DNA of 64,000 bases, taken from positions 868,001 to 932,000 of the forward strand of contig OZ037843.1 of NCBI GenBank assembly GCA_964035575.1. The letters run 5' to 3'. The DNA is from Rhynchopus sp. YZ270_cl-10 (Eukaryota). The notes under the pieces were generated by a model. It was not told where the DNA came from and made no database searches. It saw only the letters and a program-made list of their open reading frames with translations. A program made the position numbers and the translations under genes. Of the stretch, positions 1 to 64,000 are shown in pieces (within the stretch, counting starts at the first letter, position 1; each line of letters opens with the position of its first letter).

Positions 1-317
1 ATTTCTTAGTCTGCAGTCTGGGGGGGAGGTGGTGTTTGGTAAAAATGTTTTGCTTGGGCTCGGCAACACGGTTAAGAGGAAATGAAGGAGGTGTCCAATG
101 AGGGTCGAGCTTCGTCAAAATGAAGCTGCAAAGAGTATTGGCGTGGTTGTGCTGAGATTTGAACACCCGATTCCCTTGTATCAGGGTTTTGAGCCCCAGT
201 TCAAAACCCTGAAGGCATGCACAAACAATACCATTGTGTATAAAGAACAAAGGGGGTTTCTAAGATCAGGAGCTTTGCTTGAAAACTGCACACAGCATCG
301 CGACCACAGCAACACAA

Positions 318-2036
318 TCACCGAAGATAAGAACACACAACACTGCACGTCCCGGAAGGAACTGCGTGTGCTGGTGTGCCACTCCCACCCGCCTCCACCC
401 ACGCCTTTGCAACGTCCGTGTCACGGCTCTCACCACGCAGGTACCCACGCACTGCTGTGTTGTACAAATCCCAATGCTTCTTCCCGCCTATCTGGTACAT
501 CCACTCGTCTGCTGCAGTTGAGGTTTCTTCTTCCTTCGAAACCAGCTCAGCCACAACCTGTGCCTCGCAGTCTCGAGCAACCTCCACCTTGCACGGAAGC
601 AGACGCAGGTCGTGTTCGCACTCAGCGTCGCTGAAGCACATCCTGTTGCAGACAACGTCGCACCCCAGCATACGTCCTGCACGTTCCATCCCGTGCACGT
701 CGCGCACAAGTGTCCCCACCATGCTGAAGCGGCGCATCACATCACAACCCATGTCACCACGCAGCACTGTCCCCATTGCAACACCCACGTTCACAGAGGC
801 TGCCAGGCCAGCTCTCATGAGCATGCTTGCTGCGTGCAGTGCTGAGGTTGCGTGCGACGCACACGGCTTCGACGCGTTGAACGAGCAGTGGATGCTGTCC
901 CCAACAAAGACGTCCACCATCCCACGTCTGCTGTCTGTTGCCTGCAGGGTCTTCAGAAGAACAGTTGTGAAGAGGTCGGAGAAGCGTGCACTGTCCTCCT
1001 CCAGGCGGTGCAGGGTGTCTTTGATGTTCAGTGTCAGCAGTGTTGCATTCGCGGTTGAGAGCAGGAGAGGCGGTGCACGGAAGGAAGTGCGTCGCACTGC
1101 AGCAGACGTGCTCGATGCTTCCGCTGACACTGTGCTTGAGTCGTCACTGTCAGCACCATCCAGCTCACCACCAGGTTCCACACATTGGTCCTTCTCGTCC
1201 TCAAAAGGCAGACACGTCTGCGGGAGGTACGCCTTGTACACACGCAGGTTCTGCTCCAACTTCCGCAGTGCTGTCGTCATCCCCTCAGGCAGCTCACCAC
1301 CGTGCTCCTCCAGCAGCTCCGCCACCTTCTCCACGTCGTAGCCAGCAAGGAGCGAGGCGATGTCCTGCACTGTCGCGATTGTGCGTTGCATTGATGCCTG
1401 CTCCTTCAGGAGACCACGTGAAAAGTCACGCGTCACAATAAAGTCAATGACGAATACGAGAGCCGCAAATAGTAATCGGTTCACAGCTCCGCTCTTCTTG
1501 CAAGGCAGCACATCACAGTCACCCATGCTCTCTAAGAAGGAACGTCGATGCTCTTGATACGCGAGCCCGGGCATGTCGAGCAGACCAAACCTCCACGTTT
1601 CCTCTGCAGTGATGATGACCAAATACACCAGTGTGCACACCACGACAATTGTGCTGTACCGTGTGGGCACCTGCATGACCAAGAGAAAGTCCACCACAAG
1701 CACGATCATTGGCCAGGCGTATTCATACTCGATGCGCCAACTTATGTCCACGACCATCACCGCAACGTAGTACAGTGCGGACTCTGTCACTATCATGAAC
1801 GTGGTCAGCTTGTACTTTAGCATAATTATAATCATCGAACACAAGCTGGTCAGCATGCCTGTGAGAACACCTCCAAAAAACTGATACCTACCATGTAAAC
1901 TCTGCACCTCCGTCACAGCAAACATAATCGCACCTACGAATGTAACGCAGTTGAAGAAAAAGCAAATACTACGTATGAGTCTGCTGTGCGTGTCCAGTGT
2001 CCCGTCAAGCGACAGTGCACGCTCGAGACAGCCCAT
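318..2036 (-). CDS. ~6TM membrane protein with degenerate class III nucleotide cyclase (pseudo-cyclase) domain, copy A
   Basis: Start taken at MGCLERALS (ATG 2036), preceded by ccacag. Six hydrophobic segments, a helical linker, then cyclase-like TLLTLNI..GMVDVFVGD..VNVGVAMG..GTLVRDVHGME and an EWMY motif. First metal Asp, substrate Lys and the NxxxR pair are replaced. Confidence 0.8.
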   Translation of the reverse strand: MGCLERALSLDGTLDTHSRLIRSICFFFNCVTFVGAIMFAVTEVQSLHGRYQFFGGVLTGMLTSLCSMIIIMLKYKLTTFMIVTESALYYVAVMVVDISWRIEYEYAWPMIVLVVDFLLVMQVPTRYSTIVVVCTLVYLVIITAEETWRFGLLDMPGLAYQEHRRSFLESMGDCDVLPCKKSGAVNRLLFAALVFVIDFIVTRDFSRGLLKEQASMQRTIATVQDIASLLAGYDVEKVAELLEEHGGELPEGMTTALRKLEQNLRVYKAYLPQTCLPFEDEKDQCVEPGGELDGADSDDSSTVSAEASSTSAAVRRTSFRAPPLLLSTANATLLTLNIKDTLHRLEEDSARFSDLFTTVLLKTLQATDSRRGMVDVFVGDSIHCSFNASKPCASHATSALHAASMLMRAGLAASVNVGVAMGTVLRGDMGCDVMRRFSMVGTLVRDVHGMERAGRMLGCDVVCNRMCFSDAECEHDLRLLPCKVEVARDCEAQVVAELVSKEEETSTAADEWMYQIGGKKHWDLYNTAVRGYLRGESRDTDVAKAWVEAGGSGTPAHAVPSGTCSVVCSYLR

Positions 2037-2790
2037 TGTGCACTGTGGTGTGTAAAGGTGTGTTCCTGCCTTCGTAAGTGGTGAGGTTGGTGTGTGCTTC
2101 ATTTGGCAGTCTGGTAGTACCCACTCTTTGGCAGAATATTACTGTTGGTCCAGCATGGGGCGCCAAGAGAGAGATGTCGTGACCGACAGCTCGGCCTCAC
2201 TCTTTCTCTTAGGTATTTACCTGGACCTCCTTGCAGGCAGCAAACCGCAACCCAAAGGCGTGGCAGAGCAACTTCGCAGAGCCACACTGCCCTGACCGCT
2301 GGCCATTTATGCTCTGGGTGCTAGCACCCATCATAGCATAGTGGGCAAGTCTGACTCAGCATCTGTATAACCTGCCAGGGTGAACTTGCATAAAAGAGGG
2401 CAGGGGCGGTTAGCACCTGAGGACCGGGGGAAGCCCAACAGAAAGACAAAGACTATGCACTGGTAGGCAGGGTTGTTGAAAAACAAAAAGACCCTGAAGG
2501 CACAAAAACGCCCCCGCATACCCCTCCTCGCCTCCTGTTCGGTAATCTCTCAGGTCAAGACATCGATTCGAGCGGCCAACACCTTCATAGAGTTTCTGGA
2601 GGAATGCATCCCCGGATGCAATTTAAGGTCCTGCCCAGGACCCACATAAAAGAAGGTGTAACTCGGAAGAATCGAAAAGTTACAGAGTTTTTGCGGTCCA
2701 GAATACATACTGCCCAGAAAGGTTACGGATACGGTCTATCACACCGACTCACATAGACACATGGCAATACTGCACGTCGTGGCAACAAAA

Positions 2791-4498
2791 TCACCGAAGA
2801 TAGGAACACACAACACTGCACATCCCGGAAGGAACTGCGTGTGCTGGTGTGCCACTCCCACCCGCCTCCACCCACGCCTTTGCAACGTCCGTGTCACAGC
2901 TCTCACCACGCAGGTACCCACGCACCGCTGTGTTGTACAAATCCCAGTGCTTCTTCTCGCCTATCTGGTACATCCACTCGTCTGCTGCAGTTGAGGTTTC
3001 TTCTTCCATCGAAATCAGCTCAGCCACAACCTGTGCCTCACAGTCTTGAGCAACCTCCACCTTGCACGGAAGCAGACGCAGGTCGTGTTCGCACTCAGCG
3101 TCGCTGAAGCAAAGACGGTTGCAGAGAACGTCGCACCCCAGCATACGTCCTGCACGTTCCATCCCGTGCACATCACGCACAAGTGTCCCCACCATGCTGA
3201 AGCGGCGCATCACATCACAACCCATGTCACCACGCAGCACTGTCCCCATTGCAACACCCACGTTCACAGAGGCTGCCAGGCCAGCTCTCATGAGCATGCT
3301 TGCTGCGTGCAGTGCTGAGGTTGCGTGCGACGCACACGGCTTCGACGCGTTGAACGAGCAGTGGATCCTGTCCCCAACAAAGACGTCCACCATCCCCTGT
3401 TGCCTGCAGGGTCTTCAGAAGAACAGTTGTGAAGAGGTCGGAGAAGCGTGCACTGTCCTCCTCCAGGCGGTGCAGGGTGTCTTTGATGTTCAGTGTCAGC
3501 AGTGTTGCATTCGGGGTTGAGAGCAGGAGAGGCGGTGCACGGAAGGAAGTGCGTCGCACTGCAGCAGACGTGTTCGATGTTGCCGCTGACACTGTGCTTT
3601 CATCGTTACTGCAAGTGCCATCCAGATCACCACCAGGTTCCACACATTCGTCCTTCCCGTCCTCAAAAGGCAGACACGTCTGCGGGAGGTACGCCTTGTA
3701 CACACGCAGGTTCTGCTCCAACTTCCGCAGTGCTGTCGTCATCCCGTCAGGCAGCTCACCACCGTGCTCCTCCAGCAGCTCCGACACCTTCTCCACGTCG
3801 TAGCCAGCAAGGAGCGAGGCGATGTCCTGCACTGTTGCGATTGTGCGCTGCATTGATGCCTGCTCCTTCAGGAGACCACGTGCAAAGCCTCGCGTCACAA
3901 TAAAGTCAACAACAAACACGATAGCAGCAAATAGTAATCGGTTCACAGCTTCGCTCTCCTTGCAAGGCAGCACATCACAGTCACCCATGCTCTCTAAGTA
4001 GGAACGTCGATGTTCTTGATACGCGAGCCCGGGTATGTCGAACAGACCAAACCTCCACGTTTCTTCTGCAGCAAGAACGACCAAATACACCAGTGTGCAC
4101 ACCACGACAACTGTGCTGTACCGTGTGGGCACCTGCATCACCAAGAGAAAGTCCACCACAAGCACGATCATTGGCCAGGCGTATTCATACTCGATGCGCC
4201 AACTTATGTCCACGAGAACCACCGCAACAAAGTACAGTGCGGACTCTGTCACGATGATGAACGTGGTCAGCTTGTACTTTAGCATAATGAAAACAATTGA
4301 ACACAAACCGTTCAGCATGCCTGTGAGAACACCACCCAAATACTGATACCTGCCATGCAAGATCTGCAGCTCAATCACAGAGAACACAATTCCTGATACG
4401 AAGATTACACAGTTGAAGAAAAAGCAAATACTACGTATGAGTCTGCTGTGCGTGTCCAGTGTCCCGTCAAGCGACAGTGCACGCTCGAGACAGCCCAT
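2791..4498 (-). pseudogene. 6TM pseudo-cyclase copy B, frameshifted
   Basis: Paralog of copy A. An 11-bp deletion (acgtctgctgt) at 3396/3397 splits it into ORFs 3227..4564 and 2791..3393. Confidence 0.75.
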
Positions 4499-5858
4499 TG
4501 TGCACTGTGGTGTGTAAAGGTGTGTTCCTGCCTTCGTAAGTGGTGAGGTTGGTGTGTGCTTCATTTGGCAGTCTGGTAGTACCCACTCTTTGGCAGAATA
4601 TCACCAACACATGATCTTGCCACTGAGTCAACCTGCCTCAACAGGTGGATCACAAGCACCACACGACTCATGTGACGTGACAAACCTCAAACCACATCTA
4701 GCTGTGATACGTCCTCTTGATGTGAGGTCAAGGTGGCGGGGTGCAATCATAAAGCTGTCGGAAGCACGTCAGTCACGTGAGTGACAGAAGGACAAAATCT
4801 GGGCTCAGCTCTGGGCATTCTGACACAAAGTTTTATTTTTCCTTCCTTCAAAACTTCAACACACAACGCTTTTTGTTTTTGGGGGACACACAGGGTGCCA
4901 GGTTCTATGCTTCTGCACGCAGCCATCCTGTACCTGTTTGTAATATTGTTTTCCGTGCAATACATGGAGAAACGTTTCGCACTCGAAACTAGGGAAAGCT
5001 TTTTGATAAAAAGTAGCGAACACAAAAACCAGCACGTGTGTTTTATTGTTCACTTTGTCAAAATCTCTTTGTTTTTCTCTTTGTCTATTTTTCCTGCATT
5101 TTTTATTCTCTTCTTTGTACTTTCTTTTGTTTTGGTTGTTGTTAGATAAGCTCAATCGCCTATCGAGTTCTGTGAATAGAATGGAACTCCTTTTCATGTG
5201 TATCCATGGAAATCAGTATCATATGTGATACCGGGCGAAAATTTTTGAAAAAAGGTGTCGTTTGAGAAAAACAAACAAACGGACGCGCTGTGTGAAAAAC
5301 GAGTGTTTCTCTGCGCGTGATATTTTGTGGGGAAGAATAAAACATTATGAAAACAGCTCGTTGCGTTCCCACTATCGTTTCCGCTGCGCTCTCACTAGCG
5401 TTCCCACTCCATTCGGTTTTCTCTTACTTAGAAAAAAAGGAGAAAAAAATATTTTTTTCTGGTTGAAAGTATCGTTTATGTCTGACACCACGTACTGGTT
5501 GGCATACATCATTTGTCAAATATACTGTAGGAATTTCGCCGCACAACATTATTACCCGTGAGATAAAATTACGTATCCCAAAACTAAAGTGAACATCATT
5601 TAACCCGGTGATGGGTGATTCACAAACTGAAACACGTGATAGCACTCGCTATCATTCGTGACATCATTTTTATGATAACAGTGAAATCAAAATGCTGAAC
5701 TCCACTTTGTGTCACTCACCACCTCGTGAAATAATGTTCACTTTATTTCGTGAGATAAATAGTCATTTTTGGGTCAAAAATTGACTTGTCGCGGGTGCCT
5801 CATAATTACGACGTCACGACGCGCGTAAAGTCCTTACGACTCCATGGTGCACGGTACA

Positions 5859-5990
5859 CAGTGTGTCCCAGAATTAATGTCACCTGGCGATATTTTTGTA
5901 AAAATATACGAAGGTGGACAAATTTCGTGACATTTTTCACCTTGTCGTGAATAAAAAGTGTAGGGGATAAAATATTTACATTGCAAAGTT
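5859..5990. mobile_element. Solo Tc1/mariner-like terminus related to the DD37E element
   Basis: cagtgtgtcccagaattaatg resembles the TIR cagtgtgacacagaattaatg at 27309. No partner TIR found; right boundary approximate. Confidence 0.4.
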
Positions 5991-6064
5991 AGGGTTCTTG
6001 TATATCACACTGACTCACACAGACACATGGCAATACTGCACACATGAACGCAGTAGTAACACAA

Positions 6065-7798
6065 TCACCGAAGATAAGAACACACAACACTGCACGTCCC
6101 GGAAGGAACTGCGTGTGCTGGTGTGCCACTCCCACCCGCCTCCACCCACGCCTTCGCAACGTCCGTGTCACGGATCTCCTCATGCAGGTACCCACGCACC
6201 ACTGTGTTGTAGTCCTCCCAGTGCTTCTTCTCGCCTATCTGGTACATCCACTCGTCTGTTGCATTTGAGATTTCTTCTTCCAAAATATCTCCTTCCTTGG
6301 AAACCAGCTCAGCCACAACCTCAGGTTCGCAGTCTTGAGCAACCTCCACCTTGCACGGAAGCAGACGCAGGTCGTGTTCGCACTGAGTTTCGCTGAAGCA
6401 AAGACGGTTGCAGAGAACGTCGCACCCCAGCATACGTCCTGCACGTTCCATCCCGTGCACGTCACGCACAAGTGTCCCCACCATGCTGAAGCGGCGCATC
6501 ACATCACAACCCATGTCACCACGCAGCACTGTTCCCATTGCAACACCCACGTTCACAGAGGCTGCCAGGCCAGCTCTCATGATCGCACTTGCTGCGTGCA
6601 GTGCTGAGGTTGCGTGCGACGCACACGGCTTCGACGCGTTGAACGAGCAGTGGATCCTGTCACCAACAAAGACGTCCACCATCCCACGTCTGCTGTCTGT
6701 TGCCTGCAGGGTCTTCAGAAGAACAGTTGTGAAGAGGTCGGAGAAGCGTGCACTGTCCTCCTCCAGGCGGTGCAGGGTGTCTTTGATGTTCAGTGTCAGC
6801 AGTGTTGCATTTGTGGATGAGAGCAGTAGCGGATGCAGCCAGAAAGAAGTGCGTCGCACTGCAGCAGACGTGTCCGATGATGCTGCTGACACTGTGCTTG
6901 AGTCGTCACTGTCAGTGCCATCCAGCTCACCACCAGGTTCCACACATTCGTCCTTCCCGTCCTCAAACGGCAGACACGTCTGCGGGAGGTACGCCTTGTA
7001 CACACGCAGGTTCTGCTCCAACTTCCGCAGTGCCGCTGTCATCCCCTCAGGCAGCTCACCACCGTGCTCCTCCAGCAGCTCCGCCACCTTCTCCACGTCG
7101 TAGCCAGCAAGGAGCGAGGCGATGTCCTGCACTGTTGCGATTGTGCGCTGCATTGATGCCTGCTCCTTCAGGAGACCACGTGCAAAGCCTCGCGTCACAA
7201 TAAAGTCAACGACGAAGACGGAAGCTGCAAATAGTAATCGGTTCACAGCTCTGCTCTGCTTGCAAGGCAGCACATCACAGTCACCCATGCTATCTAAGTA
7301 GGAACGTCGATGCTCTTGAGGCATGAGCCCGGGCATGTCGAACAGACCAAACCTCCACGTTTCTTCTGCAGCAATGATGACCAAATACACCAATGTGCAC
7401 ACCACGACAATTGTGCTGTACCGTGTGGGCACCTGCATCACCAAGAGAAAGTCCACCATAAGAACCATCATTGGCCAGGCATTTACGTACTCAGGACGCC
7501 AACTTATGTCCAGTAACAGCAGCGAAACATAGTACAGTGCGCACTCTGTCACGATGATGAACGTGGTCAGCTTGTACTTAAGCAGAACCATAATAATAGA
7601 AGAGATGGCACCCATCACAGCTAGAATAAAAGCCCCCACGTATAGATGCCTGCCATGTAAATTCCGCATCTGAACCAGACTAAACGTAGTCGCTGCCATA
7701 AAGACTGCACAGCTGAAGAACAAGAAAATACTACGTATGAGTCTGCTGTGCGTGTCCAGTGTCCCGTCAAGCGACAGTGCACGCTCGAGACAGCCCAT
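6065..7798 (-). CDS. 6TM pseudo-cyclase copy C
   Basis: Intact paralog with divergent TM1-3 and near-identical C-terminal half. Confidence 0.8.
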   Translation of the reverse strand: MGCLERALSLDGTLDTHSRLIRSIFLFFSCAVFMAATTFSLVQMRNLHGRHLYVGAFILAVMGAISSIIMVLLKYKLTTFIIVTECALYYVSLLLLDISWRPEYVNAWPMMVLMVDFLLVMQVPTRYSTIVVVCTLVYLVIIAAEETWRFGLFDMPGLMPQEHRRSYLDSMGDCDVLPCKQSRAVNRLLFAASVFVVDFIVTRGFARGLLKEQASMQRTIATVQDIASLLAGYDVEKVAELLEEHGGELPEGMTAALRKLEQNLRVYKAYLPQTCLPFEDGKDECVEPGGELDGTDSDDSSTVSAASSDTSAAVRRTSFWLHPLLLSSTNATLLTLNIKDTLHRLEEDSARFSDLFTTVLLKTLQATDSRRGMVDVFVGDRIHCSFNASKPCASHATSALHAASAIMRAGLAASVNVGVAMGTVLRGDMGCDVMRRFSMVGTLVRDVHGMERAGRMLGCDVLCNRLCFSETQCEHDLRLLPCKVEVAQDCEPEVVAELVSKEGDILEEEISNATDEWMYQIGEKKHWEDYNTVVRGYLHEEIRDTDVAKAWVEAGGSGTPAHAVPSGTCSVVCSYLR

Positions 7799-8005
7799 TG
7801 CGCACTGTGGTGTGTAAAGGTGTGTTCCTGCCTTCGTAAGTGGTGAGGTTGGTGTGTGCTTCATTTGGCAGTCTCGTAGTACCCACGGGTACACAGGTAC
7901 ACAGGTACACAGCGGTTAGAGGGGTTGGGGTGTTGGGGGATACGGGAAAATGGGGTTACTTCATCTATTTTGCGACAGAAACTGTCCCTGGACACTACAT
8001 GTCCC

Positions 8006-8584
8006 GGGCTTTAAAAAATATTTTTTTTGGGGTGCTTCTACTCACTCTGAGTGGGTGTGTGATGGATATTCGGGACTATGTGGGGTCCGGGAGGGGTATT
8101 TTGGGGGTTTCAGGCAAAAAAACGAAAAAAATATGACCGTAACAGGGGGTGTGCAAAGTGTCTTGGGGATGTCTTGGGGACGTCTTGGGCATTTTTTTGA
8201 CCTAAAAACACCAAAAAAACACTTCCAAAAGTGTCAAATATGTCCAAAACAGGTTGGAATGGACTCACAGGCCACTTTTGGGGTATATTTGTGCCAAAGG
8301 AGGCTTTGTGATGTCAAAAAATATCCCGGTTTTTGATTTTTTTCTCGAAAAATCGCTATTTTGCCCAAAGTGGCCAAAACGTGAAAAAAGCCGTTTTTTC
8401 ACTATTTTTTTCCATTTTTTTGTATTCTGGGGTGGCTTCTGGGTCGTTTTTCGACCCACAGGCCCCCTGTGACCCACTCTGAGGGTGTTTTTCACCCGCA
8501 GTTGCCTTGGAGATGACCAGATAATGCCAAATGAATTTTCCGTGCGTTTGGTCCCAGCCAAAATGGCTGGAGTCGTATCCCCTA
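8006..8584. mobile_element. Single arm of the TAGGGG-terminal foldback element
   Basis: Direct match to ~57879-58447. Ends ..gtcgtatccccta next to a poly-C run (8585-8599). Confidence 0.8.
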
Positions 8585-8651
8585 CCCCCCCCCCCCCCCT
8601 TGCTTTGAAGGACACAACATGGGCTGTGACATGGAGCCCACCGCACCACAG

Positions 8652-10464
8652 ATGCCGTTGTGTGAGAACTGTTCGGCACCTGCACAGCTGCAGTGTGGAC
8701 ACTGTATTGAGCTGTTCTTCTGCGACAAGCCTGCCTGCTTCGAAGCTCTGCACCCAGGGGCAAGGCCACGTGACCGTGAGATGCATCTTGCTTCTGTCAC
8801 TTCGTACGGAGCATCGTCGAACTGTGCACTGCACCCAGAGTTCAAGCTGCACCTTGTCTGTGAAGACCCTGCGTGCGGAGACGCAATGATCTGTGTCCGG
8901 TGTGAGAAGCGTGAACATGCGGGACACAACACAATCGAAATCTCTGAGTACGTTGCGCGCCAGCGCTGCATCCTTCGCTCACACGCGGCAGACCTGACGA
9001 AGCAGCGGGCTGCTGCAGATGAGGAGTGCTGTGTGCTTGAGGCAGTCGAACCCCCAGAGGCCAGGTACAAAGACCTTCTCCTGCAGACAAACGTCGGACA
9101 CCTCGAGATGGCTGAGGATGTGTGGCGCAGCAACGTCGTGTGTGAGGAGGCCTTGGCACGGAACTTCCTCACACAGGCACTGGGTGCTGCAGGGCAGGTG
9201 TGTGCGCTGAAGACGTTTGTTGCGAAGGCAGAACACATGATTGACGAGTGCGAGCAGGTGTGCCTGCTTGGGGGACCAGGCGCTGCGTGCGGCAACAGAG
9301 TCGCAGGCCGTTGTGCGGAGCATCGACAGCATGGCAGCGTGCGGCGACCGCCACCTCCTTGTGGGTGCTGCATACCCGCATGCAGAGTTTTCCCTGACGC
9401 TGCCTGTGTCGGACGTGCACGACGCTCTTGCCCAGAGGTTGCAACTTGTGGTGCCTGTGCTTGTGGAGGGTGTGGATGGAGTGGAACACTTGATTGAGGT
9501 GAGTGTGGATGACACGGTCCGTGACTTGCGTCGGAAGGTGGCGTCTGCAACAAAGTTGCCTGGAAACGGCTTTGAGATGTGCTTCAGGGGTGAGGTGGTG
9601 GGAGAAGGAGAGGACATCACACAGCTGAGTGCTGACAGGATTGTGCTGAAGCAGACGAAGGAGCAGGTGGCCATAGCAGCGCTTGATTCATTGGGCGAGA
9701 GAAACCTGACAGCAGCGAGGTTGGCAGAAGTGACGAGTGTGGGGGTGGCTTGCTTGCTTCTTCAGGCGGGTGTTGCGGCTGCGATTCCAAACAACTTCTT
9801 CTCAGGAGCAGCTTTCGTGAGTCTTGATCTCAGCGCTGTGTCTGGCATTGCTTCGATTGGGGATAACTTTCTGAAGGATTGCACCAGCTTGGAAGTGCTT
9901 GACATCTCTGGTTTGACCAATGTCACCTCAATTGGGGTGGGCTTCCTTCAGGGCTGCAAAGCTTTGAAAGGAATCGATCTCGCTCCCTTGAGCAGGGTCA
10001 CAGTGATTCAGGATAGCTTCCTGAGCGAGTGCACTTCTCTGACACAACTTGATATTTCTCCCTTTAGTGGTGTCACTTCAGTTGGTAACTACTTTCTTTG
10101 GGACTGCGAAGCTTTGATGGAACTTGATCTCTCTCCCTTGAGCAGTGTCACAGCGATCGAGACAGCGTTCCTGGGCGGGTGTATTTCGCTGGAACAACTT
10201 GATCTCTCTTCCTTCGGGAGAGTGACTGTGATTGGCCCCTACTTCCTTCTGAAGTGTTCAGCTTTGGAAGAACTTAATCTCGCTGGCTTGCTCAATGTGA
10301 CAGTGATTAAGGATTATTTCCTGTGCCACTGTTCTGCTCTTGCAGAAGTTGATCTCTCTCACTTGAGCAATGTGTTGGAGGTAGGGAAGGCTTTCCTTGT
10401 TGGCTGTCCTTCTACATTCTACGGCAAAAAATGCAGTGCGGCTGTGTTGAAGAGCTTGGGGTGA
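8652..10464 (+). CDS. B-box/B-box/coiled-coil + ubiquitin-like + BspA-type LRR protein, with an apparent +1 frameshift at G5 9270-9274
   Basis: CENC..C..C..C..C..H and CALH..C..C..C..C..H..H zinc motifs in ORF 8619..9497; Ubl (EVSVDDTVRDLRRKV) and ~8 25-aa LRRs in ORF 9241..10464. Removing one G joins EQVCLLG to DQALRAAT. Confidence 0.65.
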
Positions 10465-10527
10465 GAGAAGGTCACTTCACTTTTTTTTCCTGAAGTCGTT
10501 TTTCTATTTTTTTATTGTACCTACAAA

Positions 10528-10648
10528 GCGTAGCTTAAAGGGGGAATAGTTCCTCAGATGCGGTCGCCACCCCCTCCAATAGCGTAATTGTGCGATCAAG
10601 CGAAAAAACCTTTTGTCCTTTTCCATATCAGGGTTACTATTTTTTTTT
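10528..10648. repeat. ~120-bp dispersed repeat (second copy 49340-49468)
   Basis: gcgtagcttaaagg.gaa.tagttcctcagat..taattgtgc.atcaa..tatcag.gttac shared by both sites. Confidence 0.7.
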
Positions 10649-11017
10649 AGCGGGCCCGACATCATAGAAAATCACACAAAAAACGACATGTACCCCCTAC
10701 CGCCCCCTTTCTTTGATCCCTCACAACAACGTGAACACCTTAGCATAGCAACCCTCATATGAAAACTGGCAACACCTTTTTGTCAAAAACCATTTAATTT
10801 TCAATTTTTTTCCCTCCCCCCCCCAGGGAGTCCCCCCCCTTCCACACCTTCACCTCACCCTCACCCCAGGTACAGCGGGAGAGCCCCTTACCCCAACACC
10901 TACCCCCCCCTCATCCCCTCACCCCTTCACCCGCTTTTGTTTCAAAAGAAATTTATTTTCTTTTATTCTATAAAAACCTCTCATCCTCCTCCCAAATCCC
11001 TTCCATTTCATATTAAA

Positions 11018-14000
11018 ATGCATCATTCCCGCCCAGTTGTGAGTGGAGGAGCCTCGACGGGGACGCCGAACTTTGCGCGGAGCGTGCCTTATTCATATTC
11101 TGGAGGGGTTGGGGGCGGACCGACTACCACCACCAGCACCACACCGACAGCAGCTCTGATGAACGGTGTCCCCCGCAGAGGGGAGTTTCGTTCTCCGAGT
11201 AGGGATGCTGCAGGGGGGTCGCCTTCGATTGCCCCGCACAGTGTTGCCACGTCTTCAAATATTGCACCAAACTCTAAGCCTTCATCGAACGCACCTCGTT
11301 GGAAAAACATGCCGCTATCTCCTGCCAAGGCTGCCTCTGCTCCGAACGGTTCGTTTCGCAATGGAGTGGCTCTTCCGACTCATCGCGCTATTGCTGCAAA
11401 CTTTATTGCGCCAAACGGAGAGGTAAACGGTGCATTGGTGTCACCAAGGCGTTCGCCGAGTAGAGGGAGGAATTCGCCGAAGAGGAGAATGGGGTCTGAA
11501 GGGCGGTATGGAACGGATCAGCCTGGGTTTGTTCATCATTATAACGTTGTGGAGAGGAGTGTTGCGAGTGGGAGTGTTGGGCCGCCACCAGCTCCGCCAG
11601 CGTCATCTGCTCCAGCGACGCCTCGGTTGGGATATGAAGCGGGACCACCGAAAAATCGATTGGAGGCAGAAAATTTGGATCTCCGTTCTCGGTTGGAGGA
11701 TTGCGAAAACGAGCTTTTTGCAGAGCAAAGGAGAAGAGCGGAGGTGGAATCAAAACATTTGGAGCTGCAAGCATCATCAAACGTGAGGGTTCTCGAGGGG
11801 AAGGTAGCAGGACTTCAGGCAATGCTCGAGGAAAAATCCAGGGAGAATGAAAAATCACGTTCACAAGGTTCGCATGCCCAACACCGTATCGATGACGGTG
11901 CCGCAAAGTTACAACACCTCGGCGGGGTTGTCGATGAACTGGAAAACCGGATGGGTCATCAGCACGTCAGAATGCAGGAAATGGAGAGGGATTTAGAAAA
12001 AGAACGTACAACTGTCCAATCCCTCGAGAGAACGCTGGAGGAGCAGTACAAAAAGGCACAGAGGCAGAAGATCTCTCAAGAAGACGCGATGAATGAGCGG
12101 GACAACCTGGAGGCCGAGGTTCGCGCCGAACTGCGCCTCAAAAACCGGCAGCTTCAGGACGGAGAGATGGCACGCCTTTCTGCGGCAGAGGAAGTTCAGA
12201 ACCTTCACTGCGACCTTGAGGCTGCGAGACAACGCCTTCAGGACCAAGAAGCCACCTTGCAAGCCCTCCGCGAACGCTGCACCGCAGCAGAAAGCAACCT
12301 CGAGCAAGTACACGGAGAGGACGCACAACGTCGTGTTGTCACCGAAGGGTTGAAACAGGAGCTTGAGCGTGAGAATGCTAAGGTACACAATATGTTGTCT
12401 GACCTGCGTGCTGCAGAGTGTCAACGTATTGAGTTGGAGGAGCGCGCACGGTGCACCGAGCAGGAGGTGACACGGCTGCATGCTGCGGAGGAGAATGCGA
12501 AGTACTTAGAGGATTCGCTGCAAAGGGTTGAGGAGGATGTGAGGTGTGAGATCAAGCAGCACTCCGAGACGAGGCAGAGGCTGCGTGATGCGGAGGAGCG
12601 GCTTGCAGCGTCGCAAACTCTGCAAACGCAGCTGGCGCAGGTGGAGGGCGAGCTCGCAGCAAAGGGGGAGTCGCTCGCTCGGATGCACGAAACCACAGAG
12701 AGGCACTCCGCAAAGGTCGCCGCCCTGCAGGCAGAGCTCGACGAATCCCGCAACAGCACCGCCGCAGCCAACAGCGAGCTCACCGCAAGCATCGAACACC
12801 AACGTTCTATGGAAACACGCATGGCGCATCTTGAAGAGGAAGCTGGACGGGCTGCCAGCTTTGACACAAAGGTCCGTTCATATGAAGAGGTGCTCCAGAC
12901 ACGCCAGGAGGAGCTCCGCCAGGCCAACGCTGAGAACGCGAAACTTCAGATCGCCATCCGCGAGATGGAGCACAAACTGCAGGAGATTGGTGCCCTCGAC
13001 GAGCGGGTCCACGGCTTGGTCCGCGACAAACAAGACCTAGAACACGAGCTGAACTGCCAACAACGTGGTCTCGCACGAAGCGAAGCTGAGTGCAGCAGTC
13101 TGACCAACCAGCTTGAAAACGCGAACTACACCTTGGACACCGAGCGCAGCATGACAGCGGAGCTGCAACAGCATGTTGAAGAGCTGCACCGCAAGCTGCA
13201 AGCCAAGGGGAACGTCGAGGCACGTCTTGCCGAAGCACAACATGAGCTTGACGAGCGCGCGAGAGAGCTTTCTGAAGAACGTTCGAGTCTTGGGTCTCAT
13301 GTCAGCCGCTGTCGCCACCTTGAGGCTGATTTGGAAGGAGCGCTGGAAAGACAGCGTAGCATTGAGGAGAACTTCCAGAAGCAGACTCAAACGGTCGAAA
13401 CGTTGCAGCTGCAGCTTGGCAAACAGAGCGTTGCTGTGCAGGAAGGACAACGCGAGGCGGTTCGCTTGGGAGCAGACCTGCACACTGCGACAGAGGGTCT
13501 TGCTGAAACAAAAGATGCCTTGGCACGCTCTGAAGCATTGTGCGCACAGCAAACCAAACAGCTAGAAGCACTCCACGAGGCGGAAACGCAGTTAACCACC
13601 TCTGGCGATGCACTACGTGCAGAGACAACACGCCTCACCCAGGAGCTCAGCGAGAAGAGCAGGGCGCTCGACGCCGAAACAGAACGTCTCCGTACCGTAG
13701 AAGAACGTCTCGTAGGGGTGGAGGCAGAGGCTGTACGATGCAGTACCTTGGAGGGGAAGGTGCAGGCGCTGCAGGAGGTCAACGCTGGTAAGACGAAGGA
13801 TATTGACACCCTGCAAGCACAGCTGCTTGCGGTGCGTGCAGAGCTTTGTACAGCAGAGGAAGGCGTTGCGCAGTCTGTGCAGATGGAGGACCGCATCCGC
13901 GATTTGCGCATGCAGATTGCAAAGCAGGTTGCAGACATGGAGAGGTTGGAGACCGATGAATCTCGCAAAGCGGCGGCTCTCGCCGAAGCGAGGAAAGAGC

Positions 14001-15581
14001 TGGAACGTCTTTCCGACGCTATGCGTGCAAAAGAACGCAGTCTCGAGGAGGAACGTGCCCGGGGCACCGCAACCACAGAAAGGGTCCAGCGTCTCGAGGC
14101 GGCTGCTGCAGCGCGGTCTTCGCTTGAGGGCAAAATTGCGGGGCTCGAAATTCTTGCAGAGTCGAAGGAAACGGAGCTGCGTGCAGTCTCGGAGGAGACG
14201 ACGGGGTTGAGGCAAAGGGTGCGTGATCTGGAACAGCAGCTGCATGCGCGTCTCCGGGTTGAGGATGTGGTGCAGGAGACACAGCTGCAGTTGCAGATCA
14301 AGAATGACGCTATCGCGAGGCTAGAGCTGGAGGAGAAGAAGAGGCGATTGGTTGCCGAGGACCAGCACCGCGAGCTTCTGTCTTTGAACGATAAGGTGAG
14401 GCAGGCAGAGGGAAATGCGCAGGAGCAGAGCGCAAAGCGTCTGGAAGCTGATGCGAGGGTGCAGGAATTGCTTCGTGAAGCGGACCTCCGCAGTCGCGCC
14501 GAAGAAGGTGAACACCGGGAACGACTGATGCAAGCCGAACGCCTCGAAGCTGAATGCCGCGACAGCCGCGACCGCCTACTCGGAACTGAACGCGCTGCGC
14601 GGGCCAGCGAACAACGCAGCCTCGAATGCCAAAACGACGCAACCCGGGTACGTGCCCAGCTGCAACGCGCCGAAGATGAAAAGGACTGTCTTGCTCAAGA
14701 GGCTGCTGAGCTGCGTGCACAGCTCAATGCGGACCGTGCAGCGGCGCATAAGCTAACCACAGACGTCGCCTCATTAGAGTCCGAACTGCGTATCCAGAAG
14801 GACCGAGAGGAGCGCACCGCACGCAGCATGGGGGACGATGTGCGGGAGGCAAAGCAACGCTTCGAGGCAAAGATTGCGACGCTCGAGCAACGTCTCTTTG
14901 AGACGGAGAATGTACGCGACGTGCTAGAGAAGGATGGTCTCAAGCTGCGAGAGGAACTTGCCTACGCGAACAACGCGATGCGTTCCAAGAGCATGCACTC
15001 AGCACAGCCGGGCGAGTCGTACCAGCCCTCCGGCAGTGCCATGCAGCTCCCGCCCGCAAGCGACACCGGCTCCATCAGAGAGTCTGACTACGAGTCAGAC
15101 CTTCGCAACAGAGAAGACAGACTCGCATCGGAATGGGAACGCACCAAAGAAGTATGTAGCATTGGTTTTGTGTGGCGTTCGTTGAAAGAGGAGCGTTATA
15201 AAACCAAAAAAATACAAAATAATGGGTTTGAGTGAGAATTTCAGTATTTTTTTTGATGAGGTTCGCCACTAAATCTTATTTTAAGAGTTAATTTTGAAAG
15301 CTTAAAAGTGCAAATAGAGGGCTCAAACTATACCAAAAAAAAAAACGCTTTTTTTGGTGTTCCGGAAATCCCTGTCAATGTCAATATAGGCCCCCTCCGG
15401 AACACCATTTTTAAGTGACGATGCACTCTGTTATTTTTGGAAACAACAATCAAGTTAAACGCTTTACTAGGCAATATTCTAGAGAATTATGATCACCCTA
15501 AACTGATTTCAAAAACACATCACACTTTCCCTTTTTTTACAGTCGGTTTCGCGTTTGAAGCTGCAGCTCCGTCATGGCTAG
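11018..15581 (+). CDS. Large coiled-coil protein with disordered Ser/Pro-rich N-terminus; two exons (11018-15151, 15543-15581)
   Basis: ~1380-codon E/Q/R/L-rich heptad ORF. Phase-0 GTATGT donor at 15152 and polypyrimidine-TACAG acceptor ending 15542 give ..ERTKE-SVSRLKLQLRHG*. Confidence 0.75.
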
Positions 15582-15782
15582 AAGACGAACAACAGAGCAC
15601 AACACGCGCAGAGGAAAATAACTTTTTTTTTTTGACGGACAATGCTTACAGTTTCCCTTGTCAACAACACCCCCCAAATGCAACACTCCGTGGGGGTTCG
15701 ATAACCCCACAGTCAGGTGCCTGCGTCCCAGAGGCGTTTGCACTGCCAACTTCACTTTCCCCCCCTCCCCTTCAATTCCCTG

Positions 15783-16000
15783 CACGACGGTGAAGTATAG
15801 TACATTACAAGTGAAGTTACTAGTAACGTTACAAGTGAAAAACCGTTACAAGTGAGTTACAAGTGGGATACATGAATTACAGGCAAAATCAGGTTGTAAC
15901 TGGTGGGTTACAAGTGGGTTACAAGTGAGTTACATGTAACAAAAGTTACATGTAACTCACTTGTAACTCCACTTGTAACACCCGTTACTTCACCGTCGTG
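15783..16000. mobile_element. CMC/EnSpm-like MITE
   Basis: TIR cacgacggtgaagta / tacttcaccgtcgtg, 2-bp flank TG on both sides, internal ttacaagtg subterminal repeats in both orientations. Confidence 0.75.
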
Positions 16001-16444
16001 TGCGTTCCGCTGGTGTGTGTACGGTGAAGTGTTAGCGCTTTCAACTTCTCTCTTTTTTTTATAGGTACACTGTCACGAGAGGACTTTGTATTTTACAACT
16101 CCACTTTTTTTTAGATCAAAGATTAAAGCTTACGAGTAACCTAGGTTCATCGTATAAACCTTCCCCTTTATCCCCTTTTCCCCTTTTCCACAAAGACAAC
16201 AAAAGTCTTGCCTCTCCCTCCCCCTCCCCCGCTAGTAATCTACCCCTCCGATTTCCCCCCCCCCCCCCATCTCCCTTAGCTACCTTCAAGTGCTCTCAAT
16301 GTGGTTGTGTTCTTCTTTTTAGAATATGAGTTTTCAAATGGCATCTCTTTATCACAACAAAAAAGGTCACATTCATCGAACAGACAGTGGAGATATGCAC
16401 AACTGTGGCAACACAACCGAGGCAACTACACTACTCCAACAATT

Positions 16445-17009
16445 CAGGGGACATTAGTATGCCGGTGTGCCGGTGTGGCCACACCGGCTAAGCCGGTGTG
16501 GGATTTTGAGAAAAAAAAAAAAAAAAAAGAAAAAGGCAGATTTTTGAATTTTTTTCTGAATTTTATCTCCTCATACAAGGCTACAACCACATCTGTAGCG
16601 GTTTCTTATGTGCATGTGACCCCACCACAAAGACCAATCGGTCCGTTCAATCAAAAGAAATAGATGTTTGCAACTCTCATAAAAAAGTAGCGTAGCGTAC
16701 CGTGCGCCTGCGGCGCAGCTAAAAATGACGAGCGGTAGCCCACAGCTCTACCCTAGGCCATAGTCACAGCTACCTTTACCATAGTTTGGCTATAAAAGCG
16801 TGCGATTTTATGTCACAATTTTTGAAATGTTGCGTACCGTGGCTTCGCCAGAAAAGTTTTGATGCCATATGGTTAGACAAGGGCGCGGAGGGGAAAGAGT
16901 TGTGGAGGTCTCTGCCAAAAATGCGTGGGGAAAAAAAAATTGCCTCACACCGGCTTTTTTGGCTCACACCGGCTTTTTTTTCAAAATCTCAAACTACCAA
17001 TGTCCCCTG
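16445..17009. mobile_element. hAT-type MITE
   Basis: TIR caggggacatt.gta, exact 8-bp TSD CAACAATT. Confidence 0.85.
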
Positions 17010-17018
17010 CAACAATTT

Positions 17019-17316
17019 CAGGCACTCCGCTAGGTACTAAAGTTCTGTTGATTGTCAACAGAACTTTTTGAAAATGGGGAAAAAAAGAAAAAAAAAAAAA
17101 GTTCTGCTAAGTGGTTCAGACCCGTTCTACCTGTCAAAAAAGCTCAGGAGAAGAAGATCTGGAGAGGTGAGTGCTCAAACGTCCCAAAAAAGTCAAAATC
17201 GGGCGTTGGTAAAAAAAAAAGTTGCGTACCGTGCGCCTGCGGCGCAAGCATGTACCCCACCAACGTGGACCATCAACAGAATATTTTCAAAATCGGAAAT
17301 CCTAGCGGAGAGTCTG
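17019..17316. mobile_element. hAT-type MITE
   Basis: Imperfect TIR caggcactccgctagg / cctagcggagagtctg. 8-bp TSD AACAATTT is restored after removing the 17323 insertion. Confidence 0.75.
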
Positions 17317-17322
17317 AACAAT

Positions 17323-18389
17323 CAGGGTCCTCAACCTGTCTAAGTTAGGCCTTAACTTAGACAATTTTTTTTTTTTTGAAAAACGCTTTGTCTAAGTTAG
17401 ACAAAACCTGGGTTTTGGGTTTTTGGGTGGTTTGAAAGAGAAGAAGCTTTACTGAAAACAAAAAAAAAAAATGAGTTCCCTCAAGACTCCCTCAGTCCTC
17501 ACCTGCGCGGACCCCATTGTACCCACCCACACAAGCCACCTCCTCAGACTAACTACAATTGAACAAACTCATCCGCAAAAATGCCTGCCACTGCCAAGAC
17601 CTCCAAAGCACAGCCCACCATCGTGTCCATGTTCAAGAAGGGAGCTGTTGCGGCACCTGTGGTACGTGTGGTGGAACCCAACAAAGGGGATACGCACTAC
17701 GACCTGTGGTCTTCAGGCAAGTACAAGTCCATCCCCGATGGTCCGACACCCCGGCTCGCTTCCCTTCACCTTTTTCTTGTGGCGGAGGGGACGGTGAGGG
17801 GGTTTAAAAACCACCAGAACGACACCAACAAGGTGCTCAAACTCTGGTTGAAGGAGTTTGATCGCGCCAAACTGGCGGACGACGACAGGGAGGGGAGCAA
17901 GCGGAAGACGATCCTGACGATCGTTGCGGAGGCGCATGAGTTCGCCATGAACGAAGCAGAGAAGGGGGGAGACAGCGATGCCTCTGCCGTGTCTGTGCAG
18001 AGCCAGGTGTCGCAAGGCAAGAAGGTGAAGAAACGTGTGGTGATGATGGCTCCACAGGTGAGTGCTGTTAAGTACGTGGATTCAACGTCCGAAGAAGAGG
18101 AGGAGGAGCAATGTGTGCCAGTGAGACGCAACGCAGCATCCGAGCAACCCGAGGCAGCAATGGAAATCGATGATGTCGACGAGTACTCTTCTGACGGCGA
18201 TGTTGTCTTCTTAGGTCCCACGCACTCCAACACGAACAATCCCAACCTCACGAACACCAAAAAAAAAAAGCCCCCAATTTTTAGCTTTGTACAGGACCTT
18301 TTCGCGCGGAGCGCGAAAATTTTTTTTTAGCCTTTTTTTTTAACTTAGACAAATCTGTGGCCAGACTTTGTCTACGGTTGAGGACCCTG
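17323..18389. mobile_element. hAT-type non-autonomous element carrying a cargo ORF
   Basis: TIR cagggtcctcaacc / ggttgaggaccctg, exact 8-bp TSD TGAACAAT, subterminal tctaagtta repeats. Confidence 0.9.
17581..18330 (+). CDS. Hypothetical 249-aa cargo protein inside a hAT element
   Basis: ATG-initiated GC-rich ORF with no DDE motifs; QPTIVSMF near the N-terminus and an acidic ..DGDVVFLG segment. The true C-terminus is uncertain (A-run at ~18260). Confidence 0.55.
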   Translation: MPATAKTSKAQPTIVSMFKKGAVAAPVVRVVEPNKGDTHYDLWSSGKYKSIPDGPTPRLASLHLFLVAEGTVRGFKNHQNDTNKVLKLWLKEFDRAKLADDDREGSKRKTILTIVAEAHEFAMNEAEKGGDSDASAVSVQSQVSQGKKVKKRVVMMAPQVSAVKYVDSTSEEEEEEQCVPVRRNAASEQPEAAMEIDDVDEYSSDGDVVFLGPTHSNTNNPNLTNTKKKKPPIFSFVQDLFARSAKIFF

Positions 18390-18408
18390 TGAACAATTTA
18401 TAAAAAAA

Positions 18409-18911
18409 CACGGGTCGGGAAAGATCTTTTGTCTTTTTTTGTCTTTTTTCGAGAATCTCGGGAGAAAAAAAAAAAAAATCAAGATTTTCAGGATTTTTGT
18501 CTTTTTTTTTCAGGATCTCTCGAGATCTTTGAGATCTTTGAAAAATCCTGAAAAAAAAAGGAAAAAAAGAGAAAAAAAGATGAAAAAGATCTTGAAAATC
18601 TTTTTTTTCTCAAAAAAAAGATAAAAAAGATTTTTGGGATTTTGAAAAATCTTTTTGGGAAAAAAAAAAAAAAAGATTTTGAAAATCTTTTTTTTTTTTT
18701 TCAAAGATTTCTCAAGATCTCGAGATTTTTCATGAAATTTCATGGATTTTTCCAGGATTTTTCAGGATTTTTTCAGGATTTTCCCAGGATTTTCAAATCT
18801 TTTCTCTTTTTTTTTTTCTCCCAAAAATCTTTTTTTTTTTTTTTTTTTCGGGAGAAGAGGATTTTTTTTCTCGAAAAAAAAAAAAAAAAAAAAGATCTTT
18901 CCCGACCCGTG
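18409..18911. mobile_element. CAC-terminal foldback MITE (CMC-like)
   Basis: TIR cacgggtcgggaaagatcttt / aaagatctttcccgacccgtg, inserted in an A-run, with internal AGATCT/AGATTTT repeats. Confidence 0.75.
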
Positions 18912-18983
18912 AAAAAAAAAAAAAAAAAAAAAAAAAAAACGATTCACGTCACTATCAGAAACAAATAATCCACATAAAGTATA

Positions 18984-19825
18984 TGGACTCGTCCGGAAAC
19001 CCCTCTGGTAAGATTCATCCTTTTGGGTATTTTTGGGTTTTTTTGATGATGCCCCCCACAAAAAGTGCATCTAGGTGATATTCTGATATGAAAATAGGTT
19101 TTTTGGGGGGGTCTGAGGCTATATTTTCGCTTTTTTAATCAGATTTTCAGCCTTTTATTGTCGTTCTTCTGGATCTCTTCTCTCTTTCTCTTAATCCTGC
19201 CATGCCGCCTTGACAAGGTTTCATTGACCTCTGTCAAATCTACTGGATCAATGCCAGGGACTTTTGCTTTGCGGGTCACCTTGGATGTGGAGACTCCATA
19301 GTAAATACAGGTTCCCTCCGTGTCAGAGTACACGCTAGCTGAAATGACACGACCGTTGCTCGGGTAGCAGTACACAGACGAAAAGAGATTGATGGAAAGA
19401 AGGGTGCACTGATACGTATGAGTACGAGGGAATGAGATAACAAAGGCCTCTGTGTGGGGAAGCTCGCGCAGGGCACCGACAATGACCCCTACGGTAAGGA
19501 TCTCCTGACAACAAGAATCATCAGAGAGAGGGTTCGAAACGACACCAAGTGTGCGTCGCACCCATTCTTACCGTGTTTCTCGACAAAAAAGTGAACTTCA
19601 CTGCTGTCATTGCCACGTTTTTTTCTTCCAAAAAATACGTAAAAAAATATAAGTAAAAAGGGGGGGAGGGGAAATAAACAAAAATAAATGCCCAAAATAT
19701 GCCCTCTGGGGTGGTAGGTGTATGGTGGGTATCAAAAAATTGGGTTGTTTGGGTGTTTTGAGCAGAAAAACCTCAAAAAACCCCAAAAGGATGAATCTTA
19801 CCAGGAGGGTTTCCGGACGGACCCA
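18984..19825. mobile_element. TIR element with TGG..CCA ends, TATA flanks and a GC-richer internal segment
   Basis: ~45-bp imperfect TIR (tgg..cgtccggaaaccc..ggtaagattcatccttttggg); TATA on both sides. Confidence 0.65.
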
Positions 19826-20989
19826 TATAAAAAAAGTTTGGGTACATTTAGTGTGCCCTATTATACCTTCTATTCAGTAGAATAGATAGTATATGAAACA
19901 ATTTTTTTTGTTGCGTGGACAATTGCATCAAGTACCCTGCTCCATGGTTCAGTGCTCTTATGTTGTCTGAAGCTGTACTACAGGCAGCTCATCTTCAACA
20001 CTTCAGAGCATTTTGTGTTTTTTTAAAGATGGGAATATTGATCCCTATAACCTATGCTATCAATTTGTTGAATGCATAAGTGTTGAAATGCTTTTTATTA
20101 TAAAATGTCAAAGTTTTTGTTATGGGAAATGGATTGATATTTTGCCCACCTTTTTTTCATCCACAAACCACCATACGTCAGTGAAAAAAAAATCACAACA
20201 GCTTTTTGGCGGAGCGACAAAGCAGGGCGAAGAAAAATCCCTGCTGAGCCCCCCCCCCAATGCTGTTTGTGTAGTCCCCTGGAAACTAGAACAGGGGAAG
20301 CTGTCCCCTCCCTTCACTGCCTTGAGGTGGTGTGGAACGCCGCTACGCAAGAAACAACAAGGTACACTGTAACAAGAGGGCTTTGCATTTCAAGTCAACT
20401 TTTTTTTTCTCCCTCAGGGTAGCGACTGTGTGCCGGCACACAGCACGCACCCCTTCTCTGTGTGCCAATGAAGTGACCCCTCCATACACTTCGCTAACAA
20501 ATCGGAGCACAGGGCGCCACATGCTTGCTACAAGCGATGGGTTAAGCCGTGACCCCATTCGACATTGTTGTGTATCCCCTCTCCCCCCCTTTTTTTTTTT
20601 AGAATCAACAGTTGTGTACGCTTAAGATTTTTTTAAAAATTAGATATTCTGTGCCCCAGAAGCCCAGTCATCTTTTCATGTTTTCCCTCTGTTCTTTTCC
20701 CCATTTTTTTTTTTAACCAATTTGCATAGATTTGTCGTTCCAGCCCCGCTGATTTTAGATTTTCTTTTCTCTTTCGTTTTCTTTGTTTCTTTTGCCACTG
20801 CCTCCTGTGGGTGGGAAAACAAACAATATTGTTGTTACAGTCATTAGGTAGTTTTTACGTACCCGCGCTACCCCATGCACATGCTCGAACACGTCATCAT
20901 ACCAAAATTACGAACTCCGGCTGGGGAACAAGACATCATCCCTGACAACAAACTTGTGGAAACCAGCGCAGCTGTTGCTCCGCGATAAA

Positions 20990-21049
20990 CGAATGTGATC
21001 AAGGTGACTAAGCACAGAGAGGCTTAGGGTCATCTTATAAACTTTTCTC
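20990..21049. repeat. ~60-bp hairpin repeat (copies at 32214-32273 and 38170-38216)
   Basis: aaggtgactaagcac(a)gagaggcttagggtcatcttataaacttttct at three dispersed sites. Confidence 0.8.
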
Positions 21050-21149
21050 TTAGGTTTCCTGTTCCGCTGACTTCATCTTGTTGGAACTTCCAGGACCGTA
21101 CAATTATTTGAAACTAGCATATGACACAAAGTGGGCGTAAGGCACCTTT

Positions 21150-21273
21150 CCCGCGTGGATTGTAGCTGATTTAATGAGCCGTCTGCAGATCCACTGTTAA
21201 GCCATTTACTCTGAGACTTGCATGGCTTAATCCTTGAAACAAGCATATGACTACTGGCAGGGTCAACCAGGTT
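21150..21273 (-). rRNA. 5' fragment (~125 nt) of 18S rRNA, pseudogenic
   Basis: Minus strand reads AACCTGGTTGACCCTGCCAGTAGTCATATGCTTGTTTCAAGGATTAAGCCATGCAAGTCT..GGCTCATTAAATCAG, after which homology stops. Confidence 0.9.
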
Positions 21274-21844
21274 TCTTGTCACTCTAATCGATAGGGGACG
21301 GCTGTTGTGCTGCGTTTATTTGAGAAGGAAAAAATGGTGTAAAAAAATGCAACAAAAAAAGCAAGACAGCTACGCAGCTGGGTAATCAATTTTTTTTTTT
21401 TTTTTCAAATCACCCCATCGTTGGGTGATCTATGAACGGGGAGAGATTTTTTTACTAGCTCTCAGTAGGCTCTCACAGCCTGTTGCGTGTCCCACGGAGA
21501 CGATCATAGATCACCCCATCGTGAACTCAAGATAGCCAAAAAGAAAGGGAAAAGAAAAGAGAGTAGGTGACAGTGGCAATATTCCACTAAACGAGATATA
21601 GGGCAGATGTCTCCCTTGTATGGAGTTCACGTGAAGAAGAAAAATGATTGTCGACACAACAACAAAAATAAGCAAGGTACCTACGTGTTTCATCAAATTT
21701 GCAAGAATAGACAGACAAAAACAAAATATGCTCGAGAGACTCATTTCTCTTTTGCTTGTTTGCTCAAAAGACTACAAAACGGAGAGAGGAAAAATAAGGT
21801 TGTTTTGTTGTTCGCTCCCTGTTTTTTCTTCCTCCCCAGTGATG

Positions 21845-22986
21845 TATATCATACATTCCATGGTTCTCCGTATAGAAAAGCCTGTTTTTGGAGCCACTTT
21901 AAAGTGATAAAAAATCCGCCAAAAAAATCGTGCGACCCCGGAATTTTTTCAGATCGATCCGGAAATTCACTGCCGCCCATTTTTGGGGGTCAACAATTCA
22001 CGACTTGAGTCGTAAATGGAACTGTCCGTGGACACATGGTTTTTATAAATTTTTTCCCCCGATTTTTTCCCCGATTTTTATTTTTTTGGAAAGATCGGTT
22101 ACGAAAACGTTCAATTCCGGGGTCGCACGATTTTTTTTATGCCTCTGTGGCTGGTTAGGTGATTTTTGGCTGTGGTACCCCCTTTGGGAACATTTCTATG
22201 TAGGTTTCTTAAGGACTTCCTTAAGAAAACCTCCTCTTTGGGTCGCAACACAGTGGCGTTTGTAAATTGATTTATTTTTGGATAAAGTTTTCGGTTTTTG
22301 TTTCCTTGGATTTATTTTTTACAAATCCTTCAATTCGGACACATTTTTTATCCCGGAAACACACTCCACGGTATGCAACTTTTGGTGGAGCCAACCCCTT
22401 TTTTCACGTTTCTATGCAGTATCCTTAAGGACTTCCTTAAGAAAACCTCCTATTTGGGTAGCCATACAGTGGCGTCTCTAAATTGGATTTTTTTTGAAGA
22501 AATTTTTCGATTTTTTTTTCTTTGGATTTATTTTTTACAAATCTTTCAATTCCGACCATTTTTTTATTCCGGAAACACACTCCACGGTACGCAACTTTTG
22601 GTGGAGCCGACCCCCTTTTATGCACCGAAATCCCTATACGTTACTGTATAAAGACCCGTGGAGCCACTTTAAATTGACTTCTACTCCACGAAAGTGGTCG
22701 ATTTTTTTTATGGTGAAAAGCGGGGAGCTCGGAAATTCACTGCCGCTGGTTTTCAGGGGGGAAAAATTACATGTCACACACCCACCTCACCGAGAGCCAA
22801 AACAGAAATACGCTCGCCTTGATATTTTTTTTTGAAAAAAAAATTTTTTTTCTGGATTTTTATTTCGTTGGATCCGGCCGTTTCGAAACGTTCAATTGCG
22901 GGGTCGGACGATCAAAAATATGCATCTCACATTTCTGAGTGCAAAATATGAAAAAGTATACGGAGAACCATGGAATGTATGATATA
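21845..22986. mobile_element. Non-autonomous TIR element (probably TA-target, Tc1/mariner-like)
   Basis: Perfect 30-bp inverted repeat tatatcatacattccatggttctccgtata; internal ~220-bp tandem duplication (22200-22620). Confidence 0.75.
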
Positions 22987-24227
22987 GGTATCTGTATGTG
23001 GGACCAAATCCCACAAAAAACCGGGAAAAAAAAAAAAAAAAACTATAGAATTTCGGGATTTTTTGCAATTTTTACCTTACCTTACAGGGTTCTAAGAGGG
23101 GTCCCGAAGGGACTCCAGAGCAACGCGACCCACCATGAAGAGCACGGTCGTCAAGAATCCTAAAAAACGAGTCGGTATTCCGCAAAAAGGGGTTCTTTGA
23201 GTGACTCGTGGTGTAAAAAGCTAGATTTTTACACCGTACCATGAAATTTTTTCGCCTGCGGCGCCATTTTATCTTATTTTTTTTGCTCCGCAAAAAAAAA
23301 ATACAGCTCCCAATGTCTTCCTTTGTCAGTAGCGCTGAATTTTTGGGCGGAAAAACAAGCTGACCCCGATCTTGAAATCTGGATTCCTGGATAGGACACT
23401 AGTTTTCCACACACAAAAACAATGACTGCCTCACACAAAACCATCGTTTTGGTGGGTGCTGGCTATATAAAACCCTGCACACAACCACGCGAAAAACCAA
23501 AAAAAGGGGGTTTCCCACATATTTCCCCCTTTACTGTACCCCCGCCACCCCTATATACATTACTGTTCCTCCCCCTTAAAAAAAAAAACGTTGTTTTTAT
23601 AGAATCCAATAATTGTTTTACTTCCCGCACGATAGATACCAAAACCAGAGTCTTCTCTCCCGCTCCCCCGCCTTCTCCCTCTATTTTGTTCTCTTCAAAA
23701 TCACACCCTCAGTCTTCATTATCCTTATTTATTTTCCCGCTGAAGTAAACCATATTTTCATGATGTAAAAAAGAGTGCATTGTATCATTGTATCATACAT
23801 GGTACACATTGTGCCAGCTTTAGCAGCAACTTTCAACAAGATTGAAGTGACAGACATCTGGCCTGAGGCACTTCTGACAGCACATCGTCACGCTGCTTCC
23901 CGAGGGGAGGGTAAGGGACCCCCTAGACTACCGATCACCTTCACGAGCTGTGTCTGTACTACACAGCACTCTATGCACACCATGTACCACACGCCAACAC
24001 CATGGTGCTTTATTTATGCGATGTTGAAATCGCAAGATGCGTCACCACGTGCCCCTCCTCTCTCTCGTTGTCTATTGTGCGAAGGTGGGTCGGTTCTCGT
24101 AATGAGTGATGTGTGTGGCGCATGCAGGGTGGGTACGAAAGAGCAAAGGGATTTGGGGTTATTGGGATCATCATTTTGTTATACACACACACACAGCAAA
24201 GGGAGAGAGGACACACCCAATAGCACA

Positions 24228-26423
24228 ATGCGCTGTGGCTGTCTTGCGAACGTGCTGTCTCTTGACGAGACGCTAAGCAAAGAGGATGCACGCAAGCGGA
24301 CGCTGTTCTTCGCAATCAATGTCGCAACGTTTGCGTTTATGTTGTTGTTCATCGTCTCCGACCTGAGGCATCTGATGGTGGTGCCGATAGTGGGGGCTTG
24401 CGTGTTCCTGGGTACAGCAACGTCTTTTGTTGGAATGGTGGTGATCCTGTGCCGTGTCAGGATTACCCAAATCCATGTGGTCGTCTGTGCGTGCTGCTTC
24501 GTAGTCACGGTAGTGTTATCAGACCTGGACTCGCGGGCCAAGTCAAGCACCTTCTGGGCACCACTCGTGCTTGTGGTGGACTTCCTTCTTGTGATGCAGG
24601 TGGACGCAAAGTACAGTGTGGGTCTTGTGGCTTGCTCCGTCGTGTGGTTGGTTACAATGGCTGCAGAACAACAGTTCAGGTTTGGGCTGTTTGACATCCC
24701 AGGACTGTCGCCCCAGGATGGTGAGTATGGCAGGCGTGATGCGTGGCGCGAGAAGGTGGAGTGTGAGAAGTTGCCGTGCTCGACGGACGCGTTGCAGGAC
24801 ATGATGAGTGCGCTCATGGTGTTCCTCATCGACTTTGTTGCCACGAGGGGGTTCGCTCGTGTGATCCTGAAGGAGCAGGCATCAATGCAACGCACAATCG
24901 CGACAGTGCAGGACATCGCCTCGCTCCTTGCTGGCTACGACGTGGAGAAGGTGGCGGAGCTGCTGGAGGAGCACGGTGGTGAGCTGCCTGACGGGATGAC
25001 AGAAGCACTGCACGCGTTGGAGCAGAACCTGCGGAAGTACCGTCCCTACCTCCCTGCTGCGCTGTTTGAGGAGGATGAGGACGGTGTGCAGCACACATCT
25101 GTGGCACCACCTGGGCTTGACAGCGAGACAGCAACGATTGTGTTCACAGACATCCGTGCGTCGACGTCGATCTGGGAGAACGCACCTGAGGGGATGCGTG
25201 CTGGACTGCAGATCCACAACGCTGTGATGCGTGATGTGATGCGGATGTGTGGTGGGTACGAAGTGAAGACAATAGGTGACGCATTCATGATTGCCTTTGC
25301 ATCCACTTGCGACGGTGTGGCGTTTGGGTTGCGTGTGCAGGAGCGTCTTTTCGAAGCAGACTGGCCTGCGTCTCTGCTTGAGGATGCACCAATCTGTTCT
25401 CGTCAGGGGTCGCTGTGGGGTGGCCTGACTGTGCGCATTGGTGTGAACACAGGCCCTGTGGCTGTGGAGCAGAACACACTGACGGGACGGATAGACTACT
25501 TTGGACACACAGTGAACGTTGCGTCACGACTTGAGAGCACATGCACGCCCGGTGCTGTGGCTATGCCCTCTGACCTGTGGACGCCTGTGTCTGAGTCGTG
25601 CAGTGCTGTTGCTGGTGTGCCAGAGGCTGTTCACTTGAAGGGTGTGTCTGGGAGCACGTTGGTGTGCTGTGTGTGGCCTGTGACACTTGGGGGACGAAGG
25701 GAAACACCACTTTGCGAGTCTTCTTCGGCAACTGCGAATCTGGCAATGAGTCTTTACACATGCGCGTCGTCTGTTTCACACACAACCTTTGCAAGGACTA
25801 AGGGACGAATGGAACCACCACTTTGCGAGTCTTCTTCGCAAAGTGCCAAACCGAATACGAGTCTTTCCATATGTGCGTCGTCTGTTTCACATAGAAATAA
25901 CCTTGCAGTCTCCACACGCCAGACCTCCGGCACCGTGGGAGTTGCACAGCTTGCAGTTGGTGACGTGGGACAAAACATAGCCTTTCACCAGATGAGCTCA
26001 CGACTCACGACACTGACGATCTCACTGGAGCAGAGTGGAGGGACTCTGGTAACGCTGCTCGGGAACTGTGTCTGTATTGGGTGGAACGTGTCGCGTTCTG
26101 CACCTGCACACATGGAGAACGCGATACGGTTTGTGCAACGCATGTTTGTGAAGCCTGTGAACGGGGTTGGGCTTGCAAGCGGCCCTGTGCAGCACGGGGA
26201 TGTTGGTGCACGGAGCCAGCGCTTTGTGACTGTGATGGGGAATGTTGTGCGTCGGAGTTGGGCGCTGTGCGAGGAGGCTGTGCGTGACGGGGCTGTGTGT
26301 CTGTACGAGCCTCCTGAAGGGACAACACTGCCGACTGCACTTGAAGACGTTCTTGTGCAGCACAAGGGTTGCTACCGGGTGCTTGAGGCACAGAACAACT
26401 GGGAACGCGACAATGTGTTTTAG
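24228..26423 (+). CDS. 6TM receptor-type adenylate cyclase with an intact catalytic domain and a second degenerate cyclase domain
   Basis: TIVFTDIRAST, GYEVKTIGDAFM, VRIGVNTG, IDYFGHTVNVASRLE: both metal Asp, the ATP-specifying Lys/Asp and NxxxR are present. Start at MRCGCL. Confidence 0.9.
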   Translation: MRCGCLANVLSLDETLSKEDARKRTLFFAINVATFAFMLLFIVSDLRHLMVVPIVGACVFLGTATSFVGMVVILCRVRITQIHVVVCACCFVVTVVLSDLDSRAKSSTFWAPLVLVVDFLLVMQVDAKYSVGLVACSVVWLVTMAAEQQFRFGLFDIPGLSPQDGEYGRRDAWREKVECEKLPCSTDALQDMMSALMVFLIDFVATRGFARVILKEQASMQRTIATVQDIASLLAGYDVEKVAELLEEHGGELPDGMTEALHALEQNLRKYRPYLPAALFEEDEDGVQHTSVAPPGLDSETATIVFTDIRASTSIWENAPEGMRAGLQIHNAVMRDVMRMCGGYEVKTIGDAFMIAFASTCDGVAFGLRVQERLFEADWPASLLEDAPICSRQGSLWGGLTVRIGVNTGPVAVEQNTLTGRIDYFGHTVNVASRLESTCTPGAVAMPSDLWTPVSESCSAVAGVPEAVHLKGVSGSTLVCCVWPVTLGGRRETPLCESSSATANLAMSLYTCASSVSHTTFARTKGRMEPPLCESSSQSAKPNTSLSICASSVSHRNNLAVSTRQTSGTVGVAQLAVGDVGQNIAFHQMSSRLTTLTISLEQSGGTLVTLLGNCVCIGWNVSRSAPAHMENAIRFVQRMFVKPVNGVGLASGPVQHGDVGARSQRFVTVMGNVVRRSWALCEEAVRDGAVCLYEPPEGTTLPTALEDVLVQHKGCYRVLEAQNNWERDNVF

Positions 26424-27308
26424 TTGTGCTTTCGACTGCATGCGTTCTGTTGGCAGTTTCGGCCTCTGTGCGTGGGCACAACACTGGCGAAGGCTTGTGC
26501 ACCGTTAGTTGTGGAAATGCACCGAGTTTGTGTTTTATTGTTATTGTTCTGTGCAGCGTAATATTGTCACATTCACATTCACACACATCTTGCCCCTTCT
26601 CCATGAAGCGCCAGTGTACACCTCAGATGCACTGTATTCTTGTTGTATTGTTTTGGGTGGTGTTTCCGTTTGCTCTTAATTTGTTTTTGTACTTTAGTTT
26701 GCCTTGAGATGTGAGGATGCACGATTACACCTACACAGATCAGTGGTCCTCTGCATCTGACACGCCCTGCAGGGTCGTGTGAGTGACGCAGTGTCACTCC
26801 TGTGGAGAGCCTTCCGCACGGCTGTGGCACTGTGGCAGCGCTCTGCAGGGTGTCCTGCTCTCAAGGGTTTTGTTGTCTTCTTCATTAATTGTGATTTCTT
26901 TGTGTTGTTTGTGTGAAGTGGCTTTACAGTCACTACTCTCAATGCAAATGTTATGACTTTACTTTACACCTTCACAACAAGTCTGTCTGCAAAGACGTAC
27001 CCTAATCACAATCATTACACTGGCACAATCTGCGTGTGCTGGAAACAACAAGGGGATCTTGATCTCCCAGGTGGTGAAACTGTTCCCTGTCTTTAAAAGA
27101 GACGGGAGTCAAAAAATTGATACCGTAATTGGTGTGGCTGAAGGGTGATTCGCACTTTTCCGCACTTTCTCGCACTTTTTCCGCACCTATTCGCACTTTT
27201 TCCGCACTTTTTCCGCACTTGTTCGCACTTTTAGCATGTAGGCTTGCTGACTGTCTTTGCCAAATACACAGGCACACAGGTACAGGTACGGTAGGTACCC
27301 ACAGAATA

Positions 27309-28712
27309 CAGTGTGACACAGAATTAATGGCCGATGAAGACATTTTATATAAAAACGGCAAATTTTGACAAGGACATATTCAAAACACCCCCAAAACATA
27401 AAATATTTACGCCCAGGAACACAATAAAAGCAAAAATATAATGGTTAAGGGTAAAGTGAACACTGAGGCCACGAGGGAAGGGTTGCGCCTACAGGCAGCG
27501 TCGCTAGTCGTTGTTGGCGGTAAGAGCCATGATGAGGTGGCGGAGTTGCTGAACGTTGCGAAGAGGAGTTTGGGTAGGTGGGTGAAGGAGTACCGCGCTG
27601 GAGAGCGGAATTTTTCGGACAAGCCAGGGAGGGGACGCAAGAGATCGGCCACCACCGACACCGTTAAGAATAGGGTGGTTAGACACATGCGGGGCAAGCG
27701 GTTTCAGTCTTGCAGGAAAGTATCGTCGCGACTACAGATTTCGAGGGAGAGTGTCCGCAGGTGCCTGAAGGAGAAGGGGCTGAAGCCCGTTCAAACGAAG
27801 AGCAAACCAAAGCTCTCGGAAAAGAACATCACTGCCCGGATAGAGTTTGCTGAAACGCATCGAAACACCGACTGGTCAAAGGTGATGTTCACCGATGAAA
27901 AAGACTTTTGGCTTTTTTCTCGGGTGAGCAAGAAGAACGATGTTGTCTGGGTTGCAGATGGTGATGAGCCGCCCCCAACCGTTGATAAGGTCAGGGCTAC
28001 GCAGAAGGTTCACGTCTGGGGAGGAATCACCACCAGAGGTAAGACGAAGCTCTATTTCTATGACGGTGCTCTCAATGCAGAGAAGTACCGTACGCTCGTC
28101 TTACAGAAAGCGCTCAAAGAAATAAAAGAACTCCTGCCTGACAGTAGCTACACGTTTCAGCAGGATGGGGCACCCTGCCACACTGCGAACGTTACTCAAG
28201 CATTCCTCTCCTCCCAACCTTTCTCGTTCCTCCCTAAAGCTGACTGGCCAGGCAACTCCCCTGATCTCAATCCTATTGAGAACCTGTGGGCCAAGCTGCA
28301 GACTGCAGTCAACGAACGGGAGCCCAAAGACGTGTCAGCACTTAAACGTGCCATCAACAAGGAATGGTCCAAGATGGACAATAGCTTCGTTGCACGTTAC
28401 ATCATGTCAATGCCACGACGCCTAGACGCAGTTCGCAATTCCAACGGAATGCACACAAAATACTAATGCATGCTCTATTTATTTTTGTGCACCCACTCGT
28501 TTGTACTGCTACACTGTATTTTTTTTTTTTACACATACACCCTTTTTTACCAAAAAGGGATATTTCCATGTTAATATTTTCCCCACACACACACTTTTCA
28601 TACACGGCCAGTTGAAAATGCAATGAAATGAGTCAAATTTTGCCTATTTTTTAGAATAATATAACAATTTTTACAAAATGTCATCATCGGCCATTAATTC
28701 TGTGTCACACTG
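27309..28712 (+). mobile_element. Intact Tc1/mariner DD37E (TRT-like) transposon
   Basis: TA TSD, TIR cagtgtgacacagaattaatggccgatga, single transposase ORF. Confidence 0.95.
27441..28466 (+). CDS. IS630/Tc1/mariner transposase, DD37E
   Basis: HTH region, FTDEK, QQDGAPCH, WPGNSPDLNPIE; 37 residues counted between the second D and E. Confidence 0.95.
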   Translation: MVKGKVNTEATREGLRLQAASLVVVGGKSHDEVAELLNVAKRSLGRWVKEYRAGERNFSDKPGRGRKRSATTDTVKNRVVRHMRGKRFQSCRKVSSRLQISRESVRRCLKEKGLKPVQTKSKPKLSEKNITARIEFAETHRNTDWSKVMFTDEKDFWLFSRVSKKNDVVWVADGDEPPPTVDKVRATQKVHVWGGITTRGKTKLYFYDGALNAEKYRTLVLQKALKEIKELLPDSSYTFQQDGAPCHTANVTQAFLSSQPFSFLPKADWPGNSPDLNPIENLWAKLQTAVNEREPKDVSALKRAINKEWSKMDNSFVARYIMSMPRRLDAVRNSNGMHTKY

Positions 28713-29544
28713 TACTGTGTGCTGTAGGTACTGTGTACCTGTGTACCTACACAGGTACACAGACACAGTCAGCAAGCCAACATGGTAAAAGTGCGAATAA
28801 GTGCGGAAAAAGTGCAAAAACCGTACCTACAGTACCTACAGTACACAGTGTTCAACTTTTACAAGGTGGGGTAAAATTTTTTCCGCACCTATTCGCACTT
28901 TTTCAGCACTTTTTCAGCACTTTTCCGCACTTTATGCTCCCCCCCGTTCAGCCACACCAGTAATTGTAAAAATATTGGGACGTAAAAAAGTTGAAACGTA
29001 AAAATGTTGGGCCGTAAAAATGTTGGGACAGCTGGGCGAAAAATTCCCGTCCCAACATTTTTACGGCCCAACATATTTACGTTCGGGAATTTTTACGTAG
29101 ATTTTGTTAGGGAAGATTTGTCTTAGCTAGCAAAAAAAAAAATTTTTTTTTTTCGATTACCTAGCGAGTAGGCGGGTTGAACGTCACTGGCACGTGTCAA
29201 AGTTTTCAAGAGGGCGTGGGAGAAAAACGCTAAGACAAATAGGCTCAAGCCAAAGTAGCCCAAAAAATGTTGGGACGTAAAAATGTTGGGACGAGCGAGC
29301 CTTTTTTGGGCTGTCCCAACATTTTTACGGCCCAACATTTTTACAATTACGGTACTATCGTAGCCACTACCCCTGTGTGATGTACTCAATGACCCGGACC
29401 TCGGCTAATTTGCAGAACGACGGTTTTTTTACACCCCGTCATTGTACCAAGGCAAAGTACACTGTTCACGAGAGGGCTTTGTATTTCAACTCCGTTGCGG
29501 CCTCTGTGCGTATGGGCAGAACACTGAAGCACGATTTGGAAGGC

Positions 29545-30010
29545 TTTAATGTGGTGGGCACACTTGTGCGTGACGTGCATGGGATGAAACGTGCAGGACG
29601 TATCCTTGGTTGCGACGTGCTGTGCAACCGTTTGTGCTTCAGCGATGCTGAGTGCGAACACGACCTGCGTCTACTTCCGTGCAAGGTAGGCGTGTCTGCG
29701 ACCTGTGCGGAACATGAACTGGTGGCTGAGCTTCTTCTGCACGACACACCTTCGGACAGTCCTGCAGAGGAATGGATGTACACCATCGGGAACAGTGAGT
29801 AGGAGCACGACAACACAACAGTGCGGAAGTACCTGAAAGGCGACGTGTCTGCTGCAGCGATTGAAGAGGTTGCATAGGGTTGTTCTTGTTCACGGAGCCC
29901 GTTGAGCGTGCATCCCTCCACAGTGAAGGGCGGGCTTCTGAGCGTGGCCTTGGCACGACCGCTGCAGGACAATGAACGGCTGATGCAACTGGTTTGCTCT
30001 CTCGATGATT
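29545..30010 (+). pseudogene. Decayed C-terminal fragment of a pseudo-cyclase gene
   Basis: VVGTLVRDVHGMKRAGRILGCD..EEWMYTIG followed by in-frame stops; the 5' part is missing next to the MITE nest. Confidence 0.75.
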
Positions 30011-30200
30011 GGCTGATGCACAGTACCTCATCCACACACCTGCATTCTTTTCCAAGAAGTGCATATTTTTGTCTCTTCAATACACACATTCCGTCTTTGG
30101 TATTATGTCTCACCTTCCCCGCTCGCAGCCTCTTGCCCACAGCACCCAGTCCCCACAAGAACCGTACACAGCCAAGAGAGAGGACACACCCAATAGCACA

Positions 30201-31979
30201 ATGCGCTGTGGCTGTCTTGCGAACGTGCTGTCTCTTGACGAGACGCTAAGCAAAGAGGATGCACGCAAGCGGACGCTGTTCTTCGCAATCAATGTCGCAA
30301 CGTTTGCGTTTATGTTGTTGTTCATCGTCTCCGACCTGAGGCATCTGATGGTGGTGCCGATAGTGGGGGCTTGCGTGTTCCTGGGTACAGCAACGTCTTT
30401 TGTTGGAATGGTGGTGATCCTGTGCCGTGTCAGGATTACCCAAATCCATGTGGTCGTCTGTGCGTGCTGCTTCGTAGTCACGGTAGTGTTATCAGACCTG
30501 GACTCGCGGGCCAAGTCAAGCACCTTCTGGGCACCACTCGTGCTTGTGGTGGACTTCCTTCTTGTGATGCAGGTGGACGCAAAGTACAGTGTGGGTCTTG
30601 TGGCTTGCTCCGTCGTGTGGTTGGTTACAATGGCTGCAGAACAACAGTTCAGGTTTGGGCTGTTTGACATCCCAGGACTGTCGCCCCAGGATGGTGAGTA
30701 TGGCAGGCGTGATGCGTGGCGCGAGAAGGTGGAGTGTGAGAAGTTGCCGTGCTCGACGGACGCGTTGCAGGACATGATGAGTGCGCTCATGGTGTTCCTC
30801 ATCGACTTTGTTGCCACGAGGGGGTTCGCTCGTGTGATCCTGAAGGAGCAGGCATCAATGCAACGCACAATCGCAACAGTGCAGGACATCGCCTCGCTCC
30901 TGGCTGGGTACGATGTGGAGCAGGTGGCAGAGCTGCTGGAGGAGCACGGTGGTGAGCTGCCTGATGGGATGACAGCGGCACTGCGGAGGTTGGAGCAGAA
31001 CCTGCGTGTGTACAAGGCGTACCTCCCGCAGACGTGTCTGCCGTTTGAAGTGGAAAAAGGTGGCTTTGCAAAAGATCGTTCCTTATCTCTGTCGCGAGCA
31101 GAGAAGACCAGTGAGACATCTGGAGAAGAGAGCTCCGTGTCTTCAAACTTAAGCTCGTCAGTAACCAAAGTGTTTCGCCCGTTCATTTGTGTGCAGCCTA
31201 TCTGTTTGTCGACTGTGAAGTCGACGCTGCTGACACTGAACATCAAAGACACCCTGCACCGCCTGGAGGAGGACAGTGCACGCTTCTCTGACCTCTTCAC
31301 AACTGTTCTTCTGAAGACCCTGCAGGCAACAGACAGCAGACGTGGGATGGTGGACGTCTTTGTTGGGGACAGGATCCACTGCTCGTTCAACGCGTCGAAG
31401 CAGTGTGCGTCGCACGCAACCTCAGCACTGCACGCTGCCACGCTCCTGATCCAGACCTGCATGGAGGTGGACACATGCGGTATGAACCTTGGTGTTGCGA
31501 GTGGGAAGGTGCTGCGTGGTGACATGGGTTGTGATGTGATGCGTCGCTTCAGCATGGTGGGGACACTTGTGCGTGACGTGCACGGGATGGAACGTGCAGG
31601 ACGTATGCTGGGGTGCGACGTTGTCTGCAACCGTCTTTGCTTCAGCGACGCTGAGTGCGAACACGACCTGCGTCTGCTTCCGTGCAAGGTGGAGGTTGCT
31701 CAAGACTGCGAACCTGAGGTTGTGGCTGAGCTGGTAGTTCCGAAGCACGCACCCCACGCAGCTGCCGTTGATGAGTGGATGTACCAGATCGGAGGGAAGA
31801 AGCACTGGGAGGACTACAACCAGGCAGTGCGGAAGTACCTGAAGGGTGAGGTGTCTGCTGACGACGTCAATAGTGCTGCAGCAACAGACAACCTGGCAGG
31901 CACACCTGTACACGTGGCTGCGCGCTCCTACAAGGATGACGTGCTGCAGTTGACGTGCCATTCAGGAAGGCTTAATTAG
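30201..31979 (+). CDS. 6TM pseudo-cyclase whose sensor half matches the active cyclase at 24228
   Basis: ~30176-30900 matches ~24203-24927 nearly base for base; the C-terminus is of the TLNI/VFVGD/EWMY pseudo-cyclase type. Confidence 0.85.
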   Translation: MRCGCLANVLSLDETLSKEDARKRTLFFAINVATFAFMLLFIVSDLRHLMVVPIVGACVFLGTATSFVGMVVILCRVRITQIHVVVCACCFVVTVVLSDLDSRAKSSTFWAPLVLVVDFLLVMQVDAKYSVGLVACSVVWLVTMAAEQQFRFGLFDIPGLSPQDGEYGRRDAWREKVECEKLPCSTDALQDMMSALMVFLIDFVATRGFARVILKEQASMQRTIATVQDIASLLAGYDVEQVAELLEEHGGELPDGMTAALRRLEQNLRVYKAYLPQTCLPFEVEKGGFAKDRSLSLSRAEKTSETSGEESSVSSNLSSSVTKVFRPFICVQPICLSTVKSTLLTLNIKDTLHRLEEDSARFSDLFTTVLLKTLQATDSRRGMVDVFVGDRIHCSFNASKQCASHATSALHAATLLIQTCMEVDTCGMNLGVASGKVLRGDMGCDVMRRFSMVGTLVRDVHGMERAGRMLGCDVVCNRLCFSDAECEHDLRLLPCKVEVAQDCEPEVVAELVVPKHAPHAAAVDEWMYQIGGKKHWEDYNQAVRKYLKGEVSADDVNSAAATDNLAGTPVHVAARSYKDDVLQLTCHSGRLN

Positions 31980-32709
31980 TATCACTCGAAAAGGCTGGCT
32001 CTACCACCTTGGGTTACGGTGTGCGCCTGACACGACGTCATGTGTACAGCCATTGGATGGGTGGAGGTACCACGAGAACCTACGGGAGGTGGTCTGCTGT
32101 CGACGGCTGTTCACATTACGTTGCCGGTAACCCTCAGCTTTCTTTCACTCACGTCTCACCCTTTGCATGAGCACGACCGAGCTGCGTTTTAACACGTTTC
32201 AGCGTAGCTGATGCGAATGTGATCAAAGTGACTAAGCACGTGAGTCTTAGGGTCATCTTATACACTTTTCTCTTTCTTTGAATATTCTGGTGTTCGCTGT
32301 AAACGTGCGTCTATTAAGCCTACATTGGCTAGCCTGTTCCATTGTTGTGGCAAGGTTTACACCCCGCTACTTAGGCACAGTGGTCCTTGACGAGCAATGT
32401 CAGTTCAAGGTTCCGTTTTCGTTTCCCTCCCCCTCACACCTCCTTATCAATTGGTTTACACAGTACAGTAGAAGGAAAAAAGAAAAAGGAAAGTCTCTCT
32501 CTCTCTCTCCCACATGCCACAATGCGACTGGTCAGGGGGCACAGCCCGCTCACCTCTTCCCAAGATGTAGCAGAGGGATGAGAACTGTGATCTGACCTGC
32601 ATTGGGAATCAGGCAATTTGAGCGAAGGCTCTTTTCCCATACGCAGTGACGGATGGACAATCAAAGGCTGTATCTTCCACTCCCACAACAGAAAACACAC
32701 AAAACACGA

Positions 32710-34710
32710 ATGGAACTCAACATCGAGGGCTTTGATGGTAAGACGTACGTCGTTGATGTGGATGTGCATGACACAGCGAAGGACCTGCGGCGGAAGGTGG
32801 CAACTACAACGGGGTTTGCTGAAGACAGCTTTGACTTCCACACACAGGGCTTCGGAGGGAACGACGAAGGAGAGGACATCAACATCACAGCGCTGAGTGC
32901 TGGCGACACGGTCCTTCTTACGCAGACAAAGAAGCAAGAATCCATTGCAGCTCTTGATGCCTTGGGTGAGACAAACCTCACACCAAGGAGGCTTGCGCGT
33001 GTGAAAGACCCCAAGGTGGTTCAGTTGTTTCTGCAGGCAGAAGTGGTAGCTACGACACCGAAATGGTTCCTGGCAAGCACAACGTTACGTAGCCTTGATC
33101 TGAGTGCCCCGTTGGCCATAACTGCGATTGATGACTGCTTTCTGTTTCGGTGTCGATCATTGAAATCAGTGGACTTGTCTGGGTTGAGCAACGTCACCCA
33201 CATAGGCGAGCAGTTCCTGGAAGGCTGTAGGGCGTTGGAAACAATCAACCTCTCAGGACTGAAAAACGTTACGACGATTCGAGATGGCTTCCTCGAAGGA
33301 TGCGAGTCGTTAGAAACCATCGACGTTGCAGGATTGAGCAGCGTCAAAAGCCTTGGGCAGTGCTTCTTGTCAGGTTGCACGTCGTTAGCCTCAATAGACT
33401 TTGCAGGATTGAGGAGTGTGACAAGCCTTGATCACTACTTCTTGGATGGCTGCACGTCGTTAACCTCAATCGACTTTGCAGGATTAAACAATATCACAGG
33501 CCTTGGGCACAGCTTCTTGTCACGTTGCACGTCGTTAACCTCAATTGACTTTGCAGGATTAAGCAGTACCACAAGCCTTGGGGAGTGCTTCTTGTCAGGT
33601 TGCACGTCTTTAACCTCAATCGACTTTGCAGGATTGGGCAGCGTCAAAAGCCTTGAGGACTACTTTTTGTCAGGCTGCACGTCTTTAACCTCAATTGGCT
33701 TTGCAGGTTTGAGCGGCGTCACAAGCCTTGAGGACTACTTCTTGTTAAATTGCACGTCGTTAACCTCAATCGACTTTGCAGGATTGGGCAGTGTCGCAAG
33801 CCTTGGGGAGTGCTTTTTGTCACGTTGTACGTCGTTAACCTCCATCAACTTTGCAGGTTTGAGCAATGTCACGAGCCTTGGGCACAGCTTTTTGTCAAAT
33901 TGCACGTCGTTAACCTCAGTAGATTGTGCAGGATTAAGCAGCGTCACAAGCCTTGGGGACTACTTCTTGCGTGGTTGCACGTCTTTAACCTCAATCGACT
34001 TCGCAGGTTTAAGCAGCGTCATAAGCCTTGGAGAGTGCTTCTTGTCACGTTGCACGTCGTTAGACTCAATCGACTTTGCAGGATTGAGGAGTGTCACAAG
34101 CCTTAATAGCTGCTTCTTAGATGATTGCACGTCGTTAACCTCAATCGATTTTGCAGGATTGGACAGTGTCACAAGCCTTAGACACAGCTTCTTGTCGGGT
34201 TGCACATCGCTAACTTCAATCGACTTTGCAGGGTTGCGCAGTGTCACACGCCTTGGGGACTACTTCTTGGATGGTTGCACGTCTTTAACCTCAATCGACT
34301 TTGCAGGATTAAGCAATGTCACAAGCCTTGGGCACAGCTTCTTGTCAGGTTGCGCGTCGTTAACTTCAATAAATTTTGCAGGTTTGAGCAGTGTCACAAG
34401 CCTTGAGGACTACTTCTTATATGGGTGCACGTCTTTAACCTCAATCGACTTTGCAGGATTAAGCAGCGTCACAAGCCGTGGGGACTACTTCTTAGATGGT
34501 TGCACATCTTTAACCCCTATAGACCTTGCAGGATTGGGCAGTGCCACAAGCCTTGGGGAGTGCTTCTTACATCGTTGCAGGACTTTAGCCTCAATCGCCT
34601 TTGCAGGGTTGGATGGCGTGGCACGAAGTGGGTGCAGGTTTCTTGTGGGTTGTTTCTTTTCTTTAAAAACATACGACTTTCCAGCGTGGAGCGCTATCCA
34701 GGGCAAATAG
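32710..34710 (+). CDS. Ubiquitin-like domain + ~20 BspA-type 25-aa LRRs
   Basis: MELNIEGFDGKTYVVDVDVHDTAKDLRRKV (Ubl-like), then GLxxVTSLxxxFLxxCTSLTSIDFA repeats with a 75-bp period. Confidence 0.85.
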   Translation: MELNIEGFDGKTYVVDVDVHDTAKDLRRKVATTTGFAEDSFDFHTQGFGGNDEGEDINITALSAGDTVLLTQTKKQESIAALDALGETNLTPRRLARVKDPKVVQLFLQAEVVATTPKWFLASTTLRSLDLSAPLAITAIDDCFLFRCRSLKSVDLSGLSNVTHIGEQFLEGCRALETINLSGLKNVTTIRDGFLEGCESLETIDVAGLSSVKSLGQCFLSGCTSLASIDFAGLRSVTSLDHYFLDGCTSLTSIDFAGLNNITGLGHSFLSRCTSLTSIDFAGLSSTTSLGECFLSGCTSLTSIDFAGLGSVKSLEDYFLSGCTSLTSIGFAGLSGVTSLEDYFLLNCTSLTSIDFAGLGSVASLGECFLSRCTSLTSINFAGLSNVTSLGHSFLSNCTSLTSVDCAGLSSVTSLGDYFLRGCTSLTSIDFAGLSSVISLGECFLSRCTSLDSIDFAGLRSVTSLNSCFLDDCTSLTSIDFAGLDSVTSLRHSFLSGCTSLTSIDFAGLRSVTRLGDYFLDGCTSLTSIDFAGLSNVTSLGHSFLSGCASLTSINFAGLSSVTSLEDYFLYGCTSLTSIDFAGLSSVTSRGDYFLDGCTSLTPIDLAGLGSATSLGECFLHRCRTLASIAFAGLDGVARSGCRFLVGCFFSLKTYDFPAWSAIQGK

Positions 34711-35226
34711 AAGTGTCTGTGGGGCACTGTGAAAAGCTACCGCCCAATATGAGCTGTCAGGCTGCATTTTTTTTGGGGGGAGGGGGAATCCAAACCCGCC
34801 ATCTGGTTGCAGACTTCAAATCTGTAGGCCAAGAAATTTGTCTCACAAGAAATCCCCAAATCCGCCAAACTTATTATTATCATTTGGAGTACTGCACACA
34901 TCCACTGCCACTATGCCTGTTAGACGCCTACGTTGCCAAGCCAGGCTTTCTTGAGTGGTGTCTCATGACCTTGCCCGCTCCCTAACAGCCCAAAAGGATA
35001 GACCACCAAGGGCAATGGACCTAGAGTTTATCCGGGGTCCACGGTGTCCCCGACCCCCCCGAGTTACAGGTATACTCTTGCACCACTCTGCACCCCTCTT
35101 TAAACCCTCCTAAACGTCATCCGGGGATCGGGGGATTTTACCCTCAATAGTGACCAGGTACCTTTGCCCCCCCCTTTGCCCCCTCCCCTCCTCACACCTT
35201 CTTGTTCTCCCCCTTTCACGCCAATT

Positions 35227-36405
35227 ATGGAAATTCCTTGTATTTTAGATGTTTCGGGGGAGAGTGCGGTGGTTGCAGTCACTCCTGAGGAGACCGGGGG
35301 GTCATATACTGTGAAGGCAGCGCAAGCTCTGATGGGGGATGCAAGCACGGTGGGGCTGCAGCTCACCGCTGGGGGCACGGTGGTGGCAGCTTCAGAACGT
35401 CTCTGCGACGTCGCAACAGACGCGCCATTACGTCTCGAGATCTGCCCTGTGGCCGTCCGCTGCCCGCACACCTTCCACCTGCCCTCCTTCTCACCTTCGC
35501 TCTGCCTTTCACCACGCCAGAGCATCCTTTTCTCCGCATCCTCTCAAACCCTCTCCGCTCACTCCACCACAACAGGCGCGCACCTCTGGAGCACCACCAC
35601 CTATGGACTAAACCAACTCATCTGTTCCCCATCAGGCCACCATCTTTACACTGCAGGACGTTATGGTGTCTCACGCTATACACTTCTCGATGGCATGCCA
35701 TCCGCCACCGAGCTCTTTGCGGGGGCTGTGGTGCGCTTCTTTCTGTCCGATGCAACTCCGATCTGCCTCTGCGAGCGAAACGCCGAGGTTTGGGTTGTGG
35801 TTCTCGATAGCGAAATCCGGGGCGTTGTGTTTGAATGGTTATTGTGTGGGGAGGAAGAGAACCTCGGGGTGTGCGGGACCCCAGATGGGGTTGCAGTGGT
35901 GAGCGCTGAGGAGGTGACAGTGAGGTCGAAGGAGGGTGTCATTCTCCGTTCAGGCGGGTCTGGTGGGGTGTCCATTGCGTGCAGTGTGTCCGGTCAGTTA
36001 GCAGTCGGAAGGGACGATGGTAGTGTCGTGGTGCTTGATGGAGCGACCCTCGTTGTGCTCTACTCGCTTGAGTCTCAAGACGATGGGGAACGTAACGCAA
36101 CAGTGCATTTTTCTCCCTGCGGCCGTCTCCTCGCCTCCACAACAGAAAGGGATGAGGACGAAGAGGAAGAGGAAGGGGAAAGCCCGTACAACGTCTGCAT
36201 CTGGGAGGGCGCGCGGCGCTGTGTGCGGCAGGGCACGCAGGACACAGAGGAGGTGCTGTTCTCGTGGTGTTCGCAGTACCTTTTCCGTCCGTTGTGGATG
36301 CGGCGGAAGTTTTGTGTGGTCGTGGAACCGGTGCTGCCTCAGGGAGAGGAGGAAGAGAGAGAAAAGAAAGAAGAAGAGGAAGAAGAGGAGGAGGAGGAAG
36401 AGTGA
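35227..36405 (+). CDS. Putative Ubl-like N-terminus + WD40-like beta-propeller with poly-Glu tail
   Basis: Repeats such as ICSPSGHHLYTAG, GQLAVGRDDGSVVVLD and VHFSPCGRLLAS. The Ubl call rests on pattern only. Confidence 0.55.
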   Translation: MEIPCILDVSGESAVVAVTPEETGGSYTVKAAQALMGDASTVGLQLTAGGTVVAASERLCDVATDAPLRLEICPVAVRCPHTFHLPSFSPSLCLSPRQSILFSASSQTLSAHSTTTGAHLWSTTTYGLNQLICSPSGHHLYTAGRYGVSRYTLLDGMPSATELFAGAVVRFFLSDATPICLCERNAEVWVVVLDSEIRGVVFEWLLCGEEENLGVCGTPDGVAVVSAEEVTVRSKEGVILRSGGSGGVSIACSVSGQLAVGRDDGSVVVLDGATLVVLYSLESQDDGERNATVHFSPCGRLLASTTERDEDEEEEEGESPYNVCIWEGARRCVRQGTQDTEEVLFSWCSQYLFRPLWMRRKFCVVVEPVLPQGEEEEREKKEEEEEEEEEEE

Positions 36406-36444
36406 GGATAAGGGATCCGGCGGGGGGGGGGGGGGGGGGGGGGG

Positions 36445-37634
36445 TAGGTGGGGGCAAAACCTTCAGGACGGGTGAGGCATTTTGACTTTTTTGGACTTCC
36501 GCGCAAAGTACCCACAAACCACCCCTCATACCCACCCAGAAATGGGTCAGAAACACCCTGTGACCCGAAAATCCATGCTAAGGGCGACTCAGAATATGAA
36601 AAAATGCAAAAAAATAGTGAAAAAGTGGCCTTTTGACGGTTTTGGCCATGTTGGGTAAAATGGCCATTTTTGGACAAAAAAATCAAAAAAACAGCAAAAT
36701 TTCGACGTCATGACAGCTGCTTGGGCACAAACCTACCCCAGGGAGGTCCTGTGAGTCCATTCCGACCTGTTTTGGACACTTTAGGTACTTTTTTTGGCCG
36801 TTTTTTGGTGTTTTTAGGTCAAAAAACATCCCCGGACTATCCCCGGACTATCCCCGGACCGGACTTGCGCCCTGCTTTCAGACCCACTCTGGGCCAAAAA
36901 ATGGGTGAAAACCCCCGAAAAAGCACTCCGGGAACCCAGATAGTTCCAAATATCCACCAGAAACCCACCCAAACACCTCAAAAACATGCCAGAAAAATAT
37001 TTTTAAAAACACACTTTTTCAAATAAGTTATTATGGAACCTGCCCAGATGAACTTTTTGAAAAAAGTGTGTTTTTGAAAATATTTTTCTGGCATGTTTTT
37101 GAGGTGTTTGGGTGGGTTTCTAGTGGATATTTGGAACTATCTGGGTTCCCGGAGTGCTTTTTCGGGGGTTTTCACCTATTTTTTGGCCCAGAGTGGGTCC
37201 AAAAGCAGGGCGCAAGTCGCGGCCCAGGGACGTCCAGGGTAAAGTCCAGGGTATTTTTTGACCTAAAAACACCAAAAAACGGCCAAAAAAAGTACCTAAA
37301 GTGTCCAAAACAGGTCGGAATGGACTCACAGGACCTCCCTGGGGTAGGTTTGTGCCCAAGCAGCTGTCATGACGTCGAAATTTTGCTGTTTTTTTGATTT
37401 TTTTGTCCAAAAATGGCCATTTTACCCAACATGGCCAAAACCGTCAAAAGGCCACTTTTTCACTATTTTTTTGCATTTTTTCATATTCTGAGTCGCCCTT
37501 AGCATGGATTTTCGGGTCACAGGGTGTTTCTGACCCATTTCTGGGTGGGTATGAGGGGTGGTTTGTACGTACTTTGCGCGGAAGTCCAAAAAAGTCAAAA
37601 TGCCTCAAAAAAATAGGGGTTTTGCCCCCACCTA
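36445..37634. mobile_element. TAGG..CCTA foldback element flanked by poly-G
   Basis: ~570-bp inverted arms around a ~30-bp spacer; G-runs at 36422-36444 and 37635-37652. Confidence 0.9.
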
Positions 37635-38539
37635 GGGGGGGGGGGGGGGGGGAAATGGTAGTGTGCCTGCGGCGGAGCCCCTGAAAAATGTTGTGTACTG
37701 TGGGATGCTCGAGATCTTGTCAAAACACCTGTATCCCCCTCCCCCCCGGTTTGTTTTATCATCTTCTGTTGTTGACCGCAGGGTACTATAATAAGAGACT
37801 ACTGCTTTTTCATCCAGAGCTGGTCTCAGAGTGGGTCAGTCGGAGGTGCCTGCATTAATAACTTCACATTGTCTCCCCTTCTCTTTAGTGCTCCACGACA
37901 CTTTCTGTACTTTAGGGCAAATACGTACCGTAAATTTGTATTATTTAGTTGTATATGTTTGCCTTAGGGATGCTGCGAACGCGGAAAGCACTGTTTTCAA
38001 AATGACATTTTTCTTTTCCTTTTTCAAAGCAATTTATTTACCGAGATCCTTTCCCACCACCTATCCTTGGGAAAGCGAGAGAGAGAGAGAGAAACCAACC
38101 CGAGAGAAATCCCAAAACCCACCTTAGGTTTTACCCCCTCTGATCTTTATTGGTCTACTAACATTTTATAAGGTGACTAAGCACGAGAGGCTTAGGGTCA
38201 TCTTATAAACTTTTCTTTTATTCCCCCCACCCTCCCTTTTTCCCATATTTATATTGTCACGGTTGGGCTTTCTTTTCCACTTTATTCTTCTTATTTCTCT
38301 TTTTCATTTCAATCCCAGAGTCCAGGGAATTCACAGGATTTTTGGCTCTCTCCAATCCATGTGAACCTTTCTCCACAACGCATTTTCTGTGATCAGCTGG
38401 CGGTCGATCAACATGAACAGCAGAAGCGGGCGATCTTCTTCCCCGCATGCTGTATAGTAGGTCTGTTCTTCGCAATCATCTTCCGGATCCTTGCAGGCGG
38501 TGCAAATCACAAAGCTGGAGGGCCTCCCTCCGCATCGTC

Positions 38540-38640
38540 GAAAAACACTGCCACCCACCCCCCAATACAGAAACCTGTTTTTGTCCCCAGACATCCCCCC
38601 TGTTTTGGATACGGAGTGCCCTTTTTTGTGTTGTAAAAAT
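38540..38640. repeat. ~100-bp dispersed repeat (second copy 50950-51040)
   Basis: gaaaaacact.ccaccc.cccccaatacagaaa.ctgtttttgtccccagac..gttttggatacggagtgcc shared. Confidence 0.7.
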
Positions 38641-39030
38641 AAATTTAGTTCTTCAACTTATTCTGAACTGTCCTTCCTCATTGCACCTTTGCTTTTCAGT
38701 ACCTAGTGTTGTTCTCTGCTTGAGTTCGTTGACGACACCGTTTCATTGTTGCCGTGGTGCATCTGTTCAGTGGGTCGATGTTGATATGGGATTTGTGCTC
38801 AAGGGGCAGAGAGACGTCCAGGTGGCGGAGGTTGAGGCTTGCAATTGATGTGTGGCGGTTCTGTCTACTGCATCCCTGGTGTGTTTCCTAACTTCGGCCT
38901 GGTGTTCTCGCCTTGCCTCGGTGGCCCATATAAGTGTGCTTCGGAGTGAGCCATACACCTTTCTTTATGCCTCGTGGACCACACACCACATATCCCCCAG
39001 TACTCTCTTCCCTTTTCTGTACACAGAACA

Positions 39031-41649
39031 ATGGTGTCATGCGGGATCCAATCGCTGACAGTGCTGCTGTGTGTGATGCTGATCCTGTCGACAGGCGCGA
39101 TCATCGGTGGCTTCACTCTGTCAACATGGGACGACCTTCTGGAGAAGGCACGTGACACAGGTGACGAGGGCTTCGGGATGTGTCTCAACAGTGGCACGGC
39201 AGACATCGAAACGGTCTCGTCTCAATACCTCTACTCTGTGCTTGGCAGTGTGGACTCAGCGGTGAAGGAGTACCTGAAGGTGCCTGAGCAGCTTCTCCTG
39301 ACACTTGGAAATGTGGCAAAGGCACACCACCCAAATGTCACCACAAACCCCACCTTCAGGAGCACGATAAACCCAGCAATCCTGTCGGCGTTCAAATCTT
39401 CGTCTATGTTCGGCGTAGCTTCCATTAATCACGAGACGTACCCTTGGTCTGCGGCACACCCGGTCCCTTGGATTAAGAAGAACGGGAAGTTTGCGGGTTG
39501 GGGGCACAGGGTGACGTACACATCTCACTCAGCGCAGTCCGGGATTGTTTCCCCTGACGCAGACCCTGGGTTTATGGTATTTGAAGATAGAGATAAGGTT
39601 ACGTTGCAACCAGGTATTTCTGACTATATTGCTGGGGCTGACAGCGATGCACTGGGTAGAATCAAGGAGTCGGATCTGTCTTTGCCGTGCAACAACAGGC
39701 CGAACTACGCTCTGAACGAATCGCGGGGGCTTTGCTTCATACCTATTGCTATAGTGGAGGTGGGCGCCGTATCGGACCAACGCGGAAGGCAACTGCACTA
39801 TCTGCACGCTGGCGAGCCACCCCTCAACCCCACAGACGAGCTTGTGTACTCCCGTATGCAGGTGGCAATGAGCCACACATTCTGGACTCTGAGCTACACC
39901 TATACGAACCCAGATATGTACACGATGTACCCCAAGCAGGGGAAACGTGTTGGTTGTGTGAACGCAGTTATTACGTCGCAGGGTGTCACAGACGCGGTGC
40001 AGAACCAGCTGCTCCCGAAGGGTACGTCTCTCTACCTGGTCGAGGAAGACCACGAAACACAGTCAACTGGAGCAGTTGTGGCATACAACAGAGGGCGTCA
40101 TTCCAGGCAGGTAGCTGTCTACATGCCACCACCGATAGACATGACAACAAATTTTGCTGTCACGATCAACATCACAAACCACTCCCTGGACGATGCAACG
40201 TTGCACATCCCCTCAGTGATTGCAGAGCACGGGCGGTTTGCGTTCACACACCAGCGGAACTACAAAGACCTTGTGGAGAAGACAGAGGACTCCTTCCTGA
40301 AGTGGTCTGACTCGAACGGCACAGAGTTCTGGACGATGACGTCAACAATCAAGCACAGAGCAATCTTGTGGTACGCGAATCTTCTAGTACCGAGGACGTC
40401 TGTGATGGACTCGATTGATGCGTCGACGAATGCAATCCGTGCGAAGGTGGCATCAGATCTGTCCTCTGCAGACGCACAGAAGGAGGATGCGGTGATTGTG
40501 ATGGTGATTGTGACGGCTGTTGCGGTCATCGGACTTCTTGCCGTTGCTGTTGTGTTCACACGCTACATCACGTCACCTCTGCTGAAGCTTGGGAGAGAGA
40601 TGGCAAGTGTGGCTGTGATGGACCTGGAGGCTGTGGACACGGGCCGTGCAGTGTCGCAGCTGAGTGAAGTGGGGATGATGCAGCGCAGCTTTGTTACCAT
40701 GGTGGCGAACCTGGTGGAGTACCGGAACTACATGCCGCAGAGTGTGCTTGTCAACGACAGTGACAAAGAGGAAGTGTCAGAGACGGAACTTACACAGGAT
40801 ACGAAGTCGCAGTCAGGCATGTCCAAGCATTCGCAGTCATCCAGTTCAGTTAATGTGATGCAGAACCAGAAGGCACTGCTGCGTGTGGAAGGGATGAAGA
40901 AGAAGAAGGTGTCGCTGGCACACATGAACGTCTTGTCGTGGCATGCCTTCTGCAAGAAGCACAAGGATGCAGAGGTAATCTCCACACACGGTGGTGTGAT
41001 TGAGAGGATCCTGGCAGCAGTGCAACGCAACAAGGGTGTGTGTGACACGTTTTCTGGCGACAAGATGCTTGCCACCTTCAACGCCTTTGTTCCGAAGCCG
41101 TCGCACGGTGTTGCCTGTGTGAAGGCTGCGCACGAAGCAGCAACAGAACTTGGTGATGTGCACAAGATCTCGTATGGGTGCACGTCAGGTGAGGCACGTG
41201 TCGGGAACATGGGTTGCAACGGGATGAAGAAGGTGTCGATTCTTTCGCAGTCCATGTCGTGGGTGGTTGTGCTTGAGCGTTGGAACAAGAAGGAGAACCT
41301 GCCTGGTGTCATCGACCGCAACGTGTCACGTGAGGCGGAGGGACAGGTGGTGCTCCGTTGTGCAGGTGCTGTGCTGTATCAGAAGTTCAGTGAGAAGGTG
41401 CAGACTGTGTTTGCTGTGAAGGGTCTGTGCAGCAGCGAAAACGAGGAGTGGATGTACCAGCTGGAGTCTGCCTCAAACAACCCGCACGCACTGTGGAACG
41501 AGGTCTTCGAGCACATCATCAAGCAGGACTTTGAGAAGGCGTCTTCTCTGCTGGACAGCGTCGCTCAGGACCAACGCACACCTTACGAAGAGCTTATGGG
41601 CTATGTGCGGGAGAAGGCTTATGCACCGTTCGTTGTGGTCATGCACTGA
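39031..41649 (+). CDS. Receptor-type pseudo-cyclase: TM, large extracellular sensor (Cache-like?), TM, HAMP, degenerate cyclase, EWMY
   Basis: Two TM helices; HAMP-like ITSPLLKL..LSEVGMMQRSFVTM; SLAHMNV..DTFSGDKMLATFN lacking the first Asp, Lys and NxxxR. Confidence 0.8.
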   Translation: MVSCGIQSLTVLLCVMLILSTGAIIGGFTLSTWDDLLEKARDTGDEGFGMCLNSGTADIETVSSQYLYSVLGSVDSAVKEYLKVPEQLLLTLGNVAKAHHPNVTTNPTFRSTINPAILSAFKSSSMFGVASINHETYPWSAAHPVPWIKKNGKFAGWGHRVTYTSHSAQSGIVSPDADPGFMVFEDRDKVTLQPGISDYIAGADSDALGRIKESDLSLPCNNRPNYALNESRGLCFIPIAIVEVGAVSDQRGRQLHYLHAGEPPLNPTDELVYSRMQVAMSHTFWTLSYTYTNPDMYTMYPKQGKRVGCVNAVITSQGVTDAVQNQLLPKGTSLYLVEEDHETQSTGAVVAYNRGRHSRQVAVYMPPPIDMTTNFAVTINITNHSLDDATLHIPSVIAEHGRFAFTHQRNYKDLVEKTEDSFLKWSDSNGTEFWTMTSTIKHRAILWYANLLVPRTSVMDSIDASTNAIRAKVASDLSSADAQKEDAVIVMVIVTAVAVIGLLAVAVVFTRYITSPLLKLGREMASVAVMDLEAVDTGRAVSQLSEVGMMQRSFVTMVANLVEYRNYMPQSVLVNDSDKEEVSETELTQDTKSQSGMSKHSQSSSSVNVMQNQKALLRVEGMKKKKVSLAHMNVLSWHAFCKKHKDAEVISTHGGVIERILAAVQRNKGVCDTFSGDKMLATFNAFVPKPSHGVACVKAAHEAATELGDVHKISYGCTSGEARVGNMGCNGMKKVSILSQSMSWVVVLERWNKKENLPGVIDRNVSREAEGQVVLRCAGAVLYQKFSEKVQTVFAVKGLCSSENEEWMYQLESASNNPHALWNEVFEHIIKQDFEKASSLLDSVAQDQRTPYEELMGYVREKAYAPFVVVMH

Positions 41650-42408
41650 GGTTACGTTTTATTGTTATTCTGTGCAGCATAATAGTTCATATTCATGTGC
41701 ACTTACGTTTGTTTCACGTTCCTTTGTGCCGTAGACGTCTGTCAGTATCACTCCTGGAGAGCCTTCCGCACGGCTGTGGCAGTGGTGACGCTCTGCAGGG
41801 TGTCCTGCTCTCAAGAGTTTTGTTGTCTTCTTCATTAATTGTGCTATTTTTGTATTGTTTGTGAAGTGGCTTTACAGTCACCACTCCCTGGAACAAGACG
41901 TCCTTCTGTAGCCAGTGCACAGACTCACTCTTAGGGTGGGGTGCTGCACTCAGCGAGACAATCTGCATATTCATTTGTAATTATTCAGTAGTTTTCAGAA
42001 CACTCCATTTTCCATGGTGCATATATGCCACCCTTCTGGTGGTTGCATTAACCTTGTGGTTATGAACTGTCCACAGGTCAAACCTGGGGGTACCAGACTG
42101 TCCTTGTCCCCCTTTTTATTTCTCCCCTTCCCCCTTCTAGTGATGGCTGTATTCTTACCTATCATAAATAATACAGCACAACACTGCTGGTGACGCACCA
42201 CAGTTGTATTCAGCATTTAGGGCAAGCCATGAACCATTGTACCTGTTGCGTTTCCTCTGCACATCCGTGGCGATGTTCAGGAACGCCTTTTCCAGCCATC
42301 TCCCGTTTTTATTTTGCACACAGAGTCTGTCTTCCTTGCTTCGAACAAAATAATCCAACCTCACCACTTACGAAGGCAATAATACACCTTTACACACCAC
42401 AGTGCACA

Positions 42409-44142
42409 ATGGGCTGTCTCGAGCGTGCACTGTCGCTTGACGGGACACTGGACACGCACAGCAGACTCATACGCACTCTCTGCTTTTTCTTCAACTGCGT
42501 TACATTCGTAACAGGGATTCTGTTTACTGTGACAGAGGTGCAGAGTTTACATGGTAGGTATCAGTTTTTGGGATGTATTTTTTTAGGCATGCTGAACAGC
42601 TTGTGTTCGATGATTTTCATTATGCTAAAGTACAAGCTGACCACGTTCGTTATCGTGACAGAGTCCGCATTTTACTATATTGCGCTGGTGGTCATGGACA
42701 TAAGTTGGCGAGTTGAGTACGAAAACGCGTGGCCAATGATCGTGCTTTTGGTGGACTTTCTCTTGGTAATGCAAGTGCCCACACGGTACAGCACAATTGT
42801 CGTGGTGTGCACACTGGTGTATTTGGTCATCATCGCTGCAGAAGAAACGTGGAGGTTTGGTCTGCTCGACATGCCCGGGCTCGCGTATCAAGAACATCGA
42901 CGTTCCTACTTAGATAGCATGGGTGACTGTGATGTGCTGCCCTGCAAGAAGAGCGGAGCTGTGAACAACTTAGCATTTGCAGCTATCGTCTTCTTTGTTG
43001 ACTTTATTGTGACGCGAGGCTTTGCACGTGGTCTCCTGAAGGAGCAGGCATCAATGCAACGCACAATCGCGACAGTGCAGGACATCGCCTCGCTCCTTGC
43101 TGGCTACGACGTGGAGAAGGTGGCGGAGCTGCTGGAGGAGCACGGTGGTGAGCTGCCTGACGGGATGACGACAGCACTGCGGAAGTTGGAGCAGAACCTG
43201 CGTGTGTACAAGGCGTACCTCCCGCAGACGTGTCTGCCGTTTGAGGACGAGAAGGACGAATGTGTGGAACCTGGTAGTGAGCAGGATGGCACTGGCAGTA
43301 ACGATGAAACCACAGTGTCAGCGGCAACATCGAGCATGTTGTCTCCAGTTGCGGCTACACGCCCTTCCTTTTGGCTGCAGCCTCTCCTGCTCTCATCCAC
43401 AAATGCAACACTGCTGACACTGAACATCAAAGACACCCTGCACCGCCTGGAGGAGGACAGTGCACAGTTCTCCGACCTCTTCACAACTGTTCTTCTGAAG
43501 ACCCTGCAGGCAACAGACAGCAGACGTGGGATGGTGGACGTCTTTGTTGGGGACAAGATCCACTGTTCGTTCAACGCGTCGAAGCAGTGTGCGTCGCACG
43601 CAACCTCAGCACTGCACGCAGCAAGTGCGATCATGAAAGCTGGCCTGGCAGCCTCTGTGAACGTGGGTGTTGCAATGGGGACAGTGCTGCGTGGTGACAT
43701 GGGTTGTGATGTGATGCGCCGCTTCAGCATGGTGGGGACACTTGTGCGTAACGTGCACGGGATGGAACGTGCAGGACGTATGCTGGGGTGCGACGTTGTC
43801 TGCAACAGGATGTGCTTCAGCGACGCTGAGTGCGAACACGACCTGCGTCTGCTTCCGTGCAAGGTGGAGGTTGCTCAAGACTGCGAGGCACAGGTTGTGG
43901 CTGAGCTGGTTTCGAAGAACGAAGATATTTTGGAAATCTCAAATGCAACAAACGAATGGATGTACCAGATAGGTGGGAAGAAGCACTGGGATTTGTACAA
44001 CACAGTGGTGCGTGGGTACCTGCGTGGTGAGAGCTGTGACACGGACGTTGCAAAGGCGTGGGTGGAGGCGGGTGGGAGTGGCACACCAGCACACGCAGTT
44101 CCTTCCGGGACGTGCAGTGTTGTGTGTTCCTATCTTCGGTGA
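42409..44142 (+). CDS. 6TM pseudo-cyclase copy D
   Basis: Intact paralog closest to copy A; also shares ~110 bp of 3' flank with it. Confidence 0.8.
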   Translation: MGCLERALSLDGTLDTHSRLIRTLCFFFNCVTFVTGILFTVTEVQSLHGRYQFLGCIFLGMLNSLCSMIFIMLKYKLTTFVIVTESAFYYIALVVMDISWRVEYENAWPMIVLLVDFLLVMQVPTRYSTIVVVCTLVYLVIIAAEETWRFGLLDMPGLAYQEHRRSYLDSMGDCDVLPCKKSGAVNNLAFAAIVFFVDFIVTRGFARGLLKEQASMQRTIATVQDIASLLAGYDVEKVAELLEEHGGELPDGMTTALRKLEQNLRVYKAYLPQTCLPFEDEKDECVEPGSEQDGTGSNDETTVSAATSSMLSPVAATRPSFWLQPLLLSSTNATLLTLNIKDTLHRLEEDSAQFSDLFTTVLLKTLQATDSRRGMVDVFVGDKIHCSFNASKQCASHATSALHAASAIMKAGLAASVNVGVAMGTVLRGDMGCDVMRRFSMVGTLVRNVHGMERAGRMLGCDVVCNRMCFSDAECEHDLRLLPCKVEVAQDCEAQVVAELVSKNEDILEISNATNEWMYQIGGKKHWDLYNTVVRGYLRGESCDTDVAKAWVEAGGSGTPAHAVPSGTCSVVCSYLR

Positions 44143-44647
44143 TTGTGTTGCTGTGGTCGCGATGCTGTGTGCAGTTTTCAAGCGAAGCTCCTGATCTTAG
44201 AAACCCCCCCCTTTGTTCTTTATACACTTGGTTATGTCTTCAGGGTTTTTGAACTGAGTTTCGGGAAGAAACCTTTATTATGTTGTTCTTTTTACGGTCA
44301 GAAAGCACTTCAGTTATTTTGTGCACTCAAGTCTTGAAAGCGTTGCCCCTATGGTACGGGGTGTATTTGCCGTAGCAGTGGGTTTACTGTCACTTCATAT
44401 CAATCCTTTCTGTATGGGTTGGAACTCGAACATCTTCTGTGTCTGAGGTTCGTTACTTCATAAATGGCATTGGTATCTTTTTGAGATTAGTCAGGCATGT
44501 CCTGTGTTGGTGAAGATGTGTGTTGAGTGCTAGCCTCAGGGTGAGGATGCTACGGCTGTGTGTCGGTTGTGTCTTTGGTACGAAACTCCTTTAGAAAGAT
44601 GTGTGTGCACGAGAGGCACATTCACCGTGCTTTCTTTTTTCAACTTA

Positions 44648-45869
44648 GGGTACTCACACTTTTTCTTTTGTTTCTTGTCCTTGGGTTTCCCAAAAATCCG
44701 AGCGGGCGGGCGGGAAAAAAAAAGTGAAGCAAAAAAAAAAAAAGTGGAGGAAAAAAAAAGTGAAGGGGGAAAAAAAACCTGTGGCATGGCTGAGTGCGGT
44801 ATTTTTCCGCCCAAGAGGGCGTTTTGTTGCAGTTCCGAGCCAATCCCGGCTTGTGGTGGGGGATATTCGGAAAAATGGACAAAATTTCAGTGACTTAAAT
44901 TTTCGCAAAATATGAACCCATACTCGTAAACAAGGGTCATTTTCAGTCTAATTCTGGAAATTTTCCGGAAAATTCGGAAAATTCCGACATTTGGAAGCAA
45001 TTTTTTCCCCTGAAAAAAGTGGGTGTTCAGCCCCAAAACGTACCACGGGTTTGTGGCATTTCCGGAACCCATCCGCGCTGTGGTGGCCAGGGTGGGGTCA
45101 CTTTACCGAAATGGCCAAATTCTTGGTTTTGGTCAAAATCCATGTAGGGAAATCCCAAATCCAGATTTTCTCTCCCTGATCCTCGGCGTCTGAAAATACG
45201 AAAGTGCCCGAAAACACCGGCATTTGCATTTCCGGAATCCGTCCGTTGTGTGGTGGGGTCAATTTGCCAAAATGGACAAGTTTTTGGTTTTGGTCAAAAC
45301 CCGTCAGTGTAAGGTAAAGGGGAGCCGAGTGTTCGCCTGTAGAACTGGTAGAAAACAGGCAGCGCCGCAGGCGCACGTTACCAACCTTTTTTACTCGTGC
45401 CATTTTCTATTGATTGCACGAGCCGATTGCCCTCCACCGTGGGGCTCAGATTGGAGCGTGCAGTTCTCTACCTTGTGGGGATGTTGCAGTAGTCAGCAAC
45501 ACAGCGCCGCAGGCGCACGGTACGCTACTTTTTTCCTTTTTTGAAAACTTGGTTGTATTAGTGTAGACACCCGAGGATGAACTCCACTACTTGCCCGGCT
45601 ACAACGTGCCAAATGCTCTGGTCGCATGACCACGGGTGGTCATCTACAACCTCCAAACCCCATTTTTCTCGGGGGTCACCATGTACCCCCGAACCCTGTG
45701 AAAATCTGGAGTTTTCTGGAAAAAATAATGGGGTGGGCATGGTCCCACCCCGGTCCACCTTGGCGGAAACCCTGTACACTTTTTTTTTTTGCCCACTTTT
45801 TTTTTTTTTTCCTCCCTGAAAAATCCGAGCGGGCGGGGACAAGAAACAAAAGAAAAAGTGAGAGTACCC
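44648..45869. mobile_element. PIF/Harbinger-type MITE with internal insertions
   Basis: TIR gggtactc.cactttttcttttgtttcttgtcc, 3-bp TSD TTA. Confidence 0.8.
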
Positions 45870-47158
45870 TTACCTTCCTTCACCCCCCTGTAAGGGTAAC
45901 CGTAGGTGAAGTAAGGTATAGTATTGAAATCGATGTGGGGGGGGGAAAGGGTCAATTTTACAAAACCAGATTTTGAGGAAAATTTTAGCTGAAAATGGGC
46001 CCCACGTATAAGCAACCGGGCTCATATTTCTCAAAATTTAAGTAGTCAAAAAATTGTCCAATTTTCGAGATTGACCCCACCACTGCACGGGCGGAGCCCA
46101 AAAATGCAAATAAGGACCCTTTTTAATTTGTTCTCTTGAAATGTATAATTTCATGTTTTCGCGAAAAAAATTACAACTGATCCCTACAAGGGTTGAAGGA
46201 AGGTGGTTGAAAACAACAGTAACAACAAGGACAAGTAATTGCTAAGGAAAAACGGGTGTGCTGTGGAAAACTCCGCGCGATTTTCGAAACCACCGTAGCA
46301 TCCTGGCGATTTGCTGGAGGTGCTGATGTGCCTGGTGTGATCGATGTGTTGTAGTCTGTGCATTCTGTGTTCCTTCCGCACTGCTCCAACGACGACGACA
46401 ATGTGGGGAGCCTGTGGACAAAAACGAGCTGGAACACGCCGAGCCTGCCGAGCCGACGTCCAACAACGCTGTCGAGCAGATGGTGCTGGACGAAGAGGAC
46501 AGCCCCCCCCTTCTTGAACGTTTCAGATGCTGGCGACAGTGGGTCTGGCAGCTTACGAAGAGCGTTAGCATACCTGCAGAAGAGCAGAATGCTGGGCGTA
46601 TTGTAGATTATTTCTACAGGATGGAGTTCCACATCACACCCCGTTTTTTTTCCGATAGCAATTACTTGTTTTTTTTTTTTTTTATATGCGTAGCAGGGCC
46701 TTTTCTAAGTCCATGGGCCCATGGCACCCCTCCGAAAACACACTTTTTTTCTGTACAAATGCCACACGTAAAAAAAATATTTTTCTGTACAAATGCCACA
46801 CAGGGCGCGCGCTAAATCCACACCCTCACACCCGGTTTTTTCGAGGTTTTTTCGCGGTACAAAAATTTTTTGATTACACGATTTCCTTAAGAAAATCAGA
46901 GAATCCCATATTGTACAGTAAGGGCACTTCAGATAGTTTTTGGACACACATGTGACCCCACCGTGGAGAGCAATCGGCTCGCACAATCAAAAGAAAGCAG
47001 AGAAAAAGGGAAAGAAAAAAGAAAAAGTTGGGTACCGTGCGCCTGCGGCGCTGCCTGTTCCCTACCCCCCCATGATGTACTTATGTATATTCCACCTGAT
47101 TTTGACCATGTTTGCCGGTGTTTGCCGGTGTTTTCCGGTGTTTGCCGGTGAAGTCACG

Positions 47159-48193
47159 GTACTGTGTACTGTGTACTGTGTACTGTGTACTGTGTACTGT
47201 GTACTGTGTACTGTGTACTGTGTACTGTGTACTGTGTACTGTGTACTGTGTACTGTGTACTGTGTACTGTGTACTGTGTACTGTGTACTGTGTACTGTGT
47301 ACTGTGTACTGTGTACTGTGTACTGTGTACTGTGTACTGTGTACTGTGTACTGTGTACTGTGTACTGTGTACTGTGTACTGTGTACTGTGTACTGTGTAC
47401 TGTGTACTGTGTACTGTGTACTGTGTACTGTGTACTGTGTACTGTGTACTGTGTACTGTGTACTGTGTACTGTGTACTGTGTACTGTGTACTGTGTACTG
47501 TGTACTGTGTACTGTGTACTGTGTACTGTGTACTGTGTACTGTGTACTGTGTACTGTGTACTGTGTACTGTGTACTGTGTACTGTGTACTGTGTACTGTG
47601 TACTGTGTACTGTGTACTGTGTACTGTGTACTGTGTACTGTGTACTGTGTACTGTGTACTGTGTACTGTGTACTGTGTACTGTGTACTGTGTACTGTGTA
47701 CTGTGTACTGTGTACTGTGTACTGTGTACTGTGTACTGTGTACTGTGTACTGTGTACTGTGTACTGTGTACTGTGTACTGTGTACTGTGTACTGTGTACT
47801 GTGTACTGTGTACTGTGTACTGTGTACTGTGTACTGTGTACTGTGTACTGTGTACTGTGTACTGTGTACTGTGTACTGTGTACTGTGTACTGTGTACTGT
47901 GTACTGTGTACTGTGTACTGTGTACTGTGTACTGTGTACTGTGTACTGTGTACTGTGTACTGTGTACTGTGTACTGTGTACTGTGTACTGTGTACTGTGT
48001 ACTGTGTACTGTGTACTGTGTACTGTGTACTGTGTACTGTGTACTGTGTACTGTGTACTGTGTACTGTGTACTGTGTACTGTGTACTGTGTACTGTGTAC
48101 TGTGTACTGTGTACTGGGTACTGTGTACTGTGTACTGTGTACTGTGTACTGTGTACTGTGTACTGTGTACTGTGTACTGTGTACTGTGTACTG
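47159..48193. repeat. (GTACTGT)n tandem array, ~148 units
   Basis: Nearly perfect 7-mer array with one variant unit near 48117. Confidence 0.98.
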
Positions 48194-48569
48194 GCTGTCC
48201 GAAAGACCTGAAAATGACCCTTGTTTACGAGTATGGGTTCATATTTTGTGAAAATTTAAGTCACCAAAATTTTGTCCATTTTTCCGTATATCCCCCACCA
48301 CAGCCCGGGATTTTCTCGGAAATGTAACATGACCCTGATTTTTCTGCCCCCCTTCACATACTTCCTGTAGGTACATTTTTTTGGACCCGATATCCATTTT
48401 TTCGGGAAATTTCCGAAAAGTTAGCGCGCGCCCTGATGCCACAGGCAAAATATTTTTTCTGTACTTTTGCCACATGGGAGGTGGGGGGGGTGGGGGTGGG
48501 GGGCGGAGCCCCCACCCACCGGCCCCCAAAAAAAATTCTTTAAAAAAAAAGGAAAAAAAAGAAGAAAGA

Positions 48570-48910
48570 AAGTGACGAGAGTAAATAGTAAGTTACTGTT
48601 ACACGAGCACGTGTTAGAGTGGATCAACCAACACAAGCGGACGCAGGATGAGAGGTTGGTGCATACATTTGTCTCGCAGAAGAGTTACTTGTGAGCAGCC
48701 CCTCCAGCGTTGAAGTGGAACGGTTGTTTTCACGCATTGCCCACATTCGGAGTCCTAATCGCCGAAGCCTCAATCTCAGCACAATCGAAGATCACCTGTT
48801 TGTGAAACTTGGCACAACGCTTTTTGCTTCCACCCTACCAGCTGGTAAAGATGCGATAACAGAGATATCGGCCGAGACCATAGCCCGGATGGCTGCGTCT
48901 AAGACATTCC
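48570..48910 (+). pseudogene. hAT transposase C-terminal (dimerization) fragment
   Basis: VLEWINQH.. then, after a frame change, PSSVEVERLFS..RRSLNLSTIEDHLFVK, matching the hAT SxxxERxFS/RxxL motif. Confidence 0.75.
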
Positions 48911-49798
48911 GCTTCAAAAAGAGAGAGCCGGGCAATGCTGCGGATACGGGGGACGACAGAGAAGACGGAGGGGACGGAAGAGGACTCTACCAACACGTGG
49001 AATGGGAAACGGAGTACCCCGACTACCTGGATCTTCCAGATGCAGAGCAGCTTTCAGGTACCCAGGAGGCACCTGGGTACCTGAAAGCTGCTCTGGCCTG
49101 GGGACGGGATAGTTCACAACCGCCCCTTCTCCTATTTGGCTCATTTTTCCCCTTCTTCAACCCCCACCCCCGAAAAACCCCTCTCAAAAATATGAGGGGA
49201 GATGCCCCGCCAACGCACCGACCGGAAAGCTCGGAATGGGTTTCCGGGAGTTTTTTACGTGTGGCATTTGTACAGAAAAAAGTCATTGGCACCTCGGCCA
49301 AAATCGGGGTTTTTGGCTCAACTTAGAGCCACCCCTGATGCGTAGCTTAAAGGAGAAATAGTTCCTCAGATACGGTCCGCCAATCACCCCCTCAAACAGG
49401 GTAATTGTGCAATCAACGGAAAAACCTTTTTTCCCTTTACTGACCTATCAGAGTTACCATTTTATTTTTACTTGCACAACGGCGTGTGTGAGGATATTGA
49501 GCGCCAGGTAGGGAAATACTATGATATTGGGTTCGGTCGATCGTGCGTTTACTATCTTCCTGTCTTTCCCCCCCCATTCTCTTTCCCCCCTCCACGTTGT
49601 GTGTGATTACAGTGCATTTTACAGCGCGCTGGCTAGGTAGTGGATTTTTTCAGGTTGGGTATTTCTGCAGCAATGCGGGAGAAAAATGGGGAGGTGGATG
49701 GGGGGGTTTTTTTTTTCGAAGATATGACATGCCATGACAAGTGTGCTAAATCTCTCTCATTTTTCCATTCGCAATTTTCCCTACCCCCGGTTTTTAAA

Positions 49799-49870
49799 TA
49801 GCCCAGGCTCCTTCTGATGAGCGCGGTCACGGGGCTGAATCCTGGTCAAGGAGCAGACCGCCGAAACCAG
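49799..49870 (+). ncRNA. Hammerhead ribozyme candidate, non-circularly permuted
   Basis: CTGATGA 49814-49820, GAAA 49863-49866, GTC cleavage triplet 49845-49847, with three complementary stems abutting the core. Confidence 0.75.
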
Positions 49871-51309
49871 AAATGAACTCTTTTACCCCTCCCTTTTTTT
49901 CTTGTTTCCACAAAGGAGTGTTAGCCAAAAGGGACACAAGATAGTAAGGCTAGATACTCAACAAAGTTTAATGCAATCTTGCTTGTCGTTACCTTTTGCA
50001 GTTAACATCAAACTAAAATGCTTTTTTCGGCAAAAAAACAAAGCCAAAGCAATACAGAGAGAACCAGCCAATTTTTCAACATACAAACGATCTTTCGACC
50101 CCCCCGGTTTTTAGAATCAATAGAGAGTGTACAGTAAGACTTCTGTGGTACAAGCATTTTGTTGTGTTAATGTCCCCCTCAGCACATCGTATGTTTCGCC
50201 ATCAGTATCAGTGAACCCTTCAATCAGTTTACACTGAAACCCCACAGGGTGAGTGCGTGGCAACAAATCCCTTCATTTGATCTACACTAATGCAACCTAT
50301 GTTCAGGGCTCGAGGTGCATCTAATTATCTGGCCTCACGACCAGGGGGTGGGGGACAAAAAACAATCTACTCCCCTCCCTCCCTCATCCGCGTGTTTTCC
50401 CTCCCTCTCCCTGTCTTCTTAGGATTTCTAAACCAGGACTATTTTGTGCTACTTTCTGCTATTTTCTGCTATTTTGGGGTCGTCAGCCACACCAAGGACG
50501 GACTCAGAACCGCGACCTACAACCTTTCTAAAACGGTAAGTACCAGAGTGTCCAAGCACTCACGTAAGGCTGCCCCCGGGGGGGGAAGAATTTTTCATAA
50601 AAGCTGCTCTCAAGGGGTTCAGGACGAATGACGTCTATACCTTCCGTAGTGCAAAAGGCTTTGGCCAACATGGAGTGCAGACCCTATCAACCCCAAAGTA
50701 GGTTCTTAGGAAATTGTCGATCTACCCTGGTCTATAATCAACCAAAAACAAAGAAACCCCCCCCTCGCACAGCACTTTATTTGAATTCACCACGACTCTT
50801 TGGTCCCTATTCATGTCGGTTCTCAGTCCTCGTACTTTTTAGGGCTACGTGCTTTATATACTACTTATATGTAGTTATGTATTTTCCAAGTGGACCCGAC
50901 TACCCGATGTTTTACATCATTTTCTTTTACTTTTAATCCCACCTTTTAGCGAAAAACACTCCCACCCTCCCCAATACAGAAATCTGTTTTTGTCCCCAGA
51001 CTGCCCCCCTGTTTTGGATACGGAGTGCCTTTTGTTTTAAATAAAAAGTAATTTATTGCTTTTAGGGCAGGCTCACTTTTGTCTGTGTTTAATGCTCGGA
51101 GGGCCCAAAAATTTTCCGCGCGCGCGCGCAAGAAAAAAACATGGAACAAAAAAAACAAGAAAAAAAAAACACACACACGTTGGGGATGGAGAATCTATTA
51201 TTGGGGGTCAAATGGGTTTATGAAATTTTTGTTACGTTTTGCTTTGTGCTCTTTTTTTTTGTCTTTTTTTTTTTTTTTTTTTGGGAAAAAAAATTCTGGG
51301 ACACGACGG

Positions 51310-52684
51310 CAGGGGTCCTAACGCTGTTCTCAAAAAAAATTTAAATGGTAACTTCAAGGTCACTTCTCGTTTTTTGGGGAGGAAAAAAAAAAACTTTCCC
51401 CCCTCAGAGGCGGTATGGCAACAACACAAGTGAAGTTGAAAAGGTGCAAATCCTCGGACATACACTGGACGTTGGATCGCCGTATCATAGGGACAGGGTA
51501 CTATGGGGTGTCCCCAACCCCGGTGAAATCCGGGCGAAATCGGGTGAAATCGGGCGAAATCGGGCAAAAACAGGGTTTTTTGGCTTCTGTGAGGGTTTGG
51601 CCCAGTAAAACACCCAGAAACCGCGCTTTTCGAGATTTCCGCGCTGGGTCTGGGTGAACTAAAAAAAAAATCGGCCACTTTCGTTGAGCAGAACCCCTTT
51701 AGGTGACTCACTGTACACAGTACACAGTACACAGTACACAGTACACAGTACACAGTACACAGTACACAGTACACAGTACACAGTACACAGTACACAGTAC
51801 ACAGTACACAGTACACAGTACACAGTACACAGTACACAGTACACAGTACACAGTACACAGTACACAGTACCGCTCTTCCAGGCTGTTTCCTAATTCTGGA
51901 AATTTTCCGGAAAATTCCGACATCTGGAAGCAAATATTTTCCCTGAAAAAAAGTGGGCTCCAAAACATGCCGCGATTGGCGTTTCCGGAATCCGTCCGCG
52001 CTGTGGTGGGGTCACTTTGCCGAAATGGCCAAGTTCTTGGTTTTGGTCAAACCCCGCCCAAGCTCCCCACCGCCAACCCAAAAAAAGGAATTTTTGAAAT
52101 CCGGGCGAAATCGGGTGAAATCGGGTGAAATCGGGCGAAATCGGGTGAAATTGGGTTCAGGTGGGCCCAGGTGGGCTCTAGGGGGGCGATTGTGGGCTGG
52201 TCGCGGGACACCACATATACTAGATACATTTTTTTCTTGTGAGGCAATTTTCGCAGCGGTCTGTGTCACCGTTTTGGTTCCTGGCGAAGCCACGGTACGC
52301 AACATTTCTAAAAAATGTTGCCATAAAATGGCACTATCGTTGGTAATTATCGTAAGTTTCCGTAAATTACTTACGTATTTTGCTGAAACGAAAGTTTCTG
52401 GCGAAGCCACGGTACGCATCGCTTAAAATTGTACATGGTAGCAACCTGCGCCCTGCAGACCACTGATCTTGACAAAAAAGAAAAAAAATCCCAGACCCTC
52501 CAACGTGCTCCCGGTGTATGTTAAGTATCCGAGGTCACTTCGTGACACCGGATTTCAAAAAATATAAAAAAAGGTCACTTTTTAGGGCACTTTTCGAAGG
52601 TCACTTCGAAGTGACCTTCGAATTTCAAAAAAATAAAAAAGGTCACTTCGGAAGTGGTAAAAGTTACCACTCTTAGGACCCCTG
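51310..52684. mobile_element. hAT-type MITE containing a (CAGTACA)n array
   Basis: TIR caggggtcctaa / ttaggacccctg, exact 8-bp TSD CACGACGG. Confidence 0.85.
51713..51870. repeat. (GTACACA)n array, ~22 units; reverse complement of the 47159 satellite
   Basis: Direct reading of the sequence. Confidence 0.95.
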
Positions 52685-52782
52685 CACGACGGGTCCGAAA
52701 ATGGCAACGACGGGTCCGAAAATCATTTCACAAACATTTCACAATATTTTTGTAGGAACTTGGTGCACAAAATCACCCTCAA

Positions 52783-53328
52783 TGGGGAGATCCGGGTGCC
52801 CGCAACAACAATATTCACAAGCAATCACAAAAAAAAAATCCTCTTCACAAAAAATCACAAACAATCACAAACAAAAAATCTTATTCACACAAAATCACAC
52901 AAAATCACAAAAAATAAATCCTATTCACAAAAAATCACAAACAATCACAAAAAATCACAAAAAATCACATCCACTTTTTGTGATTTTTTGTGATTGTTTG
53001 TGATTTTTTGTGAATAGGATTTTTTTTTTGTGATTGCTTGTGATTTTTTGTGAATAGGATTTATTTTTTTGTGATTTTGTGTGATTTTTTGTGAATAAGA
53101 TTTTTTGTTTGTGATTTTTTGTGATTTTTTGTGAATAGGATTTTTTTTTTGTGATTGCTTGTGATTTTTTGTGATTTTTGTGATTTTTTGTGATTTGTTG
53201 TGAATAGAATTTTTTTTTTGTGATTTTTTGTATTTATTTTGTGTGATTTTGTGTGATTTGTTGTGATTTGTTGTGATTTTTTGTGATTTTTTGTGAATAT
53301 TGTTGTTGCGGGCACCCGGATCTCCCCA
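52783..53328. mobile_element. TGG..CCA foldback element with 5-bp TSD
   Basis: 38-bp perfect TIR tggggagatccgggtgcccgcaacaacaatattcacaa, TSD CTCAA, internal aatcacaa repeats in opposing orientation. Confidence 0.85.
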
Positions 53329-53856
53329 CTCAAGCCCCACTACTCTCTCCCTCACACCTTTTATTACTACAATGTTTTTTTTTTTTCCCATGTTTTTTTT
53401 TTTGGAATTCTCAAAATTTTCCGCGCGCGCGAGCAATAAACACAGACAAAAGTGAGCCTGCCCTTATCTATTCAAAAAAAAATATTTATTTATCAAAAAC
53501 CCCTCGCACAGCACATGTAGAGTCTGCCTTCCGTGGCACGCTTTCTATCAAAACGCCCCAAACTTTCGAATCACCAGAGACAGTGCTACCAGCGCGACTG
53601 TCGCGCGGGGGGCGCAACAAAAAATTTGTGCGCGGGACAACTCTAAAATAACTGCAAGACGTAGTTTTTTTCCTCCAAACTGCTCAGGCACCCATCAGAA
53701 ACGTGTCCAAAAGTCGAAATCTGTGTATTTGACGATTTTTGCTTCAGTAGAACTACTTTTTTGGTTTTTTTCTTTTTGTCGCGTGTCGCGCGCCACTTGT
53801 CGCGCTGGTAGCGCTGCCAGAAGGCAGGAACACACCTTTACACACCACAGTGCACA

Positions 53857-55584
53857 ATGGGCTGTCTCGAGCGTGCACTGTCGCTTGACGGGACACTGGA
53901 CACGCACAGCAGACTCATACGTAGTATTTTTTTGTTCTTCGGCTGTACATCCTGCATAGCCGCGTCTACGTTTCTTCTGGTTCAGATGCGGAGTGTACAT
54001 GGCAAGCATCTGGACATGGTGGCTTATCTTTTGGCTGTGGTGGGCGGCTTCTCCTCTGCATTAATAGTTCTGCTTAAGCACAAGCTGACCACGTTCATCA
54101 TTGTGACAGAGTCCGTACTGTACTACGTTTCGCTGCTGTTGCTGGACATAAGTTGGCGTCCTGAGTACGCAAACGCCTGGCCAATGATGGTGCTTGTGGT
54201 GGACTTTCTCTTGGTATTGCAAGTGCCCACACGGTATAGCACAATTGTCGTGGTGTGCACACTGGTGTATTTGGTCATCATCACTGCAGAAGAAACGTGG
54301 AGGTTTGGTCTGCTCGACATGCCCGGGCTCATGCCTCAAGAACATCGACGTTCCTACGTAGAGAGCATGGGTGACTGTGATGTGCTGCCCTGCAAGAAGA
54401 GCGGAGCTGTGACCCAATTAGTATTTGCAGCTTCCGTCTTCGTCATTGACTTTATTGTGACACGAGGCTTTGCACGTGGTTTCCTGAAGGAGCAGACATC
54501 AATGCAGCGCACAATCGCGACAGTGCAGGACATCGCCTCGCTCCTTGCTGGCTACGACGTGGAGAAGGTGGCGGAGCTGCTGGAGGAGCACGGTGGTGAG
54601 CTGCCTGAGGGGATGACGACAGCACTGCGGAAGTTGGAGCAGAACCTGCGTGTGTACAAGGCGTACCTCCCGCAGACGTGTCTGCCGTTTGAGGACGAGA
54701 AGGACGAATGTGTGGAACCTGGTAGTGAGCAGGATGACACTGACAGTGATGATGAAGGCACAGGGTCAGCGGCAACATCGAGCACGTCTGCTGCAGTGCA
54801 ACCCACTTCCTTCTGTCTGCAGCCGCTACTGCTCTCATCCACAAATGTAACACTGCTGACACTGAACATCAAAGACACCCTGCACCGCCTGGAGGAGGAC
54901 AGTGCACGCTTCTCCGACCTCTTCACAACTGTTCTTCTGAAGACCCTGCAGGCAACAGACAGCAGACGTGGGATGGTGGACGTCTTTGTTGGGGACAGGA
55001 TCCACTGCTCGTTCAACGCGTCGAAGCCGTGTGCGTCGCACGCAACCTCAGCACTGCACGCAGCAAGCATGCTCATGAGAGCTGGCCTGGCAGCCTCTGT
55101 GAACGTGGGTGTTGCAATGGGGACAGTGCTGCGTGGTGACATGGGTTGTGATGTGATGCGCCGCTTCAGCATGGTGGGGACACTTGTGCGTGACGTGCAC
55201 GGGATGGAACGTGCAGGACGTATGCTGGGGTGCGACGTTGTCTGCAACCGTCTTTGCTTCAGCGACGCTGAGTGCGAACACGACCTGCGTCTGCTTCCGT
55301 GCAAGGTGGAGGTTGCTCGAGACTGCGAGGCACAGGTTGTGGCTGAGCTGGTTTCGAAGAACGAAGCTATTTTGGAAACCTCAACTGCAACAGACGAGTG
55401 GATGTACCAGATAGGCGGGAAGAAGCACTGGGATTTGTACAATACAGTGGTGCGTGGGTACCTGCGTGGTGAGATCTGTGCCACGGACGTTGCGAAGGCG
55501 TGGGTGGAGGCGGGTGGGAGTGGCACACCAGCACACGCAGTTCCTTCCGGGATGTGCAGTGTTGTGTGTTCCTATCTTCGGTGA
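53857..55584 (+). CDS. 6TM pseudo-cyclase copy E (mosaic)
   Basis: Intact 575-aa ORF; N-terminal half resembles copy C, C-terminus and 3' flank resemble copies A/B. Confidence 0.8.
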   Translation: MGCLERALSLDGTLDTHSRLIRSIFLFFGCTSCIAASTFLLVQMRSVHGKHLDMVAYLLAVVGGFSSALIVLLKHKLTTFIIVTESVLYYVSLLLLDISWRPEYANAWPMMVLVVDFLLVLQVPTRYSTIVVVCTLVYLVIITAEETWRFGLLDMPGLMPQEHRRSYVESMGDCDVLPCKKSGAVTQLVFAASVFVIDFIVTRGFARGFLKEQTSMQRTIATVQDIASLLAGYDVEKVAELLEEHGGELPEGMTTALRKLEQNLRVYKAYLPQTCLPFEDEKDECVEPGSEQDDTDSDDEGTGSAATSSTSAAVQPTSFCLQPLLLSSTNVTLLTLNIKDTLHRLEEDSARFSDLFTTVLLKTLQATDSRRGMVDVFVGDRIHCSFNASKPCASHATSALHAASMLMRAGLAASVNVGVAMGTVLRGDMGCDVMRRFSMVGTLVRDVHGMERAGRMLGCDVVCNRLCFSDAECEHDLRLLPCKVEVARDCEAQVVAELVSKNEAILETSTATDEWMYQIGGKKHWDLYNTVVRGYLRGEICATDVAKAWVEAGGSGTPAHAVPSGMCSVVCSYLR

Positions 55585-56215
55585 TTGTGGTGCTGTGTCG
55601 CTATGTTGTGTGCAGTATTGCCATTTGTCTATGTGTGTCGGTGTGATAGACCGTATCCGTAACTTATCTGGGGAGCATAATATTATATTCTGGACCGCAA
55701 TCACTGTAACTTTTCGATTCTTCCGAGTCACCTCTTCTGTGTTCCAGATATGTTGTGGTAGGTGTTTTTGTGGGGGGAGTTTTGCGGGGTCTTTCCAGCA
55801 ACCCTGCCACTTCTTAACACTACCAGTGCATAGTCTTTGTCTTTCTTTTTGGGTATGCGGGACTCTCCCCTTGTCAGGGTGCTAAACGTCCCTGACCCTT
55901 CCCCATGCAAAGTTGAACCCTGGCAGGGTATATTTTTGCTGGGGCGTGGCTTCCCGATGCCACGACGGGTGCTCGCACCCAGAGCGTTAAACAGCGACAA
56001 ACGGCCAGGCCAGGACTTCGTTTCTGCTGCACCAATAGGTTACGATGTGTTGCCTGTAAGGACGTCCATACAAGAGAAGGGGTGAGTCCTTACTGTCGGT
56101 GCAGACATTAGACGCCAAGAGACATGTTGTGACCCCGCCCCCCTAGGCATAGTGTGCACGAACATTTTTGGTTCGTCGACGAACATCGACGAACAATCCC
56201 CCCCCCCCCCCCCCC

Positions 56216-57248
56216 TAGGGGGGTCCGTCCGGCCGTTTTTGCTGTCCAAAACCGCTTTTTTTGAAGAAAACCCCCGAAAAAACACTCAAAACCACCCAAA
56301 ACCCCCCCGAAACCACCCGAAAACCACCCAAAATTACGAAAAATGCACTTCTGAGCACCAATTTTTATTTTTTTCTGACTTTTTGGGCTTTAGAGTGCGA
56401 AAATGTCAAAAAGGGGGGTATACGGGTAGTTTAAGCGTTGCAGACACATACACATCCCCAAAAATACACCCAAGGACCCCAAAAAGCTGCAAAAACCACA
56501 CATTTCCACCTCGGGACCCCAGCGGAGGTGGGCTGAGGTGGTTTTTGGGTGTTTTGAATTTACATCAGTTTTTTTTGATGAAAAAATCGTGTTTTCTAAC
56601 CGTTTTTAGCCGGGAGTAAGTGTTGCAAAGTGTTGCATAGCCGGCTCATACCCGTTGCATGCCATTTCATGGCCCAAAAAAGCCTACCGAGTGTCCCAAA
56701 TGCTATTTTTCACCCCACATGAGGTCTGGGAGTCATTTCCTGGGGTATTTTGACACTATGACGACTGTCATATTACTTTTTTTGGGGTTTTCAGGACGGG
56801 CTATGTTTGAAGGAGGGGCTATGTTTAAGCTTTCGAGGCACACACGCACACTGAAAAATGCATCTGGGACCCACACAGGACCCCCAAAAAGCTGTAAAAC
56901 TATATATTACCACCTCGGGAACCCAGAGGAGGTGGACCGAGGTGTTTTTCGGGTCTTTAGATGGAGTTTTATATGATCGGAGAATTTTTTTGTCAAGTGT
57001 TGCATTTTGCCACAAAGTGTGACGCGAGCGTGACGGTATTTTGAGGGGTTTTTCACAAAAAAATCAATTTTTTTTAGTCGGGAAAGTCTCTGTAGAGGTT
57101 GTCAGGTGGTTTATTGGGATATTTGGGTGATCCCCAGGGCGATTTGCGCCCAGGTACGACCTTTTTAGTGGATTTCTTCACCTAAATTTCAAAAAAATGG
57201 TTTTGGACAGCAAATCCTTAAGGAATTCCTTCTACGTGGACCCCCCTA
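56216..57248. mobile_element. TAGGGG-terminal TIR element flanked by poly-C
   Basis: TIR taggggggtcc / ggacccccccta-like; C-runs on both sides. Confidence 0.7.
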
Positions 57249-57266
57249 CCCCCCCCCCCCCCCCCT

Positions 57267-58447
57267 TAGGGGATACGACTCCAGCCATTTTGGCTGGGAC
57301 CAAACGCACGGAAAATTCATTTGGCATTATCTGGCCATCTCCAAGGCAACTGCGGGTGAAAAACACCCTCAGAGTGGGTCACAGGGGGCCTGTGGGTCGA
57401 AAAACGACCCAGAAGCCACCCCAGAATACAAAAAAATGGAAAAAAATAGTGAAAAAACGGCTTTTTTCACGTTTTGGCCACTTTGGGCAAAATAGCGATT
57501 TTTCGAGAAAAAAATCAAAAACCGGGATATTTTTTGACATCACAAAGCCTCCTTTGGCACAAATATACCCCAAAAGTGGCCTGTGAGTCCATTCCAACCT
57601 GTTTTGGACATATTTGACACTTTTGGAAGTGTTTTTTTGGTGTTTTTAGGTCAAAAAAATGCCCAAGACATCCCCAAGACACTTTGCACACCCCCTGTTA
57701 CGGTCATATTTTTTTCGTTTTTTTGCCTGAAACCCCCAAAATACCCCTCCCGGACCCCACATAGTCCCGAATATCCATCACACACCCACTCAGAGTGAGT
57801 AGAAGCACCCCAAAAAAAATATTTTTTAAAGCCCTAAAATTGTGCTTCAGTTTCGGCAGCATCCATGTTGAAGTTGAAGGGCTTTAAAAAATATTTTTTT
57901 TGGGGTGCTTCTACTCACTCTGAGTGGGTGTGTGATGGATATTCGGGACTATGTGGGGTCCGGGAGGGGTATTTTGGGGGTTTCAGGCAAAAAAACGAAA
58001 AAAATATGACCGTAACAGGGGGTGTGCAAAGTGTCTTGGGGATGTCTTGGGGACGTCTTGGGCATTTTTTTGACCTAAAAACACCAAAAAAACACTTCCA
58101 AAAGTGTCAAATATGTCCAAAACAGGTTGGAATGGACTCACAGGCCACTTTTGGGGTATATTTGTGCCAAAGGAGGCTTTGTGATGTCAAAAAATATCCC
58201 GGTTTTTGATTTTTTTCTCGAAAAATCGCTATTTTGCCCAAAGTGGCCAAAACGTGAAAAAAGCCGTTTTTTCACTATTTTTTTCCATTTTTTTGTATTC
58301 TGGGGTGGCTTCTGGGTCGTTTTTCGACCCACAGGCCCCCTGTGACCCACTCTGAGGGTGTTTTTCACCCGCAGTTGCCTTGGAGATGACCAGATAATGC
58401 CAAATGAATTTTCCGTGCGCAAAAAATGGCTGGAGTCGTACCCCCTA
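57267..58447. mobile_element. TAGGGG foldback element flanked by poly-C (truncated extra arm at 58458-58597)
   Basis: ~570-bp inverted arms with a 45-bp spacer; internally similar to the 36445 element. Confidence 0.9.
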
Positions 58448-59006
58448 CCCCCCCCCATAGGGGATACGACTCCAGCCATTTTGGCTGGGACCAAACGCAC
58501 GGAAAATTCATTTGGCATTATCTGGCCATCTCCAAGGCAACTGCGGGTGAAAAACACCCTCAGAGTGGGTCACAGGGGGCCTGTGGGTCGAAAAACGCCC
58601 CCCCCCCCCCCCCCCCCACGACGAACATCGACGAACATTTTGTTCGTCTGCACACTATGCCTAGGCATACACTCGATGCGAGTCGCATGCGAGAATCATT
58701 ATCGCATTCTCGCACACCATTATCGCATGCGATAATCATTATCGCACACGTAGAGGATTTTGGTACAAGGGAAGGCCTGGCCTGTGTTTCGTTTTTGGGG
58801 ACATGTAGTGTCCAGGGACAGTTTCTGTCGCAAAATAGATGAAGTAACCCCATTTTCCCGTATCCCCCAACACCCCAACCCCTCTAACCGCTGTGTACCT
58901 GTGTACCTGTGTACCCGTGGGTACTACGAGACTGCCAAATGAAGCACACACCAACCTCACCACTTACGAAGGCAGGAATACACACCTTTACACACCACAG
59001 TGCACA

Positions 59007-60740
59007 ATGGGCTGTCTCGAGCGTGCACTGTCGCTTGACGGGACACTGGACACGCACAGCAGACTCATACGTAGTATTTTCTTGTTCTTCAGCTGTGCAG
59101 TCTTTATGGCAGCGACTACGTTTAGTCTGGTTCAGATGCGGAATTTACATGGCAGGCATCTATACGTGGGGGCTTTTATTCTAGCTGTGATGGGTGCCAT
59201 CTCTTCTATTATTATGGTTCTGCTTAAGTACAAGCTGACCACGTTCATCATCGTGACAGAGTGCGCACTGTACTATGTTTCGCTGCTGTTACTGGACATA
59301 AGTTGGCGTCCTGAGTACGTAAATGCCTGGCCAATGATGGTTCTTATGGTGGACTTTCTCTTGGTGATGCAGGTGCCCACACGGTACAGCACAATTGTCG
59401 TGGTGTGCACATTGGTGTATTTGGTCATCATTGCTGCAGAAGAAACGTGGAGGTTTGGTCTGTTCGACATGCCCGGGCTCATGCCTCAAGAGCATCGACG
59501 TTCCTACTTAGATAGCATGGGTGACTGTGATGTGCTGCCTTGCAAGCAGAGCAGAGCTGTGAACCGATTACTATTTGCAGCTTCCGTCTTCGTCGTTGAC
59601 TTTATTGTGACGCGAGGCTTTGCACGTGGTCTCCTGAAGGAGCAGGCATCAATGCAGCGCACAATCGCAACAGTGCAGGACATCGCCTCGCTCCTTGCTG
59701 GCTACGACGTGGAGAAGGTGGCGGAGCTGCTGGAGGAGCACGGTGGTGAGCTGCCTGAGGGGATGACAGCGGCACTGCGGAAGTTGGAGCAGAACCTGCG
59801 TGTGTACAAGGCGTACCTCCCGCAGACGTGTCTGCCGTTTGAGGACGAGAAGGACGAATGTGTGGAACCTGGTGGTGAGCTGGATGGCACTGACAGTGAC
59901 GACTCAAGCACAGTGTCAGCAGCATCATCGGACACGTCTGCTGCAGTGCGACGCACTTCTTTCTGGCTGCATCCGCTACTGCTCTCATCCACAAATGCAA
60001 CACTGCTGACACTGAACATCAAAGACACCCTGCACCGCCTGGAGGAGGACAGTGCACGCTTCTCCGACCTCTTCACAACTGTTCTTCTGAAGACCCTGCA
60101 GGCAACAGACAGCAGACGTGGGATGGTGGACGTCTTTGTTGGGGACAGGATCCACTGCTCGTTCAACGCGTCGAAGCCGTGTGCGTCGCACGCAACCTCA
60201 GCACTGCACGCAGCAAGTGCGATCATGAGAGCTGGCCTGGCAGCCTCTGTGAACGTGGGTGTTGCAATGGGAACAGTGCTGCGTGGTGACATGGGTTGTG
60301 ATGTGATGCGCCGCTTCAGCATGGTGGGGACACTTGTGCGTGACGTGCACGGGATGGAACGTGCAGGACGTATGCTGGGGTGCGACGTTCTCTGCAACCG
60401 TCTTTGCTTCAGCGAAACTCAGTGCGAACACGACCTGCGTCTGCTTCCGTGCAAGGTGGAGGTTGCTCAAGACTGCGAACCTGAGGTTGTGGCTGAGCTG
60501 GTTTCCAAGGAAGGAGATATTTTGGAAGAAGAAATCTCAAATGCAACAGACGAGTGGATGTACCAGATAGGCGAGAAGAAGCACTGGGAGGACTACAACA
60601 CAGTGGTGCGTGGGTACCTGCATGAGGAGATCCGTGACACGGACGTTGCGAAGGCGTGGGTGGAGGCGGGTGGGAGTGGCACACCAGCACACGCAGTTCC
60701 TTCCGGGACGTGCAGTGTTGTGTGTTCTTATCTTCGGTGA
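59007..60740 (+). CDS. 6TM pseudo-cyclase copy C' (duplicate of C)
   Basis: Essentially identical protein to 6065..7798 (EDEKD vs EDGKD). Confidence 0.8.
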   Translation: MGCLERALSLDGTLDTHSRLIRSIFLFFSCAVFMAATTFSLVQMRNLHGRHLYVGAFILAVMGAISSIIMVLLKYKLTTFIIVTECALYYVSLLLLDISWRPEYVNAWPMMVLMVDFLLVMQVPTRYSTIVVVCTLVYLVIIAAEETWRFGLFDMPGLMPQEHRRSYLDSMGDCDVLPCKQSRAVNRLLFAASVFVVDFIVTRGFARGLLKEQASMQRTIATVQDIASLLAGYDVEKVAELLEEHGGELPEGMTAALRKLEQNLRVYKAYLPQTCLPFEDEKDECVEPGGELDGTDSDDSSTVSAASSDTSAAVRRTSFWLHPLLLSSTNATLLTLNIKDTLHRLEEDSARFSDLFTTVLLKTLQATDSRRGMVDVFVGDRIHCSFNASKPCASHATSALHAASAIMRAGLAASVNVGVAMGTVLRGDMGCDVMRRFSMVGTLVRDVHGMERAGRMLGCDVLCNRLCFSETQCEHDLRLLPCKVEVAQDCEPEVVAELVSKEGDILEEEISNATDEWMYQIGEKKHWEDYNTVVRGYLHEEIRDTDVAKAWVEAGGSGTPAHAVPSGTCSVVCSYLR

Positions 60741-62306
60741 TTGTGTTACTACTGCGTTCATGTGTGCAGTATTGCCATGTGTCTGTGTGAGTCAGTGTGA
60801 TATACAAGAACCCTAACTTTGCAATGTAAATATTTTATCCCCTACACTTTTTATTCACGACAAGGTGAAAAATGTCACGAAATTTGTCCACCTTCGTATA
60901 TTTTTACAAAAATATCGCCAGGTGACATTAATTCTGGGACACACTGTGTACCGTGCACCATGGAGTCGTAAGGACTTTACGCGCGTCGTGACGTCGTAAT
61001 TATGAGGCACCCGCGACAAGTCAATTTTTGACCCAAAAATGACTATTTATCTCACGAAATAAAGTGAACATTATTTCACGAGGTGGTGAGTGACACAAAG
61101 TGGAGTTCAGCATTTTGATTTCACTGTTATCATAAAAATGATGTCACGAATGATAGCGAGTGCTATCACGTGTTTCAGTTTGTGAATCACCCATCACCGG
61201 GTTAAATGATGTTCACTTTAGTTTTGGGATACGTAATTTTATCTCACGGGTAATAATGTTGTGCGGCGAAATTCCTACAGTATATTTGACAAATGATGTA
61301 TGCCAACCAGTACGTGGTGTCAGACATAAACGATACTTTCAACCAGAAAAAAATATTTTTTTCTCCTTTTTTTCTAAGTAAGAGAAAACCGAATGGAGTG
61401 GGAACGCTAGTGAGAGCGCAGCGGAAACGATAGTGGGAACGCAACGAGCTGTTTTCATAATGTTTTATTCTTCCCCACAAAATATCACGCGCAGAGAAAC
61501 ACTCGTTTTTCACACAGCGCGTCCGTTTGTTTGTTTTTCTCAAACGACACCTTTTTTCAAAAATTTTCGCCCGGTATCACATATGATACTGATTTCCATG
61601 GATACACATGAAAAGGAGTTCCATTCTATTCACAGAACTCGATAGGCGATTGAGCTTATCTAACAACAACCAAAACAAAAGAAAGTACAAAGAAGAGAAT
61701 AAAAAATGCAGGAAAAATAGACAAAGAGAAAAACAAAGAGATTTTGACAAAGTGAACAATAAAACACACGTGCTGGTTTTTGTGTTCGCTACTTTTTATC
61801 AAAAAGCTTTCCCTAGTTTCGAGTGCGAAACGTTTCTCCATGTATTGCACGGAAAACAATATTACAAACAGGTACAGGATGGCTGCGTGCAGAAGCATAG
61901 AACCTGGCACCCTGTGTGTCCCCCAAAAACAAAAAGCGTTGTGTGTTGAAGTTTTGAAGGAAGGAAAAATAAAACTTTGTGTCAGAATGCCCAGAGCTGA
62001 GCCCAGATTTTGTCCTTCTGTCACTCACGTGACTGACGTGCTTCCGACAGCTTTATGATTGCACCCCGCCACCTTGACCTCACATCAAGAGGACGTATCA
62101 CAGCTAGATGTGGTTTGAGGTTTGTCACGTCACATGAGTCGTGTGGTGCTTGTGATCCACCTGTTGAGGCAGGTTGACTCAGTGGCAAGATCATGTGTTG
62201 GTGATATTCTGCCAAAGAGTGGGTACTACCAGACTGCCAAATGAAGCACACACCAACCTCACCACTTACGAAGGCAGGAACACACCTTTACACACCACAG
62301 TGCGCA

Positions 62307-64000
62307 ATGGGCTGTCTCGAGCGTGCACTGTCGCTTGACGGGACACTGGACACGCACAGCAGACTCATACGTAGTATTTGCTTTTTCTTCAACTGTGTAA
62401 TCTTCGTATCAGGAATTGTGTTCTCTGTGATTGAGCTGCAGATCTTGCATGGCAGGTATCAGTATTTGGGTGGTGTTCTCACAGGCATGCTGAACGGTTT
62501 GTGTTCAATTGTTTTCATTATGCTAAAGTACAAGCTGACCACGTTCATCATCGTGACAGAGTCCGCACTGTACTTTGTTGCGGTGGTTCTCGTGGACATA
62601 AGTTGGCGCATCGAGTATGAATACGCCTGGCCAATGATCGTGCTTGTGGTGGACTTTCTCTTGGTGATGCAAGTGCCCACACGGTACAGCACAGTTGTCG
62701 TGGTGTGCACACTGGTGTATTTGGTCGTTCTTGCTGCAGAAGAAACGTGGAGGTTTGGTCTGTTCGACATACCCGGGCTCGCGTATCAAGAACATCGACG
62801 TTCCTACTTAGAGAGCATGGGTGACTGTGATGTGCTGCCTTGCAAGGAGAGCGAAGCTGTGAACCGATTACTATTTGCTGCTATCGTGTTTGTTGTTGAC
62901 TTTATTGTGACGCGAGGCTTTGCACGTGGTCTCCTGAAGGAGCAGGCATCAATGCAGCGCACAATCGCAACAGTGCAGGACATCGCCTCGCTCCTTGCTG
63001 GCTACGACGTGGAGAAGGTGGCGGAGCTGCTGGAGGAGCACGGTGGTGAGCTGCCTGACGGGATGACGACAGCACTGCGGAAGTTGGAGCAGAACCTGCG
63101 TGTGTACAAGGCGTACCTCCCGCAGACGTGTCTGCCGTTTGAGGACGGGAAGGACGAATGTGTGGAACCTGGTGGTGATCTGGATGGCACTTGCAGTAAC
63201 GATGAAAGCACAGTGTCAGCGGCAACATCGAACACGTCTGCTGCAGTGCGACGCACTTCCTTCCGTGCACCGCCTCTCCTGCTCTCAACCCCGAATGCAA
63301 CACTGCTGACACTGAACATCAAAGACACCCTGCACCGCCTGGAGGAGGACAGTGCACGCTTCTCCGACCTCTTCACAACTGTTCTTCTGAAGACCCTGCA
63401 GGCAACAGACAGCAGACGTGGGATGGTGGACGTCTTTGTTGGGGACACTGCTCGTTCAACGCGTCGAAGCCGTGTGCGTCGCACGCAACCTCAGCACTGC
63501 ACGCAGCAAGCATGCTCATGAGAGCTGGCCTGGCAGCCTCTGTGAACGTGGGTGTTGCAATGGGGACAGTGCTGCGTGGTGACATGGGTTGTGATGTGAT
63601 GCGCCGCTTCAGCATGGTGGGGACACTTGTGCGTGATGTGCACGGGATGGAACGTGCAGGACGTATGCTGGGGTGCGACGTTCTCTGCAACCGTCTTTGC
63701 TTCAGCGACGCTGAGTGCGAACACGACCTGCGTCTGCTTCCGTGCAAGGTGGAGGTTGCTCAAGACTGTGAGGCACAGGTTGTGGCTGAGCTGATTTCGA
63801 TGGAAGAAGAAACCTCAACTGCAGCAGACGAGTGGATGTACCAGATAGGCGAGAAGAAGCACTGGGATTTGTACAACACAGCGGTGCGTGGGTACCTGCG
63901 TGGTGAGAGCTGTGACACGGACGTTGCAAAGGCGTGGGTGGAGGCGGGTGGGAGTGGCACACCAGCACACGCAGTTCCTTCCGGGATGTGCAGTGTTGTG
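62307..64000 (+). pseudogene. 6TM pseudo-cyclase copy B', frameshifted and cut by the window edge
   Basis: Duplicate of B with a different 7-bp deletion (ggggac^actg) at ~63446. Confidence 0.75.

What the first reader, a model, noticed from the sequence alone, without database searches (positions are those of the whole stretch)
24228..31979. The same 6TM sensor is wired to an active adenylate cyclase and to a dead pseudo-cyclase
Seen: genes 24228 and 30201 are nearly identical from the 5' leader through the TM region, then diverge just after the LKEQASMQRTIATVQDIASLLAGYDVE..GELP helix. One continues into a cyclase with all catalytic residues, the other into the degenerate TLNI/VFVGD/RDVHG domain. 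That helix is also nearly identical at DNA level in all other 6TM paralogs, whose sensors are very different. Established: class III cyclases work as dimers with shared active sites. Inference: the linker acts as a recombination hub that swaps sensor and output modules, giving matched enzyme/pseudo-enzyme pairs (decoys, heterodimer partners or non-cAMP outputs) in a combinatorial receptor system.
Basis: partly seen in the sequence, partly recalled or inferred. Interest (0 to 1): 0.8.

Follow-up and report, generated by a model that had tools for sequence, protein, structure and literature searches.

The report
Sensor swapping between diplonemid cyclase receptors
In what is likely a diplonemid (marine flagellate) genome, two neighbouring genes carry an identical membrane domain, a likely sensor, joined in one to a predicted working cAMP-making enzyme and in the other to a predicted dead relative, and such matched pairs recur in a family of hundreds of genes, likely through gene conversion.

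Summary
Genes 24228 and 30201 are identical over 699 bp (leader, six-helix membrane domain, start of linker). One continues into a trypanosome-type adenylate cyclase with all six canonical residues, plus an unnoticed second, degenerate domain. The other continues into a degenerate class III domain. Relatives are diplonemid. Among 283 family proteins, output class changes 49 times on the membrane-domain tree. 22 reciprocal-best cyclase/pseudo-cyclase pairs share 75-100% membrane-domain identity, 16 of them on one contig, so exchange is recurrent and local. Corrections: junctions spread over about 70 residues (aa 204-273), not one point. The linker is near-identical only locally (95% or more in 7 of 282). 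Conserved output blocks are homogenised too, so the 'hub' is largely the last shared homology. The membrane domain best matches the 6TM anchors of Rv1625c and mammalian AC9. Most likely, gene conversion keeps creating matched live/dead receptors that would co-dimerise and damp cAMP, like mammalian paired receptors. Activity, expression, dimerisation and selection for pairing are untested.

The parts
24228..26423 (+). Gene A (731 aa): 6TM domain, linker, class III adenylate cyclase, Ser-rich spacer, degenerate cyclase-like domain (PS2)
   Evidence: ORF; PF00211 E 3.6e-24; model with six long helices before the linker
24203..24901 (+). 699-bp tract identical to 30176-30874 (25 bp of leader, whole 6TM domain, first 12 linker codons); likely recent conversion tract
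   Evidence: pairwise alignment, 0 mismatches; 0 of 621 nt differ in codons 7-213
24867..25055 (+). Linker of A (aa 214-276): helix continuing TM6, then two helices. 24866-25000 is identical to the pseudo-cyclase gene at 43035; cyclase-class sequence from about 25003
   Evidence: all 18 proteins with a linker 90% or more identical to A's are pseudo-cyclase class
25128..25679 (+). Predicted active adenylate cyclase domain (aa 301-484), trypanosome receptor-cyclase type
   Evidence: family profile best hit T. brucei GRESAG4.1 1fx2, E 3.7e-32; canonical residues kept in 122-124 of 124; Z 12.6, rmsd 2.7, 151 aligned
25926..26387 (+).
   Evidence: hhalign PS1-PS2 88%, E 3.6e-7; PS2 profile finds B at E 5.9e-10; 130 aa or more matched in 125 of 131 cyclase-class proteins
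27197..28820 (+). Tc1/mariner-type element between the two genes (open transposase ORF 27441-28466; inverted repeats 27197-27353 and 28668-28820)
   Evidence: DDE_3 E 7e-14 and HTH_Tnp_Tc3_2; 80.5% inverted repeat
29552..29854 (+). Remnant of the 3' part of another pseudo-cyclase gene
   Evidence: 77% to 31555-31860; stops in frame
30201..31979 (+). Gene B (592 aa): same 6TM domain, linker, Ser-rich spacer, pseudo-cyclase PS1
   Evidence: ORF; model
30176..30874 (+). Second copy of the 699-bp identical tract
   Evidence: fork in run X2's contigs at exactly 24203/30176
31218..31736 (+). PS1 pseudo-cyclase domain (aa 340-512): first Asp to Asn, Lys to Val, second Asp kept, Asn to Arg, Arg to Gly
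   Evidence: distant relatives P0348 and P0357 match PF00211 at E 3e-5 and 9e-4
42190..44142 (+). Pseudo-cyclase paralog with another sensor type and a linker core identical to gene A's
318..7894 (-). Three pseudo-cyclase paralogs (318-2102; 2791-4564 with a frame break; 6065-7894) of the local subfamily
53857..64000 (+). Three more paralogs (53857-55584; 58893-60740; from 62241, with a frame break); 58798-64000 is a 99.5% inverted copy of 2809-8005

Best explanation
These two genes belong to a family of hundreds of six-helix membrane proteins, likely diplonemid receptors, that end either in a predicted active adenylate cyclase or in a predicted dead pseudo-cyclase, and local gene conversion likely copies the membrane domain from one class onto the other, giving matched pairs that would co-dimerise and damp cAMP output. 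SHOWN: the identity tract; the two output classes and their residues; recurrence of matched pairs; their tendency to share a contig; junctions in the TM6-linker zone; silent-site homogenisation. INFERRED, recombination (about 0.85): gene A is a chimera, with a pseudo-cyclase-type front (sensor and linker to aa 258) joined to a cyclase module whose domain is about 95% identical in genes with unrelated sensors; a later conversion made the A and B sensors identical. INFERRED, function (about 0.4): class III cyclases have their active sites at a dimer interface, and in Rv1625c TM4-6 and the helical domain form that interface. A and B are identical or nearly so there, so if co-expressed they would form mixed dimers. 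PS1 lacks one metal Asp and the Lys/Asn/Arg set, so it could complete neither active site. B would then be a ligand-matched dominant-negative or threshold-setting partner.
For: 699 bp at 0 mismatches beside 7 of 135. 49 class changes on the membrane-domain tree of 283 of 300 proteins; 1 would be expected without exchange; 500 shuffles gave mean 92.7, minimum 79. IQ-TREE subset: 0 of 200 bootstrap trees with one change, at least 15 forced. 22 of 33 reciprocal-best cross-class pairs have 75% or more TM identity, graded 100, 100, 100, 97, 95, 94, 93, 91, 87, 86 and lower, which suggests events of different ages; 16 of 22 share a contig length against 12.6% of random pairs. The 10 strongest tracts start at aa 1-12 and end at aa 200-266. 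712 of 1047 cyclase-class pairs with 93% or more identical cyclase domains have TM identity under 50%. 6TM fold: the top two of 48,161 chains are Rv1625c (Z 12.8, rmsd 5.3, 194 aligned) and mammalian AC9 (Z 11.7), next 7.9. PS1 keeps its altered residues (Asn 158 of 159, second Asp 159 of 159; Asn 93 of 100 filled rows and Asp 109 of 122 in more distant relatives). Precedents read as passages: PMC9433096, PMC4821796, PMC4413820 (rac-B1 negatively regulates rac-A), PMC6027212 (dominant-negative ESAG4).
Against: Junctions are spread over aa 204-273, and 20 of 37 tracts end inside the membrane domain, as ordinary homology-bounded conversion predicts. Conserved output blocks are homogenised just as much. 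Most family members have no near-identical partner of the other class: 17 of 283 have one at 90% or more. The collection is clustered at 90%, which hides same-class duplicates and inflates the cross-class share. dN/dS in TM1-3 among four array copies is 0.77, so positive selection on the sensor is not shown; PS1 core dN/dS is 0.72 among those copies (few differences) and 0.47 for B against them. The 5' fork is at the expected place in 1 of 5 runs laid (X2); X1, X3 and X5 have contigs that run through 24203 unbroken. The 6TM Z-score lies at the tool's caution level for helical bundles and identity is 8-9%. Cyclase-class proteins already carry their own pseudo-domain, so a partner in trans may be redundant.
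Confidence: 0.5

Rival explanations
1. Neutral shuffling: both classes are independent receptors (cAMP output, and an unknown non-cAMP output through PS1). Conversion among neighbours in mixed arrays produces matched sensors as a transient by-product, with no joint function.
For: Exchange is local (16 of 22 pairs on one contig; linker, TM and output all more alike within contigs). Tract ends are scattered. All conserved blocks are homogenised. PS1 keeps its own invariant residues and also sits behind other sensors (gene 38974, E 1.4e-14), as a stand-alone output would. Gene conversion in trypanosome cyclase arrays is known (PMC1855330, passages).
Against: The strongest tracts cover the whole membrane domain rather than patches. 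Even unselected pairs would share a dimer interface.
Confidence: 0.36
2. The pseudo-cyclase is an activator (prozyme-like or C1-like partner): the mixed dimer is the active or ligand-responsive species.
For: The second metal Asp is kept in 159 of 159. Dead paralogs that activate enzymes are known in trypanosomatids (PMC5201418, PMC3663545; search listing and abstract start only). Mammalian cyclases are pseudo-heterodimers of two 6TM halves (PMC9552081, listing).
Against: The first metal Asp is Asn in 158 of 159, and gene A has a full residue set for homodimer catalysis.
Confidence: 0.1
3. Assembly artefact: the identical tract is a mis-join or a polishing collapse.
For: Zero mismatches over 699 bp; no listed contig spans the linker; no fork at 24203 in X1, X3, X5; nearby copies carry frame breaks and a 99.5% duplicate.
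Against: In X2, A's upstream contig (depth 117) and B's (depth 96, 0 differences, 30 letters into the tract, one short of the tool's 31-letter rule) both overlap one shared contig of depth 271 that starts exactly at 24203/30176. Other pairs at 86-97% TM identity cannot be collapses.
Confidence: 0.04

Closest known systems
Trypanosomatid receptor adenylate cyclases (ESAG4/GRESAG4; Leishmania rac-A and rac-B1)
   Same: Same catalytic subfamily (best sequence and fold hits 1fx2/1fx4); variable sensor on a conserved cyclase; arrays with gene conversion (PMC1855330); one paralog inhibits another (PMC4413820); dominant-negative dead mutants work (PMC6027212). All read as passages.
   Different: Those have Venus-flytrap ectodomains and one membrane helix. 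Here the sensor is 6TM, a second degenerate domain follows the cyclase, and the dead partner is a separate, deeply diverged class (the cyclase profile does not find it, E 0.03) numbering at least 169 proteins in this sample.
6TM class III cyclases: mycobacterial Rv1625c/Cya and mammalian membrane cyclases
   Same: Predicted 6TM bundle running into a cytosolic helix; top two fold hits. The membrane domain is proposed as a receptor and is exchangeable in engineered chimeras (PMC4821796, PMC9433096, passages).
   Different: 8-9% identity; the linker has two extra helices; the cyclase is trypanosome-type; swapping is natural and recurrent in hundreds of copies.
Mammalian paired receptors (Siglec-11/16, Siglec-5/14)
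   Same: Gene conversion keeps ligand-binding parts alike while outputs differ (PMC5701461, PMC4042635; search listing and abstract start only).
   Different: No homology. There the opposed outputs are shown by experiment; here the pairing is enzyme against pseudo-enzyme in a protist, and function is untested.
Bacterial 6TM-HAMP class IIIb cyclases (Rv3645 type)
   Same: 6TM, helical linker, cyclase order (PMC4821796, passages).
   Different: The linker gave no HAMP match in Pfam or fold searches; HAMP kinship is only my impression from recalled motifs.

Membership tests
Class III adenylate cyclase (gene A, first domain) | PF00211 profile and fold | tested here: met
   E 3.6e-24; 1fx2 Z 12.6, rmsd 2.7, 151 aligned
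Class III adenylate cyclase (gene A, first domain) | Two metal Asp, Lys and Asp for adenine, Asn and Arg for the transition state (roles recalled; partly in PMC6027212 passages) | tested here: met
   kept in gene A and in 122-124 of 124 relatives
Class III adenylate cyclase (gene A, first domain) | cAMP synthesis as a dimer | not testable with these tools
   no assay
Class III cyclase fold (PS1 of gene B) | Homology to the class III domain | tested here: met
   no direct Pfam hit for B; all 8 PDB hits of the family profile are class III cyclases but weak (E 0.12-0.29); Atlas 0.93, 29 of 30 hits PF00211; relatives P0348 and P0357 match PF00211. The model of this domain is low-confidence.
Active class III cyclase (PS1 of gene B) | Canonical catalytic residues | tested here: not met
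   first Asp is Asn in 158 of 159, Lys is Val in 157, Asn is Arg in 151, Arg is Gly/Val/Ala/Leu in 158; positions set by motif anchors and the alignment, since hhalign of cyclase against PS1 failed
Trypanosomatid receptor adenylate cyclases | Venus-flytrap ectodomain and a single membrane helix | tested here: not met
   six predicted helices and no large ectodomain; P0085 and P0086 do have a solute-binding sensor on the same cyclase module
Rv1625c/mammalian-type 6TM cyclase anchor | 6TM bundle continuing into the helical domain | tested here: inconclusive
   top two of 48,161 chains, Z 12.8 and 11.7 against 7.9 next, but rmsd 5.2-5.3, 8-9% identity and at the caution level for helical bundles
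Rv1625c/mammalian-type 6TM cyclase anchor | Ligand sensing by the membrane domain | not testable with these tools
   TM1-3 is the most variable part; no ligand known
HAMP domain (linker) | Two helices with an extended connector forming a parallel four-helix dimer | tested here: inconclusive
   no Pfam HAMP hit; the monomer model shows a helical connector; no dimer model obtained
Paired receptors made by gene conversion | Near-identical sensor, different output, neighbouring loci | tested here: met
Paired receptors made by gene conversion | Co-expression, shared ligand and opposed signalling | not testable with these tools
   no expression or functional data obtained

The most novel reading that the evidence does not exclude
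Diplonemids run a paired-receptor system for cAMP sensing. Hundreds of 6TM sensors are recombined, under selection, between an enzyme class and a dedicated pseudo-enzyme class, so that a ligand can drive both a cyclase and its own matched antagonist or a second, non-cAMP pathway. This would be a single-cell parallel to mammalian activating/inhibitory receptor pairs, and a natural library for finding ligands of 6TM cyclase anchors. The missing fork in other runs may mean that this pair is so young that it is polymorphic between isolates.
Probability: 0.3. Interest if true: 0.85.

Novelty: new variant of a known kind. Interest (0 to 1): 0.64.

Why it matters
Whether the 6TM anchors of class III cyclases are receptors, and for what, is an open question so far probed with engineered chimeras. 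Here hundreds of naturally varied 6TM domains sit on a nearly constant cyclase, and several exist in both a live and a dead version, which gives ready matched controls for ligand screens. It also points to a large pseudo-cyclase family that Pfam does not detect, with relatives in at least three named diplonemid species, and to a way in which these abundant marine protists could diversify chemical sensing. I found no description of it in the searches run. The D. papillatum genome paper never uses 'cyclase' in its main text, but its supplement lists expanded adenylate cyclase orthogroups, so the expansion as such is on record.

Tried and rejected
No whole genome is held, so genome-wide work used proteins: the top 120 of 592, 120 of 442 and 120 of 178 hits, 300 distinct. 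17 lacking a full membrane domain or linker were dropped. Contig length served as the contig label; that all lie in one assembly is assumed, not shown. Complex prediction of A with B was not available, so there is no verdict on binding. No RNA holder was listed. No contig spans the linker; parts without cover in X3 and X4 were not used. hhalign of cyclase against PS1 or PS2 gave nothing. Foldseek on the B model gave no match at E 0.001, and the PS1 model is low-confidence. HAMP was not found by Pfam or fold search; the linker profile does match the linkers of P0085, P0086 and gene 38974 weakly (E 3e-6 to 6e-5 on 3 targets). The AU test did not finish, and the shuffle control of that tree is uninformative because 22 of its 50 rows were chosen as pairs. 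Atlas hits for the membrane domain were under 0.9 (MASE and AC_N sets), leads only. The residue table at the end was mis-indexed and is replaced. Earlier findings of the scan: none. Rejected: a single-point recombination site (junctions are spread); further output types on the 6TM sensor (none among 300 proteins, or the new representatives). Considered, untestable: the tract begins just after a possible trans-splice acceptor, which would fit an RNA-templated event.
Full report
WHAT IS IN THE WINDOW. The window is eukaryotic-looking DNA with intronless ORFs; no whole genome is held. Gene A (24228-26423, 731 aa) and gene B (30201-31979, 592 aa) lie 6 kb apart on one strand. Between them are a Tc1/mariner element and a pseudo-cyclase remnant. 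They are identical from 24203 to 24901 (699 bp), differ at 7 of 135 nt in linker codons 214-258, and part at about 25003. At the linker's mismatch rate, a run that long without a mismatch has a chance near 1e-16 (computed for 698 bp). Seven more 6TM genes in the window share the linker core. A and the copy at 43035 are identical over 135 bp there, although 22 of 47 shared amino acids in the preceding membrane half use different codons. This points to recent DNA exchange, not protein conservation alone. Those seven copies are one subfamily, so the window holds two sensor types.

ANATOMY. Both models show six membrane helices, mostly at pLDDT above 90. TM6 runs on to residue 235, followed by helices at about 239-250 and 255-274. 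Against 48,161 chains the two best matches are the membrane anchors of Rv1625c (Z 12.8, rmsd 5.3, 194 aligned) and mammalian AC9 (Z 11.7); the next is 7.9. This is suggestive, but at the tool's caution level for helical bundles. A's cyclase is of the trypanosome receptor type (1fx2, E 3.7e-32) and keeps all six canonical residues, as do 122-124 of 124 relatives (residue roles recalled, partly given in PMC6027212 passages). A ends in a second degenerate domain, PS2, matched over 130 aa or more in 125 of 131 cyclase-class proteins. B's domain, PS1, is homologous to PS2 and derives from the class III fold. It has Asn for the first metal Asp (158 of 159), lacks the Lys, Asn and Arg, and keeps the second Asp (159 of 159). 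In more distant relatives the Asn (93 of 100 filled rows) and Asp (109 of 122) persist. A HAMP identity for the linker was neither shown nor excluded.

ORGANISM AND BREADTH. Named relatives come from Rhynchopus humris, R. euleeides and Diplonema papillatum (4 named of 20 proteins looked up), so the source is likely a diplonemid. A profile of the pseudo-cyclase class finds 1904 clusters at 50% identity (E 0.001). Of the new representatives, 110 are 6TM-linker-PS1 and 22 are 6TM-linker-cyclase-PS2. The PS1 architecture is found in named Rhynchopus and D. papillatum proteins, and a 6TM-cyclase piece in D. papillatum (P0448), so both classes likely predate this genome.

GENOME-SCALE TEST. Three searches gave 300 distinct close relatives (131 cyclase class, 169 PS1 class); 283 with a full front half were analysed. 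Output class changes 49 times on the membrane-domain tree (shuffles: mean 92.7, minimum 79 of 500). So class is clustered but far from one split. An IQ-TREE subset of 50 rows, 22 of them chosen as pairs, needs at least 15 changes on well-supported branches; its AU test did not finish. Of 33 reciprocal-best cross-class pairs, 22 have 75% or more membrane-domain identity, three of them about 100%, and 16 of the 22 share a contig length (12.6% at random). Estimated junctions run from aa 204 to 273. Of 37 non-redundant cross-class tracts, the 10 strongest start at aa 1-12 and end at 200-266; overall 17 end at 196-276 and 20 end earlier. All 18 proteins whose linker is 90% or more identical to A's are PS1 class, so A is best read as a PS1-type front joined to a cyclase module near aa 258. 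That module is itself mobile: 712 of 1047 pairs with 93% or more identical cyclase domains have membrane domains under 50% identical. Two proteins put it behind a solute-binding sensor at 91-92% identity, joined after a different linker.

LIMITS ON THE 'HUB'. The linker is near-identical only locally (95% or more to A in 7 of 282, median 76%). It is the last homology before non-homologous outputs, and pairs picked for whole-sensor identity must break there. The PS1 core is as homogenised at silent sites as the linker (dS 0.16 and 0.155, against 1.47 and 2.66 in the flanking parts). Clustering of the collection at 90% hides same-class duplicates, so the share of cross-class nearest neighbours at 90% or more (17 of 30) is inflated. 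Selection for pairing is not shown.

ASSEMBLY CHECK. Only contigs were available. In X2, A's upstream contig (depth 117) and B's (depth 96) both overlap a shared contig (depth 271) that starts at 24203/30176; B's piece reaches 30 letters into the tract, one short of the tool's bridging rule, and X2 may be the source sample. X1, X3 and X5 run through 24203 without a fork. In X1 a deeper contig starts 44 bp further in. This may reflect isolate differences or assembler simplification. No piece spans the linker. The pairs at 86-97% identity argue against collapse.

MECHANISM. Shown: recurrent local exchange of whole sensors between two output classes. Inferred: gene conversion or unequal crossing-over, bounded by the leader and the TM6-linker zone. 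Inferred with less support: mixed dimers. In Rv1625c, TM4-6 form the dimer interface and the membrane and helical domains guide active-site assembly (PMC9433096, passages). 6TM anchors can be swapped and stay ligand-regulated (PMC4821796, passages). Since A and B are identical there and PS1 can supply neither half of an active site, B would damp A. Precedents: Leishmania rac-B1 negatively regulates rac-A (PMC4413820, passages), and dominant-negative ESAG4 (PMC6027212, passages). The main rival is that PS1 is an independent non-cAMP output and matched pairs are by-products.

NOVELTY. Cyclase arrays with conversion (PMC1855330, passages; PMC7719234, passages), dead regulators and conversion-made paired receptors (PMC5701461, listing and abstract start) are each known. 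Cyclase expansions in diplonemids appear in supplement file 5 of PMC10161547 (rows seen); its main text has no 'cyclase'. Seven searches found no account of this 6TM family, of the PS1 class or of sensor exchange between them; subscription papers and bioRxiv supplements were not searchable. Verdict: a real, new variant of a known kind; interest 0.64.

Noticed in passing
window 38974-41649 (+): 891-aa gene with a large N-terminal region, a related linker and a PS1-like domain (PS1 profile E 1.4e-14); no Pfam hit. It shows the pseudo-cyclase behind a non-6TM sensor. Parts of its 3' flank match gene A's 3' flank.
   Followed up: partly
window 2809-8005 and 58798-64000: 5.2-kb inverted duplication at 99.5% holding two pseudo-cyclase genes; the two copies of one gene both have a frame break near the same place, with different local sequence.
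   Followed up: partly
window 27197-28820: Tc1/mariner element with an open 341-aa transposase ORF; contigs of the laid runs show many copies and joints skipping about 27306-28713.
   Followed up: no
window 9241-10464 and 32653-34710 (+): Two BspA-type leucine-rich-repeat genes with similar N-termini; the first has a weak ubiquitin-like match (E 0.004); the second has many 25-aa repeats.
   Followed up: no
window 47159-48193 and 51709-51872: Near-perfect 7-bp tandem array of about 1 kb, with an inverted shorter copy 3.5 kb away; the long ORFs over it are likely spurious.
   Followed up: no
window 7999-8593, 36590-37490, 57267-58601: Non-coding repeats with internal inverted symmetry, possibly non-autonomous mobile elements, next to the receptor genes.
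   Followed up: no
window 25691-25891: 111-bp-spaced tandem duplication (83%) in gene A's Ser-rich spacer; spacer length varies among relatives.
   Followed up: no
window 10937-15235 (+): 1432-aa coiled-coil-like protein with no Pfam match.
   Followed up: no
proteins P0085, P0086: Solute-binding (PF13416/PF01547) sensor with one membrane helix on the same cyclase-PS2 module, on a contig of the same length as their closest 6TM relatives.
   Followed up: partly

Follow-up and report, generated by a model that had tools for sequence, protein, structure and literature searches.

Hammerhead ribozymes were divided by Eckert et al. (2023) into three blocks, C, S and G (PMC10085705). Classical types I-III are circular permutations of the order C-G-S, and type CSG was published from two unique sequences (CSG-1, CSG-2), which come only from soil metagenome DNA and cleave in vitro (0.004 and 0.026 per min). 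Neither SGC nor CSG had an example from the genome of a known organism, and the authors judged CSG's biological relevance to be less well evidenced than that of SGC (PMC10085705). A 2026 paper, in the part of it that is available, still cites Eckert and two other references for such variants (PMC13725137). The literature searched, which included euglenozoan and diplonemid work and left subscription papers mostly outside its coverage, held no later report of a type-CSG or non-circularly permuted hammerhead, in line with the rarity that an earlier note on this DNA had stated.

Strand order and pairing at 49799-49870

The window analysed here is a stretch of 64,000 nucleotides on a 1.68-Mb contig from Rhynchopus sp.; in this stretch the earlier note had described a hammerhead fold with non-circular strand order. 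We recovered all of its pairings, the core and the GTC ending at 49847 at the positions it had given, and its linkers of 1 nt (A49855) and 13 nt (49829-41) are correct. Stem I (49807-13/49848-54) consists of 7 Watson-Crick pairs, stem II of G49821-C49862, the bulged C49822 and then 6 pairs (49823-28/49856-61), and stem III (49842-46/49866-70) of 5 pairs, giving stems of 7/7/5 bp, with one stem II bulge, in register with a hammerhead core whose bases CUGAnGA, GAAA and UH are all present at 49799-49870. The extra helix, which the note had considered possible, has 6 pairs including one G-U (49799-804/49832-37), in the position it occupies in CSG-1 and CSG-2. The block order C-S-G lies outside the circular permutations of C-G-S and is the definition of type CSG (PMC10085705). 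The locus very probably belongs to a real family of CSG hammerheads, and we consider it rather likely that the window copy itself self-cleaves in vitro, with the cut predicted after C49847 (Table 1).

Table 1. Features of the ribozyme and of the repeat that carries it (window coordinates)
Feature	Position	Strand	Evidence or remark
Type-CSG hammerhead ribozyme (predicted)	49799..49870	+	pairings, descriptor; topology matches the available part of the supplementary alignment of PMC10085705
Fourth helix, 5' strand, tying stems I and II	49799..49804	+	partner 49832-49837
Block C	49807..49828	+	stem I 5' strand 49807-13, CUGAUGA 49814-20, G10.1 49821
Block C, remainder		+	bulged C 49822, then stem II 5' strand 49823-28
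Fourth helix, 3' strand	49832..49837	+	
Block S	49842..49854	+	stem III strand 49842-46, stem I 3' strand 49848-54
Predicted cut after C49847	block S	+	by analogy with hammerheads
Block G	49856..49870	+	stem II 3' strand 49856-62, GAAA 49863-66, stem III strand 49866-70
Short dispersed repeat, 304 bp	49797..50100	+	without poly(A) and without coding match; likely a non-autonomous retroelement copy
Left copy of 13-bp direct repeat CCCCCGGTTTTTA	49784..49796	+	likely target-site duplication
Right copy of 13-bp direct repeat	50101..50113	+	
A/C-rich 3' terminal segment	50040..50100	+	A+C makes up 68% of the final 60 nt; also retained by copies with internal deletions
Pyrimidine tract, then AG	49878..49915	+	31/34 nt pyrimidine (49878-911), AG at 49914-15

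The ribozyme shares with CSG-1 and CSG-2 the block order C-S-G, the full core, the G10.1-C11.1 pair and the GUC site; like them, it was found in DNA. As far as the published alignment is available, it also shares a fourth helix that joins a segment 5' of stem I with a segment 3' of the 5' strand of stem II. In contrast, the stem sequences differ, stems I and II have 7/7 bp in the window copy and 6/6 in CSG-1 and CSG-2, and the bulged C beside G10.1-C11.1 is absent from the published pair. The link between the 3' strands of stems I and II is 1 nt here and 5 nt there, the fourth helix has 6 bp with joints of 2 and 3 nt compared with 8 bp and no joints in the available alignment, and the whole ribozyme measures 72 nt rather than 66 nt. 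Whereas CSG-1 and CSG-2 are two unique, hostless soil-metagenome sequences, the window ribozyme is part of a multi-copy repeat on a eukaryotic chromosome-scale contig. What is new here is the host and the element context, which we did not find in the papers searched; the fold type is already known and is very rare.

To search the window, we used a descriptor covering all six block orders, with stems of at least 4/4/4 bp, G-U pairs allowed and the fourth helix not required. The site, with stems of 7/7/5, was its sole match, and it was returned only in the order CSG, so the classical types I-III were rejected. Rfam gave nothing over 49799-49870 at E≤1, as the earlier note had expected of the standard models. 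In 300 dinucleotide shuffles of the window (2-kb blocks, both strands) the descriptor matched 26 times in total, four times as CSG and never with stems of at least 6/6/5. As a positive control, 14 viral loci were examined with the same kind of descriptor (stem III minimum of 3), which assigned 13 of them to classical type I. The published RNAmotif pattern, as we re-implemented it, finds the site only if a 1-nt bulge and a linker longer than 10 nt are both allowed; this pattern is a search aid and not the definition of type CSG.

No homologue was found outside the host, by searches of low sensitivity. A viral scan gave 14 loci, 13 of classical type I and none CSG. With a generic pattern, the viral loci listed (at least 120) included two of type I and no CSG, and a family-specific pattern had no match in the viral scan. 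A 15-nt pattern, which is too short, gave at least 120 metagenome loci, and 0 of the 120 listed fit any hammerhead order; neither did any of 51 loci in prokaryote genomes, and blastn against phages gave no match. The viral contigs L121-L134 (matches near position 1001) hold thirteen classical type I hammerheads with a CCUU/AAGG stem I, several of them with an additional hairpin downstream.

Nested folding of the window copy gives a structure of -24.1 kcal/mol that excludes all four ribozyme helices. These helices stack to -50.2 before loop costs; ViennaRNA cannot score the pseudoknot, and a z of -0.16 is therefore uninformative. With the A that most copies have at 49831, the predicted share of the two ribozyme helices that do not cross goes up from 0.05 to about 0.6. 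All three substitutions listed inside the ribozyme raise that share, from 0.05 to 0.61, 0.45 and 0.12, and they rank 32, 48 and 88 among the 228 single changes; many single changes beyond the natural ones relieve the competing nested fold as well. In this model the natural changes lend modest support to the ribozyme fold, and the window copy may be weak, slow or misfolding.

Copies, ends and surroundings of the repeat

The ribozyme opens a 304-bp repeat, its first helix lying 2 nt inside the start at 49797, and the window holds one copy. We aligned contigs of four public sequencing runs, out of nine listed, to 48200-51700. Since the runs may come from the source organism, they are not independent; runs X6-X9 contribute small shares, and X6 seems to carry the copies of X1 and is not independent of that run. 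An A at 49831 is found in 29 contigs of X1, 20 of X3 and 28 of X4, with summed depths of 7305, 5192 and 21115, which are a rough guide and give no copy number, alongside depths of 70-76, 69-113 and 212-334 for contigs of the unique flanks. Dozens of variant copies thus exist in the runs.

The other copies align from 49797/49798 in the sequencing contigs. In X4 one unique contig runs as far as 49824, and in X1, X3 and X4 unique contigs start again at 50072, which places the shared sequence at about 49795-50101 if k is taken as 31. The alignment is built on the window copy, so copies elsewhere may reach further upstream. The ends defined by the reads coincide, in the window copy only, with the 13-bp direct repeat. 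When both ends were fixed to 5 nt, a direct repeat longer than 10 bp occurred at 0 of 1175 background positions; with the right end free, 16 of 1175 reach 13 bp, and the 10-nt core of the repeat occurs seven times in the window. This repeat, observed in a single copy, is likely a target-site duplication; no empty site was encountered.

At its 3' end (50100) the repeat has no poly(A), and the 304-bp unit has no Pfam match above the cut-off. The depth in X1 rises from 7000-15000 in the ribozyme to about 38000 at 50038, as copies truncated at the 5' end would lead one to expect. Joints from 49866 to 50040 and from 49873 to 49954 reveal shorter copies that retain the ribozyme and the 3' end, and in X4 a joint across (TC)7 that leads from 50104 back to 50011 resembles a partial tandem; the window locus itself is single. 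These properties, a dispersed multi-copy repeat with ends matching a 13-bp direct repeat, agree with the mobile-element setting first proposed, and we regard the repeat as most likely a retrotransposed unit. The proposal that the ribozyme marks the 5' end of an element holds in part: the ribozyme does stand at the 5' end of the repeat, but the repeat has its start some 50 nt upstream of the predicted cut, and the copies accordingly retain the whole ribozyme instead of starting at the cut site.

Variation among the copies was taken from 40 of the 126 substitutions and 12 of the 63 indels in the variant tables, and stem or core changes may be among the rest. Three listed substitutions fall inside the ribozyme (49830, 49831 and 49838), all within the 11 linker positions among its 72 (p ~0.003), and 12 fall in 49875-50039. 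The fourth helix would gain one pair through the change at 49838. Three listed indels also lie inside the ribozyme, two in linkers and one in the fourth helix, the latter an insertion behind 49834 on a single X4 contig. The ATG at 49873, to which the earlier note had drawn attention, is present in the window copy, but a role for it is not supported: position 49875 is T in most other copies, with ATT in 3136 of 3236 of the summed depth in X1 and in all of the listed depth in X4, and the ATG is therefore probably incidental. By analogy with euglenozoan trans-splicing, the pyrimidine tract and AG at 49878-49915 might, speculatively, be a spliced-leader acceptor and as such could provide the 3' cleavage product with a cap.

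The surroundings are rich in repeats. At 48467-48900 (+) there is a frameshifted remnant resembling the C-terminal dimerisation region of hAT transposases (Pfam E 0.011, under the cut-off). No relatives of the hAT-like frame were found, and a 53-bp near-perfect palindrome lies within this frame at 49043-49095. The segment 48574-49124 lies on one invariant contig of depth 642 in X1, where unique DNA has about 75; there may thus be several recent copies of identical sequence. Very high-copy short repeats, with summed depths of 140,000-640,000 in X1, occupy 48200-48330, 49370-49486 and 50423-50539, and 48208-48329 has an inverted copy at 44825-44946, possibly with MITE-like ends. The patchwork is flanked by (GTGTACT)n arrays in opposite orientation (47157-48193, about 1 kb, and 51709-51872, about 160 bp); these were rejected as ends of the element, as the flanks differ and unique DNA separates the arrays from it. 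Long inverted repeats at 36950-37130, 52700-53330 and 57794-57917, with sub-threshold miRNA-type Rfam matches, are probably foldback or MITE elements. An apparently intact Tc1/mariner transposase (DDE_3, HTH_Tnp_Tc3_2) is encoded at 27441-28466 (+). Intronless genes of a large tandem family of membrane cyclase-like proteins lie at 318-7864, 23799-31979, 42229-44142 and 53857-63521; a Pfam cyclase domain is present in the 874-aa copy at 23799, the tested copies of 575 and 650 aa gave no significant match in Pfam, and frameshifts occur in some copies. Just one named relative was found for the proteins of the window; it comes from Rhynchopus euleeides and shares 36% identity. By this one protein the host is probably a diplonemid, and so probably a marine protist.

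Proposed mobilisation of the element

The explanation we favour, with a probability of roughly 0.6, is that a pseudoknotted CSG ribozyme, as predicted, opens a multi-copy non-autonomous retroelement of 304 bp that is probably mobilised by a Penelope-type reverse transcriptase; the Penelope-type partner, taken by itself, is a tentative assignment to which we give somewhat less than an even chance. Read-through transcription of the element would produce an RNA with a three-way junction made of stem I, stem II and the fourth helix, and this junction would hold stems I and II together in place of the usual contact between loops I and II. The core would then cut after C49847, freeing units from read-through or tandem transcripts. 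Target-primed reverse transcription would begin at the A/C-rich 3' end of the RNA, with 50040-50100 as the likely start region, and new copies would arise from uncut, circular or multimeric RNA; copies would keep the half upstream of the cut because such RNA serves as their template.

Several properties of Penelope-like elements, as given in the available parts of the papers cited, are consistent with this scheme. Hammerheads are a general feature of these elements, protists included (PMC4209133; PMC6765202; bioRxiv 10.64898/2026.07.22.740005), and are carried within their repeats (PMC4209133). In a lizard element, insertion does not need the hammerhead, the template is mainly uncut RNA, and reverse transcription initiates inside a downstream AC-rich stretch (PMC11167929). 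Like the hammerheads of Penelope-like elements and non-LTR retrozymes, the one described here lies in a short dispersed repeat without poly(A) (PMC4209133, PMC11167929, PMC8557442, bioRxiv 10.64898/2026.07.22.740005). In those systems, too, according to the portions available, copies keep the whole ribozyme, the 3' end follows soon downstream in an A/C-rich stretch, and helix II bulges are known. In contrast, the Penelope-like and retrozyme hammerheads described in these portions are of type I and often dimeric, whereas the window ribozyme is CSG with a 5-bp stem III, and the window locus, unlike Penelope-like elements, has no tandem array or reverse transcriptase frame. None of the 49 open frames scanned in 48195-51710, out of 50 listed, holds a reverse transcriptase or GIY-YIG remnant, which counts against a Penelope-type partner. 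The accessible text on Naiad and most Chlamys elements describes them as being without canonical hammerheads, with eight Naiads carrying unexplained hammerhead core halves 35-50 nt apart (PMC8557442); the corresponding gap in the window ribozyme is 42 nt, within that range.

A real CSG ribozyme could also be mobilised by a LINE-type enzyme of the ingi/L1Tc, SLACS, R2 or jockey kind, the hammerhead standing in for the HDV-like ribozyme at the 5' end of trypanosomatid elements, which releases them from polycistronic RNA. The ribozyme does stand at the very 5' end of the element, with a pyrimidine tract and AG downstream. For D. papillatum, the genome paper gives models of LINE-1, SLACS, R2 and jockey; its available part does not mention Penelope, a further point against a Penelope-type partner (PMC10161547). 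Trypanosomatid L1Tc/ingi, NARTc and SIDER resemble the present case in their euglenozoan host, in a 5' ribozyme on a short non-autonomous element and in a target duplication of similar length, about 12 bp for L1Tc, but according to the same partial source they differ in an HDV-like ribozyme that cuts at its own 5' edge and in poly(A) ends (PMC4035085). The absence of poly(A) at 50100 argues against this clade, and a cut at 49847 would leave copies without their 5' half, which is well covered in the other copies; we therefore consider a LINE-type enzyme unlikely. A SINE of the L1Tc/ingi clade in the strict sense (SIDER/NARTc, with the Pr77 HDV-like ribozyme and poly(A)) was rejected, as the site has neither poly(A) nor an Rfam match. 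The window contains no tRNA, and thus there is no sign of a tRNA-derived SINE head. Somewhat less likely still, the 304 bp would not be a short element of their own but the 3' end (pseudo-LTR) that 5' truncation left of a longer, autonomous Penelope-like element. One 493-nt X6 contig has 242 unaligned letters before 49797, and hammerheads near the 3' ends of Penelope-like elements are described in the available text of PMC8557442, but it would take a coincidence for the truncation to fall exactly 2 nt ahead of the first helix of the ribozyme, and the internally deleted copies retain both ends.

Movement of the repeat as DNA, whether inside the hAT/MITE-like patchwork (48200-51700) or through segmental duplication, with the ribozyme either carried along as a passenger or used in processing host RNA, is improbable. 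Such movement would fit the high-copy short repeats on both sides and the hAT dimerisation match at 48652-48900, which is weak and stays below the cut-off (E 0.011), but single-copy DNA lies between the element and those repeats on either side, and comparison of the element with itself gives no end-to-end inverted repeat. Duplications made by hAT elements are of 8 bp, which the 13-bp direct repeat exceeds. Least probable of all, at a few chances in a hundred, is a chance arrangement or dead relic of which no copy cleaves: the competing nested fold of the window copy would agree with it, whereas the shuffle test, the fourth helix at its published position and the confinement of the listed substitutions to linkers argue against it.

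In print, the CSG permutation rests on two similar sequences of unknown origin. A sequence-unrelated CSG example with dozens of genomic variants, probably from a culturable protist lineage, would provide a covariation set, and would also give CSG a host and a testable job. A permuted descriptor, moreover, allows a direct test of the question of Penelope elements without hammerheads. That short retroelements with a type-CSG hammerhead at their centre form a family in diplonemids is a possibility we put forward with reserve, at about one chance in three. If they do, the CSG permutation would have its first biological home. This would also suggest that in the Penelope-type lineages reported without a hammerhead (Naiad/Chlamys) the regular ribozyme is a scrambled one, overlooked only because the patterns used in searches presuppose the classical order of strands.
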